In this document: positions 1-64,000 of the stretch, one piece after another
Layout of the letters: every line of letters begins with the position of its first letter
How positions within the stretch are numbered: the stretch's first letter is position 1
Source: a virus
DNA: 64,000 nucleotides
Virus record (IMG/VR): IMGVR_UViG_3300020048_000048
Coordinates: 1 to 64,000 of that record
Strand: one strand, 5' to 3'
Made by a program: the position numbers and the translations under genes
The notes under the pieces: model-generated
What the model saw: the letters and a program-made list of their open reading frames with translations, nothing else
The model's database searches: none
What the model was told of the DNA's origin: nothing

Positions 1-139
1 AATTAGCAACAACGGCACTATAATCTGTAGTTCTTTTTTCAAAATCAAATAACTTTTGGCTGAGTAAACTTGTTGAAACCGATTTTGAAGTAGAATTTCC
101 ATCAATCTCTGTTGCAAAGTCAACTGGAATAAACGTCAT
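1..139 (-). CDS. N-terminal part of a fibre/structural protein paralogous to 251..2236 (runs off the window)
   Basis: ATG at 139 after a GGAGG RBS; reads MTFIPVDFATEIDGNSTSKSVST, nearly identical to MEFIPVDFATEINGTSTSKVVST. Confidence 0.75.
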   Translation of the reverse strand, partial: MTFIPVDFATEIDGNSTSKSVSTSLLSQKLFDFEKRTTDYSAVVAN

Positions 140-226
140 AAAGACCTCCTTTTAAAATACTTAATTATTTTAAGAAACTTCCTATTGTTTAAACAATTAA
201 TGCCAAGGTAGGAACCTAAATGCGGA

Positions 227-245
227 GCTTGGACTTCATCCAAGC
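227..245 (-). other. Hairpin just downstream of the lectin fibre gene (possible DGR-type hairpin; no U-tract on the coding strand)
   Basis: GCTTGGA-cttca-TCCAAGC, perfect 7-bp stem 5 nt past the stop codon. Confidence 0.45.
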
Positions 246-250
246 CCTTT

Positions 251-2236
251 TTAGACGGGTATTCTTGTACAAGGTAAGACCCAGAGTCTACCACTCTTAC
301 CGTAGTCATCCCTTGTTGACCCAGTCATAAAGCGCACAGACCAAGCGGTTTGGGTGCCAGCCTCTGAAGACGACCAACAATAAGTATATTGACCCGAAGG
401 TCCTTGTCCATCTGTTTTTATATAATTTAAAGTATATTTTCCTCCAGAAGTGTCATTGGCATCAACAATTTCCCTTTTGTAATATAAAAGATAAAGTTCA
501 TCCTTATTAGGTAAAAAGTATTGAGAACCTTGATCACGACACCATTTGTTTGCTGGTGCCTCATCACCGTAACCGTCCAGCACTGAACTATTGTAAAATC
601 CAGTATTAGGATCATCCATGGAGCCTGTATTAGGAAGTACAGTGTCAATATTTTGAAATCCCCATTGTTTTTGTGTTCGCTTGGTGGCTGGTGCACATGC
701 AAGCCAATATCCACCCATTTGTCCAAACACTATTGAACCATCAGGAAGACGAGTTCCTTCTGTAATTCCTGTAGTCGCTGTAGTTTGTGCACTTGTGTAA
801 GTACTCCAAACTCCCGTTGAACTTTTTGCTCTAACTCTCCAATAATAAGTAGTTCCAACAGTCAATCCACTAAAAGTATGTGTTATTTTAGAAGAAGTGC
901 TTTCACCACTGTCTTGAAGAACTGAACTGAAAGAACTTGAAGTTGATATTTGCCATTGTGAGCTTGCATGAGTTGCTCCACTTGGTGTGCTACTAAAAGT
1001 ACAACTTGCAGAAATAATTGTTTGATCAGATGTTGCACTTAAACCTGTTGGTGTATTAATAACATAATCAGTTGTTGCTTGCGGTCTCCCTACCGTATAA
1101 GAAGACCAAGCACCATTAGCGCCTTTATGTTTAACTCTCCAATAATAAGTGGTCCCAATAGTCAATCCACTAAAAGTATGTGTTATTTTAGAAGAAGTGC
1201 TTTCACCACTATCCTGAAGAATTGAACTAAAAGAACTTGAAGTTGATATTTGCCATTGTGAAGAATAATGCGCAATTACACCAGCTGGTGTACAACTGAA
1301 AGTTGAGTTCATTGTTACAGAAGTTTGATCTGAGGTTGAACTTAAACCCAAAGGAACATTAATTGTGGCACTTGTGGTTGCTTGCGCTCTTCCTGCTGTA
1401 TAAGAAGACCAAACGCCATTAGCACCTTTCATTCTAACTCTCCAATAATAAGTTGTATTTTCTGACAGACCGCTAAAAGTATAATTAGTTTTAGAAGAAG
1501 TGCTTTCACCACTATCTTGAAGTATGGAACTAAAAGCACTTGAAGTTGATATTTGCCATTGTGAAGAATAATGAGCAATTACACCAGCTGGTGTACAGCT
1601 AAATGTCGCATTTCCTGTAACACTACTTGTATTTGACGACTCACTTAAACCCGTTGGGGTATTAACTACAGGCATTTTAAAATAAAATACAACATAATTA
1701 GACCAAGTACTTTCTCCAAACGTTGAACCTTTGTGAAGTACTCTTGCTTTTATGGTCGTGTCCACAGACAAACTACTTAAATCAGGAGTCCATGATGTTT
1801 TTGAAGATGTACTGTTATACAAATTGGTAATCAACGTATCGCTGTTGTTTCTAATTTCCCAACTACTGCTAATATGAACATCAGATCCGCCGAAAACGGA
1901 AAAAGCACTGCTTGAAAAAACTTGACCACTATAAATATCGCCTGATGCAGTTGTAATTGTCGGTTGATTTATTTGCGCACAAACATAATCATCGGTAGTT
2001 AATCCTCGAACCTCATAACTGCCGTCACTGTTTTTCCCAACAGTTTTGAAAACATGAGTGTCAGATCGATACCATATTTTCCCAAAATTACCAGAATCAG
2101 CATTTCGGTCTGACGTTCTAATTTCAATTAAGTACTGATTTTGGCTTAGCCAAGTGCTAAGTAATAATGTTGAAACCACTTTTGAAGTAGAAGTTCCATT
2201 AATCTCTGTTGCAAAGTCAACTGGAATAAACTCCAT
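251..2236 (-). CDS. Virion fibre/adhesin with three tandem FN3-like repeats and a C-terminal Lcl/DUF1566-like C-type lectin domain
   Basis: Three ~100-aa repeats with SGLxxxTTYYWRV; C-terminus LPNKDEL...YCWSSSE...AW.V.F...K.....V.P.R; TAAAATAA box upstream. Confidence 0.75.
   Translation of the reverse strand: MEFIPVDFATEINGTSTSKVVSTLLLSTWLSQNQYLIEIRTSDRNADSGNFGKIWYRSDTHVFKTVGKNSDGSYEVRGLTTDDYVCAQINQPTITTASGDIYSGQVFSSSAFSVFGGSDVHISSSWEIRNNSDTLITNLYNSTSSKTSWTPDLSSLSVDTTIKARVLHKGSTFGESTWSNYVVFYFKMPVVNTPTGLSESSNTSSVTGNATFSCTPAGVIAHYSSQWQISTSSAFSSILQDSGESTSSKTNYTFSGLSENTTYYWRVRMKGANGVWSSYTAGRAQATTSATINVPLGLSSTSDQTSVTMNSTFSCTPAGVIAHYSSQWQISTSSSFSSILQDSGESTSSKITHTFSGLTIGTTYYWRVKHKGANGAWSSYTVGRPQATTDYVINTPTGLSATSDQTIISASCTFSSTPSGATHASSQWQISTSSSFSSVLQDSGESTSSKITHTFSGLTVGTTYYWRVRAKSSTGVWSTYTSAQTTATTGITEGTRLPDGSIVFGQMGGYWLACAPATKRTQKQWGFQNIDTVLPNTGSMDDPNTGFYNSSVLDGYGDEAPANKWCRDQGSQYFLPNKDELYLLYYKREIVDANDTSGGKYTLNYIKTDGQGPSGQYTYCWSSSEAGTQTAWSVRFMTGSTRDDYGKSGRLWVLPCTRIPV
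775..1670 (-). repeat. Three ~300-bp direct repeats encoding FN3 domains
   Basis: Recurrent cttgaagttgatatttgccattgtga and ctctccaataataagt at ~300-bp spacing. Confidence 0.85.
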
Positions 2237-2274
2237 AAAGACCTCCTTTAAAATCCTTACTTATTTTAAGTAAC

Positions 2275-3042
2275 TCAAAGAAGATTGTCGATATAATCGT
2301 CTGGCAATTCTAAAGCAGACTCAATATTTTTATTAACAATATCGTCAATCAACTTTGGCAAATTATAATCAGCCCAACTTTGAGTTTGTTCAAGAATATG
2401 CTTACCTTGAATCCCCGGATGCCACCATTTATTTGTTTGTTTTTCACTCATCACCCTAAACATTACAAACTGAGATGCAATTTGAACTTGTTTTCCATCT
2501 TCAATTTTAAATCTTCTTGATCGATACATTCCTTTTAAATCAGGATCATTTGTAATAAGTTCTTCCATAGAATGAACCTGACCATCATTCATGGTTTTAC
2601 TTCTCATAGCGCCATAGGATGGCTTTTTTAAAGCTTCGTCAATCTTTTTCTGTATTAAAAAAGATTTAGTGTTTGGGTTAGGTTGATACCCTTTCATTTT
2701 TTTCATTGGTATAATTAAATACTTAAAACCTTCTTTTGAAATTTTAGTTTTAGGTGATTTTAAATGACCTATTTTCATATCAAAAGCTCCAACCCCATCC
2801 TCTTGAGCGTTTGCCAACCAATTATCTTCATCTAACCCAACAATAATCATATCACCTTCGACCATAACCTCTAATGCATTTAAATATTCATCACGGGTTA
2901 GGTCAAGTTTTTGCTGAGCCAATACTTGAATTTGCTGTCTTAGAAATACAGGAATCATTTCAAGAGCAGTTTCAATACCCTCTTGCATCCCTATGCACAT
3001 TTTTAATTTACGATATAAAGTTTCTTTATCCAACTTCCACAA
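2275..3042 (-). CDS. Putative neck/tail-completion protein
   Basis: FDMK...KYLIIPM...FRVMSEK...WWHPG pattern of large myovirus neck proteins. Confidence 0.5.
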   Translation of the reverse strand: MWKLDKETLYRKLKMCIGMQEGIETALEMIPVFLRQQIQVLAQQKLDLTRDEYLNALEVMVEGDMIIVGLDEDNWLANAQEDGVGAFDMKIGHLKSPKTKISKEGFKYLIIPMKKMKGYQPNPNTKSFLIQKKIDEALKKPSYGAMRSKTMNDGQVHSMEELITNDPDLKGMYRSRRFKIEDGKQVQIASQFVMFRVMSEKQTNKWWHPGIQGKHILEQTQSWADYNLPKLIDDIVNKNIESALELPDDYIDNLL

Positions 3043-3478
3043 CTCGATACGGAACTAAGTTTCCGTCTGCAAGATAATTACAAAATTCTAAAGCAACTGT
3101 TGCACTCGAATCTAAAAGACCTTGCCAGTCATAAGGCAACCCATCACGAAAAATAATACTGCCGTCAGATCCAATTTTGGCATATTTAAAACCTTTTAAA
3201 ACCAAAGATTCTAAATTTACTTTTACTGTTTCAAAATAAGGGTAAATCTCCCTTATCATTACTTTACCGTCAATTTCTTTCCCCAATAATGCAACCATTG
3301 TTGTTTTATTTGGGTTGTAGATTAATTCAATTCTTTCTTTAGCTTTTTCAATGCTTTTGAAAGTTAACACACCAAAATTATCTGCTAAAATAAAATTGTC
3401 ATCAATTATCCCATAAGGAAAGTCATGATGGTAATTGAATTTTATATTTTTATTTTCGATAAATTTCGCTTCAAACAT
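3026..3478 (-). CDS. Hypothetical protein
   Basis: ORF with GGAGG RBS and an upstream sigma28-like promoter. Confidence 0.6.
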   Translation of the reverse strand: MFEAKFIENKNIKFNYHHDFPYGIIDDNFILADNFGVLTFKSIEKAKERIELIYNPNKTTMVALLGKEIDGKVMIREIYPYFETVKVNLESLVLKGFKYAKIGSDGSIIFRDGLPYDWQGLLDSSATVALEFCNYLADGNLVPYRVVEVG

Positions 3479-3500
3479 AAAAACCTCCCGTTTAAACCAC

Positions 3501-3527
3501 TTAACGGAAGATTTTTAAATTACTTTA
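3501..3527 (-). promoter_or_regulatory. sigma28-like promoter
   Basis: TAAAGTAA-N11-TCCGTTAA. Confidence 0.7.
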
Positions 3528-4006
3528 ATTTTATTTAGACTATTTTTGAACTTATTTAACAATTCTTCGTCATGGATTTTTATACTCGTTCCATTTGGAG
3601 TAATTAAAGTTCTTCCTTGTAATTTACTACCTTTTAAATTTAGGTGAGGGTCTCCTGCTGATTTTTTAAAAAAATCATGAACATCTTGATGTTTAACATT
3701 CATCATTCCTTTTTTCGGATGATTCACTGACATGGCATACATATTACCTTGAACACCACCTACATAATTATTTTTTACAGGAGGTTTTACATCGTCCATG
3801 TTTATTGTATCTTTTCCGCTGGAATCCCCAAATGGATCTGTGTCTTTAATTTTTGTTTGAGGTTTTCCAAGTGGTTGATAAATTAATTCAGATTTTCTTA
3901 CCTTCTTTATCAACAATTGCATCATTTGTATTACTTCTTTAGCATAATGCTCTAATGGAATTGAGTGATTACCATTCGCAACTAAATGATCTAAGAGTTT
4001 CTGCAT
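3515..4006 (-). CDS. Hypothetical protein, candidate internal head protein (VRKS motif)
   Basis: 163-aa ORF downstream of a late box; KVRKSE. Confidence 0.5.
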   Translation of the reverse strand: MQKLLDHLVANGNHSIPLEHYAKEVIQMMQLLIKKVRKSELIYQPLGKPQTKIKDTDPFGDSSGKDTINMDDVKPPVKNNYVGGVQGNMYAMSVNHPKKGMMNVKHQDVHDFFKKSAGDPHLNLKGSKLQGRTLITPNGTSIKIHDEELLNKFKNSLNKIKVI

Positions 4007-4010
4007 GATA

Positions 4011-4316
4011 TCACCTAAACCAATATATTTGTTTTTGGTCCAACTGGCTTTGCTTATGCTTAATAAGTTCGCTCATCTCATCAACCACTTGTTTCAAATG
4101 TTCGTGTTCACTTTTAATCAAACCTGAATTTTTTAAATAATCCCATTCCTTTTCCTGAACAATTCCGCCTCTTATTAAGATTGGAATATCCGAGACCATA
4201 GGCTCTCTTGTGTTTCTAATATCTTTATCATCACCAAAGAATTGAGTTTTTCCTTCATGATGAACACCTATTGTCTCTCCCTTACCATTCAATAAAATTT
4301 CAGTAGTATCAAACAT
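4011..4316 (-). CDS. Hypothetical protein, candidate internal head protein (LIKS motif)
   Basis: AGGAG RBS; TAAAATAA at 4333-4340. Confidence 0.5.
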   Translation of the reverse strand: MFDTTEILLNGKGETIGVHHEGKTQFFGDDKDIRNTREPMVSDIPILIRGGIVQEKEWDYLKNSGLIKSEHEHLKQVVDEMSELIKHKQSQLDQKQIYWFR

Positions 4317-4337
4317 ATTTGCTCCTTTTCTTTTATT

Positions 4338-4703
4338 TTACACAATAATCCTTCTTATTGGAATGACATAATTATATTCACTTTTATTTCTTGTTGAAAA
4401 AGCTCTGTTTGAAAAAGTTAAAGTATTTGCACTTGACGATGTTGACTCAGAAGACGACCAAATTCTTGAAGCATTTAAAGCAGTTAATGTATTTGCACCT
4501 CCAGAAGTATCTAAAGCGTCAATTAAAGTTCTTTGCATATATATGAGAAGTAATTCATTTTTAGAAGGAAAATAATAACCAATGCTTCTACAATAATTAT
4601 TTGCCTCAGCACTTGTAGGGTATCCGTCTAAAATAATACTATTTTCATAACCACTTCCCTTTATTTTAAGGTTTAAATAATTCATCAAGTTCGAACCCTT
4701 CAT
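4338..4703 (-). CDS. Stand-alone or truncated C-type lectin (Lcl-like) domain, paralog of the 251..2236 C-terminus
   Basis: ILDGY...ANNYCR...YFPSKNELLLIY..R..ID..DTSGG..TL...WSSSE...K....V.P.R. Confidence 0.65.
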   Translation of the reverse strand: MKGSNLMNYLNLKIKGSGYENSIILDGYPTSAEANNYCRSIGYYFPSKNELLLIYMQRTLIDALDTSGGANTLTALNASRIWSSSESTSSSANTLTFSNRAFSTRNKSEYNYVIPIRRIIV

Positions 4704-4986
4704 CTTTTATCAATTCTTGTTCTTTTTGAACATTTAAATTACGAACTTCGCCTTCTTTATCACTTTCAATTCGTAACCTGTGAAACTCAAATAACAGTTG
4801 ATATGGAGTTAGGTTATCAAAATAAGGATCAAAAAAACCTTTATTCAACCTAAATGCAACAAAATGTTTAATATTACGAAAAAAAGAATCAATAGGACTG
4901 TCTTCAGTATCCTGAAGCAACACAACTTCTAAAGCTTCTTTTCTTGCCTTTATATTAAGTGATAAAACTTCCTTCTCACTCAACAT
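4666..4986 (-). CDS. Putative tail assembly chaperone (second component)
   Basis: FRLNKGFFDPYFDNLTPYQLLFEF resembles myovirus tail chaperone motifs. Confidence 0.35.
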   Translation of the reverse strand: MLSEKEVLSLNIKARKEALEVVLLQDTEDSPIDSFFRNIKHFVAFRLNKGFFDPYFDNLTPYQLLFEFHRLRIESDKEGEVRNLNVQKEQELIKDEGFELDELFKP

Positions 4987-5758
4987 TTAACACAACTTCT
5001 TTAAAAGGTGTGTATGATAAGTTCATTCCAGTTAGGTATAACTTAGGGATAAACATTTCCCTTGATTTGTAATCCGCATCATAAATCCCGTAATACATGC
5101 AAACAACTTTTCTTTCTAATGGGGTTAAGTCTTCCATTAGCTGAAAAATCCCATTAGTTTGTTTTTTTTGAGGGGTGTTTATTGGTTTTTGCAAGTTTTC
5201 ACATTGCATCCCATCACCGCCTTGCCTTACATCCCTGTCAACAAGAACAGCAACGTTAGAAGGATACCTAACCACCCTTGCCTTTTCACCAATAGCATGA
5301 GTTAAAGAAGCTTTAAACTCGTATGTAATAAAAGTGGAAAAACATGCTTTCTCTGGTTTAAACCTTAGGTGAAAATCAGAGAACTTAATATAGCATTCTT
5401 GAACCAAATCTTCAAAATCCAAACCCCTATACTTGTGTATGTGAGCCAATTTAAAAGCAAGCTTCTCAACAGAAGCCCATAGTAGATACTTTTCATTATT
5501 ATTTAAATTTGAAATTTTTTCAAATAATTTAGCTTTTTCATGCTTTTTCAAAGCCAAATATCTTTCGGCATTAAGTCTTCTAAAAGCTTTAACCCATTCA
5601 GAAGGGATCTGCTCTTTCTCAATATAATCAGAATACTTGTAGAAGATCTTGCCATACTCTTCTTCTTTTGAAAGAAGTACGTCCTTCCAATATTGTTCTT
5701 TTAAATCTTCTGGAATTGCAATTCTTTTTTTTCTCTTAGCCACGAAAGTCTCCTTCAA
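4976..5758 (-). CDS. Phage sigma70-family RNA polymerase sigma factor
   Basis: Region 2: YRGLDFEDLVQE...FKPEKACFSTFITYE...ARVVRYP; region 4.1-like LTPLERKVVCMYYGI; region 4.2 HTH looks degenerate. Confidence 0.8.
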   Translation of the reverse strand: MKETFVAKRKKRIAIPEDLKEQYWKDVLLSKEEEYGKIFYKYSDYIEKEQIPSEWVKAFRRLNAERYLALKKHEKAKLFEKISNLNNNEKYLLWASVEKLAFKLAHIHKYRGLDFEDLVQECYIKFSDFHLRFKPEKACFSTFITYEFKASLTHAIGEKARVVRYPSNVAVLVDRDVRQGGDGMQCENLQKPINTPQKKQTNGIFQLMEDLTPLERKVVCMYYGIYDADYKSREMFIPKLYLTGMNLSYTPFKEVVLNVE

Positions 5759-6062
5759 AAAATGAAAGTTTGTATAAGATTATCAATTCGTCTTTATGAA
5801 CTACGATTTTGAAATCATTTAAATAGTTTGTGGATTTTTCGACCAACATTTGTTCTAAATTTGGTAAGTAATACGCCTTATTATTTTTTAACAAAGCAAC
5901 TATTCGACAATTTTCAATTTTAAAAACATCGTGAACAAAAAAATGATTTCCACCAAACTCTACAAAACCAGATTGAACATCTTTGATATTAAAAAAATGC
6001 AAAATATCGTCAAGGTCAATTCCATACCTTGAATTATTTTTCACAAACGTTAAAATCTTCAT
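5736..6062 (-). CDS. CheW-like protein (degenerate)
   Basis: KILTFVKNNSRYGIDLDDI...SGFVEFGGNHFFVHD resembles the CheW N-terminal strands. Confidence 0.4.
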   Translation of the reverse strand: MKILTFVKNNSRYGIDLDDILHFFNIKDVQSGFVEFGGNHFFVHDVFKIENCRIVALLKNNKAYYLPNLEQMLVEKSTNYLNDFKIVVHKDELIILYKLSFFEGDFRG

Positions 6063-6083
6063 AAAAATCCTCCTACAAACTAC

Positions 6084-6110
6084 TTAACGGACTAATTTAA
6101 AAAAACTTTA
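6084..6110 (-). promoter_or_regulatory. sigma28-like promoter driving the CheW-like/sigma operon
   Basis: TAAAGTTT-N11-TCCGTTAA. Confidence 0.75.
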
Positions 6111-6119
6111 ATTTATTTC

Positions 6120-6152
6120 TAAAGTTCTAAACCAAAAAAGCCGTTAAAATAA
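6120..6152 (+). promoter_or_regulatory. sigma28-like promoter overlapping a TAAAATAA box
   Basis: TAAAGTTC-N12-GCCGTTAA, then TAAAATAA at 6145-6152. Confidence 0.6.
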
Positions 6153-6178
6153 TTAAGGATAAAAACAGGAGGTGTTTT

Positions 6179-6523
6179 ATGGAATGTGCGAGTTGTAAAG
6201 ATAAAGACAAGGCATTAAGAAAACTGGAAATTCGAGTCCAAAGTCTTGAGAAACAAATCCGTAAAACAAAAAAGCTGGAAAGAAAGCTTAAGGCAAAAGT
6301 TGAAGCTGAAATGATGACAGACGTTTTTGAAGATGAGCTTATCGAAATAAAAGAGGAGATTCAAAAAATAGATGATATAAAAGAAGAGGAGACTGGTAAA
6401 AATCTCCTTAAGAAGTTAAAGTCTCAAATTTTAAATGGAGAAGTTTCAAAAGGTAAAGAAGATGAAAAAATTATAGTAGCAGGAAAAGAGTTTAGAGCTT
6501 CACCTAAATTAAAATTCCGTTAA
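6179..6523 (+). CDS. Hypothetical coiled-coil protein with N-terminal CxxC
   Basis: AGGAGG RBS, 114 aa. Confidence 0.65.
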   Translation: MECASCKDKDKALRKLEIRVQSLEKQIRKTKKLERKLKAKVEAEMMTDVFEDELIEIKEEIQKIDDIKEEETGKNLLKKLKSQILNGEVSKGKEDEKIIVAGKEFRASPKLKFR

Positions 6524-7086
6524 GAATAAATTAAAAAATCAACTCCATCAAAAGATACCACACCACGATACCTTTCTTCGCCAACTTGTTCCGTTTCACC
6601 ATGGTGAGCTAAGTCGATAGATCCAATTTTTATATTCCCTTCATTCATTTTTCTTACCAACACAAAAGGTCCAAATTTCTCTCTTGCATAACAAATCGAC
6701 CCGACTGTTTTGTCAACAAACTTTCGTGAAACATCCCACACTGGAGGCTCTTCATTTACAAAAAGTCTATCAAGAATTTGTGCCCATAAGGAGAACGTTT
6801 CATCCCTTGTGAGCTGAACATTTGAATGAGCTACGTCTGATAACTTCTGATACCAACCTAATACCATTCCTGCATAAGTTGGATGTTCAGAACACTTTAA
6901 AACAACTTCTTGAGAATACTTCCCCATAGAGTTGATAAATTCAGTTACATTATTTGAAGGCAATATTTGAACACCTTCCCATTCATTTTCCATAGAAACG
7001 ATGTCATGATGTTTTCCAAAATGATTTTGAAATTCTTCTTCAGGGCAAGACCCAACTCTCGCAGATTTAAAAAAAACTCGATTCAC
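6520..7086 (-). CDS. Hypothetical protein
   Basis: 188-aa ORF translationally coupled to the upstream gene. Confidence 0.6.
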   Translation of the reverse strand: MNRVFFKSARVGSCPEEEFQNHFGKHHDIVSMENEWEGVQILPSNNVTEFINSMGKYSQEVVLKCSEHPTYAGMVLGWYQKLSDVAHSNVQLTRDETFSLWAQILDRLFVNEEPPVWDVSRKFVDKTVGSICYAREKFGPFVLVRKMNEGNIKIGSIDLAHHGETEQVGEERYRGVVSFDGVDFLIYS

Positions 7087-7655
7087 ACAACACCTCCATC
7101 AATTTTTATAACCTTACCCTCTTCAACCTTCACCGTTCTTCTTCCATTAGGTCCTTGTATGTAAAAAAACTGACCATCAGTTCCTAATGCCTCTCCTTCT
7201 TTCAGCTCATTAGGTGGGAAGAATAAGATACCTAATTTTTGAGGAATATTTGTTGGCATTACTCTATTTGAATAAACACCTATATTACTTTTTAATTCTT
7301 CTGGGGTGAGTAGGTTTAAAGTGTTCATTGCGATTCTTTCGTCCAAACACTCTCCTAAAAAAACTAAATGTTCTTTTACCTTTTCTGGGAAATTTTCTTT
7401 GTGCTTCATGAAATAAAGTGGATAAGTTCTTGGTAAAAAACTTAAACCAATTAAATCCCTTCTTTTCATTAAAAAAGTAATTAACTTGTCAAACTCTTGC
7501 TCACCCTTTAATGGTAAAAAAAGTTCTAAATTAAAGTCCTTAGTTTCCGTTGCACACGATATAAATAACGTTCGGTGTGCAGAGTAATCTGTAAATCCAG
7601 AAAGGTCTAATGGCATTCTTCTGGACAACACATTTATAATTGCTTTTTGTATCAT
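7083..7655 (-). CDS. Hypothetical protein
   Basis: 190-aa ORF, ATGA overlap. Confidence 0.6.
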   Translation of the reverse strand: MIQKAIINVLSRRMPLDLSGFTDYSAHRTLFISCATETKDFNLELFLPLKGEQEFDKLITFLMKRRDLIGLSFLPRTYPLYFMKHKENFPEKVKEHLVFLGECLDERIAMNTLNLLTPEELKSNIGVYSNRVMPTNIPQKLGILFFPPNELKEGEALGTDGQFFYIQGPNGRRTVKVEEGKVIKIDGGVV

Positions 7656-8050
7656 TCTTCAACCCTCATGTTTTTGTAGTTTCCAATCAATTCTATCTCT
7701 TCTTCAAGAAGTTCTGTTGTTTCCATTTGACACCCACATTCGCACTTTTGATTCATGTAGTTGTCAAACGTTACAACTCTTTTTTCAAATTTATTACATG
7801 TTTTACAGTTATACATCAAATAATAACTACTTATGTGCCAATCAAACGGCACTGTTATGCATTGCAAAAGCTCTACCCAATACTTTGATGCATTTTCAAG
7901 AACAAAATATTTATCCTTAAATTTCTTCATAATCAAACGAACACCCATTGAGTTAATTTGATTATCACATAGAACATAATTCTCATCTTCAGCTTCAAAA
8001 TCAAGTACCGAATTTTCGTTTAACTTTTTTGGTAAAATAATTTTCAACAC
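7652..8050 (-). CDS. STAS-like plus zinc-ribbon protein
   Basis: INSMGVR (STAS phospho-loop-like), then YNCKTC...KCECG. Confidence 0.45.
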   Translation of the reverse strand: MLKIILPKKLNENSVLDFEAEDENYVLCDNQINSMGVRLIMKKFKDKYFVLENASKYWVELLQCITVPFDWHISSYYLMYNCKTCNKFEKRVVTFDNYMNQKCECGCQMETTELLEEEIELIGNYKNMRVEE

Positions 8051-8071
8051 ACCACCCTCCTTTTTGTTATT

Positions 8072-9052
8072 TTAAAACACTTTTGACAAAAAATCCCAGT
8101 CAAATAAGACGCCAACATAAGTTCCAATAAAGGCACTTGAAATACCATCACGTTCCTCACCAATAAAATAAGACACCCCAAGCTTTACAAAACCAATTCC
8201 TACAAAAGAATCGATTTGAGACTTCCATTGATTGTTAATAGAGATATTCCTCCATCCCCACCCAGCCCTATATGTATCTTCCAAAATAAGCGCAAAGTCA
8301 ATATTTACATTTGTTCCATTAACCTCTTTGTCCCGAAAACCCTTAATGCCGTACGCCGATATTCTTGTATAACCTACCGATGGCATAAAATGCATAATAA
8401 AGTCTTTGTGTTTAAAAAGAAGTCCAAGACCAATGCTTGCATTCATTAATCGCATTCTGTCAAAGACCGTTCCAAAATTCTTAGAAGCGTATTCACCTCT
8501 TACAGATGACATAGAGGCTTCAGCTCCAAAATTCATTTCTGTTTTAAACTCACTCGAACCTGTATATTGATACCTTACAATTTCAGAAGGTTTTAATGAA
8601 TCCCCCACTTTTTCAGTATCAACATTTTCCATATTAATAAACACAATTGCTGAAGTTTTTACAGAAACAATCTTGATATAAGAAGTTGCGGTATCATCCT
8701 TGATAACAATTTTTAAAAACAATATATAATCAACTCCAGTGAATTCTGAAAAATCACTTTTACTCATTAACTGGTCAAATTCTATTGATGTCAATACTTT
8801 TTCAATATCTAAAGACCTTTCAATAGGTTTAAATTTTCGATCTAAAATTTCCTCCTGCAATTCAGAAATTATAATGTCCAAGTCACAATCGTAATCCCCA
8901 ATAGTAACGCTTTTAGTGGCAGTTATCATTATAGTTGATCCCTTAGGGATATCCAACCCAGACAAACTTGCCATCGCTTTGTTACAAAGTAAAAATATCA
9001 CAAAAATTAAAAGCGCAAAAACAATACTTCCTGTAGAATCTTCTCGTCTCAT
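8072..9052 (-). CDS. Exported/outer-membrane protein (CsgG/LpoB-like domain plus beta-strand C-terminus)
   Basis: Signal peptide ending AMA; FKPIERS...GVDYIL...KIVSVKTSAIV; alternating beta strands ending in F. Confidence 0.45.
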   Translation of the reverse strand: MRREDSTGSIVFALLIFVIFLLCNKAMASLSGLDIPKGSTIMITATKSVTIGDYDCDLDIIISELQEEILDRKFKPIERSLDIEKVLTSIEFDQLMSKSDFSEFTGVDYILFLKIVIKDDTATSYIKIVSVKTSAIVFINMENVDTEKVGDSLKPSEIVRYQYTGSSEFKTEMNFGAEASMSSVRGEYASKNFGTVFDRMRLMNASIGLGLLFKHKDFIMHFMPSVGYTRISAYGIKGFRDKEVNGTNVNIDFALILEDTYRAGWGWRNISINNQWKSQIDSFVGIGFVKLGVSYFIGEERDGISSAFIGTYVGVLFDWDFLSKVF

Positions 9053-9636
9053 TGGATGCGTCCTCCAGTCGCAATGACCGCCTTTTCAATATCTTCAAGA
9101 TTGTACAAAATCTCGTTAAAGTCTTTTGACTTTATATCAAAGCCATAATATTTAAAATCAATAGAAATTATTTGGTCATTAAGTAGAATTGTAATTTTTG
9201 AAACCTCTTTCTCTTGTTCATCATGTTTAAAGTTGTTAAAATTTGTTGTCTTTACCTTCTTATCTGAAGTTGTGTACTCTATTTCATCAATAAAATACGA
9301 ACTCAAATCCGCCTCGCCATAATCTTCACGCTTAACCTTCAGCCCAAACAACACACCTTTCAGTAACTTTAACTTCTTTACAGAAGTTATGATATTCTCA
9401 TCTTCCCTTATAGCATCTTCAAGAAGATTTGCAAGCTTTATTTTCAATTCCTTTGCCTGTTTTTTTAACTTCATCTTTACAATGGGTTTAAGTTTTTTTA
9501 CAACTTTCGTTATGTTGCCTTCCTCATCTTGGTAGAACCCTTCTGTAACTGTATCCCAGTCAACAAAACCAACACTGATATTCTTTGCGTTTAAAATCTC
9601 TTCTGGGATTATTCTTGTAACATACATACGCACCAC
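9049..9636 (-). CDS. Hypothetical protein
   Basis: 195-aa ORF after a sigma28-like promoter. Confidence 0.6.
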   Translation of the reverse strand: MVRMYVTRIIPEEILNAKNISVGFVDWDTVTEGFYQDEEGNITKVVKKLKPIVKMKLKKQAKELKIKLANLLEDAIREDENIITSVKKLKLLKGVLFGLKVKREDYGEADLSSYFIDEIEYTTSDKKVKTTNFNNFKHDEQEKEVSKITILLNDQIISIDFKYYGFDIKSKDFNEILYNLEDIEKAVIATGGRIQ

Positions 9637-9659
9637 CTTTCTTTTTTAGCCTAACTTAC

Positions 9660-9686
9660 TTAACGGCAGTTTTAAAAAAAACTTTA
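9660..9686 (-). promoter_or_regulatory. sigma28-like promoter
   Basis: TAAAGTTT-N11-GCCGTTAA. Confidence 0.75.
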
Positions 9687-9714
9687 AAATAATATTAAAG
9701 AAGGGGATTTTATC

Positions 9715-9996
9715 ATGATTATCACAACATTAGATGACTTACAAGATTTTATCGTTAAAAAGTTACTAAAAGAGCAATTAAACTTACAATCTTTAGAATT
9801 TTCACTTTTAAAAAACAATATCAAAAAGAGTCATTTTAGGGAAATAATTACAGAACTTGACAAGTTTAACTTGAGAGACCGTGATTTGGAATTTCAATTA
9901 AACGATCTTGAATTTGAAGAACTTGAGCTTTTAAAAAAAATAGATAGTCAAAATAAACTTATTATGGAGCTTTTAACAAAATTTACGAAGTCTTAA
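9715..9996 (+). CDS. Hypothetical coiled-coil protein
   Basis: 93-aa ORF; TAAAATAA at 9685-9692. Confidence 0.55.
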   Translation: MIITTLDDLQDFIVKKLLKEQLNLQSLEFSLLKNNIKKSHFREIITELDKFNLRDRDLEFQLNDLEFEELELLKKIDSQNKLIMELLTKFTKS

Positions 9997-10276
9997 GAAA
10001 CGTTATAAAAATAACATCATCTTCGTGTAAAGTTTCCTCATAAAGTTTTCCACCCCAAGAAACCCGACTCCCGTCAATAGTCACATCATCATTTACAATA
10101 GCAGTGTCTCCACCTAAAACATCAACTGAAATAATAGAAATACCAGTTTCTGGTAAATCAATATATTTGTTTGAAATATCTTCAGCAGTTAGTGCTTTTT
10201 TGAATCTTAAAACTTGAACATTCGCAATGGGTGAAATAACTCCACCACCAGAACCTGACCAATATGCCATTTTCAC
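9983..10276 (-). CDS. Putative small virion (fibre-associated) protein
   Basis: LTAEDISNKYIDLP...LHEDDVIFITF beta domain; coupled to the neck gene. Confidence 0.4.
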   Translation of the reverse strand: MKMAYWSGSGGGVISPIANVQVLRFKKALTAEDISNKYIDLPETGISIISVDVLGGDTAIVNDDVTIDGSRVSWGGKLYEETLHEDDVIFITFLKTS

Positions 10277-11079
10277 TTCCTCCTTTTTTCAAATTCTTGT
10301 ATCATAACAGTAATATCATAAAAACTAATTGCATCACTGTCTTGGTATAAAGTTGACAAGCTTCCAATACAATACTGCGGTGCATATAGTGTTTCCCTTG
10401 TGTCGGCTCCATGACCTGTCTTATTACTTTGAATTAACCTTACAGAGTGAGGTGCCCTTTCAATAACAAACATCATAGGGTGTTCATAGACAATGGACAT
10501 CACTTCTCCATCTGGAACTGTCGTATCAAACTCGATTTGACCATTTACAATTTCAAAATCAATATATCTATCAAGTCTCCCTTTTGATTTACAGCATAAA
10601 TAGTCCACATCATTACACCAATACCTTAACTTATGATTCTTTGCCTTATATTCAAAAACTTCAGCACTCATTGTTGTGTATTCAGGGTTTAACACCAACA
10701 AATCATTAGGTCTTAATATTGCTCTTTTTTTGTCGATATATTGTCCGTTTACATGCAACGCCACCGATCCATTTTGGGACAAGCTCATGAGAGTTAATGA
10801 ATCGTTTATTTCAAAAGATTGTGTCACAACCATTATTGGTCGTACATCGTAATATACAAATTGGTGCGACCTTCCTTCTCTTTCTAAATCCAAAGCTCCA
10901 TCAATTGATTCTCGTCTGTACTCAAGAGCATGTGGAATGTGGAATGCTAACATCCCCTTTGTTTCTAATAAGCTTAAAACACCGTCGACATTAAAAGAAG
11001 CAACTGGAGCTTTTGAAGGTATTGGACCTAATCCGACCAGACCACTTGTTTTATTTTTATCAAATCCAAGTCCAGCCAT
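10273..11079 (-). CDS. Putative head-closure/neck protein
   Basis: 268 aa, beta-rich, SIVYEHPMMFVI motif like large-myovirus neck proteins. Confidence 0.4.
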   Translation of the reverse strand: MAGLGFDKNKTSGLVGLGPIPSKAPVASFNVDGVLSLLETKGMLAFHIPHALEYRRESIDGALDLEREGRSHQFVYYDVRPIMVVTQSFEINDSLTLMSLSQNGSVALHVNGQYIDKKRAILRPNDLLVLNPEYTTMSAEVFEYKAKNHKLRYWCNDVDYLCCKSKGRLDRYIDFEIVNGQIEFDTTVPDGEVMSIVYEHPMMFVIERAPHSVRLIQSNKTGHGADTRETLYAPQYCIGSLSTLYQDSDAISFYDITVMIQEFEKRRK

Positions 11080-11486
11080 TAGTTCACCCCAAAGAAAACA
11101 ATCTCATTATTGTTAACAAAAGAGATCCACACTTGGTTGTGCTTTATAAGTTTGTACTCATAACCATCTCTTGGTTGAGTGTACATGATTCCTATCGGCT
11201 CTTTACAAAACAATCCTTCAAAAGGTTTTACAATATTTGAAGAACTAAATTTATGTGAAAATACTCTTTGTAAAAGTATTTTGTCAACAAGGTGTTGGAG
11301 TTCTTCTTGTTGCGGTAATTTATAAAAATCACTTACAATAAAATTAAGCACGTTAAAACTTTTTAAAATACTTCCTGTTGTAAGTAAATTTTCGTTACTT
11401 CTAAAAGATTGTGGGATTTTATTTTCAGGAACATCAACTTTTAAAGAATCATCCGAAATTATTAAAAACATAAAACTCTCCATCAA
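11079..11486 (-). CDS. Hypothetical protein
   Basis: ORF within an operon. Confidence 0.5.
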   Translation of the reverse strand: MMESFMFLIISDDSLKVDVPENKIPQSFRSNENLLTTGSILKSFNVLNFIVSDFYKLPQQEELQHLVDKILLQRVFSHKFSSSNIVKPFEGLFCKEPIGIMYTQPRDGYEYKLIKHNQVWISFVNNNEIVFFGVN

Positions 11487-11793
11487 AAACTCGTTTAGAT
11501 ATTTCTCTTGTTATTTTAAAATGTTTTGGTATATAAACTGGTCTACCAAAAAACTCACTTAAACTTTTTAAAACACTTTCATCAGGAATAACACACAACA
11601 GCTCGTCCAACAACACAACTTTATTTGGTTTTATTTGAAACTTAATAAGAATATTTGTATATTGGTTTTCCTCTGTGACGTTTTTAAAAAATTCATCATC
11701 AGCTTCTCTTAGAATATCAAGCTTGTGATGGAATGTTAAAAACTGAGTAACTTCGTCTTCACTTACAAAGATGTTTTTATAAGGTGCAATCAT
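11449..11793 (-). CDS. Hypothetical protein
   Basis: ORF coupled to the upstream zinc-ribbon gene. Confidence 0.5.
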   Translation of the reverse strand: MIAPYKNIFVSEDEVTQFLTFHHKLDILREADDEFFKNVTEENQYTNILIKFQIKPNKVVLLDELLCVIPDESVLKSLSEFFGRPVYIPKHFKITREISKRVFDGEFYVFNNFG

Positions 11794-11978
11794 TTCTTTT
11801 TCCTTTTGTAATCTGTGTCGTGAAACCCGTCACACAAATATTCAACATGAGTTGTTAATGCACCATAATTGATGTGGACTTTTTTCCCACAATTTGGACA
11901 GTCGTGAGCTGTTGGTTCTTTTTCAATTCTCTCAAAAATATACTCGCACTCATCGCAAACGTATTCATACAATGGCAT
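11790..11978 (-). CDS. FmdB-family zinc-ribbon protein
   Basis: MPLYEYVCDEC...CPNCG...GFHDTDY; GGAGG RBS. Confidence 0.8.
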   Translation of the reverse strand: MPLYEYVCDECEYIFERIEKEPTAHDCPNCGKKVHINYGALTTHVEYLCDGFHDTDYKRKKK

Positions 11979-11990
11979 AACAAGACCTCC

Positions 11991-13361
11991 TTAAAAATGA
12001 TAAAGTACAGGTTGAAACCCATACTTATAACCTTCTTCAAAATACCCTAAATGTTCCGTTCCAATCGTGTTTTCATTCAAAAATACATGTTCGACATTTG
12101 TATTTTCAAAATTAACCACATAAACCACCATTCCTTTGTCCGTAAATCGTCTAAATCCTGCTTTACATTTTTTATATTCCCCATTAAACAAAGAGTATCC
12201 TTTAAAAAATGGATGTGAAAGAAGTTTTAACAACTTTTCATTAACATTATTTTCAATACAAATTTGAATAAAACAGTGTTTTTGCCATGGTGACATGTGC
12301 TCATAAGCATTAAATAAGTAAAGGTTTTTTTCAATCAATTCTTTTGACGACATGAAAAACATTTTACTCAAAAAAACATCAGGGTTAATACTTAAATCAT
12401 TTTTTTGAACAAAAATACAATCAAAAGAAGATTTGTTTACCAGTGACATTTCCATTGGTTTAAAGTCACTGTCATCAAGTTGCTCAAGGAAATGTGTTTT
12501 TGTTTTTGCGTTAGAATACAAAGCATCAACAATTTTAAAATCTTCATTGATAAAAAACTTTACTTGACCAAAATCATCTTTAGCGAAAAATTCATTTGGA
12601 TAACTAATTCCATAATGAAACCCGTCTAAATTAAAAACTTTTGGCTTCAGGTGTTTACTTACGATTAGATTAATAGTTTCGTCCATCTCCAATTTTACAC
12701 CAGATTGATGAAGCAAATAACACCATTCTGGAGATATTTTTAACTTTATTTGTTTAGCTTGTTTGTAAAAATTTTCCATTGTCAATTTTGTATACATTCT
12801 TAAAGGAACTTGAGACAATTCTTCCTCACCCCATCCTGAAAAATCTTGCTTTAACATTTTTCCATTTGCAGTAATAAGGTTGTTTAAGTTTAAATTAAGT
12901 TCATAATCTAAAAATTTATTGACCTGATTTGGATTAAAAAACCTTGAAACAAACTTTATCTCTTCGTTTGAAAGGTTTTTGAGATGTTTTTCAATCTCTT
13001 CAGGGAACTTACTGCAATAAATTTTCCAAACAAAAGACGGGGCACCTAATAAAAACTCATCGCTGTTCATATACTTATTAACAACTTCATCGTCAAAATC
13101 ATTCTCACTCACCAATGTAAGAGCTTTCCAATATTTCCCTGTTTTTAAATGATACCTTATTAGAATCTCTGGAAACTCAATCCATTCATCGGGGTTAAAA
13201 AAAGGGTGTGTAAATATTTCTTCACGACTTGCACCAATATCAATCCCGTCTTCTGGTAAGCAGTGATGATAAATGGAACTATCAATCTTATACATTGTTT
13301 TTAGCAATTGTTTATCCCATATAACCTGTGGGATAAAATGTCTTAATGAAAAAAAATCCAT
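11991..13361 (-). CDS. Hypothetical protein
   Basis: 456-aa ORF. Confidence 0.65.
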   Translation of the reverse strand: MDFFSLRHFIPQVIWDKQLLKTMYKIDSSIYHHCLPEDGIDIGASREEIFTHPFFNPDEWIEFPEILIRYHLKTGKYWKALTLVSENDFDDEVVNKYMNSDEFLLGAPSFVWKIYCSKFPEEIEKHLKNLSNEEIKFVSRFFNPNQVNKFLDYELNLNLNNLITANGKMLKQDFSGWGEEELSQVPLRMYTKLTMENFYKQAKQIKLKISPEWCYLLHQSGVKLEMDETINLIVSKHLKPKVFNLDGFHYGISYPNEFFAKDDFGQVKFFINEDFKIVDALYSNAKTKTHFLEQLDDSDFKPMEMSLVNKSSFDCIFVQKNDLSINPDVFLSKMFFMSSKELIEKNLYLFNAYEHMSPWQKHCFIQICIENNVNEKLLKLLSHPFFKGYSLFNGEYKKCKAGFRRFTDKGMVVYVVNFENTNVEHVFLNENTIGTEHLGYFEEGYKYGFQPVLYHF

Positions 13362-13370
13362 ACAATCCCC

Positions 13371-13799
13371 TTAAGGTAATGTTTCCACTAACTTTTGAAT
13401 ATAACTGTCAGGGTTAATTATCTGAAGAGCAGGGTTAATTTCCTTCTTATATAATATCAGATTGTGTTCATTCAAGTTACTCTTATACTCATCTATGTGA
13501 CCTAAAGTGGCATTATGTATCGCCAGTATTACTTGTAATGGTAAACTTTGGCTATAAGTGGACTCTTCGATAATCTTTCCACCACGCATATTGATAGTTG
13601 CTTTTTCAAAAATATGTGTTGGAAATTTGAGTTTGATGTTTGAAACAATAGTTACGAAGTCCATATCATCCTCTGTAATCTTCCAAAACAACCTAAATAT
13701 TCTTTTCTTTAAAGTATTAAATTGAATATTTGAAGAAGATGGTATCACAGAGATATAATGAAAGTCTGGCTTTTCTGAAAAGTACAAAACTCTACTCAT
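13371..13799 (-). CDS. Hypothetical protein
   Basis: 142-aa ORF with GAGG RBS. Confidence 0.55.
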   Translation of the reverse strand: MSRVLYFSEKPDFHYISVIPSSSNIQFNTLKKRIFRLFWKITEDDMDFVTIVSNIKLKFPTHIFEKATINMRGGKIIEESTYSQSLPLQVILAIHNATLGHIDEYKSNLNEHNLILYKKEINPALQIINPDSYIQKLVETLP

Positions 13800-14235
13800 G
13801 GTTTTCGTCCTCTTTTATTTCCCCTTTTACCGCTTCTCCATATGAAGTAAGCACTTTTATTATCAAGTCTAAATCAATAATTCCCATTCCCCCATTAACC
13901 CACCAATCAGGAGATTCAATAACACGGCTATTGAAAGTGAGAAGTTCTGTAAATAAAAACTCCGTACTTTCATTTGGTGGTATTATTTCTATAGTTTTGT
14001 CTACAACTTTTTGACACAATTCTTTATCAGGTATTATCTCCAACATTTTCTCAACGAATTTTTGAACATCATACCAAGGTGTTGAGTCGTTTTTTCTCAA
14101 CTCTTTTTTTAACTTTTGGGAAAATTGGTGTTCTTCTCCAAAGGTTAAATATTTCTTCATCACAAAAACACCTTGATACTCTTTTTTTGTTTTTTGACCA
14201 ATATGATCAATACTTATCACAATCTCGTTTTCCAT
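13792..14235 (-). CDS. Putative tail assembly chaperone
   Basis: GQKTKKEYQGVFVMKKYLT...IESPDWW...IDLDLIIKV pattern. Confidence 0.5.
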   Translation of the reverse strand: MENEIVISIDHIGQKTKKEYQGVFVMKKYLTFGEEHQFSQKLKKELRKNDSTPWYDVQKFVEKMLEIIPDKELCQKVVDKTIEIIPPNESTEFLFTELLTFNSRVIESPDWWVNGGMGIIDLDLIIKVLTSYGEAVKGEIKEDENHE

Positions 14236-14260
14236 AAAACCCTCCTACTTACTAATTCAC

Positions 14261-14287
14261 TTAACGGCATTTTTAAAAAAAACTTAA
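14261..14287 (-). promoter_or_regulatory. sigma28-like promoter
   Basis: TTAAGTTT-N11-GCCGTTAA. Confidence 0.7.
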
Positions 14288-15576
14288 ATATTTATCACAA
14301 TCTCTTCATTTAATAAATTCCCAGAACTTACTAAAAACCTAATTCTTAAAACAGTGCCCTCTCTTGTTATTGAAGAGACTGAAGCTTTTTGAACCCTTGG
14401 ATCAACTTTAATTGCAGACACAATTGTATTAGCAATTTCTAAATCGATATTCCCATTTGCAGGAACCCTTCCTATTAAATCTGGTACTCCATAATTTCCA
14501 TGAAAAGAAAGTTCTCCTCTTTCTGTTAAAAGAATATTGTCGATAATTTGGTATAAAAAACCTAAACCAGCAACTTTTACAAAGTTCCCATTCTTAATTT
14601 CCCATGTTGAAGCAATATCTGTATAAAATTCTGCGTCTGGTGTTGCGTTTTCTGTAGGGATTTTTATCACAGAAGATTCATGTACAGTATTTGGTGCAAC
14701 ATAATATATGCTAAAGTTTCCAGTAAATGGTACATCTTCTGTAAAAGTTATAACATCTTGGTTTGAAGAAATATGGTCAACCTTCATTGTAACATACTCC
14801 TTTTTCTTCAACATAATACTATCCCCAAATTTATATTGGTTTGGCTTTATTGTTATGGATTTTTTATTGTAACCTAAAACATTGATAAAAATTGGCTCAA
14901 AAACGTAAGGAGGTCTTAATTTGTTTAATACAACCAAGTCATACCACTTGTCTTGGCTCCCTAAATATTTTTTTGCCATAAACTCTAAAGATACTTCAAA
15001 AGGAACTTCTTTTAAACCCTTCCATGAAATTCCATAAACCTCTTGGAGATTTTGAGAAGAAGGCTTTTGATTAAACAAATAATTTGTAAGAGACCTTTTT
15101 ATATCTAAAAGCTCAGAAACCAAAACCCAATCACTAACATCTGGACTTTTACTTCTATCGAAATATTTTCTATAGTTTTTTATTGAAGTTACTGTTTTAT
15201 TATTACTTCCGTTTAATTGTTCAATTGCTTCAATAACATTGTCTATTTCCTGTATCCATTTCTTTATTTCAGCAGTGCTTGTATTTTTGTATTTATCAAC
15301 CTTTTTTTGAACAATATTATTATATGTATAACTTGTTAATCCTAATTCGTTAACTTTAATTGTTTGAAAATAACTTTCATATTTTTCGTCCTTTAAAGAA
15401 CTTAGTTGTCCAGAATTTAAAACAGAATCAATATCGACTTGTAAGGGGTGGGATGTTTTCCCTTTAAGTTTAAAAATATCATCTGTTTCAAAAAGTTCAT
15501 GAAAACAATCTAATGTTAGTTCCGAGTTACTAATACATTGAAAAAAAAACTTTACTTTTTTTACAATTAAAATCAT
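14284..15576 (-). CDS. Baseplate protein with a LysM-like segment and a C-terminal gp25/GPW-like wedge domain
   Basis: SLEFMAKKYLGSQDKWYDLVVLNKLRPPY; LLTERGELSFHGNYG...KVDPRV. Confidence 0.7.
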   Translation of the reverse strand: MILIVKKVKFFFQCISNSELTLDCFHELFETDDIFKLKGKTSHPLQVDIDSVLNSGQLSSLKDEKYESYFQTIKVNELGLTSYTYNNIVQKKVDKYKNTSTAEIKKWIQEIDNVIEAIEQLNGSNNKTVTSIKNYRKYFDRSKSPDVSDWVLVSELLDIKRSLTNYLFNQKPSSQNLQEVYGISWKGLKEVPFEVSLEFMAKKYLGSQDKWYDLVVLNKLRPPYVFEPIFINVLGYNKKSITIKPNQYKFGDSIMLKKKEYVTMKVDHISSNQDVITFTEDVPFTGNFSIYYVAPNTVHESSVIKIPTENATPDAEFYTDIASTWEIKNGNFVKVAGLGFLYQIIDNILLTERGELSFHGNYGVPDLIGRVPANGNIDLEIANTIVSAIKVDPRVQKASVSSITREGTVLRIRFLVSSGNLLNEEIVINI

Positions 15577-16559
15577 ACATTACCCCCACCCAAAACAGAG
15601 TCTATAAGTTTGTTTGTCAAATTTCCACTTAAAGCATCTGCAATTAGTTTTCCTGTTTTATTTAGAACAGCAGTGTAAGAAAATGTTCTTATCATTCCCA
15701 AATCACCTTCAAAACGATCTGTTTCTAAGTAGTCGCCTAAACCTTCCATAGAATTTAAATCCCAACCCTGAAAAGCAATACTATACCTATACAAAAAAGG
15801 TGAGTCTTTTGATTTAGATATTAGAAAATTTCTTAAAACAACTTGGAAAGAGTGGTCATCTTTTACATTATTAAAATACAACTTATAATTTTGTGGCTTT
15901 TTACTTTTTAAAAGAGAATATGCATGTAAAAATTTATGGAACAAATGGATTTCTGTATACCCATTTGCTTTCATATTTACAGCATTGTAATTTTGCATAG
16001 GGAACGTTCCCGCTACAGAATTTAAAATATCATAAGCGTCTTTTTTTATAAGATCTTTTACCGTATTGATTACAAATTCACCCTTTTGTGCAACACCAGA
16101 AACAAGTCCTAAATTTTTAATAACACCTCTGAATTTTTCTGATGGAGCGGTGGAATCCATAACATTACTTGTTTCCACAATTCCAAAATCCTCTCTATTT
16201 GTTGCAATTCCTGTTGTTCCTGATAAATTAATTTGATGAAAAATATTAAAAGAAGTTTCTTCCACAACTCCGTCCAAAGTAGGCGTTACACTACTTGCAG
16301 GAATCATACTTGTTTGAAGTGATTCTGGAGGAATTGGTAATGAATATATAAACCTTTGATACTTGTCTTGTTTTTCAGGATCGTCAAAATATCGAACCTC
16401 AATTTCATATGGAAACTGTTTGTACCAATTTTTCCCTTCTTTTAGTTCATAATTAAATTTTCCAGAATCAGCCCTAAATGCTTCTTTTAATAAATCTTCT
16501 GCTTGAGATTTGGGTTCAGCAAAAAGACTTCCACCAACATCATCAATTGCGATTGCCAT
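15573..16559 (-). CDS. Putative baseplate hub/tail-tube initiator
   Basis: LPIPPESLQ...PTLDGVVEE...INLSGTTG...SKDSPFLYRYSI; follows the tape measure gene. Confidence 0.55.
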   Translation of the reverse strand: MAIAIDDVGGSLFAEPKSQAEDLLKEAFRADSGKFNYELKEGKNWYKQFPYEIEVRYFDDPEKQDKYQRFIYSLPIPPESLQTSMIPASSVTPTLDGVVEETSFNIFHQINLSGTTGIATNREDFGIVETSNVMDSTAPSEKFRGVIKNLGLVSGVAQKGEFVINTVKDLIKKDAYDILNSVAGTFPMQNYNAVNMKANGYTEIHLFHKFLHAYSLLKSKKPQNYKLYFNNVKDDHSFQVVLRNFLISKSKDSPFLYRYSIAFQGWDLNSMEGLGDYLETDRFEGDLGMIRTFSYTAVLNKTGKLIADALSGNLTNKLIDSVLGGGNV

Positions 16560-16561
16560 TA

Positions 16562-19500
16562 TTAACCCCCTGCATTAAAATTTTTAGCGGAACTCATACC
16601 TTCACGAACAGCCTCTGCAAATTTTGTTTTTACAGTTTCTGAAATATCAGAAATATAAGATGTTTTATTTTCTTGTAAGTCAAAAACACCAAGTTGAGCA
16701 CCCATGACATCGCCCTTAGTGATTTGAGAAAGGTCTGATGTTTTCCAATTATCTTTCGTAATCTTTTGCATACTCCCAGATTTGTCAGTATATGAAAGTT
16801 CCGCTCCACCAAGCTTAAAATAACTAGCGATTTCCTCTACACCCGCCGTTTGTGAAGTTGACATTCCCGAATCAGTTTGAAGCCTATTGTAAAATTTCTG
16901 ACGTGCCTGCTGATAAGGGTTAGCGTAATTTGCATTACCTTTATTAACAGCCTTTTCATACTCATCTTTTGACTCTTTCGTTGGGAATAATACGTTTGAA
17001 AGATGTGCAAAAGACTCCTCCGAACTCAGGCTCGCACCATCTTTTAACGAATTTTGAAGTTTCATTAATGTTGTTTTAAATTCCTGACCTTTGTATTGTT
17101 TTTTATAAGCCAAATCTTTAAGAGTGTTTAGGTCTTTCTTAAACGCACCTCCACTTACAGCATCAGCTTGCTCCATAAATTGTAACATTTGTACTTCTGA
17201 AATTTCAGCAACAATACTTTCCTCACTTACTCCTTTTCGTTTTGAAGCAAGTTTTAAACCTTCTTTAGCTAAAAACTCATCAGAACCGATAACAATATCT
17301 TTTTCATTTTTACCAATAAGTGATTTAAGACCTATTGCACCTATACGAGCTAAGCCAGCGGTTTCAGAAGCATTGCCGTACTGACCTAAATGAGAAGCCT
17401 TTAAAACGCCCATTAAACCTTCAGTTCCTGATGTCTTTTGCTCCAATCCTGCCAAACCTCTTTGAGCTTGTAACATTGACGCTACGGATTCTTCACCACC
17501 CATTAATTTTTGAGAAGTTGAAGATACATGTTTTAAAGCTTCTGCAACAGCCGTTGTTGAGGTTGTTTTTGCAATTTGACTTAATTCAGTTACAGCTCCA
17601 AAAAACCTTTGAGAGGTTTGCGCCTTGTCAAAACCTGCGGAAATAGATTCTGTCATAATCTCTTTCCACTTAGCAAGGTCTTCTGTTCTTGTAATTCCTT
17701 GTAGAGAGGAAACGTTGCCAGCAATTTGTTCCATAGACCCAAGACCAGCACGACTAGCTCTTATAAATTTTGTAGTTTCAGCTCCAGAAGCTTGACCACC
17801 TGCAATAGAAGAGGTTAAAGTATTTCTATAGTTTGCATAATCTGTAAAACTAAGTCCCATTTTTGCCAAACTGTCACCATGAGCATAAGTAATTTTATCC
17901 TGAGCTTCTTGTGTCTTTTGAAGTTGTTCTGCATTATGTTTTTTGACATTTTCTTCATTTGCTTTTGCCTGCATATATGCTGAATCAGTTCTTAAAGACT
18001 GTAATGTTGGTTTAAAGTTTTGAATAGAAATTTCAGCAACTCTGGAATTAAAATCTAAAGAATCTTCGCCTTTATTTGGATTTATTTTATCGAACTGTTC
18101 TTTTGTTATAAATCCTTTTGAAAAAAGGTCACTTGAAAAATAACCATATGTAGAAGTATTTTTACCTAAAGCAAGTGCTTTGTGAATTACTGTTTTAGCA
18201 ACACTTCCAATCCCATTTGCAATCTGTTCACCAAAATTTGCTGAGTCATCTAATGATGTTATAGTTCTATCACGATGGCTTGTTTGATTTATAGCGTCTT
18301 TTGATATTTGTGAAATATTAGAATTTATTTTGTTTACCTTATCTTCCGTTTCTTTTATTACTAAAGCATCTTTTAAAGAAATTTGCTTTATTTCTGGGAA
18401 TTGTCCTTTCATTGCTTTATTTGAGTCAGTTGGAACGTTCATTCCTTCAACTTTTGTGGTTTGTCCTAAAGAGGGGAATTGTCCTTTCATTGCTTTATTT
18501 GAGTCAGTTGGAACGTTCATTCCTTCAACTTTTGTGGTTTGTCCTAAAGAGGGGAATTGTCCTTTCATTGCTTGATTTGAATCAGTTGGAACGTTCATTC
18601 CTTCAACTTTTGCGGTTTGTCCTAAAGAGGGGAATTGTCCTTTCATTGCTTTATTTGAGTCAGTTGGAACAGAAATATCTATTTCAGATCCTTTTTGTTT
18701 AATTTTTTCTTCATAAGTTTTTAAATCATTTAACTCGCCCATTTGCAAGTCAGACAATTTGAAACCTTTAGTTCCATAAGCATAACCACCTATAGAACTA
18801 ATCCACCCTTGAGAGGCTTTTATTGTTTCCATGTTTAAATCCAAACCCATGGACATTTTTCTTGCCTGTCTTGATTCCATTTCCAAATCTTGTAATTCAT
18901 TTGCTAACGATTTTTGCCTTGCTTCCCATTTTGTTGAAAATTGTTGCTTATTTCTTTCAGCAATACTACTTGCATCCTCACCTAAAAGAAGTTCTCCAGC
19001 AAAAGTTCCTGCTAAACCACCCTCTCTCATAGTTGATTGATTATTGCTGTATTGAGACAAATACCCACTTACAGTACTTGATAAACCCATTCCAGCGCCA
19101 ACAAAGGCACCCGCTGTTCCTCCAAATTTCCAGCCAGTAAGAGCCATTAAGGAAGTGTCCGTCAGACCCTTCCCTAAGTTTATTTGGGAAGCTGTTAATT
19201 CTTTTTGTTGAAAACTATATTCTCTTTCCAACATTTTCTGAGCATCAGCATCAGCAGTTTTGAAGCCATTTTGATTTAAATATTTACCTTCTACCCCAAG
19301 CATGTTTCCATACATACGAACAAGGTTTTCACCTCTTGTGGGATCTGCTTGAATCATTTCTCTTTTAAATAGAGCTGATTCACTTGTTGCCACATTTTGA
19401 GCAATTCTTGATTCACTAAACAAGTCAGGTCTTAAAGCAGTTAATTGACCGCCAACATAAGAACTGGCAACATTAAAACCCAAACTTGCAACACCAGCAA

Positions 19501-20236
19501 TTGTTTCTTTATTTTCACTTAAGAAATTTCTAATCTGATTAAAAATTCCACCACCAGACCCACCGCCACCTCCTGTTGCAATTTCTGCAACAACTTTTTC
19601 AGCTTCTGTCATTGTGGTTTTTAATTTTTCTTGAGTAGAACTTAAATCTTGGGTTTTTTGGACTAAATCATCCTGAGCTTTTATATATTCTGAAGAACCT
19701 TTTTCCATATTCTTCATAGATTCTGCTAATGAATTAATTTCACTAGTTGCGTTAAGTAATGATTCTTTTAATTTATTTATCTCTTGACCAGCTTGTTGAT
19801 CAAGAAAATTTGATGAACCAGATAATCCTTTTGTAACATTTGAAAGACGATCTTGACCTAAATTTGACTGCCAGTATAAGCTTTGCTGTCTCGTTTGTAA
19901 CAATGTCTGCAACGAATTTGGAGCGTTTTGATTCTGATTCCAATTGCTCATTCCACGAACATTTTCTCTTGATGTTGTTGCTGAAAAAATATCAAAATTA
20001 CTAGCACTCCCAGTATAAATATTTGACTGAGGAGCTTTAGGCGCAGAATCCCAATTCACAGGATGTGGATTATATGCACCACTTGGCATACTTATTGAAC
20101 TAATTGGTGTATTTATTGAACCACCTGTTGTTCCATTTCTCATATTTACAGCTTCGTCTCTTAAAGAAGCGTACAAATCTTTTACTTGCTGTAAAGTTTG
20201 AGAAAGGTTTTGGGTGTCAATGTTAATTTTTGTCAT
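16562..20236 (-). CDS. Putative tape measure protein
   Basis: 1224 aa, helical, Ala/Gly/Ser-rich with hydrophobic Gly-rich segments; upstream of baseplate genes. Confidence 0.6.
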   Translation of the reverse strand: MTKINIDTQNLSQTLQQVKDLYASLRDEAVNMRNGTTGGSINTPISSISMPSGAYNPHPVNWDSAPKAPQSNIYTGSASNFDIFSATTSRENVRGMSNWNQNQNAPNSLQTLLQTRQQSLYWQSNLGQDRLSNVTKGLSGSSNFLDQQAGQEINKLKESLLNATSEINSLAESMKNMEKGSSEYIKAQDDLVQKTQDLSSTQEKLKTTMTEAEKVVAEIATGGGGGSGGGIFNQIRNFLSENKETIAGVASLGFNVASSYVGGQLTALRPDLFSESRIAQNVATSESALFKREMIQADPTRGENLVRMYGNMLGVEGKYLNQNGFKTADADAQKMLEREYSFQQKELTASQINLGKGLTDTSLMALTGWKFGGTAGAFVGAGMGLSSTVSGYLSQYSNNQSTMREGGLAGTFAGELLLGEDASSIAERNKQQFSTKWEARQKSLANELQDLEMESRQARKMSMGLDLNMETIKASQGWISSIGGYAYGTKGFKLSDLQMGELNDLKTYEEKIKQKGSEIDISVPTDSNKAMKGQFPSLGQTAKVEGMNVPTDSNQAMKGQFPSLGQTTKVEGMNVPTDSNKAMKGQFPSLGQTTKVEGMNVPTDSNKAMKGQFPEIKQISLKDALVIKETEDKVNKINSNISQISKDAINQTSHRDRTITSLDDSANFGEQIANGIGSVAKTVIHKALALGKNTSTYGYFSSDLFSKGFITKEQFDKINPNKGEDSLDFNSRVAEISIQNFKPTLQSLRTDSAYMQAKANEENVKKHNAEQLQKTQEAQDKITYAHGDSLAKMGLSFTDYANYRNTLTSSIAGGQASGAETTKFIRASRAGLGSMEQIAGNVSSLQGITRTEDLAKWKEIMTESISAGFDKAQTSQRFFGAVTELSQIAKTTSTTAVAEALKHVSSTSQKLMGGEESVASMLQAQRGLAGLEQKTSGTEGLMGVLKASHLGQYGNASETAGLARIGAIGLKSLIGKNEKDIVIGSDEFLAKEGLKLASKRKGVSEESIVAEISEVQMLQFMEQADAVSGGAFKKDLNTLKDLAYKKQYKGQEFKTTLMKLQNSLKDGASLSSEESFAHLSNVLFPTKESKDEYEKAVNKGNANYANPYQQARQKFYNRLQTDSGMSTSQTAGVEEIASYFKLGGAELSYTDKSGSMQKITKDNWKTSDLSQITKGDVMGAQLGVFDLQENKTSYISDISETVKTKFAEAVREGMSSAKNFNAGG
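18396..18670 (-). repeat. 78-bp tandem repeat (~3.5 copies, 26-aa unit VPTDSNKAMKGQFPSLGQTTKVEGMN)
   Basis: gaattgtcctttcattgct at 18398, 18476, 18554 and 18632. Confidence 0.9.
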
Positions 20237-20239
20237 TTA

Positions 20240-21052
20240 TTACACCTTATACTTAGATGTCTTTGATTTCCAATAATCACTGATTGGAACACCATTCTCT
20301 CCAAACATTTTTTCTTTTAACAACTTTTTTGTTTCATGATGACCACTAACCATTGACCATCTTTCTCTAAGGTTGTTGAGGGTATCCTTATTTTGAACTT
20401 TATCAAGAGCGTCCTTTACATGAGGATGTCCAATAGTTAAAGTTACAACTTCAGGATGTTGATCTTGCATAAGTTCCGCAAGGTCATGAACCGAAGTGTC
20501 AGGGTGAAGTGCCGATATCATTCTATGGTGAATATTTGGAGAATACGCAAGTTCATTAAGTCTTACTTTCCTGTCAAATTTATTCATCCCATTTAGTTTT
20601 TCAACTTCCTCTTCAAATTCATTTTTCTTTTCAGGCTCTTTATGATTGTTTTTTGGCTTAAATTCAATCACATCCCCTTTTATAACTTTTTCTAAGTCTT
20701 GTGATAATTTTTGCATATCAGCAAGTATCTCACTTTTTCGTACAACTGACATGAAAGAATCTGGTAACAAAACATGAGCAATGCCGTTATAAGCCATTGT
20801 AGAGTTTACATGTTTTGCAAAAGGATGCTTATTTTTATCACCCTGATTTGACATATTTATCGTTAGACACATTTTGTTATTTAATGGATTTTGCTTATGT
20901 TGTAAATTTCTAATTTCAAGAGCGTACCGATTTCCTTCATGTTCAAAAGTTTCTAAATGAGTTTTCCCAGTCTCTTTGAACGAATCTAACTCTTTTTCTT
21001 TCAAAACCTTGGCATCATCTTTTTTTAATAGAGAAACTAACAATTCTTTCAT
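20240..21052 (-). CDS. Candidate internal head protein (VRKS/VIKG motifs, His-rich)
   Basis: 270 aa; TAAAATAA at 21075-21082. Confidence 0.5.
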   Translation of the reverse strand: MKELLVSLLKKDDAKVLKEKELDSFKETGKTHLETFEHEGNRYALEIRNLQHKQNPLNNKMCLTINMSNQGDKNKHPFAKHVNSTMAYNGIAHVLLPDSFMSVVRKSEILADMQKLSQDLEKVIKGDVIEFKPKNNHKEPEKKNEFEEEVEKLNGMNKFDRKVRLNELAYSPNIHHRMISALHPDTSVHDLAELMQDQHPEVVTLTIGHPHVKDALDKVQNKDTLNNLRERWSMVSGHHETKKLLKEKMFGENGVPISDYWKSKTSKYKV

Positions 21053-21074
21053 AAATCACCTCTTTTTTGCTTAA

Positions 21075-21100
21075 TTATTTTAAGAAAAACTTTAAAATAA
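21075..21100. promoter_or_regulatory. Back-to-back late-type TAAAATAA boxes
   Basis: TTATTTTA at 21075-21082 (-) and TAAAATAA at 21093-21100 (+). Confidence 0.6.
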
Positions 21101-21121
21101 ACTAAACGGAGGCACTTTTTC

Positions 21122-23968
21122 ATGTTTGAAGCGATTATTGACAAATTTCCATTTTTAAAAGTGACACCATTTGGATTGACTGGGAAATGCCCAAATGTTA
21201 TTGATTTTTATTATGAATTTCAAGATTTTTATCCAGAAGTTTTTGAAGATGAAATAAAATTAATTTATACTGGTTGTAAAAATAAAGAAAACATAGCTGA
21301 ACAATTTTTTAAAGATCTTGAGAATAAAACGTTCCCCTTTTATTTTTCATTAGAGGTTGTAAAATCTGAAAAAAACCCAGAGTCAGGTGTCAACCACCAT
21401 GATGATATTTTTCATCTACTAAAAACAAGAAAAGAGCAATGGGAATATGGACATTCAAGAGCGTTTGACTATATGGCAAAAAAAACAACACATCCTCAAA
21501 GTAAAACTCTTGATTTTATGAAAGATAATATTAAAGGTTATGACGATTTGAAGGATTTTACAGAAGATGTTACGCATTACAATTTAAATACTGAATTTCA
21601 AAAACATGTATTAGAGCACTACCCTTGGTCTGTTGCGTATGATAAAGAAAAAAATCAATATTACAAGTTACTCCACAGGGGAGAAAATAACTATTCAATG
21701 TTCCAAGACCAATACAAGGGGCAAATAAAATCAGAAGTTGATTATTCAAAAGAACATAGTGAAAATAACCAACAGTTTCCAATTAACTCATTTACAACAA
21801 ATTTAAGAACTGCTAGAATTTTTGGTAAAGATATTCACTCATTAAAAGTTCCTTTAAATCATATTCATTTTGGCTTTCCTGAAGCTTACAATAACACAAA
21901 TCTGGGTCATGAACATGAATATTTAGTCGAAGGTGATAAGCTTGGAAAAGAATATCACGATATACAACAAGACCCTTACGAACACCATTTAGAGGTAAAT
22001 CCCGAATTAGGATCAGTTGGGAAAACTGGTCTTTTCAAACCAACAATAAAAACTTTTGAAAACTCTTATCCCGATTTGTCAGAAAAAGTTAAATTTGCAG
22101 AAACACTAGACCACCCATTTTTCAGGAGTTGGTTAAGTAAAAACTCAAAAGAAGTTCATGATGCATTGTTTAGAAAAATCTCACAAACATTAGGGAAACG
22201 ACAGGAAGTACACCAAAGTCATATTGACTTTTTTAATAAGTTTGAAGAATTAAAGCCACTTGCAGAATATTTACAAAAATTAAACGTTACTAAATCTGAA
22301 ATATTAACTAAAGTTGTAAAATCAGACGAATACGATAAAAGCCATGATTATTTTATAAAAAATGGCGTTGACAATTACGAAGAAATTTTACAAAAAATGT
22401 TTCAGGATAAAAAAGACAATTCTGAAGATTTTCAAAACATGATTCAAAACGGGGAAACTAAAAAATTCAAATCAGCGTATATGAACCTACTTTTTGAACA
22501 CTATCCATACACTTTCGCAAAAGGTACTTCTGGAGATGGTTTTTATAAAAAAATGGGAAGAACTGGGAAAATAGGACATTTTCAAACAAAAAGTGATACG
22601 TTTGAAACAACAAACCCCGCCAACTTAAGAGTTAATCTTTACGATATTCACGCAGGATTCCCAGAAGTCTTTCATCCAAAAAATAAATACCACAGTAATA
22701 CCTACATTGTTGACAAAAACGCAAAAGTTCAACACGATCCTGAAGTTGACGTTTTACATCATTTTAACGATATTAATGCTGAAACTTATGACAAAACCTC
22801 ACATGGAATGTTAATCCCAACTCCACAACAGTCAGCGGATTTATTTTTAGATGAATATCCTCTTTACCAAAACGTTGATTTTGCAAACACATTGGATCAC
22901 GAACCATTTAAAGAATGGCTTGAAAAGCATCAACATTTGGTTGTTCCAAAATTATTACAAAAAGTTCAAAATCAATTTTTATCAGATATTCCAAAATCAC
23001 ACTTTGATTTTTTTAAAAAATTTAAAGAATTTGCACCAATTTCAGAATATATTGACGGACAACTTGGAACATCAAAACCAAAAGAAGACGGAATTAATGG
23101 TGACGATTTTAGATATGCGAATGTTTATGACAGATATAAAGAACTATCAGATGCACACTTTATGGATGACCATATTTTTGAATCACTACTTCATTGGAAA
23201 AATAGTAATAGTAAAAGTTTTGAAAGACTTGTGGCATCAGGGAAAGCAGAAAAATTTCAAAAAGCCTATCACGACCTTATAAAAAAACACTTTCCCTATA
23301 CAATCGCTCAAAATGAAAATGGAGATTATTACAAAGAATTATTTAGGGGTCAAGAATCAAAAATAGACTATACCAAAGTTAATCCCATATTTATAAACGG
23401 TGGCGAAGTTAAGTTACAAGCTTGGTCAAGTGACAGGTCAATTGCAGATATGTTTGCAAAGGGGGATGATGCCCAAAACCACCTTGTTCACTTAGACGAT
23501 ATTCATGCAGGATACCCTGAAATGTTTTTTAACGGCTTTTATGGGAGTGAACAAGAATATTTAGTATCACATAACAAACCAAAACCAGAAATTAATAACT
23601 GGGACGAAGATCGTTCCAGACAAAAACAATTACACCACTTACAACTTAAACCACCACCATACCATCACATGGCAAATGCAATAAATTCAAAAAATCACAA
23701 TACTGGGTTTTTAGTACCAAGAACAAAACATGAGTCTGCTAAATTGTTTACTGATAGCTATCCAAATTTTTCACAAGAAGTTCTTTTCCACAAAACACTT
23801 AACCATGATCATTTTAAAGACTGGTTAAAAGAAAATCATGAAGAAGTTGTTAAGCAAATGAGCGAAAAGTTAGAAAAATACTCAAATGCTCGTCCTCATT
23901 CAAGTCATATTGACTTTTTTAATAAGTTTGAAGAATTAAAGCCTCTTGCAGACAAATTTAAGCAGTAA
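21122..23968 (+). CDS. Multi-domain protein with three tandem ADP-ribosyltransferase-like domains
   Basis: Domain 1 LHRG...NSFTT...HEHEYLV; domain 2 degenerate (GRTG...FETT...SNTYIV); domain 3 LFRG...AWSSD...SEQEYLV; each ends SH.DFF.KF.E..P. Confidence 0.65.
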   Translation: MFEAIIDKFPFLKVTPFGLTGKCPNVIDFYYEFQDFYPEVFEDEIKLIYTGCKNKENIAEQFFKDLENKTFPFYFSLEVVKSEKNPESGVNHHDDIFHLLKTRKEQWEYGHSRAFDYMAKKTTHPQSKTLDFMKDNIKGYDDLKDFTEDVTHYNLNTEFQKHVLEHYPWSVAYDKEKNQYYKLLHRGENNYSMFQDQYKGQIKSEVDYSKEHSENNQQFPINSFTTNLRTARIFGKDIHSLKVPLNHIHFGFPEAYNNTNLGHEHEYLVEGDKLGKEYHDIQQDPYEHHLEVNPELGSVGKTGLFKPTIKTFENSYPDLSEKVKFAETLDHPFFRSWLSKNSKEVHDALFRKISQTLGKRQEVHQSHIDFFNKFEELKPLAEYLQKLNVTKSEILTKVVKSDEYDKSHDYFIKNGVDNYEEILQKMFQDKKDNSEDFQNMIQNGETKKFKSAYMNLLFEHYPYTFAKGTSGDGFYKKMGRTGKIGHFQTKSDTFETTNPANLRVNLYDIHAGFPEVFHPKNKYHSNTYIVDKNAKVQHDPEVDVLHHFNDINAETYDKTSHGMLIPTPQQSADLFLDEYPLYQNVDFANTLDHEPFKEWLEKHQHLVVPKLLQKVQNQFLSDIPKSHFDFFKKFKEFAPISEYIDGQLGTSKPKEDGINGDDFRYANVYDRYKELSDAHFMDDHIFESLLHWKNSNSKSFERLVASGKAEKFQKAYHDLIKKHFPYTIAQNENGDYYKELFRGQESKIDYTKVNPIFINGGEVKLQAWSSDRSIADMFAKGDDAQNHLVHLDDIHAGYPEMFFNGFYGSEQEYLVSHNKPKPEINNWDEDRSRQKQLHHLQLKPPPYHHMANAINSKNHNTGFLVPRTKHESAKLFTDSYPNFSQEVLFHKTLNHDHFKDWLKENHEEVVKQMSEKLEKYSNARPHSSHIDFFNKFEELKPLADKFKQ

Positions 23969-24695
23969 AAAATTTATAATAACTATCTATCATTTTTAAA
24001 TTATCGTTATAAAAGTCTTCTAAAGGATGATTTACGATAGAACCCTCTTCTTTTACAAAATTAACCACACCATTATAAGAAACTGAGGTTGCATTTAAAT
24101 GACCTTGTGCGTTTTGATTTAATTGTCTTGCGTATTTTAAGGCAGTCCCATCAAAGCTTCTAAACAAAATTCTATTTGAAGAAAATTTATAACAACTTTT
24201 TATACCATGTAAAGAATTTGCATAATATGAAGTAATTGAAAAGTCATGTTCTTTTGTTTCAATTTCAAATAATCCATCAATAACTTCTTTGAATGTAAAA
24301 GAAGGAACGTCAACTTTAACATGTTTGTAGTTAAAAATAATCTCGCCAATTTTATCTCTATCGTTTGTTCCAAAAAACTTCAAATTCTTGCCAACAGCAA
24401 TTGACTCTTCAGTAAAAAATCCATTATCATAAAGGTTGGTAAAAAATGACAACGTTCTCAATATTTCATCATCTGGCGACAAACTCCAACAAGGAGAATG
24501 AGGTTTTGTATCAATAGTACTTTCTCCAGAATGATGATCTATAGAAAAAGCTCCTTTAATTGTAATATCTAAAGAAATATCACACGAAACACTATCCTTA
24601 TCTTTAAGATTTACTGGAATTAAGACATCATCGTTACTACTTACAAAATAAGCTGACAAATAGCCATCAGCATCTGAATGAAAAGCAATCCTCAC
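23958..24695 (-). CDS. DHH/DHHA1-family phosphoesterase
   Basis: HSDADG, LD, IDHH and C-terminal FRS...QGHLNA motifs. Confidence 0.7.
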   Translation of the reverse strand: MRIAFHSDADGYLSAYFVSSNDDVLIPVNLKDKDSVSCDISLDITIKGAFSIDHHSGESTIDTKPHSPCWSLSPDDEILRTLSFFTNLYDNGFFTEESIAVGKNLKFFGTNDRDKIGEIIFNYKHVKVDVPSFTFKEVIDGLFEIETKEHDFSITSYYANSLHGIKSCYKFSSNRILFRSFDGTALKYARQLNQNAQGHLNATSVSYNGVVNFVKEEGSIVNHPLEDFYNDNLKMIDSYYKFFTA

Positions 24696-24706
24696 AGTAA
24701 ACCTTT

Positions 24707-25213
24707 CTAATTAATGAATCCAAAAGCGAACTCATCAATAATAGTCATAGTGTCCTTACCATCTTCAAATCTTACATCCATCCACAAATGAGGGATCATC
24801 GCCCATAGTGAAGACTTATCCTCGCAAGAAACCATCAAAAATGGCTGTGTGATTTTTTGATGCTCACTATATGTTTTCCCACACGAACATTTTTTTAATT
24901 TCTTTCTCTCATTTGAGAACATTATATTTTTACAACTATGACATATATACATATTGCAAGTTTTTTTAGCATTGTTTTCCAATATTGGGATTAATACTTG
25001 ATTCGCCCCTTTAAGATACTTCATTAAGTATGATGTCATTTTTGCAGTCATTAAATTCTGAATTGCCTCCTCTGGCATCACTGGGTATACATTTTCACCA
25101 TGGACAACAAAAAAGGGATTCTTATAACCCTTATACCTTTCTATTGTTTTGTTATGGCAAAGAATACACTCGCTAAATGGAGTGTATACATTACAATGTT
25201 CGCAAAAATTCAT
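24707..25213 (-). CDS. Zinc-finger protein
   Basis: CEHC...CILC and CHSC...CSCG. Confidence 0.6.
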   Translation of the reverse strand: MNFCEHCNVYTPFSECILCHNKTIERYKGYKNPFFVVHGENVYPVMPEEAIQNLMTAKMTSYLMKYLKGANQVLIPILENNAKKTCNMYICHSCKNIMFSNERKKLKKCSCGKTYSEHQKITQPFLMVSCEDKSSLWAMIPHLWMDVRFEDGKDTMTIIDEFAFGFIN

Positions 25214-25225
25214 AAAAAGCTCCTT

Positions 25226-25495
25226 TCAATCACACACTGACATTTTTAAAAAAGATTCCATTACATCTGGGATCTCTTTTACAATATTTTTTAGAATAAT
25301 TTGAGCATTAGAACTTCTTGACGTTCCTAATAATAAAAAAGCATAATCCACTAATCCACCTAAAGTAACAACTGTATGAAAACATTTGTCACTATAAATG
25401 TTGTGGGAAAGAACCCAAGAATCCGCTTCGGAGTGTGAATTAAACCCTTGGTAATAAATTTTACTATTGTCATCTACAATTCCAAAATATACCAT
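25226..25495 (-). CDS. Hypothetical protein
   Basis: AGGAGG RBS; sigma28-like promoter upstream. Confidence 0.6.
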   Translation of the reverse strand: MVYFGIVDDNSKIYYQGFNSHSEADSWVLSHNIYSDKCFHTVVTLGGLVDYAFLLLGTSRSSNAQIILKNIVKEIPDVMESFLKMSVCD

Positions 25496-25518
25496 AAAAA
25501 AATCCTCCTATAACACAC

Positions 25519-25545
25519 TTAACGGAAGATTTTAAAAAAACTTTA
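25519..25545 (-). promoter_or_regulatory. sigma28-like promoter
   Basis: TAAAGTTT-N11-TCCGTTAA. Confidence 0.75.
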
Positions 25546-25547
25546 AT

Positions 25548-25805
25548 TTAAAACTCTTGGGTTAAAATTGGGATCCTTTCGTTTAAAAAAATCTCTTCAA
25601 AATTTTTAAAATTAACATTATTTTGAAAATTTTGCCAATCACTCCAAAAATAAGGTCCTAACATTTTACCGCAAAAATCATAATTACTATTTAAAAATAC
25701 ATAAACATTATGTGAAAACTGGCTCCACACAACAACAAAACTACCATAGATGAAAGAAAATTGTGCAATATCAGAAAAATTCTTTAATATAAATTTTTCA
25801 ATCAT
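25548..25805 (-). CDS. Hypothetical protein
   Basis: 85-aa ORF in an operon. Confidence 0.5.
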   Translation of the reverse strand: MIEKFILKNFSDIAQFSFIYGSFVVVWSQFSHNVYVFLNSNYDFCGKMLGPYFWSDWQNFQNNVNFKNFEEIFLNERIPILTQEF

Positions 25806-25806
25806 T

Positions 25807-26115
25807 TTAAAATCCCTCTAAAACACCTTTGTCTTTTGTTTTTTTAAACTTTTCCAAAATAACAATATGTCTCATGATATAAGTTCCATCATTTTCATAA
25901 TCATCTCTTAAAGAGGATGATTTTTTTACACTTGACAATAGTTGTAACAGTTGCTCAACTAACTGATCATTGCCTTCTGTATTATTATTTTCCTTTATCA
26001 ACTCAACACTGTTTTTCACAAACTCATTAAATTGACTTGATTTTTTTACCATAATTGGATCACTTTCACACATTGTCCAATAAGGGTTTCCGTTTAATAA
26101 TTCCAATTCCTTCAT
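25807..26115 (-). CDS. Hypothetical protein with two VKKS motifs
   Basis: 102-aa ORF; MVKKSS and SVKKSS. Confidence 0.55.
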   Translation of the reverse strand: MKELELLNGNPYWTMCESDPIMVKKSSQFNEFVKNSVELIKENNNTEGNDQLVEQLLQLLSSVKKSSSLRDDYENDGTYIMRHIVILEKFKKTKDKGVLEGF

Positions 26116-26615
26116 GCAAAATCCTCCACAAAATAATAACGAGAAAGATTGTCTTTCATCATTTCGTATTCCACTAAGTTAAAGTCCTTCAAGTCAACCC
26201 AGTTAGGTATTGTATTTCTTACAACAATACCGTTTTGGACATAAAAATACCCAACTTCCAAATTGTCAACTGAAAACATTCTATAAGAGCCGTCTTTTAA
26301 AGGCTCTCTGTTTTTTTTAAATTGAATTTCCAATTCAGATCTAAGTTCTATTTCCTCCTCTATAGAGATTTGAAGAAAACTTATCTTATTAAAAATCCAT
26401 GAATAATGAACCCGTGTGATAGACTCTTTTTCAAAAGAAAAAAACTCTTCAGACACATCATTACCTGCCTGTATTTCGTTTTGAAAAAATTCCATCATTT
26501 TATATTCGTTCAACTCTTTACAAGAATATAACGATGGGGTTGAAAATTCTTGTAAATTAACACTACCTAAATAGTGAAAAAAATCTTTATCTTTTTTTAA
26601 ATCATTTAAAAACAT
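26112..26615 (-). CDS. Hypothetical protein
   Basis: GGAGG RBS; sigma28-like promoter upstream. Confidence 0.6.
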   Translation of the reverse strand: MFLNDLKKDKDFFHYLGSVNLQEFSTPSLYSCKELNEYKMMEFFQNEIQAGNDVSEEFFSFEKESITRVHYSWIFNKISFLQISIEEEIELRSELEIQFKKNREPLKDGSYRMFSVDNLEVGYFYVQNGIVVRNTIPNWVDLKDFNLVEYEMMKDNLSRYYFVEDFA

Positions 26616-26634
26616 AAACGTCCCTCCAATACCC

Positions 26635-26661
26635 TTAACGGATTTTTTTGTTAAAACTTTA
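26635..26661 (-). promoter_or_regulatory. sigma28-like promoter
   Basis: TAAAGTTT-N11-TCCGTTAA. Confidence 0.75.
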
Positions 26662-29224
26662 ATTTTTCCTCTAATAGTCCTCTCATTTTATTAAAAATTC
26701 CTGACGTATTTAAAAACCCATGTTCGTGTTGAATTTGGTTATAAAAATCTATCATAGACGTGTATGCGTGCAAATGATTTTCGTGAAGTTGCTTAGGAAC
26801 TTTAGCATTTTCTAACAATGTTTGAAAGTGTTTTAAAGAAGGAACTTTTTCAATCATATGTTCAATTGCTTTTTTTAAACTATCAGAATGTATCATTTGA
26901 GGAAGGTATGATGGCTTTCTAAACATATCGTTATTTTTGCTATAATGAAACGCCAGTCCATGGTCAATTAAATGAAAACTATTTTCAGATTCTTTATCAA
27001 TCATGAAATTTTTAGAATGTCTGTCTCCATTTAAAATTAACCAGTCAAACATCATCATCTTTGTCAACTCACGCTCTTTTGGCATATGTTCAATTTCACC
27101 ATCATGACCACCTTTTATATTCTTTTGAACATTTAATTTATTTCCATGAACATCTTCACTAATTCCAATATCAGGAACATAATTACCAATACCAACCGCA
27201 TCTGCAATTTTTTTAGCAGACAACTCCCTATCGTTTTGAGAAAATCCAAAACTTGGAAACCGTCTAATTAATTCAAATGGTGCGTTGTATTTAATAAAAT
27301 GATCATCAATTGGCATTGCAAAGTTAACAGAATGTTGTCTACTGTTTAAAGCACCGTTTAAAGGTATTTCTTTGTTTTGATTATACCCTTCAACATGTTT
27401 TACAACCTTCGTTTCAGCTCCAGTATGTGAAATTACATGAGGAGCAAACCATGAATTTAAAAACTCATGAGGGTTTTTGCAATTTGAAATTCTTTTACTA
27501 ATTTGCTGAGAAGCGGTGGTATTACCAATTCCATCACGAATTGTCACATTTTTTATCCTATGAAGAATGTATTGGTTCCATATTTTCTTATCTACTGGAC
27601 TTTTTATCAAACTCAATAATGGGACTTTGTCAAAGACTATACTATTTTGTAAGTGAGTTTCGTTCAAATGTTGATAAATGGATGGGTGTAGTTTAAAATT
27701 TACAGAATCGTCATTAAACATATCCTTTAAATTTTCATTACTTATTTTGCCATCGCCTTTTAATTTGTTAAAAGCTTTCTCTTGATCGTCTGGTTTTACA
27801 TTCCTATTCTTAACCCAAGCTTTAAAATGATGATAATCTGGAACATTATCTGCGGTCATTTTACAGATATTTGATGAATATGGGTCCAATTGGTCATCAC
27901 TTTGTGTTGTGGAATTACTTGTTGTAGAATTGCTACTTTTTATAACTTGTTGTGAATTTTCATAATAAGCTTTTTCCAATTTTATTAAAAATGGAACAAA
28001 CTCTTTAAATTTTTTAAAAAAAACTAAATGAGAAGGGTGAACTTGTACACCACCACGAATTAAATATGAAGCTAAAAAATTATTTAATGCCTCTAAATTT
28101 TGGTTACTTAACCAATCTCTAAAATATGGATGGTCTATTTGTAAATTATTTTCACTATTTAGAGATGGAAAATATTTGACAAAATTAACCAACGAATCTC
28201 CACTATTGTCAAAATTTATATGATGACCTACAAAAGAAGTTCTGCATCTTCCTTCTGGTTTGTTATCTAAAAGATACTCATACTCAGATGCGACACTTTG
28301 ACAATCTTGCAATCCATTTCTCTCAGGGAATCCATATAAAACATGATCAAACGGAACTTTCAACTGTGTGTGAAATTTTCCATACTGGGAAGACTCACTA
28401 TAACACGTTGACCATGATGTTACTTTAAACGATTGAGAAGTTTTTGTTTCTTGGTTAAAAGTAAGATAATCAATATCAATGTCTTCATTTCTGTGTAAAA
28501 TTTTATAAAACGTTTTACCGTCAAAAGCAACTGTGTATGGAAAATTTTTTAGCACATAATTTTGGTAATCTTTTATAAAATTTTTATCAATATGGCTTGG
28601 AACTAACTGTGGATTGTTCTTTAAATTATACAAAATCTCGTCAACTTCTTTGTGTTCTGATGAATCGTTTTTTCTTAGCGTTAACAAATCTTCCATTTCT
28701 AATTTAGGGAGTTTGTTTAAAATTTCTTTAGGAACAAATTCTCCCATGTTCAAAATACTTTCTTTAATTTTTAAATTAGAATATACTGATTTTAAATTAT
28801 TTAAAACCATATCACGATCTTCATTTTCAACATACATTAAGAAAAGATAAAAAAAACCTAAATTCCTTTCATTTTTAAAATTGATTTGCAAATTTTCATA
28901 ACCACCTTCCCACTTTTTTTTCATTATTTTCATGTTTTCTAATGGAATTTGTTTTTCACATTTCATAATTCCTGTTAAAATATCAATTGTGTGATAATAA
29001 TTCTCTATAGGGAGTTGGTCAAAATTAAAAACATACATATATTTCCTAACATCATACTGTTTACACAAGTCATTAAGAATTTCTTGATTTGAAGTTTTAA
29101 TACAATATTTAATCAAATCTTCAAAGTTTTGTTCATTTTTTATATAATGTTTTAAAGAAACTTGAATTTCTTCTTCGTTAAACTTAAAATTGTCAAAATG
29201 TTTTAAAAGTTCTTTAAATTCCAT
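26651..29224 (-). CDS. Multi-domain effector: ADP-ribosyltransferase-like domain plus C-terminal PI3/4-kinase/HipA-like kinase
   Basis: ART-like ILHRN...TSWST...SEYEYLL, paralogous to the 21122 domains; kinase VVK...RELSA...FDWLILNGDRHSKNFM...LIDHGLAF. Confidence 0.75.
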   Translation of the reverse strand: MEFKELLKHFDNFKFNEEEIQVSLKHYIKNEQNFEDLIKYCIKTSNQEILNDLCKQYDVRKYMYVFNFDQLPIENYYHTIDILTGIMKCEKQIPLENMKIMKKKWEGGYENLQINFKNERNLGFFYLFLMYVENEDRDMVLNNLKSVYSNLKIKESILNMGEFVPKEILNKLPKLEMEDLLTLRKNDSSEHKEVDEILYNLKNNPQLVPSHIDKNFIKDYQNYVLKNFPYTVAFDGKTFYKILHRNEDIDIDYLTFNQETKTSQSFKVTSWSTCYSESSQYGKFHTQLKVPFDHVLYGFPERNGLQDCQSVASEYEYLLDNKPEGRCRTSFVGHHINFDNSGDSLVNFVKYFPSLNSENNLQIDHPYFRDWLSNQNLEALNNFLASYLIRGGVQVHPSHLVFFKKFKEFVPFLIKLEKAYYENSQQVIKSSNSTTSNSTTQSDDQLDPYSSNICKMTADNVPDYHHFKAWVKNRNVKPDDQEKAFNKLKGDGKISNENLKDMFNDDSVNFKLHPSIYQHLNETHLQNSIVFDKVPLLSLIKSPVDKKIWNQYILHRIKNVTIRDGIGNTTASQQISKRISNCKNPHEFLNSWFAPHVISHTGAETKVVKHVEGYNQNKEIPLNGALNSRQHSVNFAMPIDDHFIKYNAPFELIRRFPSFGFSQNDRELSAKKIADAVGIGNYVPDIGISEDVHGNKLNVQKNIKGGHDGEIEHMPKERELTKMMMFDWLILNGDRHSKNFMIDKESENSFHLIDHGLAFHYSKNNDMFRKPSYLPQMIHSDSLKKAIEHMIEKVPSLKHFQTLLENAKVPKQLHENHLHAYTSMIDFYNQIQHEHGFLNTSGIFNKMRGLLEEKLKF

Positions 29225-29252
29225 AAAAACCTCACTTTTGTTTATTTTAAAT

Positions 29253-29277
29253 AAAAAAAGCCAGTTTAAAACTGGCT
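29253..29277 (-). terminator. Intrinsic terminator after the tail tube genes
   Basis: AGCCAGTTT/AAACTGGCT stem followed by a T-run on the - strand. Confidence 0.7.
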
Positions 29278-29302
29278 AAAAAATTTAAACAAGTACTTAA
29301 AA

Positions 29303-29965
29303 TCAAGAAGTTAATTCTTCGCCAGAATAAGTTTGTTTCATTAGTCTCCCTTGGAACTGTAGTTGTTGTGTACATAATTGTCCAAAGTCAACATTTAAAC
29401 TTCGATTTACAAACCTACAATCCACAATACGCATTGGAGCTACATGCGTGATTTTTTGCTCAACAGATGGATTTGCTCTAGAGGTTTGAATTTGAGTATA
29501 AGCGTTTTCTGCAAATTGTTGATACATAAAATAAATATCAATATTAAAAGTGCAACTTAACAGAATATATGCTGGATTAAATTGATTCAAAATTTCACGA
29601 CTAAACTCCAAGGGACTACCAGTTCGACCCTTAGTTGTGTTTTTTGACTGTGCATAATTCAAAAACTCACCAATTGTATTTTTATCTAAAGCAGGTGGAT
29701 CAAAATTATCATTTGGTCTCGATGCCGAATCGGCAACGATTGATTTTAAAGAATCTTCATCAATTAGTTTAAAAAGTTGCAACGAACCTTGCACACCTTG
29801 ATACAATAAATCAAGATTTGCAACAGGTCCATATTCACCCAAAACATGCACAAGTTGCACATTCTTTTGAATTGCGAATTGAAAGTTTAATGCATGAGCA
29901 ACATTTTCTCCAGAGATCTTGATGTAACATCTTGATCCTGAGTTTACGATTGGAAATTGTGACAT
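29303..29965 (-). CDS. Tail tube protein (paralog 2)
   Basis: NSGSRCYIKISGENVAHA...VHVLGEYGPV...IVDCRFV. Confidence 0.65.
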   Translation of the reverse strand: MSQFPIVNSGSRCYIKISGENVAHALNFQFAIQKNVQLVHVLGEYGPVANLDLLYQGVQGSLQLFKLIDEDSLKSIVADSASRPNDNFDPPALDKNTIGEFLNYAQSKNTTKGRTGSPLEFSREILNQFNPAYILLSCTFNIDIYFMYQQFAENAYTQIQTSRANPSVEQKITHVAPMRIVDCRFVNRSLNVDFGQLCTQQLQFQGRLMKQTYSGEELTS

Positions 29966-29977
29966 TTTATCCCCCTT

Positions 29978-30529
29978 TTATTGCCCAGTTGCAAGATCAA
30001 CGCCGACTTCTACAATTCGGCAACCTAAATAACTATAAACCGCTTGCATAGGTGACCCAGCTTGTAATGAAAAGTTTGCACCAGAAACCAAACAATCTTC
30101 AATTACATAAACTTTTTTCAATTCCGCTGTTGACCCCGTACGAACATAAATGTCAATATCAAATGTGGAACTAAGAAGTAACAATTCGGGAGTAAAAGAA
30201 CATTTAGTAATCAAACTATTTCCATCAGCAGTATCTGACTTCTTAATAACATTCTTTGATCCTTCCCATTGTCCAAGTCTTGTTCCTTCTGGTATAGCTT
30301 TAGAATCACTTATAACATAATCAGAATAACTAATTATCCTAATCTGACCAGACACACCATTATGAAGCATTGGCTCGTTTAATAAAGGCTCATAGTCACC
30401 CAGCGCATGAATCAGTTGAGCAGGAATGCTTTCAGAAAAATTAATGCTCTGAGCCAAAGCCACGTCTTGATTCCCCACTTTAATAACAACTTGAGATCCA
30501 TTTAAAAACGGATTAAGTTTTTTTCCCAT
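29978..30529 (-). CDS. Tail tube protein (paralog 1)
   Basis: LNGSQVVIKVGNQDVALAQSINF...IHALGDYEP...IEDCLV; directly after the sheath gene; start chosen by GGAGG RBS. Confidence 0.7.
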   Translation of the reverse strand: MGKKLNPFLNGSQVVIKVGNQDVALAQSINFSESIPAQLIHALGDYEPLLNEPMLHNGVSGQIRIISYSDYVISDSKAIPEGTRLGQWEGSKNVIKKSDTADGNSLITKCSFTPELLLLSSTFDIDIYVRTGSTAELKKVYVIEDCLVSGANFSLQAGSPMQAVYSYLGCRIVEVGVDLATGQ

Positions 30530-30544
30530 AAATTCCTCCAAAAA

Positions 30545-30570
30545 TAAGCCTTAATTTAAATTAAGGCTTA
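30545..30570. repeat. Perfect 26-bp palindrome between sheath and tube genes
   Basis: TAAGCCTTAATTTAAATTAAGGCTTA. Confidence 0.85.
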
Positions 30571-33225
30571 TTAAATCTCCCTTAGTGCAGAAACGTCTAA
30601 GTGAATAAACTCGGTGGTTTCTACAGGTTTTATTGCAATTTTTGCAACCCTTAAGTTACCTTGAGTTTCAACTACGGTTGGCTTGTAGCCATCTAAAGAT
30701 CCATTTCTTGCAAAAGACCCCAGAATTGAATCAACTGCTTTCGCTAACTGGTCATTAGGAAGATCGGTATTTCTTACACCAATATAATTGTCCAAAGTAA
30801 CACGAACAGTGTCAATAATTTCATCAATGGCAAAGATTACATTTGATCTCTCATAAAACCAAGCCTTAGGGTCGTTGGTTTTTGATTGAGTTGTACAATC
30901 TGGAGAAACCATCTTCCAAGTTCTTGACTTAAGTCCAAAAACCAACAAGCCAGATCGAATTGCTAATTCAATTTGACCACGGTCTTCATGATAGAAGTCA
31001 AATTCATACGATGAAGTAAATAATGACTTTGTTTTCAAATGCCTTACTTGTACAATATTGTACGCCTTGTTTAAAGCGGAAGTTCCAAGTATGCTTTGTG
31101 CACGTCCAGTTGCCAACATTGCTTGAATCATCCATGGAGCAAACCATTTTGAAACACCATTTGCACCAACAGCTTTTACCTGTTGAAATGTGCATGAAGC
31201 CCTTGGTGAAAACAATGTTCCAGCCATTTTTATTGAATCTTGAAAACTCCCGTCAAAACTTAAAAGTGCCAATCTCTCTTTTTTATTTTGAATATTGGAA
31301 GCTGTATTAACAGAAGACAATATCATACTATTTACTGAAAAAATATCATAAGACGATGTTTGGTCAGTGACTTCATCCATAATATCTTGATCAGCATCTC
31401 TTGAAAAACAGGAAACTACTTGACGCACAGGCATTTTCATTGTTCGTTCCATAGCACCAAGAACATCTTCGTTAGAAGTTCCGTTTATAGTTCCGCCAGT
31501 TAAAAATCTTGGATTAGACATAAATAATGGAAGCCCACTTTTTTGAGGAGCTGTTGAGAAAAATGATAGTTGTTCAGTTCCTTCAAAAGCACTTTGAAAT
31601 TCGTAAAAATCTCTCTTAATACCAACAAAAGATTGTGACCCATACGTTGAAATACCCGTTACAACTTCATCCAGATGTTGTGGAGATGTTCCTGCGAACT
31701 CAGGGTTTTCATCTGCATATAAATCTGGGATTGACTTTAAATAAGTTGCCAAATGTCGGAGTGTTCCAAACTTTAACAAACTAATACTTAATGAAGGGAT
31801 ACTTCCATCGCTAAAATTTACAGTAAGTATTTTGTTTTTTATTGTTGCAGTTGCAGACCCAACACCTGCCCAACCCAACTTAAGCATCCATTTTCCACCA
31901 ATAGAGGCTGTTGGAACTCTTTCTGTAGTTTCTGTATTTAGAATATCACACATAACTGTGTACTCTTTTTCAGAAGAAATATGATTCCTTGCAACTGGTG
32001 AAGACACATTTGCTTTAAGGTATATTAGAAAATCAGACTGACCCTCTAACGCAACCTTTGCAACATTAACACAAGATGCTTTTAATTTTAAATAAACTTC
32101 GTTAAACGTAATTTTTTCAATAATATAAACGCCAACATTTTCTTTATTGGGTCCAGCTAATTTTGATGTTAATGGAATATAAATAAATTCACCAACTTTT
32201 GGTTTTACTTTAAATACGCTGTCGCTTAATACAATTTTAAGCTGAGTAGTTAATTTCTCAACAGAAGCTGAAGCAACAACTGCCTGAGCAACATCCATCA
32301 CATTATTTGAAGACCAATTTAAAAATGCTTGAGGGTTTGATGAATAAACCTCTAAACAGTTTGAGGCTCCAAGGGGAGTCTCTTTTAATGACTTAACTTT
32401 AACAGGAGAGTAGCATTCTATGTCACTATTATCTAAATCAACTGTTTCAAAAACAACACTTCCAGATAATGGAACTGTTGAAATTGCCGTAGCAGTAACT
32501 CCTGTAACAATAAATTTAATCCCATTATAAACTAAAGTTGATCCAACTTCAGGAATAGCTACAAAAACTGAGGAAGTAAAGGTTACATTTTTATCTGCTT
32601 GGGAAATAACAACACTGCCTCCATCAACATCAAAAAGTTCAACTTTAGATGAAGTGATTGAAACCCTAGGATCACTTAAAGCCTCAACCACCGTAATATC
32701 GTCAATAACAGATTGTTGACCAATCCTCTCACCCATAACAGCAACTTTAAAGTCGGTTGCTTCACCAAGCCATGTATAAGTAGCTTCTGGTTTTTTTTCT
32801 TCATCAACTTGTTGAATTTGAACTCTTAATGCATTTCCTGAAAGTCCAAAACCCTTTGAAAGTAAAATCCCGTATGATGTAGGGTTTTCAATAATATAGT
32901 AAGCTTGAGTAGACCGATTGGTCTTTGCGACATATACAGTTGGCTGAGGTCCTGTAAATACATTATCAGCCTGTTGAGAGAATAATTGATAAGAAGCGTC
33001 TACAATTGGACCAGCTTTATACACAGCTTTTAATGATTCAAAGTTTGTGAAGTAATTCTGTTGCGGGTCAACAGAGTCGTAAGCAGGACCATCTACAGCT
33101 TCACCAACAACAACCACTGTTTTTGGTGAAGGTACAACGTTTAAAAAACTATCTTGTACTTTTAACGTAGAGTAGACCGCTGGAATTACCATTGGAACTC
33201 CATTAATATTAACTTCTAATGACAT
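30571..33225 (-). CDS. Contractile tail sheath protein
   Basis: IPAVYS...VVVVGEAVDGP N-terminus; FLTGGT..G, KKER, YIG and IKPVETTEFI C-terminal sheath motifs. Confidence 0.85.
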   Translation of the reverse strand: MSLEVNINGVPMVIPAVYSTLKVQDSFLNVVPSPKTVVVVGEAVDGPAYDSVDPQQNYFTNFESLKAVYKAGPIVDASYQLFSQQADNVFTGPQPTVYVAKTNRSTQAYYIIENPTSYGILLSKGFGLSGNALRVQIQQVDEEKKPEATYTWLGEATDFKVAVMGERIGQQSVIDDITVVEALSDPRVSITSSKVELFDVDGGSVVISQADKNVTFTSSVFVAIPEVGSTLVYNGIKFIVTGVTATAISTVPLSGSVVFETVDLDNSDIECYSPVKVKSLKETPLGASNCLEVYSSNPQAFLNWSSNNVMDVAQAVVASASVEKLTTQLKIVLSDSVFKVKPKVGEFIYIPLTSKLAGPNKENVGVYIIEKITFNEVYLKLKASCVNVAKVALEGQSDFLIYLKANVSSPVARNHISSEKEYTVMCDILNTETTERVPTASIGGKWMLKLGWAGVGSATATIKNKILTVNFSDGSIPSLSISLLKFGTLRHLATYLKSIPDLYADENPEFAGTSPQHLDEVVTGISTYGSQSFVGIKRDFYEFQSAFEGTEQLSFFSTAPQKSGLPLFMSNPRFLTGGTINGTSNEDVLGAMERTMKMPVRQVVSCFSRDADQDIMDEVTDQTSSYDIFSVNSMILSSVNTASNIQNKKERLALLSFDGSFQDSIKMAGTLFSPRASCTFQQVKAVGANGVSKWFAPWMIQAMLATGRAQSILGTSALNKAYNIVQVRHLKTKSLFTSSYEFDFYHEDRGQIELAIRSGLLVFGLKSRTWKMVSPDCTTQSKTNDPKAWFYERSNVIFAIDEIIDTVRVTLDNYIGVRNTDLPNDQLAKAVDSILGSFARNGSLDGYKPTVVETQGNLRVAKIAIKPVETTEFIHLDVSALREI

Positions 33226-33311
33226 AAAATGCCTCCTTAAAATGTTCAATTTATTTTAATAAATTAAACTATTGATTTTTTTAACTTATTGTTTTTTAAA
33301 GATTGTTTTTT

Positions 33312-33815
33312 TTAAAAAAACTTAGAAATATTTGACGCAACAGCTATCAAAGTTGCGACGATTCCGAAAAGAATTTTAGTTGTATTAAAAGAAGCTTTTA
33401 TCTCCAAAAGTTCATCTTTCGTTTTTGAAACTTTTGAAGAAACATCCCTATACTGAACAATTTCAGTCTCAGCCTTGGTGATGGCATCTTTATGCGTTGA
33501 TGAATAAGTTAATAATTTTTCAATTTTAATTATTAATTCTTTGTTTGTTTGTAAAAGATATTCCACATCCTTTTTTAACAATGACTGTTCTTGAGATAGT
33601 GGGCGAAGCTCTACATTAAAGTTAACTAATTGTGATTGAATCTCTTTTATTGTTATTTGTAACTCTTTATCTTTTTCTTTCAAAGCCATTTCAACCCTAG
33701 TTAAAGCCCGTGAAGTTACACTCTTATCCTTCCATTGATAAAAGTCTTTTTTCAATTCTTCAATTTTTCCATTAATATTTTTTTCAACTCTATCAAGAGC
33801 CTCAAAATTAGGCAT
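33312..33815 (-). CDS. Coiled-coil protein with C-terminal TM helix (lysis-related?)
   Basis: Heptad repeats, then ILFGIVATLIAVAS. Confidence 0.5.
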   Translation of the reverse strand: MPNFEALDRVEKNINGKIEELKKDFYQWKDKSVTSRALTRVEMALKEKDKELQITIKEIQSQLVNFNVELRPLSQEQSLLKKDVEYLLQTNKELIIKIEKLLTYSSTHKDAITKAETEIVQYRDVSSKVSKTKDELLEIKASFNTTKILFGIVATLIAVASNISKFF

Positions 33816-33830
33816 GGAAAAATCCTCCTA

Positions 33831-34211
33831 TTAAGGTTCTTCTGGTTCAGGGTCAAGTTCTGGTTCAGGATCAAGTTCTGGTTCAGGAGTTTCTATTTCA
33901 AAAGAAACTATTTGAGTATCTTCTAAAGAAAGATTGAAAAATTTTAACATTTCTTTAGCCCACTTCCGATTCGCCATTGCAATTGTAAGCCTACTGTAAA
34001 GATTGTGAATACTAAATGAAAATTGCTTTAATTCTCTTTTGGACTCTCTTAAGTCTGCTAAAAATTCTCCAAGCTCTTTATTTGCCATAGCAATTACAAG
34101 AACTCTTCGATCTTCATCTGTTAAAGCTTCTTCAAGCTGAAAAAACTTATGTGCAAACTTAGGAGGATATGCTATTACATGTTGAAAATAATGTTCTAAA
34201 TTCATAAACAA
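33831..34211 (-). CDS. Hypothetical protein with a PEPELD acidic tail
   Basis: AGGAGG RBS; directly downstream of the capsid gene. Confidence 0.6.
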   Translation of the reverse strand: MFMNLEHYFQHVIAYPPKFAHKFFQLEEALTDEDRRVLVIAMANKELGEFLADLRESKRELKQFSFSIHNLYSRLTIAMANRKWAKEMLKFFNLSLEDTQIVSFEIETPEPELDPEPELDPEPEEP

Positions 34212-34227
34212 TCCTCCTTAGAAAGAA

Positions 34228-35721
34228 TTAAAGATTCCCTTGACCAACGTTATCCAATAGTGCATACGTTTTTGGTTTTGGAAGCATCATACCCCAAATT
34301 GAGAAGTAACAAGATTGATTTGCCAAAGCAACTTGTGCAAAGTCTCGTTTCATCATCATTTCGCCCATGTGAACAACTTGTGCTTTAGTTTGTGACGCTG
34401 ATGTTGGGCGAAGAATTATTGTATCCAAACCGCCAATCCAAGCATCTTTGAATAAAATACTTGTTCCACCAACTTGTGCTTTAACATAACCAGAAAACTG
34501 TACATCACTTGCAGATTTTGCTGAAAAATAAATTTCAAAAGCTTCTGCATCTGATTGATCAACTAAATCAATTTGAATACCACTTCCATCACTTGCTAAA
34601 GTAATTTCTTGGCGAGCCACATACGAACGGTTACCACGATTAATTGCAATAACAGCAATATAAGCTTTACCAGCAGGAAACATTGTTCCTTTTGCTAAAG
34701 ATTCTGTTAATGTAAAGCTTGGTGTAGAAATAATTCCACCAAAACTATTGTTAATCATAGGTGCAACAGGTCTTCGCACTGGTTTGTACTTAAATATAGA
34801 AGATATAAAACTCATAGGACCTTGTGATCCATTAATTGAAAAACCACCATCAACCGAAACATCAGTACCACCAGAAACAGCGTTTTGTTGACTTAGAACA
34901 GAACGTGCCATTGGTAATAATGAATTGCGCAATTCATTAAGTTGATTTGGAGTTGAAAGGGCTTCACCAATTTGACCAAATGAGTTTCTAACGCTCGTTT
35001 GAATATTGTTAATTGCTTCCATAGAAAGTTCACCACCACGAAGGTCATGCACAATACTCATGTCGTTTCCTGCGCCAGCAAAATCACTGGTCCAACCAAA
35101 TCTTTCTTGCTCACCAGTTCTAATCATTTGTTGAAGACCAACAACTTGACGATCAAAAAGGTCATTACCAGAACCATTTTGGAATTTACCAATGCTTGTA
35201 AGTTTTTCACCACTTGCATCAAGAAAACTATCACAACCTAACATTGCGATTTTTTCATAGTGTTGCACAAGTGCGTATGTTGCAGACTTATCAGCCATTT
35301 GAACGATATCAGATGAATATCCACCTGCATCATTTATCATTTCAGCTACTGTTCCAATTGTTTGAGTTACTGCATACATATGAAGACCAACAGATGCAGT
35401 AATTACTTGCATAGAAACATCAACACCGTGAACACCTTGTCCAACTGAATAGTCAGCATTCCCAGAGCCAATAGCTTTGGAAGTTTCTACTCTATAGGAG
35501 TGAACTAATTGATTTACTTGTTTTGTTTTAATTCCTTTGAAAACTTTGATTTCATCGTCTGTTGCACAAACTGAATAAAGTTCAGCATCAACAGAATCAA
35601 TTGCCATAGACTGTAAACCAGTCTTACCGTGGTTCGCTCCACCAACTGATGGTGCGGAATTGAATGATTTTAGAACTTGCATTGTTGTTGCGAGTTCCTT
35701 TTTTAACGCTTCAATAGTCAT
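34228..35721 (-). CDS. Major capsid protein
   Basis: 497 aa; N-terminal propeptide ending VLKS as in Herelleviridae-type capsids; strong RBS, late box and downstream sheath operon. Confidence 0.75.
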   Translation of the reverse strand: MTIEALKKELATTMQVLKSFNSAPSVGGANHGKTGLQSMAIDSVDAELYSVCATDDEIKVFKGIKTKQVNQLVHSYRVETSKAIGSGNADYSVGQGVHGVDVSMQVITASVGLHMYAVTQTIGTVAEMINDAGGYSSDIVQMADKSATYALVQHYEKIAMLGCDSFLDASGEKLTSIGKFQNGSGNDLFDRQVVGLQQMIRTGEQERFGWTSDFAGAGNDMSIVHDLRGGELSMEAINNIQTSVRNSFGQIGEALSTPNQLNELRNSLLPMARSVLSQQNAVSGGTDVSVDGGFSINGSQGPMSFISSIFKYKPVRRPVAPMINNSFGGIISTPSFTLTESLAKGTMFPAGKAYIAVIAINRGNRSYVARQEITLASDGSGIQIDLVDQSDAEAFEIYFSAKSASDVQFSGYVKAQVGGTSILFKDAWIGGLDTIILRPTSASQTKAQVVHMGEMMMKRDFAQVALANQSCYFSIWGMMLPKPKTYALLDNVGQGNL

Positions 35722-35747
35722 TTGTAGACCTCCTTAAAATTTCTTAT

Positions 35748-35755
35748 TTATTTTA
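35748..35755 (-). promoter_or_regulatory. Late-type TAAAATAA box for the capsid gene
   Basis: Same box at a similar distance before sheath (33251), fibres (2261, 40104, 63844), protease (56000) and MuF (53614). Confidence 0.65.
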
Positions 35756-35796
35756 AGAAGATTTTTAGTTAATTTATTAAGATGGGGTTTTGGTTA

Positions 35797-35991
35797 TTAC
35801 AACTTATTGTTTTTATGAATAATTTTAAATGGCAAAACTTGATCACTTTTAATAACCTTAAACAAAGAAATTTTACTTCCTAATTTAAAAATAGTACCAC
35901 AGGAGTTTGAATAGAAAATATCAAGATTTAAGTCTTGTGGTTTTTCATTATTCCACTTAAAATTCTTTAAAAATACAAATTCAAAAACCAT
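35797..35991 (-). CDS. Small hypothetical protein
   Basis: 64-aa ORF with GAGG RBS. Confidence 0.4.
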   Translation of the reverse strand: MVFEFVFLKNFKWNNEKPQDLNLDIFYSNSCGTIFKLGSKISLFKVIKSDQVLPFKIIHKNNKL

Positions 35992-35993
35992 TT

Positions 35994-36674
35994 TTAAACC
36001 TCTTTAGGAGCCATTGGTTTTCTTTGAAAATCCAATGTAACACCTTCTTTAGGACTGACGCTTGAAAATCTAAACTTTAATGCTTCAAGGTCTGAATTTA
36101 TGGAAACAACATTAAATGGAACATCTTTTTCTAAAACTTGAACACTGTATCTCATTTCTAAAGGAGTGTAATAAACACCTTGATAAATTTCATAGCCAGT
36201 TCTTTTTACTTTCATACAACCATAAGCACATGGAGTGTCTGTCATTAATGGGTAGTCTGGATGGATTAAGTAACCCTCGTACTCTTTTCTTTCAAGGTTT
36301 AGAGGTTTATTAAACCCATGGACCAAAGCAATAGCAAACCCTCTATGGATCTTTTCTTCAAACATCTCTGAATTTAATTCATATTCCAAATCCTGAGAAG
36401 TTTCTTCATTATAATCTTTACAAGAAACTTCAACCATTAAGCATGTAGCTAATAAATTTAGTTTATTAATTTTATTAACACTCCATCCAATTTCAGGATA
36501 AAATGGAGGCAATTTGTAATAATTTTGAGACTCTGTAAATGACTTATAATAAAAGTCATGAACTTCACAATGAGGAAGTGCATCTAAGTACATTACTGCC
36601 TTAGATATTGGCATAAAATACAAACGTCTTAATACCATATTTGTTGATTCTAATGATGTAAAGGGAATTAGCAT
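35994..36674 (-). CDS. Hypothetical protein
   Basis: 226-aa ORF. Confidence 0.6.
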   Translation of the reverse strand: MLIPFTSLESTNMVLRRLYFMPISKAVMYLDALPHCEVHDFYYKSFTESQNYYKLPPFYPEIGWSVNKINKLNLLATCLMVEVSCKDYNEETSQDLEYELNSEMFEEKIHRGFAIALVHGFNKPLNLERKEYEGYLIHPDYPLMTDTPCAYGCMKVKRTGYEIYQGVYYTPLEMRYSVQVLEKDVPFNVVSINSDLEALKFRFSSVSPKEGVTLDFQRKPMAPKEV

Positions 36675-37192
36675 AACGAGTCTCCTGTTAAATTTTTAAA
36701 CAAACTCACAATAGTTTGAATAAATTGTTTTTTAGAAATAGATTCTTGTGTTTCAAACACAATCTTATTACCAACTGTCATAATTAAGTCAGTATTTTCA
36801 AAATTAAGCAAAAATTGATTTGAACTTTTTTTATAATTCAAATTTTTCTTTGAAAAAATAACCTCCCAACCTTTGTCAGAAATTGAAACACAACTTCCAA
36901 GCATTGATATAACGGAAGTATTGGCATCTGTCAAGATCGTTTTACCTGAAATAAGATAATAATCGAACTCTTGAATGAATTTTTCTTGAGTTTTTAAAAA
37001 ATTAACCTTTTCCTTTTCTTTCTGGTATGAATTTTTTATTTTTTGATCAATCAAATCTTTATGTGCATGTGAACATAAAACTTGAATCGTCTTTTGACCA
37101 ATTTTACAACCATGATAAAGTGTATTTGAATAAATTTTCATTTCACTGCTTGATCTTTTTTTAAGACTTACTAAATAAAAACTCACCTTCAT
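36668..37192 (-). CDS. Hypothetical protein
   Basis: 174-aa ORF. Confidence 0.55.
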   Translation of the reverse strand: MKVSFYLVSLKKRSSSEMKIYSNTLYHGCKIGQKTIQVLCSHAHKDLIDQKIKNSYQKEKEKVNFLKTQEKFIQEFDYYLISGKTILTDANTSVISMLGSCVSISDKGWEVIFSKKNLNYKKSSNQFLLNFENTDLIMTVGNKIVFETQESISKKQFIQTIVSLFKNLTGDSLC

Positions 37193-37506
37193 TGAACAAC
37201 TCGTAATCTTGGCTTTTCCTCTTGAAAAAACTTTGAAGCGAAAAGTGTTGATATTTTAAATGTTAAATTGGACACAAAAATCCAATCTAATAAAACAACC
37301 TCGTCTTCTTTTACAATATTAATATACTGCAAATCTTCTTTAGAAGCTAACGGTTCGACCATGTATTTTGGTAAAACTCTGGAATGAAATTCAAATCCTT
37401 CATCAATCAACAACTCAAATGCATGAGTAATTAATTGATCACAAAATGGAAGCTCAGCGACCAATTTTGAAAAAAGCACAAATTGTTTATCATCCCAAAC
37501 AATCAT
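37189..37506 (-). CDS. Hypothetical protein
   Basis: 105-aa ORF. Confidence 0.55.
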   Translation of the reverse strand: MIVWDDKQFVLFSKLVAELPFCDQLITHAFELLIDEGFEFHSRVLPKYMVEPLASKEDLQYINIVKEDEVVLLDWIFVSNLTFKISTLFASKFFQEEKPRLRVVQ

Positions 37507-37509
37507 ACA

Positions 37510-37851
37510 TCACCTTTCTAAATAAAACCACTTACCCTTATAGAACATTAATTGAAATGCTCCATAAGGGTAAAATGTTTTCGTTAAAGTTCCGTCAAAG
37601 AAAGTATTTGACGAACTACATGTTACTGTAAACTCAAAATCGTCTGCAATTATTTGAATTTTATCATTATTATTAACAACAGGTAAAGTAACTTCACAAT
37701 TTGCAAAAATCCAATTATAAGAATTTGTTTGCAAGACTCCATCTTCATAAAATTCTTTATTTTTAAAATAAAAAGCTCTTTTAAAACTTTCCTTTGTGAA
37801 CGACTCTCCATTCACGGTTATAATCTCTGGTTTAAAGTTCATAGTTTTCAT
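37510..37851 (-). CDS. Hypothetical protein
   Basis: Start moved to 37851 because a promoter lies at 37881-37907. Confidence 0.55.
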   Translation of the reverse strand: MKTMNFKPEIITVNGESFTKESFKRAFYFKNKEFYEDGVLQTNSYNWIFANCEVTLPVVNNNDKIQIIADDFEFTVTCSSSNTFFDGTLTKTFYPYGAFQLMFYKGKWFYLER

Positions 37852-37880
37852 TTTTGTTCCTTTTTCATTTCCTTTTATAC

Positions 37881-37907
37881 TTAACGGAAGATTTAAGAAA
37901 AACTTTA
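37881..37907 (-). promoter_or_regulatory. sigma28-like promoter
   Basis: TAAAGTTT-N11-TCCGTTAA. Confidence 0.75.
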
Positions 37908-37917
37908 ATTTTTTCAT

Positions 37918-37949
37918 AAAAAAAAGAGCCTGTTAAAAAAAACAAGCTC
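37918..37949 (-). terminator. Intrinsic terminator after the fibre gene
   Basis: GAGCTTGTT/AACAGGCTC stem plus T-run on the - strand. Confidence 0.55.
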
Positions 37950-37970
37950 AGATTTTTATGAAAAAGCTCA

Positions 37971-40058
37971 TTAAAGAGCTACACTAAACCTTTGTTTTAC
38001 ACGAATAACTCCGTCAAACGAAAGGTCAAGAGATTGTGCACCATCAAATGGAACTTCAATTACAATATCACCTGATGAATTGATTTCAAAATCAACTACA
38101 ACTGGTTCTAATGCTGTTCCCACTTGCTCAAGTATTTCAACATCAACATTTGGACCACATCCATGAGAACTTGCAAGAAGTGTAATAGTTTTCACGCCAG
38201 TACCTTCTGCAAAGGAAGCTTTAACAAATGACTTGTCTTTTTCTCTTAGAGTTCTAATTCCATCAGAAACTTCAAGACCACTTTCTGATGAAAGCCTAAC
38301 ACTTAAACCACTTGCATCAACTTGTAAACTTGTATCTTTAAGCTTAATAGCAACAGCGTCTCCAGACAATTCAATGCCGTTACCAGCATTAATAGAGAGA
38401 ACACCGCCAGCTAACGCCAACCCATCTCCAGCAACGCCACTTGCGAGCTTTAGCTTGTTAGAATCTAATATAAAACTTGAAGTATCGATGTCAAGAGAAA
38501 GTGCACCACCAATAACAACAAGACCACCATTCGCATTGCGTTTTACTTGAAGTTTATTACCAACAACCTCAATCGTTTCTCCATCAGTTTCAGCGTAAAT
38601 ACCACTTGCACCAACTTTAATTGCAGAAGATGAATCAATTTTAAGAGACAATCCAGAAGCGTCACTTAAAATTGTCGAAGAACCTACGGCAGAAATTACG
38701 TTTCCATTTTTTGACAAACCATCGCCAGCATTAATTTGACCAGCCCCAGAGAACTGAATAAATACCAACTCACTTGATTCTAATATAACTTGTGAATCTG
38801 GTGTTGACAATACGAATGAAGAATCTTTATAATTAGTTCCTTCGGTAACTAAAACATACATTCCTGATTTAACTTCAGCCCATGGATTAGGTATATTATT
38901 TGCATCTTCACTTCTTGACCAACCATCATTACTACAAACATAAATACCATTTTGTCTCTTATCTGTTTGACCAGCGACAAGAACACGATCTCCAGCAACA
39001 ATAGAAACGCCATCAATTTCTTGTGCACCAGAAAGAGTAATATTTGCACCAAAAGAAGACGCTCTAACAGGATCTTTAATAAATAGTCCTTGGACAACTT
39101 GATCTACATAACCCTTATTAGCTACGTCAGTTGATTGAACTGGCGTTGCGCATCCGATTATTTTATGATCACCCATGTTTAAATCACCAGTCATCGCAAT
39201 AGCGCCATTGTGGTACAATACTTTAGCGTCAAGTGCGTCAAGTTGACCCTTATTTACCGCATCAGTATCTGCAACACCAGCAACAACTCCAGTAACTTTA
39301 TGAGTTCCTGCATTAAGGTCTCCAGTCATCGCACGAGATCCATCAATCATCAAGAACTTAAGGTCTTCTGCTTGAAGTTCTCCAATTTGAGTTGTGTGAT
39401 CTGATGTTAATGTTTCAAGAGCACCAATATCGATTTCAGCCGTATCAAGATCACTTTGAAGAGTTACGATTTGACCCTCAGCCGTGACAAGACGACCATC
39501 AAGAGTAGAAATTTGACCAGTATGAGTTGATGTTAATGTTTCAAGAGCAACAATATCACCCTCTGCTACAGTAACACGTCCTGCAAGGGTTGTTAAATTT
39601 GTATTTACACCAACAATTGCGCCATCGAGTTGACCTTTATTTACAGCGTCAGTCGCATTCGTACCGTTTGCAACGTTAACTATTGGTTTATTTCCAGCGT
39701 CTAAAGATCCATTTGCATCCCTTGAGCTGTAATTGATTACCATAAATGCATCTTTGCCAGTATCAGTTTTCACTTTTTTAACTTCAACTAACGCATTAGG
39801 AACAGCAGTTCCAATTGATTCTGAATTGTAACTAATTGTAACACCGTAAGCACTTGGATTCACCAAGACAAAACCCCAACCAATGCTTACAGTTGCAGGA
39901 TCTGGCAAATTAATTGTTACCATACTTGTTGCTTTCATTATCATATATCCAACACTATTCTTGGACATTGAAATGTCTGCAATTAATTCAAAAATATCAT
40001 GCTCAAAACGACGAGCACGAACAAACGATTCAAAAATATAAGGACTTTTTACTAACAT
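37971..40058 (-). CDS. Trimeric fibre protein (YadA-like neck motifs, coiled coil, AGxGL repeats)
   Basis: TDAVNKGQL twice, TDVANKGYVD, GDRVLVAGQTDKRQNGIY, INAGDGL/AGNGI repeats. Confidence 0.75.
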   Translation of the reverse strand: MLVKSPYIFESFVRARRFEHDIFELIADISMSKNSVGYMIMKATSMVTINLPDPATVSIGWGFVLVNPSAYGVTISYNSESIGTAVPNALVEVKKVKTDTGKDAFMVINYSSRDANGSLDAGNKPIVNVANGTNATDAVNKGQLDGAIVGVNTNLTTLAGRVTVAEGDIVALETLTSTHTGQISTLDGRLVTAEGQIVTLQSDLDTAEIDIGALETLTSDHTTQIGELQAEDLKFLMIDGSRAMTGDLNAGTHKVTGVVAGVADTDAVNKGQLDALDAKVLYHNGAIAMTGDLNMGDHKIIGCATPVQSTDVANKGYVDQVVQGLFIKDPVRASSFGANITLSGAQEIDGVSIVAGDRVLVAGQTDKRQNGIYVCSNDGWSRSEDANNIPNPWAEVKSGMYVLVTEGTNYKDSSFVLSTPDSQVILESSELVFIQFSGAGQINAGDGLSKNGNVISAVGSSTILSDASGLSLKIDSSSAIKVGASGIYAETDGETIEVVGNKLQVKRNANGGLVVIGGALSLDIDTSSFILDSNKLKLASGVAGDGLALAGGVLSINAGNGIELSGDAVAIKLKDTSLQVDASGLSVRLSSESGLEVSDGIRTLREKDKSFVKASFAEGTGVKTITLLASSHGCGPNVDVEILEQVGTALEPVVVDFEINSSGDIVIEVPFDGAQSLDLSFDGVIRVKQRFSVAL

Positions 40059-40121
40059 AATTACCTCCTAAGTAATTAAAAACTTCACCAAAAATGGCTT
40101 AAGTTATTTTACAAAAAAAAC

Positions 40122-40598
40122 TCACAAAATCCCACTATCACCAACAACCATATTCGCATTAAGCGAACGACTTTCTGGTATTGGGTAACTTTTCAGATGG
40201 GGATTTTTATCCCTGTCTGGCAAAACTGTAAATGTTTGTTGTTGAGAATTATTATTAAAAACATTTTCAACAATTTTCACTTGATTAACATTCTTTTTCA
40301 ACACTTCTACCTGATTTTCAACTACATTTATCTTTGTAGATAAATTTTCTAATTGTTGATTAAGTTCAACAATTTTACTAATCAAACCTTGGGCAGTTGT
40401 TTCAAACTGTTGAATTAACGTAATAGAATCCTTGTTAGGATTTTTTACAAAAGTGTCTTCTAAAAAATGTTCAATCGCTGACTGAAACAATTGATAAGCT
40501 TTTGGCTCAACACTTACCATTCTTTCTTTCAATTCTTCATCATCTAAAAGTTCTATAAACTTTAATTGGTTTTTTAACTTTTCAGAAATTTTCGCCAT
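40122..40598 (-). CDS. Hypothetical coiled-coil protein
   Basis: AGGAGG RBS; sigma28-like promoter upstream. Confidence 0.6.
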   Translation of the reverse strand: MAKISEKLKNQLKFIELLDDEELKERMVSVEPKAYQLFQSAIEHFLEDTFVKNPNKDSITLIQQFETTAQGLISKIVELNQQLENLSTKINVVENQVEVLKKNVNQVKIVENVFNNNSQQQTFTVLPDRDKNPHLKSYPIPESRSLNANMVVGDSGIL

Positions 40599-40619
40599 AA
40601 AACCTCCTTTCTAACACAC

Positions 40620-40646
40620 TTAACGGAATAATTTTAAAAAACTTAA
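40620..40646 (-). promoter_or_regulatory. sigma28-like promoter
   Basis: TTAAGTTT-N11-TCCGTTAA. Confidence 0.7.
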
Positions 40647-40655
40647 ATTTATTTC

Positions 40656-40682
40656 TAAAGTTTTTTAAAAAAAATCCGATAA
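40656..40682 (+). promoter_or_regulatory. Near-canonical sigma28 promoter firing antisense into the head-tail adaptor gene
   Basis: TAAAGTTT-N11-TCCGATAA with no + strand ORF downstream. Confidence 0.6.
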
Positions 40683-40685
40683 TGA

Positions 40686-41552
40686 TTATTTTCCACCTGC
40701 AACTCTGATTTTTACACCTTTGGAGTGTGCTTTTAGGAGTAATTGTTTTTGTTGCTGTATAACTTTTTGCAACATTTCAATTTTCTGAATCAACAATTGA
40801 GGACCAACTAATGAAGCTGATTGACTTACTCCATCAATCGACACCGAAGTTGAATTAAACGGCGTAATATGTGCATGATAATCTATTAACATATTAACTG
40901 TCGCTACGTCTAAAATAAGTTTTACAAGGTTTGCAGGAAGTTTTTCAGAATCAAAACCGTACCTAAATCTTACTTTAATTGACATTGGTCTATTATTTCC
41001 CATTGGAGTCATATAAAGAGGTGACGCATCTGGATAAGCATTAAATGCGAACTTATTCAAAAACGCACCAATACTTGGACTCATGGTAATTTTATTACGA
41101 TGAAGAACAATCCATGATGGAGGAATCTCTCTTGAAAAAAAAGGAGATCCTGTTAAGGCATGAGGAAAACAAATTTCCACACCCATAATAGCCGTAACTG
41201 GGAATCTGTTTAGATCAATAGGAACCTGATCATCATAATATCGATGCTCATAAATATAAGAGTGAACTTTTTCAGCTTCTTGTTCTGAAAATGATGTTTC
41301 CAACTCCTGTTCAAGCTGTGTCACTGCGTTACTTAAATGCAATTGTAATAATGGCTCATTACTCTTCATTTCATTTACTAAAGCAGAAACTCTATCCAAA
41401 CCCATAAATGCAACTTCTGCAAAATCATTTAGTGTTGGAAATGGTAAAAACCTTGTAATTCCACTTTCTATTTGACTGTTTTTAACCATAATTGGGTAAC
41501 TATGGTATTCATTATAATAAGCTCCAACACTATTTGAATAATCAATTCCCAT
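40686..41552 (-). CDS. Head-tail adaptor/neck protein
   Basis: LNRFPVTAI...IKVRFRYGF...LPANL...SVSIDGVSQS. Confidence 0.65.
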   Translation of the reverse strand: MGIDYSNSVGAYYNEYHSYPIMVKNSQIESGITRFLPFPTLNDFAEVAFMGLDRVSALVNEMKSNEPLLQLHLSNAVTQLEQELETSFSEQEAEKVHSYIYEHRYYDDQVPIDLNRFPVTAIMGVEICFPHALTGSPFFSREIPPSWIVLHRNKITMSPSIGAFLNKFAFNAYPDASPLYMTPMGNNRPMSIKVRFRYGFDSEKLPANLVKLILDVATVNMLIDYHAHITPFNSTSVSIDGVSQSASLVGPQLLIQKIEMLQKVIQQQKQLLLKAHSKGVKIRVAGGK

Positions 41553-41553
41553 A

Positions 41554-41943
41554 TTACACCGTCAATGCAAAGTGTTTAATAATATCTTCACTCAATCCAG
41601 TACTTAATGAAGTTACTTTTAAAAACACATTGCCAATATGAAGGTTTTTAGCCTGATCATTAGTTAGTTGAAAGAAAACAATTGACCTATCTTCAGGATG
41701 AATTAATCCTTGTAACTGATAACCTAAATTGATAATAGTTTTGTCACCAATTGAAGTTTTACTTGCCCTTTGCACATCTAACATAACAACTGCGTCTGAA
41801 GGTAGTACAAACCTTCTTAATCCAAGAGCATCATTAATTTGCATTTGGATATAAAAAGAAAAAGAAGTCTTTTTTATCTTCAGGACATCTTCTAATGTAT
41901 AGAAGTTTGGCAGTTTAATCTCTTTCAAGAATTGAAATTCCAT
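41554..41943 (-). CDS. Putative virion structural protein
   Basis: Late box at 41984-41991; co-transcribed with the adaptor gene. Confidence 0.45.
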   Translation of the reverse strand: MEFQFLKEIKLPNFYTLEDVLKIKKTSFSFYIQMQINDALGLRRFVLPSDAVVMLDVQRASKTSIGDKTIINLGYQLQGLIHPEDRSIVFFQLTNDQAKNLHIGNVFLKVTSLSTGLSEDIIKHFALTV

Positions 41944-41954
41944 TTTTTCACTCC

Positions 41955-41984
41955 AAAAAAGCCTGAAGACAAAATCTTCAGGCT
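41955..41984 (-). terminator. Intrinsic terminator
   Basis: AGCCTGAAGA/TCTTCAGGCT stem followed by a T-run. Confidence 0.75.
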
Positions 41985-42014
41985 TATTTTAATGTTGATT
42001 TATTATACTTTCCC

Positions 42015-42239
42015 TCAACTTTGTTCTTCTTCGTCTCTTTCGTCTTTTTTTCCAATTTTACTACTTTCATAAGCATTCGCTCCAGCAACACCACAACAAA
42101 CAGTTGCTATGGCTAATGACACATCAAAATCTTTCTTAATACCTAAAACTAAAAGGGTTCCAATACCAACAAGAGCAACAACGGTTCTCCTGTCAAGAAG
42201 ATGAAAAATTATCTCCTTTGTATTTTTACCCCTACTCAT
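42015..42239 (-). CDS. Holin-like two-TM membrane protein
   Basis: Two hydrophobic helices and a highly charged C-terminus. Confidence 0.5.
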   Translation of the reverse strand: MSRGKNTKEIIFHLLDRRTVVALVGIGTLLVLGIKKDFDVSLAIATVCCGVAGANAYESSKIGKKDERDEEEQS

Positions 42240-42240
42240 T

Positions 42241-42861
42241 TTAGATTTCCACCTTATAAGATTTTGCAACTTTCATCCCAGTTTCAACATCCTTTCGGAA
42301 TGCTTGAACAACTTCTAAAGGAATCTTCTCACCATCTTTAAGACGTGAGGTAAGTTCTTTCATATAATCGTTTTGAGATTTTTTTACTGGAGCTTTTTCT
42401 TGTTGAGGTGTATTATTAGAAGCTTTAAAGCCACCACTTGCCATCATTTCTATTTTCTTTTCTAAAGCCTTAATAGACTTTTGAACTTCTTGAACTTCAG
42501 GGGATGGTGCAGACCTTGATTCTAACTCTTGTTGAAGCATTTGAATCAAAGATTGAATAGCTTCAGGAGGTAAAGATTTTGCCATTTGAATAATAGCTTC
42601 CTCACCTTGAGAACCATCATCTTCTTGAGGAGCTTGAGAAGGATCTTGAGCAGGGGATTGACCTTGAGAGGGGTCTTGGTCAGGAGCTGGTTGCTCAGGA
42701 GATTGACCTTCTTGAGGTTGTGAGGGGTCTTGGTCAGGAGCAGGTTGTGAACTAGGATCACTTTGCTCAGGTTGTTTTTCAAAATCCATAGAAGGATCTG
42801 GCATGGATTTTAAAACCTTGTTCAATTGTTCTACTTGTTTTATCATATCTTCTAGTTTCAT
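42241..42861 (-). CDS. Putative prohead scaffolding protein
   Basis: Q/P/D low-complexity repeats, coiled coil and five xxKS motifs (VLKS, MAKS, VQKS, VKKS, VAKS). Confidence 0.55.
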   Translation of the reverse strand: MKLEDMIKQVEQLNKVLKSMPDPSMDFEKQPEQSDPSSQPAPDQDPSQPQEGQSPEQPAPDQDPSQGQSPAQDPSQAPQEDDGSQGEEAIIQMAKSLPPEAIQSLIQMLQQELESRSAPSPEVQEVQKSIKALEKKIEMMASGGFKASNNTPQQEKAPVKKSQNDYMKELTSRLKDGEKIPLEVVQAFRKDVETGMKVAKSYKVEI

Positions 42862-42873
42862 AACTACTCCTTA

Positions 42874-43341
42874 TTAATGTCCAAATTGTGAAATTTGGAT
42901 ACCATGACCAAGAGTATATTTATAAGAACCTTCAACCGCAACACCATCAAGAGCAACTGTCTTTGGCATCGTTCCTGATGCTGTACAGAATACTTTTACT
43001 GTTGCTTGTTTGTGGGCACGAATAATCATAAGTAGGTCTTGAATTTCCATAAGTTTTGACATTGGAAGATCTTCAACCAACACTTCAAACATAATTCCAC
43101 CAGAAAGTTTTTGATCGCCAATAACAGACATCATACGTCTATTATCGCCCCATGATTTTGCAGAGTCAACAAGTTTTACAATAACTTGTTTTTGACCAGC
43201 AGATGGTGTTTCAGATTCAAAGTTCATCCGAATATGTGCATCATTTCCATCAAATTGAACTTGATGAGAAACGGGTTTGATAGATCTAACTTCCATTGCA
43301 GAAAGTAAGCCATCAATTTCTTGTATTAACCTTGAGTTCAT
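42874..43341 (-). CDS. Putative structural (capsid decoration?) protein
   Basis: Strong AAGGAGG RBS; TAAAATAT box at 43376-43383. Confidence 0.4.
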   Translation of the reverse strand: MNSRLIQEIDGLLSAMEVRSIKPVSHQVQFDGNDAHIRMNFESETPSAGQKQVIVKLVDSAKSWGDNRRMMSVIGDQKLSGGIMFEVLVEDLPMSKLMEIQDLLMIIRAHKQATVKVFCTASGTMPKTVALDGVAVEGSYKYTLGHGIQISQFGH

Positions 43342-43460
43342 TTTTGAACCTCCTTTTAGTTACAAATTTACTTCAATATTTTAACAAAAAATGTGAAAAA
43401 ATAAAGAAGAACAAAAACAACGATAAAAAAACATTGTCATATCAAAAGGATAACAATATT

Positions 43461-43491
43461 AAAAAAAAATCCTTACTTAAAAAAGTAAGGA
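43461..43491 (-). terminator. Intrinsic terminator
   Basis: TCCTTACTT/AAGTAAGGA stem followed by T9. Confidence 0.7.
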
Positions 43492-43497
43492 AAAGAT

Positions 43498-44061
43498 TTA
43501 AAGATTTAAGCCAACCCCTATCCCAAACGTTAAATCTTGTTGAACAAAAATATTAACCTCAAACATTCCTTTTTCAATACCAACTTGACCAAAATATTTC
43601 AATTTACTGTCTTCTAAAAAAGCACCTACACCAATTTTGTAAGACGAATTTGACTCAATTTTTTCAAAAGTCTTTTCTTTTTCTATTTCCAATTTTTCAT
43701 TAACCTCCAAAGTAGCCTCCTTTGAAGATTCTTCTTTGGATTCTATTTTTTCTTCTTTTATTAACTCTTCTTTTGTTTCTGAAGACTTCTCTTCAACAAT
43801 ATAGATAACTTCCTTTCCAGAAGGTTCTTTAACAATTTTTGTAACCGTTTTTGTATTCACTTTTTCTTCTTTTTTAGAATTTTCTTCTTTTAATATTAAA
43901 ATTTCTTTTTTAAGAGATTCAGTTAAAGACATGTCTAACTCTTTTACAGAAATTATCTTTTCTCTTTCAACTTCTTTTATAGAAATTTCTTTAGGCTTGA
44001 AAAAAGAATAAGAAAAACCTACCAACAATCCAGCTATTAAAAAATAATATTCATTTTTCAT
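43498..44061 (-). CDS. Spanin-like membrane protein (N-terminal TM, charged stalk, C-terminal beta strands)
   Basis: YFLIAGLLVGFSYSF; E/K-rich stalk; YKIGVGAF...FGIGVGLNL. Confidence 0.4.
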   Translation of the reverse strand: MKNEYYFLIAGLLVGFSYSFFKPKEISIKEVEREKIISVKELDMSLTESLKKEILILKEENSKKEEKVNTKTVTKIVKEPSGKEVIYIVEEKSSETKEELIKEEKIESKEESSKEATLEVNEKLEIEKEKTFEKIESNSSYKIGVGAFLEDSKLKYFGQVGIEKGMFEVNIFVQQDLTFGIGVGLNL

Positions 44062-44303
44062 ACATTTCTCTCAATCAGTTTTAAAAGTAACGTTTCTTTA
44101 TCAAGATCGTCAAAACAATCTTCATATATTTGCATCGAAACTTCCAATGCTCCAAAAAGTGCAAAAATTACTTCTTTGGGATAAACTTCCCAATATCTTG
44201 AGATAATATCTGTAATCTCATGGTTAATATCCTGAACAATGCCCACTTGTTTAACAAGCTCTTTTTCTTGCCTCTTTTTATCCAAAGATCTCACATTCTC
44301 CAT
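44058..44303 (-). CDS. Hypothetical protein
   Basis: GAGG RBS; sigma28-like promoter upstream. Confidence 0.6.
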   Translation of the reverse strand: MENVRSLDKKRQEKELVKQVGIVQDINHEITDIISRYWEVYPKEVIFALFGALEVSMQIYEDCFDDLDKETLLLKLIERNV

Positions 44304-44326
44304 AAAACACCTCTTGCTTTACTTAC

Positions 44327-44353
44327 TTAACGGAATTTATTTAAAAAACTTTA
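44327..44353 (-). promoter_or_regulatory. sigma28-like promoter
   Basis: TAAAGTTT-N11-TCCGTTAA. Confidence 0.75.
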
Positions 44354-45524
44354 ATAATTCTTCTAATTTTTCCTGAAAAAGTTTTTGTAAATTCTTATCC
44401 TCAAAGAATATCTTAACTCTCTTACCATCCCTTAAAGCAGAACGCCAAATTGATTGTTGAACTTTGTCAAACATAATCCCATCAGCATCATCTCCAAAAA
44501 CATCATCAATATTGTTAAATTTACTTCCAGCAAAGACATTAATTTTGTTCAAATTCCTATAAACATTGCTCCCAGTTTTATTCAAATGAATGCTGTTTTT
44601 GCAGGAATTTTTACCCTTCTGTTTTTTTGTAAGAATTGTTAAAACATCATTACCATCTTTAAATGGAACGTCTACATAGGTAATATTTTTTAAAGCTTTT
44701 TTTAATAAATCTATATTTTTTTCACCAAAAACAATATTCGCTCCACCGAACATTTGATTATACTTATTAAAATGGAAGATACTCGCACTCATAACCACTT
44801 GAGTTTTAAAACAGTGATTCAACTTCTCAAAAGTATTTTTATCATCATTAACGATTGAATATAGCCATTTAAATTTTAAAGCCTCTTTTTTTACATGATT
44901 ATGAGCTTCATCGTCAGATTTTTTAAATTTTCTTGCCAATTTAAAATTATGGTTACAACCTTCAAAACCCTCTTTATTATAAGGATAAAGGTATCTTAAA
45001 AAACTATATGGAATTTCATCAAAAATAATCTTTGTATTTTTTAAATTCCATGAAAGGTTATAGATAGATTCGGAAGTAATGATTTTAACTTTAGATTTCT
45101 TAAACTTTTCATTAGCAATTAATGCTTTTGCCTTTGATGATTCTTTATAATTAAGAGTTTCTGAAATAAAATCATTTTCTTTTTCCAAAATTCTATTAAT
45201 CCAAACTTTGTCCTGTATTGAATAATATGAATTTTCAATTTCTTGTAAATCCTCTGAAGTAACATCTTTGCCCATTTTTATAAATAATTTTTTCATATAA
45301 TATGTGGTATTTGTCGGATCAATTAGTTTAATTTTTCTTTTTAACCTTATTAAAAACTCTAATATCTCTATTCTTCTAAAACATGCGTATACTAATGTTT
45401 CATCACTTCTTCCTAACAATATCTCAACTACTAAGTTAATAACCTCCTCTGTCTTTCCACTCCCAGTCCAAGCACTGTAAAAATAAAAACCATCGTTCTT
45501 TAGAATATCCGACAACTCACTCAT
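44337..45524 (-). CDS. SF2 helicase-like/origin-binding-type P-loop protein
   Basis: Walker A SAWTGSGKT, Walker B IIFDEIP, VMSAS, motif VI-like QQSIWRSALRDG. Confidence 0.6.
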   Translation of the reverse strand: MSELSDILKNDGFYFYSAWTGSGKTEEVINLVVEILLGRSDETLVYACFRRIEILEFLIRLKRKIKLIDPTNTTYYMKKLFIKMGKDVTSEDLQEIENSYYSIQDKVWINRILEKENDFISETLNYKESSKAKALIANEKFKKSKVKIITSESIYNLSWNLKNTKIIFDEIPYSFLRYLYPYNKEGFEGCNHNFKLARKFKKSDDEAHNHVKKEALKFKWLYSIVNDDKNTFEKLNHCFKTQVVMSASIFHFNKYNQMFGGANIVFGEKNIDLLKKALKNITYVDVPFKDGNDVLTILTKKQKGKNSCKNSIHLNKTGSNVYRNLNKINVFAGSKFNNIDDVFGDDADGIMFDKVQQSIWRSALRDGKRVKIFFEDKNLQKLFQEKLEELLKFFK

Positions 45525-45566
45525 TTTCTTACCTCTTTCGTTCGTACTCCTTTTGCCTTAACTTAC

Positions 45567-45594
45567 TTAACGAACTTTTTTAACAAAAACTTTA
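45567..45594 (-). promoter_or_regulatory. sigma28-like promoter (variant)
   Basis: TAAAGTTT-N12-TTCGTTAA. Confidence 0.55.
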
Positions 45595-46320
45595 ATTTAT
45601 TTTTAACATTTCTTTTAAGTATTTGATTTTATTAGACTGTAAACATTCGTTGCATAATGTACTAACCTTACCTTTAAGTCGTAAAATGAGTGAAAAGTTA
45701 TTCATACAGTAGTAAGAAAACTTAGTGTTATTTTTAATATTATAAAACAATAAAAAACACATACTTTTCCTTTATTAATCAACATAATTTTTCTGTAAAA
45801 TCTACTACCTCTCTCAATTTTAACCAAAACTGATAATATCACCATCCTTCCGATAAGAAAAAAAAAAGAAAAAAACCTTAAGCTTATAACTAATTGATTA
45901 GCACTTCCTTTTCAAAGCCTTTAATTTTGATCTTACTAAACTCTAACTGATTACTCCTTATTAAATCTTGGTAGTCAAGTAGAGCCTTAGTATTGACTTT
46001 TTTTTCTTTTTTTTCTCAAAAGGCAATTAAAGATCGTTCTGATTGATAATCAACGTGAACCTACTACTTCTAAAATTTCTTTTAAAAGACCACTTCGCTT
46101 CGCTACGTTTAGGTTACATTCGCTAACGCTCATTCCAGTTACCAGTTAAGAACAGATATACACCACAGCTTATTAGTTTGACCCACATTTAATCTTAGTA
46201 GACACAAATGAACAAACATCTTAACCACTAAAAACAAATCAACCAGAGCCAAAAGAATGCTTTTTAGAGCATAACCTATTAAAAACAACATTTTAAAAAA
46301 TACGTTCATATTTTCTCAAT
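45595..46320. other. Long non-coding region, candidate replication origin/ncRNA locus
   Basis: Only large ORF-free gap; lies at a strand switch between divergent helicase genes; A/T tracts, hairpins and TTCGCT repeats. Confidence 0.45.
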
Positions 46321-46326
46321 AAAGAC

Positions 46327-46353
46327 TAAAGTTTTCATTACAAGGTCCGATAT
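46327..46353 (+). promoter_or_regulatory. Near-canonical sigma28/SigD promoter
   Basis: TAAAGTTT-N11-TCCGATAT. Confidence 0.7.
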
Positions 46354-46371
46354 AAATAATAGGAGGTAATT

Positions 46372-46806
46372 ATGAAAAAATTATTATTAACAATTCTTTT
46401 AGTAGCTTGTGGTAGAGAAGAGTTTGATCCAAGACCAGCAGATATTAAGACTTACACAAACAACATTACGGTTACTCAATCAATTTTAGAAAATGTTGAA
46501 TCAGTTAAAAGACATATGGGAATAAATAAGTCAATTTCAGTTATTATTGAAGATTTGGAGTTTAACTTGGGAGAATGCCGTTCTTACAAAACAGAAGGAT
46601 ATATTGTTATGAGTTCAAAATCGCTTCAAAATGAAGATGTGTTTAATTATATTTTGGCTCATGAACTCTCTCACTGTGTGTTTAATTTAAAGCATGTAGA
46701 ACCAAAATTTGAAGGGTCTTGTCAAACTGAACTAATGCATTATCAAGTTGATGTCACAAATTTGGAATGTTTAAGAAAAGTTTATAGCAGTCTCAAGAAA
46801 AATTAA
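46372..46806 (+). CDS. Lipoprotein with a zincin metalloprotease motif
   Basis: Lipobox MKKLLLTILLVA-C; HELSHCVFNLKH (HExxHxxxxxxH) and a downstream Met-turn-like ELMH. Confidence 0.7.
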   Translation: MKKLLLTILLVACGREEFDPRPADIKTYTNNITVTQSILENVESVKRHMGINKSISVIIEDLEFNLGECRSYKTEGYIVMSSKSLQNEDVFNYILAHELSHCVFNLKHVEPKFEGSCQTELMHYQVDVTNLECLRKVYSSLKKN

Positions 46807-46831
46807 AGTTTTTTTAAAAAAGTTCCGTTAA
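46804..46831 (+). promoter_or_regulatory. sigma28-like promoter
   Basis: TAAAGTTT-N12-TCCGTTAA. Confidence 0.7.
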
Positions 46832-46868
46832 GACATAAGATGAAGATTTTTTAGAAAGGAAAATTATT

Positions 46869-47978
46869 ATGTTTGAGAATGAAGATCGTCCAGAAGGACT
46901 TAAGGTTGAAATTCCTGAAGATTTTGATTATGATTTTGTAAGTGAGTTGCCAGCTCCAGAAATACCAAAAGAAGAAGAAAGAGTTGTAAATCTTTTCCCT
47001 GAAATGGCTGAGGCAAAATTAGAAGCAATTAAACTGTATAACCAAAAACAACAACTTGAGAAAGCGAAAATAGAACAACAACTTGCACAGTTTAAAGAAT
47101 TGCAAGAGTTTGATAACCTTCAAAAGAACGCACTTAATCAATCTATAAGTGTTGACTTAGATGAAGTTAATATGGAGTATTATAAATATTTATCTTGTGG
47201 AGATTTTGCTAATATTAGGTTCTTTAACACACTTTACTTTATTGGTGGTTATACTAATTCTGGCAAATCAATCTTAGCAAGAAGTATTCTTGTTCATATT
47301 TGTAAAACAGATAATATTAAGGTGCTTTATTTTACGCCAGAGACAAGTATTGAACAAACTGCAACAAAACTAAAAGAATATGAAGCAATACACCGTGACG
47401 ACAATTTAAAGAAAAATATTAAAAATAATGTCATTTTTAATGATGACGTAAAAACTGTTGATGGAGTGGAACGAAAAATAAAAATGTGGTTATTAGAAAA
47501 TCCTACTGGTGAAAGGGTTATTATGATCGACTACATGCAAATGTTTCAAGGAGTCGGTAAACAATGCGACATTTACCCTATTTTGACACAGAAACTTTTG
47601 AACCTTGTAAAAAATACTGGCATTTCAGTTTTTTTATTTGCGCAGTTGCGAAACAAATTAAAAAAAGATACTGACTTTAAAAGTCGTATCTCTAATAGTT
47701 ACAATTGCGCCAATGCCGTGCAAGAGTTGGTCGAGATTTCAAGGGATGACAATTCTCCAGTAAAAAGTTTACTTACTTACCACAAGACAAAACAGGACAT
47801 TCCACTACCTGAAACTCCTATATATTACCATCCTGATTGTAAGATGTTGTTAACAGACGAGCCAACTGAACAATCAATTGAAAACTACAGTATGAAGTTT
47901 GGATGGAAGCCTATTAATGAATCAAGTGATGATGTGGAAATATTTTTAAAGGAGGACAATAATAATGGAAATGCTTGA
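46869..47978 (+). CDS. DnaB-like (SF4) replicative helicase
   Basis: GGYTNSGKS, VLYFTPE, IMIDYMQ, FAQL motifs. Confidence 0.7.
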   Translation: MFENEDRPEGLKVEIPEDFDYDFVSELPAPEIPKEEERVVNLFPEMAEAKLEAIKLYNQKQQLEKAKIEQQLAQFKELQEFDNLQKNALNQSISVDLDEVNMEYYKYLSCGDFANIRFFNTLYFIGGYTNSGKSILARSILVHICKTDNIKVLYFTPETSIEQTATKLKEYEAIHRDDNLKKNIKNNVIFNDDVKTVDGVERKIKMWLLENPTGERVIMIDYMQMFQGVGKQCDIYPILTQKLLNLVKNTGISVFLFAQLRNKLKKDTDFKSRISNSYNCANAVQELVEISRDDNSPVKSLLTYHKTKQDIPLPETPIYYHPDCKMLLTDEPTEQSIENYSMKFGWKPINESSDDVEIFLKEDNNNGNA

Positions 47979-49227
47979 AAAATTAACATGGGTAAGCTTT
48001 TTAAGTGGCGTAAGGTTAACTAAAATTGATAAAGGTATTTTTTATCTAATAAAAAAATGGATTGCTAGGGATACTTTTGGATGTATGGAACAGTATTTTC
48101 ACTTAAAAAAAGCTCGTGCGTGGGAAGTGATACAAAAAGAGATTGAAGTTTATAATGATAAAATGGAACCATACAATGACAAATTTGAAGAAGTTATTCA
48201 AAAAAGTAAGGGAAGTGTTAACCCCAATGACGTAATCACTTTAGGGAGTTTTAGAACTCATCTTTATTCAATGATGGGGAATCTACATAAAACAAATAAT
48301 ACCTTTTATATTGTGGACGGGTTACTCCCAGAAGTTCATGGTAATGAGCAATTACCGTTTATTCCTGTTGGACACTTAAGTGACGAGTATCGTCCTTTTG
48401 GTTTAAAAAAACATAGAGAATGGATTGAAGGTAAAGATTGCAATGATTCGAGTAATTTTTATATAGGGTTTACGGATGCATTTTTGAAAAATAAAGAGAC
48501 AGAGAAGTTTTTAAAGGTTGTTCTGTTTTTAGTTTATTATCATGTAAACACTGATAAGATTATTCAGAAGTTTATGAATTTCACAATGGGAAGATATAAG
48601 TTGGTTTATAATTTAGAACGACCTTATGCGGAGACTAAAAATTTTAGTATTTTTTTAATTTATGGGATTCCTGCTGATGTTCTTGCTAGATATTGCGCAG
48701 AAGAAGGAATTTATAACCACACTGTCACTCATATATATATGAGTCCTAATTATGAAAAGAAGTTTTTTAAAGTATTATATGAAGAGCAGAAATGGTGGAA
48801 GGTGAAATTAGATGCGATGGTGGAATATGCAAAAAAGAAGGAAGAGGAGATGAAGAACAGTCCAGCGGTAGAAGATGTCACTAAGGAAGATGTCACTAAG
48901 GAAGATGTCACTAAGGAAGATAGTAAACTTGATGATAGTAAACTTGATGATAGTAAACTTGATGATAGTAAACTTGATGATAGTAAACTTGATGATAGTA
49001 AACTTGATGATAGTAAACTTGATGATAGTAAACTTGATGATAGTAAACTTTTCAAAGTATTAGAACTTTTGCTAAAAGGTAAAACTTTTAAACAAATTGA
49101 AGACGAAACTGGTTTAAAGAATCTTTTAATAGCTCGTAAAAGTAAAAAAGCTCAAGAACTTGGAATTATAAAGAACACAGGAACAACAAGAAGTCCTAAA
49201 TGGATTAAAGGAGAAAATTATGTGTGA
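47965..49227 (+). CDS. Putative replication protein with a repeat linker and C-terminal winged HTH
   Basis: Coupled to the helicase gene; C-terminus GKTFKQIEDETGL...QELGIIKNTGTTRSPKW. Confidence 0.5.
   Translation: MEMLEKLTWVSFLSGVRLTKIDKGIFYLIKKWIARDTFGCMEQYFHLKKARAWEVIQKEIEVYNDKMEPYNDKFEEVIQKSKGSVNPNDVITLGSFRTHLYSMMGNLHKTNNTFYIVDGLLPEVHGNEQLPFIPVGHLSDEYRPFGLKKHREWIEGKDCNDSSNFYIGFTDAFLKNKETEKFLKVVLFLVYYHVNTDKIIQKFMNFTMGRYKLVYNLERPYAETKNFSIFLIYGIPADVLARYCAEEGIYNHTVTHIYMSPNYEKKFFKVLYEEQKWWKVKLDAMVEYAKKKEEEMKNSPAVEDVTKEDVTKEDVTKEDSKLDDSKLDDSKLDDSKLDDSKLDDSKLDDSKLDDSKLDDSKLFKVLELLLKGKTFKQIEDETGLKNLLIARKSKKAQELGIIKNTGTTRSPKWIKGENYV
48871..49050 (+). repeat. Twelve 15-bp tandem units (3x GAAGATGTCACTAAG, then 9x GA(T/A)GATAGTAAACTT)
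   Basis: Read directly; encodes (EDVTK)3 EDSKL (DDSKL)8. Confidence 0.95.
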
Positions 49228-49290
49228 TTTTTTTGAAGGAATCTCTAACTAACTATTTTACCCCTATTGTAAAAATGGTCAAAAATAAAT

Positions 49291-49317
49291 TAAAGTTTTT
49301 AAAAAAAGTTCCGTTAA
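49291..49317 (+). promoter_or_regulatory. sigma28-like promoter upstream of the portal operon
   Basis: TAAAGTTT-N11-TCCGTTAA. Confidence 0.75.
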
Positions 49318-49339
49318 GATGTTAAACGGAGGTTTTTAT

Positions 49340-50029
49340 ATGGAAATTAATTTAAAAATAAAAGAAAAAAATTGCACAGTTGAACGTCAGGTTTTGGAGG
49401 ATTTAAAATCTTTCCAAAGTTTTTTTGGTGATGGTCAAGTTTTTAATTACCCGTTAACAACTATTAATGGCGTGATTGAGGGGAATGTTGCAACAATAAC
49501 AAATGGCAACATAATAAGTCATTCTAATACTGGATATGGTATTGTTGTTATGGATACAAATTTAATAAAGATTGAAGGGGATTTCTCTTCAGCTTTAAAA
49601 GATGATTATATCGAAACTTACAATGCGAGCCTTCCTAACCAAAAGGTTGCAAAAGTGGTTGAAGTAAAGTCAGATTGTATTTTGGTTGAAAACTTAGGTT
49701 TTACAAATGAAATTGTAACTGGCAATTTAAGAATATTTAGACCAGTTGCAAGACCGTTAGATTTTGTAAAAGTGTATGATAATATTTACAAAGTGTCTTC
49801 AATTACTTCTTCAAAAGCAATTTTAGATACAACAGTTGGGTATTTTGAAGGAGAAATTTCTTTTTCAAAAAGAATTATTGATTATATTTACTTAGAGTCT
49901 GAAAAAATGACAAATGTTAAACTAAATGGTGTTAATTATTACACCAATTTAATGTTAATAAGAGGTCAATTCAATTCACTAATAGTTGAAGGTGAATCTT
50001 ATGTTGTATTTTCAGAGGTATCTAAATAA
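49340..50029 (+). CDS. Hypothetical beta-rich protein, possibly structural
   Basis: GGAGG RBS before ATG 49340; coupled to the portal gene. Confidence 0.55.
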   Translation: MEINLKIKEKNCTVERQVLEDLKSFQSFFGDGQVFNYPLTTINGVIEGNVATITNGNIISHSNTGYGIVVMDTNLIKIEGDFSSALKDDYIETYNASLPNQKVAKVVEVKSDCILVENLGFTNEIVTGNLRIFRPVARPLDFVKVYDNIYKVSSITSSKAILDTTVGYFEGEISFSKRIIDYIYLESEKMTNVKLNGVNYYTNLMLIRGQFNSLIVEGESYVVFSEVSK

Positions 50030-51813
50030 TGGAAACATTAAATTTTGAAGTAAATGAGATTGTTGAAAAAATGGCTTCTCCAGAAGTTAAAAGAATTTTT
50101 AAATCTGGAGGTATGGTTATTAAGGGTGAAAATCACACTTCATACATTCCTAATGAAGTAGAAAATTCATCACCAAAGGTTATTTGGAATCAGGATGAGT
50201 TAAATTATTACTCAGGCATTCTCCCTATTTGGGAAAAGAAAAATGTTATCTCAAGTGGGATGGTTCGCCTTACAGATAGGGTTTTAAAAACTTATGTAAG
50301 ACTTGATCTTGATATTTCTTCAATCATTGAGACACGAGTTGCACAAACAACCGTGTTCGCTCATGAGAGTGAAAATAAATTTGACCGAGGTTTTACAATT
50401 AGGTCAAAAAATGATAACATTAGTGAAGAACAGCTTCATGAAGTTGTTAAATGGATTGAAAAGTGCGGAATGAGTGACGATAGTATTTTTAAAGGGAAAG
50501 ATTCTTACTATTCTCGTTATTCATTTTCAGACTACATTCAATCTCAAACAAGAAATATTCTTGTTTTTGGTCGATGTGCAAGAGAGAATATTCTTGTAGA
50601 TGGTAGAGTTGAACATTTTAGACCAATACCAGTTGAAATGTTACATCCAATCAGAATCGGTGAATTTAACCACACAATTGAAATTATTAAGTCAAATAAA
50701 ATTAATAATGAAGAGTCAGTTGTTTTATCTCAATTTTTAAATGAAAATCAAGACATTCCTGCTTGGTGTGAAATTGTTAATAATAAAATTTCACAATTAT
50801 GGTTAGATAAACAAATAACTTTAAGTTATTGGCAAAAACAAGCTGAAATGGATCTTCAAAATATTCCCTATGCACCTTTGGAACTTTGTTTGTCTTTAAC
50901 AACATTAAGTCAAGGTGTTCATGAGTGGTTGGTGAAACAATTTCAAGGAGGTATTTTAAATTCAGGTATTCTAAATTTAAAAACCGAAGATGGAACGTCT
51001 TTGGATGATGAAACAATTGATCACATTGCAGATTATGTGACAAATGTTTTAGCTGGAAATTCCAATTCTGCAAGAGTTCCTGTTTTAAGTGGAAATTTTG
51101 ATATACAAGTTACACCATTGATGGGTGAAAAAGATCTTCAATGGCAAGAAGCACGTTGGGAAATTAAAAGGGTGTGGTGTTCCATATTCCAAATTTCTCC
51201 AGAAGAACTTTCTTGGGGTAAATTAGGTGACACCTCTTCTATGGTAGGTTCTACACAACTTGGAAAATCTTGGGAGCAATCAGAGGAACATGGTCTTCGT
51301 TCAATTTTGGACATTTTAGCTGATGATATTCAAAAAGCAGTTGATTCAAAATTTGGTGAAGATACTTTTGAATTTGTATTTACTGGGATTGGTATTGACT
51401 CAAGAGAAGAGGCTCTTGAGAGGGCTTCTAAAGGTCAACAAATTTACTCAAGCCAAAATGATATTAATAAATCTATTGGTTTAGAGTTATTAGATAAAGA
51501 ATCTGGCGGTGATGTTATTTTGTCACCTATGTTCCATCAAAATGTTATTAGATATATGATGTATGGCGATTTTATGGAACGGTTTTTTGGTAAAAAAGGT
51601 TGGGGTCAAAAGCCAGAATTTCAATTCATTATTGACCCGACTTTAAACCAAGGTTATATGCAAATGTTACAAATGCAACAACAATCACAAATGCAACAGA
51701 CGCAACCTCAACAACAAGAACAGGACGAAGGTTTGAGAGGTGGTGATAAAGGGTTAAAAGGTAACGATAAGAGCTTAAGAAGTCAACAAGACTCAAAACA
51801 AGAGGAGAAGTGA
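50029..51813 (+). CDS. Portal protein
   Basis: SIIETRVAQ, RNILVFGR, PYAPLE, NSARVPVL, KDLQWQE...CSIFQISPEEL, GGDVIL portal motifs. Confidence 0.85.
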   Translation: METLNFEVNEIVEKMASPEVKRIFKSGGMVIKGENHTSYIPNEVENSSPKVIWNQDELNYYSGILPIWEKKNVISSGMVRLTDRVLKTYVRLDLDISSIIETRVAQTTVFAHESENKFDRGFTIRSKNDNISEEQLHEVVKWIEKCGMSDDSIFKGKDSYYSRYSFSDYIQSQTRNILVFGRCARENILVDGRVEHFRPIPVEMLHPIRIGEFNHTIEIIKSNKINNEESVVLSQFLNENQDIPAWCEIVNNKISQLWLDKQITLSYWQKQAEMDLQNIPYAPLELCLSLTTLSQGVHEWLVKQFQGGILNSGILNLKTEDGTSLDDETIDHIADYVTNVLAGNSNSARVPVLSGNFDIQVTPLMGEKDLQWQEARWEIKRVWCSIFQISPEELSWGKLGDTSSMVGSTQLGKSWEQSEEHGLRSILDILADDIQKAVDSKFGEDTFEFVFTGIGIDSREEALERASKGQQIYSSQNDINKSIGLELLDKESGGDVILSPMFHQNVIRYMMYGDFMERFFGKKGWGQKPEFQFIIDPTLNQGYMQMLQMQQQSQMQQTQPQQQEQDEGLRGGDKGLKGNDKSLRSQQDSKQEEK

Positions 51814-51814
51814 T

Positions 51815-51970
51815 ATGGAAGATCAAGATTTAAAAGATATTGAACAATTAGTTCAAGCTATTAAAGAACAAACCAAGCTTTTAAAACAAGCTATGGAAGA
51901 TTTAGGTGGAAGGGTTGATTTATTGGAAAACAGTTTCTTTTATACTCCAGTAAGGGGGAAGTTTCAATGA
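51815..51970 (+). CDS. Small coiled-coil protein (51 aa)
   Basis: GAGGAG RBS; MEDQDLKDIEQLVQAIKEQ... Confidence 0.5.
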   Translation: MEDQDLKDIEQLVQAIKEQTKLLKQAMEDLGGRVDLLENSFFYTPVRGKFQ

Positions 51971-52137
51971 CAGTTCAAGAGATTAAAAAAGAACTTTCAA
52001 ACATTTTATTTCAAATTCAATGTTGGCAAAGTTTTTTAGTAGTTGTGTATAAGAAGATTATTAAGATGGAAGAAACGTCAAAATGTGTCCATGGGTATGA
52101 AATTTTTAAAGAGGAAAGGAAGAATGAAATTAAATAA
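51967..52137 (+). CDS. Small hypothetical protein (56 aa)
   Basis: ATGA overlap with the upstream ORF; open to TAA at 52137. Confidence 0.4.
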   Translation: MTVQEIKKELSNILFQIQCWQSFLVVVYKKIIKMEETSKCVHGYEIFKEERKNEIK

Positions 52138-52519
52138 TCCAATTAAAAATTGTCCGAATTGTAAAGATACTGGAGATATTAGTTTTGGATGTAGTTCTAA
52201 ACAATGCCCTTGGTATATTGGAGACCAAAACTCTAAAAATTGTTTCCATTTATTGGACGACAGAAAGTTTTCATTAGGTGATATTTCAATTTATTTAAAT
52301 ATTCCTGTTGCAGAAGTTAAAGCTTTATTAGCCTCTAGCATTATAAAAATGCAAGAATACGCTGAAGTTTTTGACCTAAATGAAGAGATTTTTCAAGAAG
52401 ATATTCCTGTAGTAACTCAACATCGAATCTTCTATCAAGATAATTCAGTGGGTAAAATTAGTTGCTTATACTGGAATCATGGTATTAAAAATCAAAGAAA
52501 AAACATTTTAAAATCTTAA
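52124..52519 (+). CDS. Cys-rich protein with a sigma region-4-like HTH
   Basis: CPNC...CSSKQCPWYI...NCF, then FSLGDISIYLNIPVAEVKALLASSIIKM; start chosen at 52124 by RBS. Confidence 0.5.
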   Translation: MKLNNPIKNCPNCKDTGDISFGCSSKQCPWYIGDQNSKNCFHLLDDRKFSLGDISIYLNIPVAEVKALLASSIIKMQEYAEVFDLNEEIFQEDIPVVTQHRIFYQDNSVGKISCLYWNHGIKNQRKNILKS

Positions 52520-53592
52520 TTCTCTTCTATTTTTAATTCTTCTCCGACTTCTAAAGATGTTAAGCTTCCGTATTTGTCACACTTAAACCCATTAGGGACA
52601 TATACTAAAGCGCACCTACAGTTAAAATGTCTTGGAGGAATACTGTTTTGCCAATCTTTTCTTTTTTTGTCTAAATTAAAACCTGATGGTTTTAAGTCTT
52701 TGAGGTAAAAATACTTAAGTTTATTACTCCCATCTCTTGACCAATCCTTGCATTCTTTAGAAACACGGTGATCATCTATATTTACAATGCACACAACAAC
52801 CTGTTTTTCTTTTTGTATTTCATTTATAGTATTCACTGTTGCTTCATGTCTTATTTTTTGGCTTTCAGTTCTTATTATCCTATCGTAATCTACAGAATAA
52901 TCTTTTATAACATCTTTCATAATTTGTTTAGCTTTTGTTGTAGAAGTTCGTCTTTCAAAAGCTCCATTAAGAGCGTCTTTAATAATCTCTCTTCTTTTTT
53001 CAGTAGTATTAACTTGTTTTTGAAGAGTAGACCTATCTTCATCTAATAATCTTTGCAATGATGAGTTGTTTGTATTGTTAATTTGTTCAGTTAGTGATTG
53101 TATAATATCATTTTTCATATCAACAATTTTTTTATCAACTTCATTTCCTGCTTTTTGTAGAGAAATTGCAATCATTTTATTTCTGTATTCAGATATTGGT
53201 AATGGAATTTTCCCTAATGAAAGAGCTTCTTTAAAACTATCACGTTGATAATTTGTTGAATTGTTATATATATGATAAAAAGAACTTGTCCTATTTAAAC
53301 CAGTGATGCCAAATTGATCCAATTCTTCTTGGTCGAAAAACCCAAGCATTACCTTTTTTAACACTTCCATATAATCATCAATAATAGTTTGAACACCTTT
53401 AAATTTATAAATCCTTTCCATTTGTCGGTTAATTTTTTCAATATCAATGGGTTTTTCAGATTTTTTTACAATTTTTTTATTAACCAGATGGTCAATTATT
53501 TTATCTAACATTATTTCAAGAATAATTTCAACGTTTTCATTAATCTTAGTTTCCATATCATTCAACTTGTCTTCAAAGTCAAAAATATCCAT
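52516..53592 (-). CDS. MuF/SPP1 gp7-like head morphogenesis protein
   Basis: RIIRTE...DDHRVSKEC...PPRHFNCRC. Confidence 0.8.
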   Translation of the reverse strand: MDIFDFEDKLNDMETKINENVEIILEIMLDKIIDHLVNKKIVKKSEKPIDIEKINRQMERIYKFKGVQTIIDDYMEVLKKVMLGFFDQEELDQFGITGLNRTSSFYHIYNNSTNYQRDSFKEALSLGKIPLPISEYRNKMIAISLQKAGNEVDKKIVDMKNDIIQSLTEQINNTNNSSLQRLLDEDRSTLQKQVNTTEKRREIIKDALNGAFERRTSTTKAKQIMKDVIKDYSVDYDRIIRTESQKIRHEATVNTINEIQKEKQVVVCIVNIDDHRVSKECKDWSRDGSNKLKYFYLKDLKPSGFNLDKKRKDWQNSIPPRHFNCRCALVYVPNGFKCDKYGSLTSLEVGEELKIEEN

Positions 53593-53637
53593 TTTTCACT
53601 TCTCCTATTTGATTTATTTTAAAGTTTTGTGAGATTT

Positions 53638-54156
53638 TTAATCTGGAACTCTAATTTCATCAATTAACCCAAATTCTAATGCCTCTTGTGCGTCAAAAAA
53701 TCTGTCTTTGTATGTAATTAACTTGAGAATTTCTTTTTCTTCAAGCTTTGTAAATCTTTGTAAGTCTTTTACAAATTGAATCCGAGCTTTTTCCCAATAC
53801 CTTACAGTGTCCATTGCGAGTTCGTAACTTAATTGACCATTTAGTCCACATTGTAGATCATGTAACATAATTAAGCTTCTTGGTGACATAATTCTATAAT
53901 CACCAGCAATCAAAATAAACGCTCCACTACTTAAAGCGTTTGAAGCTGTTGTTGTCCATATTTGGCTTTGAGGGTTTCTTATTTTAAAATCTTCCATATA
54001 ATCTAATAACATGAATGCTGAAGAAATATCTCCACCAGAGGAGTTAATGTTTATTTGAAGGATGCTTGCACTAAGGTCTTTTATAATGTCACAAGCTTCT
54101 TTAATATGTTGAAAGTCAAACTCATTAACTTCTAAAATTCCTTTATCTGTTTTCAT
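53638..54156 (-). CDS. clpP: ClpP-like protease
   Basis: INSSGG, ALSSG (Ser), IMLHD (His), DRFFDAQEALEFGLIDEI (Asp). Confidence 0.85.
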   Translation of the reverse strand: MKTDKGILEVNEFDFQHIKEACDIIKDLSASILQININSSGGDISSAFMLLDYMEDFKIRNPQSQIWTTTASNALSSGAFILIAGDYRIMSPRSLIMLHDLQCGLNGQLSYELAMDTVRYWEKARIQFVKDLQRFTKLEEKEILKLITYKDRFFDAQEALEFGLIDEIRVPD

Positions 54157-54830
54157 AACAACTCCTCCAGTACGATGTATCCATTAAATCTTAAACTAAT
54201 GGGTTCATTTGGCATTAACATTTTTAAAGAACCGTCACTAATTACAGACTCAACTTCAACTTCTTGATCTCCTTCAAAAATGTGAGTTAAGATCCTGTTC
54301 GTTCTAAACCAATGTTCAAATGTGATAGAAACTTGAGAATTAATATCATCTATCCAATCTTCGCTTTCAAAATGAAAAATTTGATTCATTCTGGTTTTAA
54401 TTTTGTTAAAAATTAACTCAGAAATTCCTTCTGTAAAAGCTGTCTCTAATTGTGTAATGAATATTTCTCCTGTTTTTTCAACAGTTATTTTGCAATTGTT
54501 TTTAATATTGTCATCGTTATTAAATAAAGAACTTCTTGTCCATTCGGACGTTTTTATTTCGTATATTCCATTTAATACGCCTTTATTAATAACTAATATA
54601 GATTCTCCAACTTGAGGAGTAAATGTGTCAATTTCGTAAATTCCAAATAAAGGTAAGTCATCATATAAGACGTAATCAGTAGTTTGTTCTGATGTTACGT
54701 TTGCGGTAATTGAGCCTTGATTGGAAACGTTAAAGTCAATAGTTTTACCATCTTTAAAAATAGCGTTGAGTGCTAAAATTAAAGCTTGTTGTCCAAATGA
54801 TTCCCAAGAACCGCTCATAAAACACCTCAA
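54153..54830 (-). CDS. Fibre-related protein sharing a domain with 37971..40058
   Basis: GIYEIDTFTPQVGESILV..NGIYEI...WTRS versus GAQEIDGVSIVAGDRVLV..NGIYV...WSRS. Confidence 0.55.
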   Translation of the reverse strand: MRCFMSGSWESFGQQALILALNAIFKDGKTIDFNVSNQGSITANVTSEQTTDYVLYDDLPLFGIYEIDTFTPQVGESILVINKGVLNGIYEIKTSEWTRSSLFNNDDNIKNNCKITVEKTGEIFITQLETAFTEGISELIFNKIKTRMNQIFHFESEDWIDDINSQVSITFEHWFRTNRILTHIFEGDQEVEVESVISDGSLKMLMPNEPISLRFNGYIVLEELL

Positions 54831-55198
54831 CTGTTATAAAACATTTTCACTTTGCCAATGGTTGGTAATACTTCATATTTTAAAATAATTTTAGTCCCAG
54901 CCACGAGACTTTGTGTAGGAAGGGAGTCCCCATCGTAAGAAAAGGCTTCACCCACGTTGATTTTTGTCATAAGGATTTTTTCAGGTTCAGGTCTTGCATA
55001 GTCACTGGCTTTGTAACTTTCCACAATCCCAATTCTTTGATGAATGTGGTTTAATCTTGGAATCTCCAAGAAAACCGTTATTTCTTGGTCGGTTTCATTC
55101 TTAATTGACCATGCTTTTGCGGTCGTCTGAAGAACTGTTAGTAAATTCTCCACATCCTGAAGGTCAGCCACAAACTTGTTTACAAAAAATGTTTTCAT
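54827..55198 (-). CDS. Putative small structural protein
   Basis: 123-aa beta-rich ORF in the protease operon. Confidence 0.45.
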   Translation of the reverse strand: MKTFFVNKFVADLQDVENLLTVLQTTAKAWSIKNETDQEITVFLEIPRLNHIHQRIGIVESYKASDYARPEPEKILMTKINVGEAFSYDGDSLPTQSLVAGTKIILKYEVLPTIGKVKMFYNS

Positions 55199-55202
55199 AC
55201 AA

Positions 55203-55979
55203 TTACCTCACTGCTTTATTAAAATCGTCCATGTAGAAGTATTCTCCACATGACGAACAAGTATTTATTAAATTATCAACATCCATTGTGGTACTTTTTC
55301 CACAAGTTCCACAACAAACGTTCATTTTATTATTTTTTATTGATTTTTCAACTTTTAAACTAAAAACCTTAGAATCAATTTCGGATTTTAATTTCTTAAT
55401 CTGAATATCTAAACTTTCATTAAGAATTTTTACCTGAGTTTCATAATCCATGTGCTTAATAACCTCCTTTAAGGTTTTTTGATTTTTGCTTTTTGTTACT
55501 TTCATTTGTTTTGGTTTTACAAGGCAATATTTATTTACTGGACGAACAGTTAATGCAACTGATAAAACTTCCATGTGTTTTAGCAATTGTTTAACACTTT
55601 GCCCATTGAATGTTGTATTTTTCACATGAACTGCATATCCATCAATTGAACACCTCATTTGCATCTTGTGCTGAGGATTTTGTTCAATAAATGTCATTAG
55701 TTCTTGAACTGATTGTCCATCCTGATGATCTAACAATTTACCTTCAAAGTATAAAAAAGGAGCATTACATGTATTCCATAATTCTAATTGTTCTGGAGTT
55801 GAACATTCATCGGAGGAGAATATTTTTTTAGAAAAAGTAATAGCACCAACTACTCGTTTTATTGAGTAAGCGTGTTCATCAATAATTGAAGTAAAGTTAT
55901 TTGTATTCAAAGACTCAAGGTCTATAACCTCACTTGTAATATCGATTTTTTCACATGTTGCAATTCCGTAAACGTCCAT
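55203..55979 (-). CDS. Prohead (maturation) protease with a C-terminal Zn ribbon
   Basis: VYGIATCEKIDITSEVI, DEH, CSIDG, SVALTVRPVN (U9/U35-type motifs); C-terminal CGTC...CSSC. Confidence 0.75.
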   Translation of the reverse strand: MDVYGIATCEKIDITSEVIDLESLNTNNFTSIIDEHAYSIKRVVGAITFSKKIFSSDECSTPEQLELWNTCNAPFLYFEGKLLDHQDGQSVQELMTFIEQNPQHKMQMRCSIDGYAVHVKNTTFNGQSVKQLLKHMEVLSVALTVRPVNKYCLVKPKQMKVTKSKNQKTLKEVIKHMDYETQVKILNESLDIQIKKLKSEIDSKVFSLKVEKSIKNNKMNVCCGTCGKSTTMDVDNLINTCSSCGEYFYMDDFNKAVR

Positions 55980-56025
55980 TTTAAAAGCCTCCGTTTGGTT
56001 TATTTTAAAGTTTTTTAAAAAATGT

Positions 56026-56052
56026 TAAAGTTTTAAATAAAAGTTCCGTTAA
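56026..56052 (+). promoter_or_regulatory. sigma28-like promoter, back-to-back with the late box at 56000-56007
   Basis: TAAAGTTT-N11-TCCGTTAA. Confidence 0.75.
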
Positions 56053-56305
56053 GAATAATGAGTGGGTTCCCTCACTCTTAATTTTGAAAGGAGTTTTTTA
56101 TGCGGACGATTGTAAAGATTTTAATAGATTGTCTGTATATAAGTAATTTAAGGAATACTTTTTTACTTTAAATACAGGTTATAATGGCTTTTTTAAATGG
56201 ACTAAGGATAGACTTGAAGACTTTTGCAATAATGTAGATTTCTTGGAGTTAATTTCTTACACCCAATATAATCAAGCAGATAGACTGCTTAAAAGAGAGG
56301 TAATT

Positions 56306-56824
56306 ATGTTAATTGGTATTAATGGTTATCAGAGAGTTGGCAAGGATACGTTTTTATTACTTGCAAATAAACTGTCCTGTGGAAAATTTGGGAGGGTTGG
56401 TTTGGCTGACCCTTTGAGAGCTTTTAGTTACGCTGTATTTGGTGAATATGGTGATGAAATGAAAGAGATTGTTAATGACCAGTTAGGATTTTCACCAAGA
56501 ATCTTAATGCAAAAATGTGGGACTGAGTTTATGAGAAACACATTTGGTGATGATATTTGGCTCAGAATTGCTAAAAACAAAATTGACCAAATCAATAATG
56601 ATGGGAAAATTCCCGTTATAACTGATGTAAGATTTAGCAATGAAGCAGAATTTGTAAAGAATCAGGGTGGCATTGTTATTCAAATTAAAAGAAATGGGTT
56701 TGGAGGATCTGGACATGCGTCTGAAAAGGGGATTGATGATAAGTTAGTTGATTTTATTATTGAAAATAACGGGACTATGCAAGATTACGAAAGAAGTATT
56801 AATAATTTTCTAATAAATCTTTAA
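56306..56824 (+). CDS. Deoxynucleoside monophosphate kinase
   Basis: IGINGYQRVGKDT, ADPLR, PRILMQKCGTE, ITDVRFSNE, HASE. Confidence 0.85.
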   Translation: MLIGINGYQRVGKDTFLLLANKLSCGKFGRVGLADPLRAFSYAVFGEYGDEMKEIVNDQLGFSPRILMQKCGTEFMRNTFGDDIWLRIAKNKIDQINNDGKIPVITDVRFSNEAEFVKNQGGIVIQIKRNGFGGSGHASEKGIDDKLVDFIIENNGTMQDYERSINNFLINL

Positions 56825-57353
56825 TATAGGTATAATTTTTAGGCTTTTCCTTAGTTAACAGATAAATTCCATATAAAAGAATGCCTACCGAATCAACAAT
56901 ATCTGACGGCAATTGTTTCTTTCCTAATTTTTCAGGAAATTGAATCCCCCAATCCTTATCTAAAGCTTCTTGGATGAATTTTTTATTAGCTTTAGTTTTC
57001 CAAAGTTCCTTTTGCTCTTTAGTTGGTGTGGATCTTGTCGAAATGTATTTTTTCCATTCTGAGGGAGAACATTCAAGGATGGTTGTATTACTTGTGTGGC
57101 AAATCATTTGTGTAATACCTCTTAATACAAAATTAACATCAACGCCTTGGCAAAATTTTCCACTGGTAAAAAAAGACTCCTGAATTATTGCGTCTGGAGT
57201 AAAAAGCATTATTTTTGCAATCAGTTGGTCGTACCACTTTTTGTAAACTTCTCCTTTTTCACCTTCTAATAAAATTAAACTACTTGTTATTTTTCCATCG
57301 TTGTAAAAGCTTATACCCGTTGATTTTGAAGGATCGATTGCAATCAGACGCAT
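56799..57353 (-). CDS. ruvC: RuvC-like Holliday junction resolvase
   Basis: LIAIDPSKSTG, IIQE, SPSEWKK, DIVDSVGI. Confidence 0.75.
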   Translation of the reverse strand: MRLIAIDPSKSTGISFYNDGKITSSLILLEGEKGEVYKKWYDQLIAKIMLFTPDAIIQESFFTSGKFCQGVDVNFVLRGITQMICHTSNTTILECSPSEWKKYISTRSTPTKEQKELWKTKANKKFIQEALDKDWGIQFPEKLGKKQLPSDIVDSVGILLYGIYLLTKEKPKNYTYIKDLLENY

Positions 57354-57382
57354 AAAAAATCTCCTTTTTTGTTGAAATATTT

Positions 57383-57409
57383 TAAAGTTATTTTTAAAAG
57401 TTCCGTTAA
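57383..57409 (+). promoter_or_regulatory. sigma28-like promoter
   Basis: TAAAGTTA-N11-TCCGTTAA. Confidence 0.75.
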
Positions 57410-57438
57410 GTAATTATAATTTGAAAGGAGGATTTTGA

Positions 57439-58575
57439 ATGAGTTTTCAATCATTTGCAAAAAATATGAAGCAAAATATAGCTTCTTATGCAGTAAAGCA
57501 ACAAGTGGAACAATTTGTAAGAACAAATGAACCATCGTTAGATTGGATTTTAGGTGGTGGTTTTAATATTCATAAAATCAATGTATTGTCTGGACCAACG
57601 GGAGTTGGAAAAAGTTTTGTTGCAATTAAAACAGCAATGGAATTGTTAAAAAATGAGCCAGATGATGTTGGCGTTCTTTTGTTGGACAGTGAATATTATT
57701 ACCACAATCAGCCAGAAAGGTTAAAACGATTAGAAAGAATGGGTGTTGACCTGAATCGTTTAATGATTATTTCGGAAAACCGAATTGATCAAGCGTTTGA
57801 GGTTTTAAAAGAAGTAGAAAATAGTAATTCAAAGGGTAATCGTGCTATTTGTGCAATTATTATTGACAGTATTAATGGTTTTGAAGAACCAACTGCATCT
57901 GCAAAGGCATTAAATGGAGAGTTGTCAAAATCGGCAAACACGTTTAGTGGACTAAGTAAAATTTTAAAAAACCTTGCAAAAATTCTTACAGGGATTTCTG
58001 CAAGAGGTGGAATTACCACGTTTCTTGTTGCACATTGTTACTTAGATCAAACTTATATTGGAGCTGGTAAAAAATACATTGTATCAGGAGGAGACCAGTT
58101 TAAATATTTTGCAGATAACATTTTGTTAATGACAAATGTTGAACGTAAGGATGCAAAAATTGGATTCTCTGGAGAGACTTTGGATAAGGACAAAGAGAAA
58201 GGAAGTGACCTAATCTTTCAAGGGAAAACCATCAGAGTACAGGCTCAAAAGTCAAGAAATGTGGTTGAAGGTCGTAAGTGTGATGTTAAGATTAACTTCA
58301 CCACTGCTGAATTTATTGATAAGGAAAGTTCTCTTTTTTATCTTGCTTTAAATCTTGAGGTAATTAAGAAAAAGTCAACACAAATTTATTTTGTTCCAAA
58401 AGGTGATAATGCCACATTGGAATTAAAAGCAACTGATTCAATAAAAGCTTTAAGAGATAATGAAGATTTGTTTAAATATGTTTTAAACAAGTGTATGTCG
58501 ATAACTCAAAGAGATGCAATTGATGTTAGTCTTGGGTCTGATGATATTATCGAAGAATTAACAGAGGAGGCTTAA
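57439..58575 (+). CDS. RecA/UvsX-like recombinase
   Basis: SLDWILGGG, SGPTGVGKS, LDSE, IIIDS, SGGDQFKYFA. Confidence 0.85.
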   Translation: MSFQSFAKNMKQNIASYAVKQQVEQFVRTNEPSLDWILGGGFNIHKINVLSGPTGVGKSFVAIKTAMELLKNEPDDVGVLLLDSEYYYHNQPERLKRLERMGVDLNRLMIISENRIDQAFEVLKEVENSNSKGNRAICAIIIDSINGFEEPTASAKALNGELSKSANTFSGLSKILKNLAKILTGISARGGITTFLVAHCYLDQTYIGAGKKYIVSGGDQFKYFADNILLMTNVERKDAKIGFSGETLDKDKEKGSDLIFQGKTIRVQAQKSRNVVEGRKCDVKINFTTAEFIDKESSLFYLALNLEVIKKKSTQIYFVPKGDNATLELKATDSIKALRDNEDLFKYVLNKCMSITQRDAIDVSLGSDDIIEELTEEA

Positions 58576-58576
58576 A

Positions 58577-59143
58577 ATGCAAGCTGATGATTTTCTAAAC
58601 GGACTTAATGATGATGTAAAACCTGTTAAAAAAGAGAGTATGTCTCTTACAATTGAACATGAATATTTAAATTTACCAGAGTTAAAAGTTCAATTTTCTC
58701 AAATTCAAAAAAAACTTGCACCGTATATGAATGTTACAACGCAACAGCACACAGTAACTTCTGAAAACGCTGGGATTGTCCTTTCTACTTTATCAGAAGG
58801 TTTTTTAGAGGTTGTAAAATATTTATCTCTATCAAATAATCAATTATCGTCTTTGGAAGTTGAAAAGAAAAGAATTGAGGCAAAAGTTGCCATTGAAGAT
58901 TACAGTGTTTATATAAAAGAAACGGCACAAAAAGGAACTGAAGAGTTTCGTAAAAGTTATGTAAATATGCATCCTGAGGTTGTTGACATTAGATTACGAT
59001 GTGCATTCGCCGAATCTATTAAAATAGAGCTTGACAATTATAAATCATGCTTGTTTATGTCACTATCGTCTGTAAAAGCTATAGCATTTTCGCAAAGAAG
59101 CAGTGATATGTTGAGTGGTGGGTTTAGTGGTGTTTTTAGTTAA
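58577..59143 (+). CDS. UvsY-like recombination mediator (putative)
   Basis: Helical protein right after the recombinase; TEEFRKSYVNMHPEV. Confidence 0.45.
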   Translation: MQADDFLNGLNDDVKPVKKESMSLTIEHEYLNLPELKVQFSQIQKKLAPYMNVTTQQHTVTSENAGIVLSTLSEGFLEVVKYLSLSNNQLSSLEVEKKRIEAKVAIEDYSVYIKETAQKGTEEFRKSYVNMHPEVVDIRLRCAFAESIKIELDNYKSCLFMSLSSVKAIAFSQRSSDMLSGGFSGVFS

Positions 59144-59150
59144 ATAAAAT

Positions 59151-59177
59151 TAAAGTTTTTTTTATTTATTCCGTTAA
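59151..59177 (+). promoter_or_regulatory. sigma28-like promoter
   Basis: TAAAGTTT-N11-TCCGTTAA. Confidence 0.75.
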
Positions 59178-59204
59178 GTAATGTAAGGCAGAAAGGTAGG
59201 TGTT

Positions 59205-59576
59205 ATGGAAATACATGTTTGGGCTTATAATAAAGCTCCAAAAGATAGTATAAAACTGGTTAATCCATTTAAAAAGCCAGTTTTAAGAAATGAATTTTTA
59301 AAGACGTTCGTTCTATGGATGAATGAACATGATGCAAGGTTGAAAGCAATTTCTCATTTTGATTTAATACCTCTACAACCAACTGTAGAGAGAAGTATTT
59401 TTTGGGAAATTCTTTTTTCTCAAGATATTTTTTTTCTTATGATGTTGTTTAAGAACACATCTAAAGCGAATAAGAAAATTAATATCGCCATGGTTACTGA
59501 TGAAGAAGTTATGAAGCTACTTGAATTAAATATGCTTCGTTTTAATATAAAAGTAATGAAAGGACAAAAAGTATGA
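59205..59576 (+). CDS. Hypothetical protein
   Basis: 123-aa ORF. Confidence 0.55.
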   Translation: MEIHVWAYNKAPKDSIKLVNPFKKPVLRNEFLKTFVLWMNEHDARLKAISHFDLIPLQPTVERSIFWEILFSQDIFFLMMLFKNTSKANKKINIAMVTDEEVMKLLELNMLRFNIKVMKGQKV

Positions 59577-60625
59577 GTTTTTTGGAACAAGCGTCTGCGA
59601 ATTTAGCCCCTGTTGAAATTGATAGTTTATTCTTTGAGAACATTCCTCAAGGAACAACAATTTTAAAATTATTCCCATTGCCTTTGATGAACGAGTATGG
59701 GCAATACTTGTCATTCTTAAATATCACAACATTCCCGTTTAAAAACAAAATGAAAGACGGTAGCGAGAAAGTTTTCTACCGATACGCAAAAAAAGATGAC
59801 CCAGTATTAGGCATTCATGATGGGTATATGGAAAAAATAAAACATCTTCCAACTGAAGAAAAAAAGGTTGAAAAGGAAAAGGTTAAAGAACTTTTTGCAC
59901 CAAGGTTTAGAATTATATGTTTGGCGTATAATTATACGTCAAAAAAACTTTCCCTTGTTGAAATGCCTTACACTCTTCGTAAAGATATTTACGGTGAAAA
60001 CGGCGTTGCAACTAAAAATAGGAATGTATTAAATCCACACTCAGAAAGTGGATGGATTGCTATTACTAAAACAGGTGAAAGATTTGAGACAAAATATCAT
60101 ATAGAAATTGCTCATGTGCAAAAACAAATAAAAACTGAAAGTGGAGAAATTGTTGAAGCTAAAGTTGAATTAAAAGAAAAAATTCCAGATTCAATTTTAA
60201 ATCAACCATTAGAGTTTTTTCCAAATCCAGAAAAAAAGCTTGAGAGGCTTTATTGGTCTCTTGAAATGATACAAGAACATATTAAGAGTAAGTTTAGGCT
60301 AACAAGGAATGGTATTTTGGAAAAATTAGGGATAAAAGAGGAAGATTCTAAACCAGTTGTGGAAGAATTGAAACAAGAAGTTGTTGCGCCTACAGTTCCA
60401 GTTGCAGAAGTTGTTCAGCCAGTAATTTCTCAACCAGTTGTTGCACCTACAATTCCAGTTGCAGAAGTTGTTGTGCAACCTGTAGTACAACCTGTAACAC
60501 CTCAGTCCGAAGTTGTGGTTGTAACTTCAACAATTCAACCAGTGGCTCCACCAGTTGAACAAAAAACAGAAGCACCAAAGTTTACTTCTGTTTCGGCTGA
60601 TGATTTTCTTAATGATTTAACTTAA
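59573..60625 (+). CDS. gp32-like single-stranded DNA-binding protein
   Basis: GTTILKLFP, ITKTGERFETKY, P/V-rich linker and acidic tail SADDFLNDLT. Confidence 0.6.
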   Translation: MSFLEQASANLAPVEIDSLFFENIPQGTTILKLFPLPLMNEYGQYLSFLNITTFPFKNKMKDGSEKVFYRYAKKDDPVLGIHDGYMEKIKHLPTEEKKVEKEKVKELFAPRFRIICLAYNYTSKKLSLVEMPYTLRKDIYGENGVATKNRNVLNPHSESGWIAITKTGERFETKYHIEIAHVQKQIKTESGEIVEAKVELKEKIPDSILNQPLEFFPNPEKKLERLYWSLEMIQEHIKSKFRLTRNGILEKLGIKEEDSKPVVEELKQEVVAPTVPVAEVVQPVISQPVVAPTIPVAEVVVQPVVQPVTPQSEVVVVTSTIQPVAPPVEQKTEAPKFTSVSADDFLNDLT

Positions 60626-62412
60626 ACTATTACTAAAAATGTTCCATGAACTTCTAACGTAACACTTCCACCTGCGATTTTAATATCAAAGGTGGTTCCG
60701 CTGTTTTGAAATGTAAACCCAGAAGGTGCATTAATTCGTATATAATTGGTTTCACTTGCCGTTGCAGTGTCGGTAATTCTATACATAGATTCTGAACTAC
60801 AGTTTGACAAAGTTACAGTTCTAACTCCAGTTCCACTTGTAATTAATGCCCACTCTTTGTTATTACATGTAATTGTTCCGTTCGTTTTTGTCGTTTTTGT
60901 CCAAACAACACCACCAGCAAGACTATCAAGTTTTGTTTTATCAGTAGAACTCATTAACCCCGCAACTGAAGTTGTTGCATTGTCAATTGTGACAACGCCT
61001 GTTTGACCGTTTACAGAAGTAACGCCTGTTGTTGGCGTTAATATCTCTTTCCAATCTGCAAGTGTTGAGTAACTGTTTGTTGCAAGAATGAACGTTTTAC
61101 TTAGGTCTGTACGGATAGCAACATCACCCTGACGAGCGTCAGTTAATCCTAACATTGCTAATTCCGTTGACACTGTAAATGTATCGGTGATTGCTATACT
61201 AGGAAGTTGTGATTGTGGAATCTTTCCTGCACTGTCTAAACTTGCATATCCGCTGGCAATTCCTTTATTTGCTGACTTTTCATAAATAGAAGGGATTTGT
61301 GATTCAGGAATTTTTGCACTTGAATCTAAACTTGCATAACCATCAGCAACACCCTTTTGCGAAACAACTTGAGTATTGTCAAGTTTTTCTTTATCAAGGG
61401 CACTCATTAAACCTTCAGATAAGGTTGTTGCAACTGAGGTTGCGTTTATATGTTGAGTTTGCGTTAAATGATAGCGTTCTGAAGCACTTCCTCCTTGGAT
61501 ACCTGATTTAGAATTGTGATCAAGGGAATTAACTGCACTTGAAAAGTCAGATATTGTTGACGCAGTTTGTGTTCCCGTGTGATTTGCACGATTCCTGTCT
61601 ACAGAATGGAAGTGTAAGGTAGAATCTCCAGACGCTGTTAAATCAGAGAATTGGCTTGCAGTTAAGTGTTTGTAATCACCTGCATTAAGGTTTGTTAAAC
61701 TATTGTGTTCTTGTGTAATTCCACCAATTTGGGAATCCACATATCCTTTATTTGTAAGGTCACTTGGAGCTGACGGGGCTGACGTTTGGGTTATTTTAAA
61801 ATCACCCATGTCAAAATTACCCTCAGCAGTTTCACTTCCGTCTTTTGGGAAACATGCCAATCCTCTTGCGGTATTTGATGAAATGGTCGAATCCATGTCA
61901 CTAATTTTTGCATCAAGGAATGTTAAACTTTCACTTAATACAAAAACAATCGACCCAACGATTTTAAACATCACATTTTTGTTTTTATTTATAACAAAAG
62001 ATGAAGTTCCATCTTGGAATGTTATTCCAGAAGGGGATAGTATTGTAATTGCGTTTGTTCCAGCATTTTGTGCCAAAACTGAAAAACAAGACCCATTTAA
62101 AGGACTTGTTGGAATTGACAGAGAAATTGGAGAAGTTGCCGTCACTCTTATGACGGAACCTAATGTAATTTGAGAAGAAACTGAAGCAGTCGCACTGCTT
62201 GTTAGTTGCAAATCTGCCACGTCTGATAGATATTTTATCCATTCATATGTTGACTTTCCTAACCAGTTTACCCATTCCATAACTGGCTTTTCACCTTTTG
62301 CAGTTTCAACATACGCCCAACCCATTTCCAACTTTTCATTAGAAGGCTCTACAACTTTAGCTGTTGGATCTATTGCCCATTTGGGCATTGTAATCGAAGG
62401 TTTTTGTGCCAT
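60622..62412 (-). CDS. Tail fibre protein
   Basis: PKWA...EP...GW...EKP...NW anchor; KGxAxGYASLDS twice; VTSVNGQTGVV; GLMSxxDKxKLD twice. Confidence 0.8.
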   Translation of the reverse strand: MAQKPSITMPKWAIDPTAKVVEPSNEKLEMGWAYVETAKGEKPVMEWVNWLGKSTYEWIKYLSDVADLQLTSSATASVSSQITLGSVIRVTATSPISLSIPTSPLNGSCFSVLAQNAGTNAITILSPSGITFQDGTSSFVINKNKNVMFKIVGSIVFVLSESLTFLDAKISDMDSTISSNTARGLACFPKDGSETAEGNFDMGDFKITQTSAPSAPSDLTNKGYVDSQIGGITQEHNSLTNLNAGDYKHLTASQFSDLTASGDSTLHFHSVDRNRANHTGTQTASTISDFSSAVNSLDHNSKSGIQGGSASERYHLTQTQHINATSVATTLSEGLMSALDKEKLDNTQVVSQKGVADGYASLDSSAKIPESQIPSIYEKSANKGIASGYASLDSAGKIPQSQLPSIAITDTFTVSTELAMLGLTDARQGDVAIRTDLSKTFILATNSYSTLADWKEILTPTTGVTSVNGQTGVVTIDNATTSVAGLMSSTDKTKLDSLAGGVVWTKTTKTNGTITCNNKEWALITSGTGVRTVTLSNCSSESMYRITDTATASETNYIRINAPSGFTFQNSGTTFDIKIAGGSVTLEVHGTFLVIV

Positions 62413-62414
62413 TT

Positions 62415-62879
62415 TTACTCTCCTGCTGTTTCGTTAAAGAAGAAACCACCTTCTTCACTTAACGTTGTTTTGAATCCCTTATCTTCACTGTTAAAACCAA
62501 ACCATACAAAAGGTTGTCCAGTGAAGTAAAAACTTGTAGTTGATGAAAAAATACTCCAAATAGTATTCTCAACTTGGTATCTTATTTTAACATAAGTTTG
62601 ACCATTTGACTTTAGAAACGACTTTGTGAGAATCTCAAAATCGACTAAATTATCTAACGGGTCAATATTTATAACATAATGAATAACATCAGCACTAAAA
62701 TTTTCATTTTGACAGATGTAAAGGTCAATAGAACTTGGACGATCTCCTTCCATTTTTGATTTAAATGGGTAAAGAAATATCTTTACCTGCCCTGTTAGGC
62801 TTTCTATTTTCTTTACCATAGGTGGGTATACATAACTTCCCCTACCTATGCCAGTTTTAATGTCCGTAAAAATTTCCAT
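62415..62879 (-). CDS. Putative baseplate/fibre-associated protein
   Basis: FN3-like TYVKIRY segment and FGF...GF...GG motif within the fibre operon. Confidence 0.45.
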   Translation of the reverse strand: MEIFTDIKTGIGRGSYVYPPMVKKIESLTGQVKIFLYPFKSKMEGDRPSSIDLYICQNENFSADVIHYVINIDPLDNLVDFEILTKSFLKSNGQTYVKIRYQVENTIWSIFSSTTSFYFTGQPFVWFGFNSEDKGFKTTLSEEGGFFFNETAGE

Positions 62880-62880
62880 C

Positions 62881-63366
62881 TCACCCTCCTACTTTGTAAA
62901 AAGTTGTGTTCACCAATCGTAATGTAAAACTTCCATTCATATCAACAATCCCATCAAGACTTCCGTCTTCAAATGTGTAACCTAATGGTAATATAAATGT
63001 TATCTTTCTTGCAGAAGAAGCTTTGCAAATAAATGTGCATTTTTGATTTTCCACAAGGTTTAAAGAGTTTACGTTTATTTGAATTTCTTCAGAAGATGCG
63101 TCTATAAAGAAGGCACCTCCAAAATAGATATTGCTTGAGCTGGATATTTTTGTTAAAGTTGTGTCGTTAAATCTTGTTACTTCGTCTAAATATTCAATCC
63201 ATTCATAAGTTGTTTTATGAAGCCAGTTTTGAATATCCATGATAGGTTTCTCGCCTATAGTTCCATAAGCATATTCCCACCCTGATTCTTTTTTTGTTTC
63301 TAATGGTTCTGCAACAATCGCTCCAGACGCTGTTGCCCATTTTGGCTTTTTCAATGGTCTATCCAC
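62881..63366 (-). CDS. Short tail-fibre paralog
   Basis: N-terminus homologous to 60622..62412 (PKWA...EP...GW...GEKPIM...NWL.K.TYEWI.YL). Confidence 0.65.
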   Translation of the reverse strand: MDRPLKKPKWATASGAIVAEPLETKKESGWEYAYGTIGEKPIMDIQNWLHKTTYEWIEYLDEVTRFNDTTLTKISSSSNIYFGGAFFIDASSEEIQINVNSLNLVENQKCTFICKASSARKITFILPLGYTFEDGSLDGIVDMNGSFTLRLVNTTFYKVGG

Positions 63367-63369
63367 ACT

Positions 63370-63819
63370 TCACCTCGCAATGAGTACAAAATACTCACCA
63401 ATTAATCTAAAAGTTAAACAGTTATTTCCAACATCTAAGATACAATCTGTTGAATCATCTTCAAATTTATAACCAAGTGGCGTTAGTATTTGAACATAAT
63501 TTGTTTCACTAATGTTTGGTCCTAATTTTATTAAAAAATAATCTCCTTGTTGCCACCCTTGACTTTCAATTTGAAGTTGACATGGAGAAGGAACAAATAT
63601 ATAATAGTTTGGACTAATTGTATCAACACTTTGACTTACAGCTTTAACCTTATTTGCCCATCCGTTGGATATACAGAAGGTATTGTGTTCATGTCCTATA
63701 TATGCTCTTTGGTTTTGTGCATACATATTCATCGCTTGTTGTTCTGGAGTTGGAGGTGTAGGAACTTCAACAACCCTTAAAGTGGATTTTGTTGTTAACC
63801 TATCTCTTACTATTTCCAT
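63370..63819 (-). CDS. Fibre-associated protein
   Basis: C-terminal PLGYKFED...LTFRL domain shared with neighbours; start set at 63819 by GGAGG RBS. Confidence 0.55.
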   Translation of the reverse strand: MEIVRDRLTTKSTLRVVEVPTPPTPEQQAMNMYAQNQRAYIGHEHNTFCISNGWANKVKAVSQSVDTISPNYYIFVPSPCQLQIESQGWQQGDYFLIKLGPNISETNYVQILTPLGYKFEDDSTDCILDVGNNCLTFRLIGEYFVLIAR

Positions 63820-63859
63820 GAAACGCCCCTCCGATAATTTCATTTATTTTAAACAAAAT

Positions 63860-63886
63860 TAAAGTTTAAAAAAAAAGAACCGTTAA
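63860..63886 (+). promoter_or_regulatory. sigma28-like promoter
   Basis: TAAAGTTT-N11-ACCGTTAA. Confidence 0.7.
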
Positions 63887-63939
63887 GTTAAATAGAGTGG
63901 GATTTTTTAAATCTTTCGACTCTTTTTTAGGAGGTTTTT

Positions 63940-64000
63940 ATGGAAATCACGAACGGGTTTCATGCCCACAGTGAGTATTCACTAGACGGCGCTTGCACTG
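63940..64000 (+). CDS. dnaE: Start of DNA polymerase III alpha subunit (PHP domain), truncated by the window end
   Basis: MEITNGFHAHSEYSLDGAC matches the HxHSEYSxLDG PHP motif; AGGAGG RBS. Confidence 0.65.
   Translation, partial: MEITNGFHAHSEYSLDGACT

Follow-up and report, generated by a model that had tools for sequence, protein, structure and literature searches.

Which factors drive the successive gene classes of this phage, and what brings a sigma factor gene and the gene of a small protein of predicted CheW fold together behind a promoter of flagellar type? We analysed a window of 64,000 nucleotides (the whole stretch of DNA under study), which forms part of a linear phage record of 120,614 bp (CheckV completeness 73%, about 27% of the genome being absent). 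The phage is large and myovirus-like, comes from a lake, and encodes baseplate, sheath (T4-like) and UvsX genes. The best explanation of the locus is that it is a middle-type transcription-switch operon of this phage.

Operon layout

The operon, its limits and its divergent neighbour comprise the following features.

6084..6110 (−): predicted class A (sigma-28-type) promoter of the operon, TAAAGTTTTTTTAAATTAGTCCGTTAA, made of TAAAGTTT, 12 nt and CCGTTAA; its end lies 21 nt ahead of the ATG at 6062
5736..6062 (−): gene of P0001, a compact 108-aa protein with a predicted CheW fold (structure searches), preceded by an AGGAGG Shine–Dalgarno sequence
4976..5743 (−): gene of a divergent sigma-70-family factor of 255 aa, GTG start at 5743 (family models and alignment)
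4666..4986 (−): ORF of an acidic 106-aa protein (pI 4.85), no family, third in a translationally coupled chain
4338..4703 (−): ORF of 121 aa, final gene ahead of the next promoter box, with a weak Lcl_C match and a phrog_4245 match
4333..4340 (−): class B (late-type) box TAAAATAA, 16 nt ahead of ORF 4011–4316; downstream limit of the operon
6120..6152 (+): divergent promoter of ORF 6179–6523, a class A site TAAAGTTC with 13 nt before CCGTTAA, whose −10 merges into a TAAAATAA box (GCCGTTAAAATAA)
6179..6523 (+): ORF of 114 aa rich in lysine and glutamate, divergent from the operon, no family

The stop of the CheW-fold gene and the GTG of the sigma gene share an overlap of 8 nt (GTGGCTAA), and an overlap of 11 nt joins the end of the sigma gene to the ATG of the 106-aa ORF. 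The open frame of the sigma factor extends over 4976..5758 (−), but translation probably begins at the GTG at 5743, with AAGGAG 6 nt upstream, which gives the 255-aa form that is present in the protein database. Overlapping genes are common throughout the phage. No CheA, CheY or receptor gene was found near the CheW-fold gene, and sigma-70-type promoters show no excess around the operon (28 versus 27.4 in shuffles). No RNA run was found to contain the region.

A uniform class of predicted sigma-28-type promoters

The sigma28-like promoter that the initial annotation had placed ahead of the operon is present, and it belongs to a large set. In E. coli the sigma-28 consensus is TAAAGTTT-n11-GCCGATAA (PMC2859248). 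Compared with this sequence, the operon promoter has all eight bases of the −35 octamer and the same spacing, while its −10 octamer, TCCGTTAA, agrees with GCCGATAA at six of eight bases, the core CCGTTAA differing from CCGATAA by an A to T change. In sigma-28 promoters the A at −11 is flipped out, and TAAAG is read base-specifically by region 4.2 of sigma-28 (PMC12784957). The window has 19 copies of CCGTTAA, versus 4.6 ± 2.1 in shuffles, none of 100 shuffles reaching 19. The two-part motif TAAAGTTT-N12-CCG[T/A]TAA has 48 near-identical sites in the 120,614 bp of the phage, where 50 shuffles gave a mean of 1.04 and a maximum of 3. The −10 cores of these sites are CCGTTAA (37), CCGATAA (8), CCGATAT (2) and CCGTTAT (1), so that the canonical CCGATA is found in 10 of the 48 and a T replaces the −11 A in 37. 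The T at −11 in most class A sites could mean that something different from canonical FliA reads them.

Over the whole genome 34 of 45 CCGTTAA sites are intergenic, despite a coding share of 92% (by a crude gene call), and 32 of the 45 lie 18–70 nt ahead of a gene start on the same strand. The genes behind class A sites include, besides the sigma operon, those of DNA polymerase III alpha, NrdD, two helicases, UvsX and a methyltransferase, and many small ORFs; one further example is given here.

57383..57409 (+): class A promoter, 29 nt ahead of the UvsX-like recombinase gene 57439–58575

Early-looking regions (many small ORFs, 100–120 kb) also use class A, and no further promoter class able to express an earlier phage factor was seen in the record. 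The end of one contig found among DNA contigs, TCCGATAAGG, was considered as a separate instance of class A and set aside: it is probably the phage's own site 40656–40682 and is therefore not independent. Compared with the promoters of bacterial sigma-28 factors (FliA, SigD, WhiG), class A sites have the same −35 octamer and spacer and keep six to eight of the eight −10 bases, with a CCG[A/T]TAA core. They are far more uniform than a bacterial sigma-28 regulon, they precede replication and small genes where the bacterial promoters precede flagellar genes, and they have T at −11 in 37 of 48 cases where the bacterial promoters have A. Class A would constitute a very uniform natural set for sigma-28 specificity at −11 (A or T).

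Bacterial counterparts and candidate host

The same promoter form is found in bacteria. In one bacterial class, 32 of 35 matches to TAAAGTTT-N11-13-CCGTTAA come from the 38 genomes in which FliA is known, versus 6 for the reversed control, and five FliA-carrying genomes of that class contain 13 CCGTTAA and 15 CCGATAA sites, versus one each in the control. Among 28 sites examined, 20 lie 14–56 nt ahead of an ORF, a distance to the start codon as short as that of class A in the phage, and among the proteins encoded there are HD-GYP, MgtE_N and cell-wall hydrolase proteins. The use of CCGTTAA beside CCGATAA in this FliA-positive lineage makes it plausible that class A is read by a host FliA. From these sequence matches the lineage is a candidate host only. 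FliA and FlhA are present in the five genomes, although Pfam flagellin models found no match there, and the family of the small phage protein was not found in the 151 genomes of the class that were searched.

Other routes to the host were tried and abandoned. In Spirochaetota a scan for CCGTTAA promoters gave no signal (16 single matches in 401 genomes, fewer than the approximately 42 of the reversed control). The nearest relative of the phage sigma is, by its source's name, a Melainabacteria RpoD/SigA; we dropped Melainabacteria as a name for the candidate lineage, since that protein reaches only some 33% identity in the five genomes and the name cannot be transferred to them. The TnpB gene of the phage gives no host call either, because its best matches do not exceed 54% identity and are spread across many phyla.

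A second promoter class ahead of virion genes

The late boxes announced by the initial annotation exist, with an enrichment weaker than that of CCGTTAA: TAAAATAA is found 38 times in the window, versus 19.6 ± 4.6 expected. In the whole genome 24 of 62 such boxes are intergenic and 20 lie 14–45 nt ahead of a gene on the same strand. These genes encode head/capsid, sheath, fibre and other large virion proteins, and include an operon that ends in the terminase gene. Two examples are the following.

35748..35755 (−): class B box TAAAATAA, 26 nt ahead of the major head protein gene 34228–35721
33251..33258 (−): class B box TAAAATAA, 25 nt ahead of the tail sheath gene 30571–33225

The box contains TAAAAT, which corresponds to T−12, A−11 and T−7 of a TATAAT-type −10, and it is a −10 element only.

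The phage sigma factor

The sigma factor keeps regions 1.2, 2.1–2.4, 3.0 and 4.1, lacks 3.1–3.2, and has a short region 4.2 with no arginine. The clear region 2 ascribed to it is recognisable across libraries but stays below the curated cut-offs of single models: Pfam Sigma70_r2 matches with E 5e-4 and 20.2 bits (22.7 bits in a search of the phage's own genome) for a cut-off of 24, and NCBIfam TIGR02937 matches residues 94–223 with E 2e-10 and 40.6 bits for a cut-off of 42.9. Matches to phrog_351 (sigma factor, E 9e-15), to SigA chains in the PDB (E 1e-7, residues 88–175) and to RpoD-type NCBIfam models (E 2e-11 to 1e-7), of which cyanobacterial models are the best family matches, agree with this assignment, as does GLDFEDLVQE, which appears as G-[LV]-[DT]-FEDLVQE in seven relatives.

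The degenerate region 4.2 was borne out. No match to Pfam Sigma70_r4 or r4_2 was found in the protein, and the 4.1-like stretch LTPLERKVVCMYYG is the only part of its region 4 that aligns. The 4.2-like tail ends at a recognition helix without arginine, where all seven aligned relatives and two FliA proteins have at least one, and the gap between regions 3.0 and 4.1 is about 50–65 residues shorter (depending on the relative) than in the seven relatives. The structure model of the sigma is poor (pLDDT 49.9, and 37–55 in the region-4 part), so the state of region 4 is judged here from the sequence. Net charge was rejected as a test of region-4 function, as the value of the phage segment (−2.2) falls inside the range of functional relatives (−5.0 to +2.8).

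By its sequence the phage sigma is not FliA-like: the FliA_WhiG model (TIGR02479) matches residues 107–146 with 14.8 bits and E 0.018 for a cut-off of 189.6, while true FliA proteins of other genomes score 249–269 bits. No second sigma was found in the 120.6-kb record with Pfam, PHROGs or the Sigma70_r2 search of the phage's own genome. A word-based homologue search returned the query itself only, and at E up to 10 just nine distant RpoD-type proteins; no related loci with the sigma were found in viral contigs, and tblastn against 50,697 phage records gave six weakly matching records, none named T4-like.

A small protein with a predicted CheW fold

The ORF 5736..6062 had been called CheW-like, with AlphaFold and profile comparison with CheW as the suggested check. 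The fold stood in three structure searches, but the CheW sequence signature did not. The AF2 model of the 108-aa protein is confident and all-beta (pLDDT 84.8), with an input alignment of only five sequences. In a Foldseek search of the PDB all 15 of the matches listed to rank 17 were CheW or CheA-P5, with probability 1.00, and the next had an E-value of 0.33; the matches have E-values of only about 1e-3, TM-scores of 0.5–0.6 and rmsd of 4–7 Å. VIA placed CheW or CheA-P5 in the top five positions (Z 9.5–6.9 over 102–108 of the 108 residues), the next having Z 4.0, bearing in mind that models lacking a clear match often have a best Z of 7–8. An independent Atlas model gave TM 0.76 and 0.71 to two clusters in which all members carry PF01584. 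These models confirm that the protein is predicted to have the CheW/CheA-P5 fold, with its two intertwined five-stranded beta-barrels. The fold is shared over the whole 108 residues (Z 9.5 with the CheW of T. tengcongensis, Z 8.2 with CheA-289 P5), while CheW proteins have 143–175 aa, which makes the phage protein about 30–40 residues shorter. With the fold recovered and no intact region 4 in the sigma, neither of the two findings that the initial annotation had named as incompatible with its reading was made.

At the level of sequence no family, including PF01584, matches the protein in Pfam at E up to 1, NCBIfam gives no match, and four relatives match nothing in Pfam at E up to 0.01. An hhalign comparison of the five-sequence phage family with five CheW proteins from three genomes gave a probability of 5.7% over 24 N-terminal columns; both alignments are shallow, which makes this a weak test of profile similarity to CheW. 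The CheW signature tested consists of Arg-Gly after the third strand and Asp in GxxVDxV. The invariant columns of the phage family are F6, F23, F36, F42, L66 and P67, and none matches the invariant R59, G60 and D106 of CheW; in a manual strand-by-strand alignment the position of the CheW Arg is occupied by G, D, N, E or N in the phage family, and that of the Asp by Pro.

The protein is one of the five representatives in an orphan family, with four true relatives among 1.84 billion representatives. Relatives P0004, P0007 and P0008 are encoded on contigs of 10.6, 2.9 and 6.7 kb. A word-based homologue search returned the query itself only, and viral contigs yielded no related loci with an alignment to the small protein. 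A metagenome scan found one contig of 1,082 bp, in which the relative is cut after residue 54, so that it carries no information on synteny; the ORFs of this contig have no tblastn match in the phage.

What could such a protein do? CheW is an adaptor of chemoreceptor arrays, and the phage protein is encoded beside a sigma gene. It may act as a protein–protein adaptor, the least secure step of the mechanism proposed below. From its modelled fold it could dock on host CheA-P5, CheW or receptor interfaces, a possibility that we rate somewhat below an even chance. For the stronger claim that it jams chemoreceptor arrays we found nothing beyond the fold: the signature residues are not kept and the hhalign comparison was negative. 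Since its gene is tightly coupled to that of the sigma, it may instead act in transcription.

In that role it would pair with the sigma or RNA polymerase, as a cofactor or regulator acting either as a co-activator in place of region 4 or as an anti-sigma against the phage sigma or host FliA, which we hold possible but unlikely. T4 gp33 and SPO1 gp33 are co-activators that bind RNA polymerase in place of region 4, and the succession of a gene for about 100 aa and a sigma gene recalls SPO1 genes 33 and 34. The shared promoter and the 8-nt overlap with the sigma GTG speak for such a partnership, as does the loss of the CheW signature residues, and a sigma without a working region 4 may need a surrogate. 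However, gene overlaps are so frequent across the phage that this coupling counts for little, the protein is all-beta where T4 gp33 is helical, and to our knowledge a CheW-like fold is otherwise met in chemosensory proteins alone. A complex prediction for the sigma and the CheW-fold protein (score 0.00, mark 0.32) weighs neither way.

It is rather improbable that the likeness to CheW reflects merely the double beta-barrel of small SH3-like units, in a protein of unrelated role such as nucleic acid or virion binding. The lack of CheW sequence signal, the modest Foldseek values, the VIA scores common among unmatched models and the five-sequence alignment behind the model would all be expected then, but a chance barrel accounts poorly for 15 listed Foldseek matches and five top VIA matches that are all CheW or CheA-P5 and are followed by a clear gap, or for the independent Atlas match to PF01584 clusters. 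Functions other than array docking or partnership with the sigma or polymerase account for the remaining probability.

A proposed transcription cascade

Our preferred reading, held tentatively and at a little less than even chances, is that a host FliA-type sigma drives the early and middle genes, this operon among them, after which the phage sigma reads the −10-only late boxes. In a first step the operon would be fired from one of the 48 class A promoters, which it shares with replication, nucleotide-metabolism and small early-looking genes; the pattern is observed, and its reader is most likely a host FliA-type sigma, because the sole detectable sigma of the phage is not FliA-like. The second step yields the translationally coupled products, that is the CheW-fold protein, an RpoD-like sigma-2 factor without 3.1–3.2 and with a degenerate region 4, and the acidic 106-aa protein. 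In a third step the phage sigma, presumably unable to read a −35, would guide the core RNA polymerase of the host to the TAAAATAA boxes, by the same logic as T4 gp55. The initial annotation had proposed a cascade from host FliA to the phage sigma to late boxes; the gene classes, the state of region 4.2 and the CCGTTAA sites of the FliA-positive lineage lend it partial support.

The phage sigma might instead read class A itself and activate its own operon, primed by host FliA or by leak, TAAAATAA being read otherwise (for example by the host main sigma with a phage activator, or by an unseen factor). Highly uniform promoters are typical of phage-specific factors, and the −10 of class A contains CGT, as do many −10 elements of extracytoplasmic-function (ECF) sigmas. 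The sigma gene is preceded by a class A promoter, an arrangement met in self-activating alternative sigmas, its sigma-2/short linker/sigma-4 build and its TIGR02937 match recall ECF sigmas, and a T in place of the sigma-28 −11 A would suit a non-canonical reader. We nevertheless consider this improbable. The −35 octamer and spacer are exactly those of sigma-28, whose region 4.2 reads TAAAG (PMC12784957), while region 4.2 of the phage sigma is short and arginine-free, matches no region-4 model and goes with the low FliA_WhiG score. The mix of T and A at −11 also occurs in the FliA-positive lineage, so no special reader is needed, and class A serves the earliest-looking genes, which have to be transcribed before any phage protein is made. 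The least probable alternative, and a distinctly unlikely one, is that class A is read by a FliA-like sigma or other factor from the missing genome part, with the sigma studied here still acting as the late factor of an SPO1-type three-tier cascade: two-sigma phage cascades are known (SPO1 gp28, then gp33/gp34), and at 73% completeness the missing part of this linear record could encode another phage sigma, a homologue of FliA or an RNA polymerase of the phage, but no second sigma was found in 120.6 kb and the early-looking regions already use class A, with no other class seen that could express such a factor first.

Taken with the preferred cascade, the observations can be drawn into a wider picture, which we regard as unlikely to hold in all its parts. 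The phage would infect motile anaerobic freshwater bacteria and would place its early/middle programme wholly on the flagellar sigma through the 48 sites, so that it develops only when the flagellar regulon is on; it would make the late switch by its own sigma without a working region 4, and the mini-CheW of the same operon would plug into the chemosensory array or into the polymerase/sigma machinery. If this is true, infection is tied to the motility state of the host, a new form of host-state sensing that would fit flagella-attaching phages, and the miniature CheW represents an undescribed class of phage effector: a host-takeover protein of a new kind should it act on chemoreceptor arrays, a new use of the CheW fold should it act on sigma or polymerase. 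Phage sigma cascades are textbook matter, and those known to us begin on the main sigma of the host. None of the titles and abstracts listed in our literature searches describes a CheW-fold protein encoded by a phage or the use of sigma-28 promoters by one.

Relation to other transcription systems

In the late transcription of T4 the region-2-only sigma gp55 works with the co-activator gp33 and reads the −10-only late promoter TATAAATA. The two phages are alike in having a phage sigma without a usable region 4 that is made earlier in infection, with neighbouring genes for small proteins (about 110 aa), and late promoters that consist of a single A/T-rich 8-mer near −10, with no −35, ahead of myovirus virion genes. 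They differ in several respects. The six weak tblastn matches of the present sigma among 50,697 phage records include none named T4-like, and this sigma, unlike gp55, keeps regions 1.2, 2.1–2.4, 3.0 and 4.1 of ordinary sigmas; the small neighbour has a predicted all-beta CheW fold here and is the helical gp33 in T4; and early/middle promoters are of sigma-28 type here, and of sigma-70 type with MotA boxes in T4.

The cascade of Bacillus phage SPO1 runs from host sigma A to gp28 and then to gp33 with gp34. As in the present phage, the gene of a small protein immediately precedes a sigma gene, the two being transcribed together from a promoter of the temporal class that comes before, and there are several sharp promoter classes. 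However, SPO1 starts on the main sigma of the host, whereas here the first visible class is of sigma-28 type and one sigma is seen; the similarity seen is one of layout.

ECF (group 4) sigmas with self-activated operons share with the phage factor the order sigma-2/short linker/sigma-4, a promoter class that spans the element, and tight coupling to small genes. Unlike them, the phage sigma has an N-terminal part of 90 residues with region 1.2, and its region 3.0 motif, RVVRYPSNV, is as in group 1/2 sigmas; its best matches are the cyanobacterial RpoD-type models, TIGR02937 staying below its cut-off.

A proposed promoter cascade and its operon

Tentatively, we favour a two-step cascade as the most economical reading of the two promoter classes of this phage, class A (sigma-28-type sites with a CCG[T/A]TAA -10) and class B (late-type, -10-only TAAAATAA boxes). 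A sigma-28-type reader other than the phage sigma would start the phage programme, operon included, and the operon sigma, RpoD-like in sigma-2 and apparently deprived of a usable region 4, would then serve the TAAAATAA promoters of virion genes. T4 gp55 serves -10-only virion-gene promoters, and the phage sigma is proposed to act likewise. The titles and abstracts found by full-text literature searches described neither a phage with sigma-28-driven early genes nor a phage-encoded CheW-like protein. The operon starts from intergenic region 6063-6178, which holds two divergent promoter-like sites.

Features of the operon
6084-6110, minus: class A site, TAAAGTTTTTTTAAATTAGTCCGTTAA, 21 nt upstream of the ATG of the 108-aa ORF
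5736-6062, minus: 108-aa ORF, CheW fold, ribosome-binding site AGGAGG
GTG at 5743, stop at 4978-4976, minus: sigma ORF, 255 aa from the GTG
4666-4986, minus: acidic 106-aa ORF, its ATG at 4986 overlapping the sigma stop
Next after the 106-aa ORF, minus: 121-aa ORF, from an ORF scan
4333-4340, minus: TAAAATAA box, start of the next unit, after the 121-aa ORF

The last codons of the 108-aa ORF overlap the sigma GTG at 5743 by 8 nt (GTGGCTAA), AAGGAG lies 6 nt upstream of this GTG, and the resulting 255-aa sigma is the form in the protein collection. Sigma-70-type promoter matches in 3000-9800 were at chance level (28 vs 27.4 +/- 5.0 expected), and within that interval none lies upstream of the operon. 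The 106-aa ORF, matched in the Atlas by hypothetical phage proteins only, ends in ...EGFELDELFKP, a tail that in our view loosely resembles both the bacterial QLxLF motif and the tails by which T4 gp33 and gp55 bind the sliding clamp.

Class A promoters

The sigma28-like promoter that the initial annotation had placed ahead of the CheW-like ORF (6084-6110, minus) proved to belong to a large set: T[ATC]AAG-N14-17-CCG[AT]TA[AT] occurs 48 times in the whole phage, 18 of them inside the window, against a mean of 1.04 and a maximum of 3 in 50 shuffles. By their -10, these sites divide into 37 CCGTTAA, 8 CCGATAA, 2 CCGATAT and 1 CCGTTAT. CCGTTAA itself is enriched in the window (19 vs 4.6 expected), and the aligned sites give a 30-nt consensus, aaaa..tTAAAGTTTTTttaAAAa.ttCCGTTAAGta. 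Although the genome is 92% coding by a crude gene call, 34/45 CCGTTAA sites are intergenic, and 32/45 lie 18-70 nt upstream of a same-strand gene start. For sigma-28 of E. coli, the consensus is TAAAGTTT-n11-GCCGATAA (PMC2859248). The fliC promoter of P. aeruginosa has (-15)GCCGATAA(-8), where the A at -11 is flipped out, and sigma-28 region 4.2 reads TAAAG (PMC12784957). Class A therefore has exactly the -35 octamer and spacing of the E. coli consensus, with T replacing A at the -11 place in most copies.

Sites with a -10 other than CCGTTAA cluster in the small-ORF region at the right end of the 120,614-bp record (8/11 within G000:C1:104231-119359, 7 of these 8 being among the 10 canonical CCGATA sites). 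The sites at 110682 and 111029 are identical to each other, two more lie at 115597 and 115881, and the cluster may be an immediate-early subset. Another site with a canonical -10 (TAAAGTTT...TCCGATAA), at 40656-40682 (+) between two minus-strand genes, faces antisense into a late fibre-like gene (40686-41552), against which it might yield an early antisense RNA.

Use of the T variant in bacterial genomes

Bacterial genomes were searched for TAAAGTTT-N11-13-CCGTTAA, with the reversed pattern as control. The 401 Spirochaetota genomes gave 16 single matches, fewer than the control (about 42). FliA, the sigma-28 family protein, was above cut-off in 216/401 genomes of the phylum holding a cyanobacterial locus, and many of its FliA-positive genomes are 1.7-2.3 Mb in size. 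The 151 genomes of a candidate host class, the class of one of these FliA-positive genomes, held 35 T-variant matches, 32 of them in the 38 genomes known to be FliA-positive (control in the same 38, 6); the 113 genomes outside this known set held 3 against 21 for the control. Five FliA-positive genomes together have 13 sites with CCGTTAA and 15 with CCGATAA, against 1 control match per form. Among 28 bacterial sites examined, 20 lie 14-56 nt upstream of an ORF, and the same promoter is kept ahead of orthologous genes across different genomes. These counts indicate that promoters with A or T at the -11 place are naturally used where FliA is present, and the FliA-positive lineage is a candidate host group for the phage. 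Products behind the sites include MgtE_N-domain proteins, HD-GYP-type phosphodiesterases, an SLT transglycosylase, an amidase with LysM and, below cut-off, a glucosaminidase-like protein; the B. subtilis SigD regulon typically includes autolysins and motility-linked genes. One sigma-28-type site of this genome set precedes a protein of >528 aa (L133) without any family match. The five genomes (G424, G427, G454, G472 and G505, about 1.9 Mb) encode FlhA (E about 1e-215), and a search for Flagellin_N (Pfam) with a threshold as loose as E 0.05 found nothing in them, which leaves two readings, a strongly divergent flagellin or a different role for the apparatus. We rejected the name Melainabacteria for the lineage: the relative of the sigma that carries this name shares only about 33% identity with proteins in these genomes.

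Gene sets behind the two classes

Class A sites precede the sigma operon, the genes for polymerase III alpha, NrdD, two helicases, UvsX, a methyltransferase and a ClpP-like protein, and numerous small ORFs, among them the dense run at 100-120 kb. Class B boxes lie ahead of genes for the head and sheath proteins, fibre-like products and further large virion proteins, and ahead of an operon ending in the terminase gene. The TAAAATAA box occurs 38 times in the window (19.6 expected); 24/62 genome copies are intergenic, and 20 lie 14-45 nt upstream of a same-strand gene. Of the genes preceded by a gap of 18 nt or more (96 in all), a script assigned 31 to A, 18 to B, 2 to both and 4 to near-B, leaving 41 as 'neither'; the script did not flag CCGATAA, a form that several of these 41 carry. 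Class B sites have no conserved upstream element; their box contains TAAAAT, which in our own reading would supply the T, A and T at -12, -11 and -7 of a TATAAT-type -10. A class A -10 and a TAAAATAA box overlap or abut at 6141-6152 (+) (GCCGTTAAAATAA) and at G000:C1:96666-96680 (-) (CCGTTAATAAAATAA), and the genes behind these two sites may therefore be served by both classes.

The sigma factor and the reader of class A

Region 2 of the sigma is supported by several libraries, each below the curated single-model cut-off. Aligned with seven distant RpoD-type proteins, the sigma has a region 1.2-like helix, regions 2.1-2.4, with a near-identical GLDFEDLVQE (G-[LV]-[DT]-FEDLVQE), and region 3.0 (RVVRYPSNV), followed by a deletion of about 50-65 residues at regions 3.1-3.2. 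Region 4.1 (LTPLERKVVCMYYG) is followed by a short tail instead of region 4.2; this tail has no arginine, whereas the recognition helix has at least one in 7/7 relatives and in two genomic FliA proteins, and no Pfam region-4 model matches the sigma. Region 2, which the initial annotation called clear, is recognisable, and the degenerate region 4.2 of that annotation is a call made from sequence, AF2 having modelled the sigma poorly (pLDDT 49.9) and net charge having failed to discriminate the region-4 segment.

That the phage sigma itself reads class A, activating the very operon that a class A site heads, is one of the two main rivals to the cascade and seems unlikely to us; the FliA_WhiG model gave it 14.8 bits against a cut-off of 189.6, and cyanobacterial RpoD-type models matched it with E 2e-11. 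An unseen phage factor reading the many class A sites, the other main rival, is slightly less likely still, and a second sigma was not found anywhere in the 120.6-kb record.

The CheW-fold protein

The initial annotation's CheW-like ORF stands as a fold and fails as a sequence signature. An AF2 model of the 108-aa protein, from a five-sequence alignment, is all-beta (pLDDT 84.8), and among Foldseek matches in the PDB all 15 listed to rank 17 were CheW or CheA-P5, the CheA domain sharing the CheW fold (E 1e-3 to 1e-2, probability 1.00, TM 0.47-0.60; next match E 0.33). An all-against-representatives search that does not use Foldseek put CheW/CheA-P5 chains in its top five places (Z 9.5, 8.2, 8.0, 7.7 and 6.9, over 102-108 of 108 residues; next match Z 4.0), and the Atlas's own model matched a CheW cluster with TM 0.76. 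The protein has no Pfam, NCBIfam or convincing PHROG match, hhalign against five real CheW proteins gave a probability of 5.7%, and in a manual alignment the invariant Arg-Gly and Asp of these five are not kept in the phage family. Exhaustive HMMER over 1.84 billion representatives returned nine proteins: the query, four genuine relatives of full length (104-112 aa), and four matched solely through choline-binding-type repeats. A search of the 151 genomes of the candidate host class found no member of the family. Because the CheW fold is, to our knowledge, known only from chemosensory proteins, the modelled fold argues for chemosensory partners; loss of the signature residues, together with the close linkage of its gene to that of the sigma, points to a possible role in the switch.

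Phage genome and distribution

The virus record, whose first 64 kb make up the window, is linear (120,614 bp, 32% GC, completeness estimate 73% by CheckV). PHROG and Pfam scans indicate that the phage is myovirus-like, with structural genes (tail sheath, baseplate wedge, major head protein, portal, prohead protease, terminase) and genes of replication and nucleotide metabolism (UvsX-like recombinase, a DnaB-like helicase and other helicases, DNA polymerase III alpha, anaerobic ribonucleotide reductase, dCMP deaminase, RNase H, RNA ligase). It has no near relatives among 50,697 deposited phage records; its DNA and 85-97% identical relatives occur in metagenomes that several studies took from aquatic, freshwater and lake sources, and no RNA run among the sequencing runs checked contained it.

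Beyond the window, directly 3' of the polymerase III alpha gene, a receiver domain is fused to a HisKA-type histidine kinase (Response_reg and HATPase_c; G000:C1:67272-68327, L002:4272-5327, +), with Leptospira LvrB as best full-length PDB match (E 1.3e-12). A TnpB (IS605 OrfB) gene, also beyond the window (G000:C1:97693-98850, +), has a class A-like promoter upstream (TCAAGG...CCGTTAA), and its best bacterial matches, at most 54% identical, are scattered across many phyla. Close to the right end there is a gene for a serine recombinase (resolvase; G000:C1 about 115,900-116,500, -). Two ClpP-like/prohead-protease-like genes (53638-54156, -, in the window; G000:C1:85890-86486, +) are present, one of them part of the late head module and its counterpart downstream of a class A promoter. 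The fibre-like ORF 251-2236 (-) contains near-identical stretches of ~100 nt twice, 300 nt apart (at 883-890 and 1183-1190), which form an internal repeat of 100 residues.
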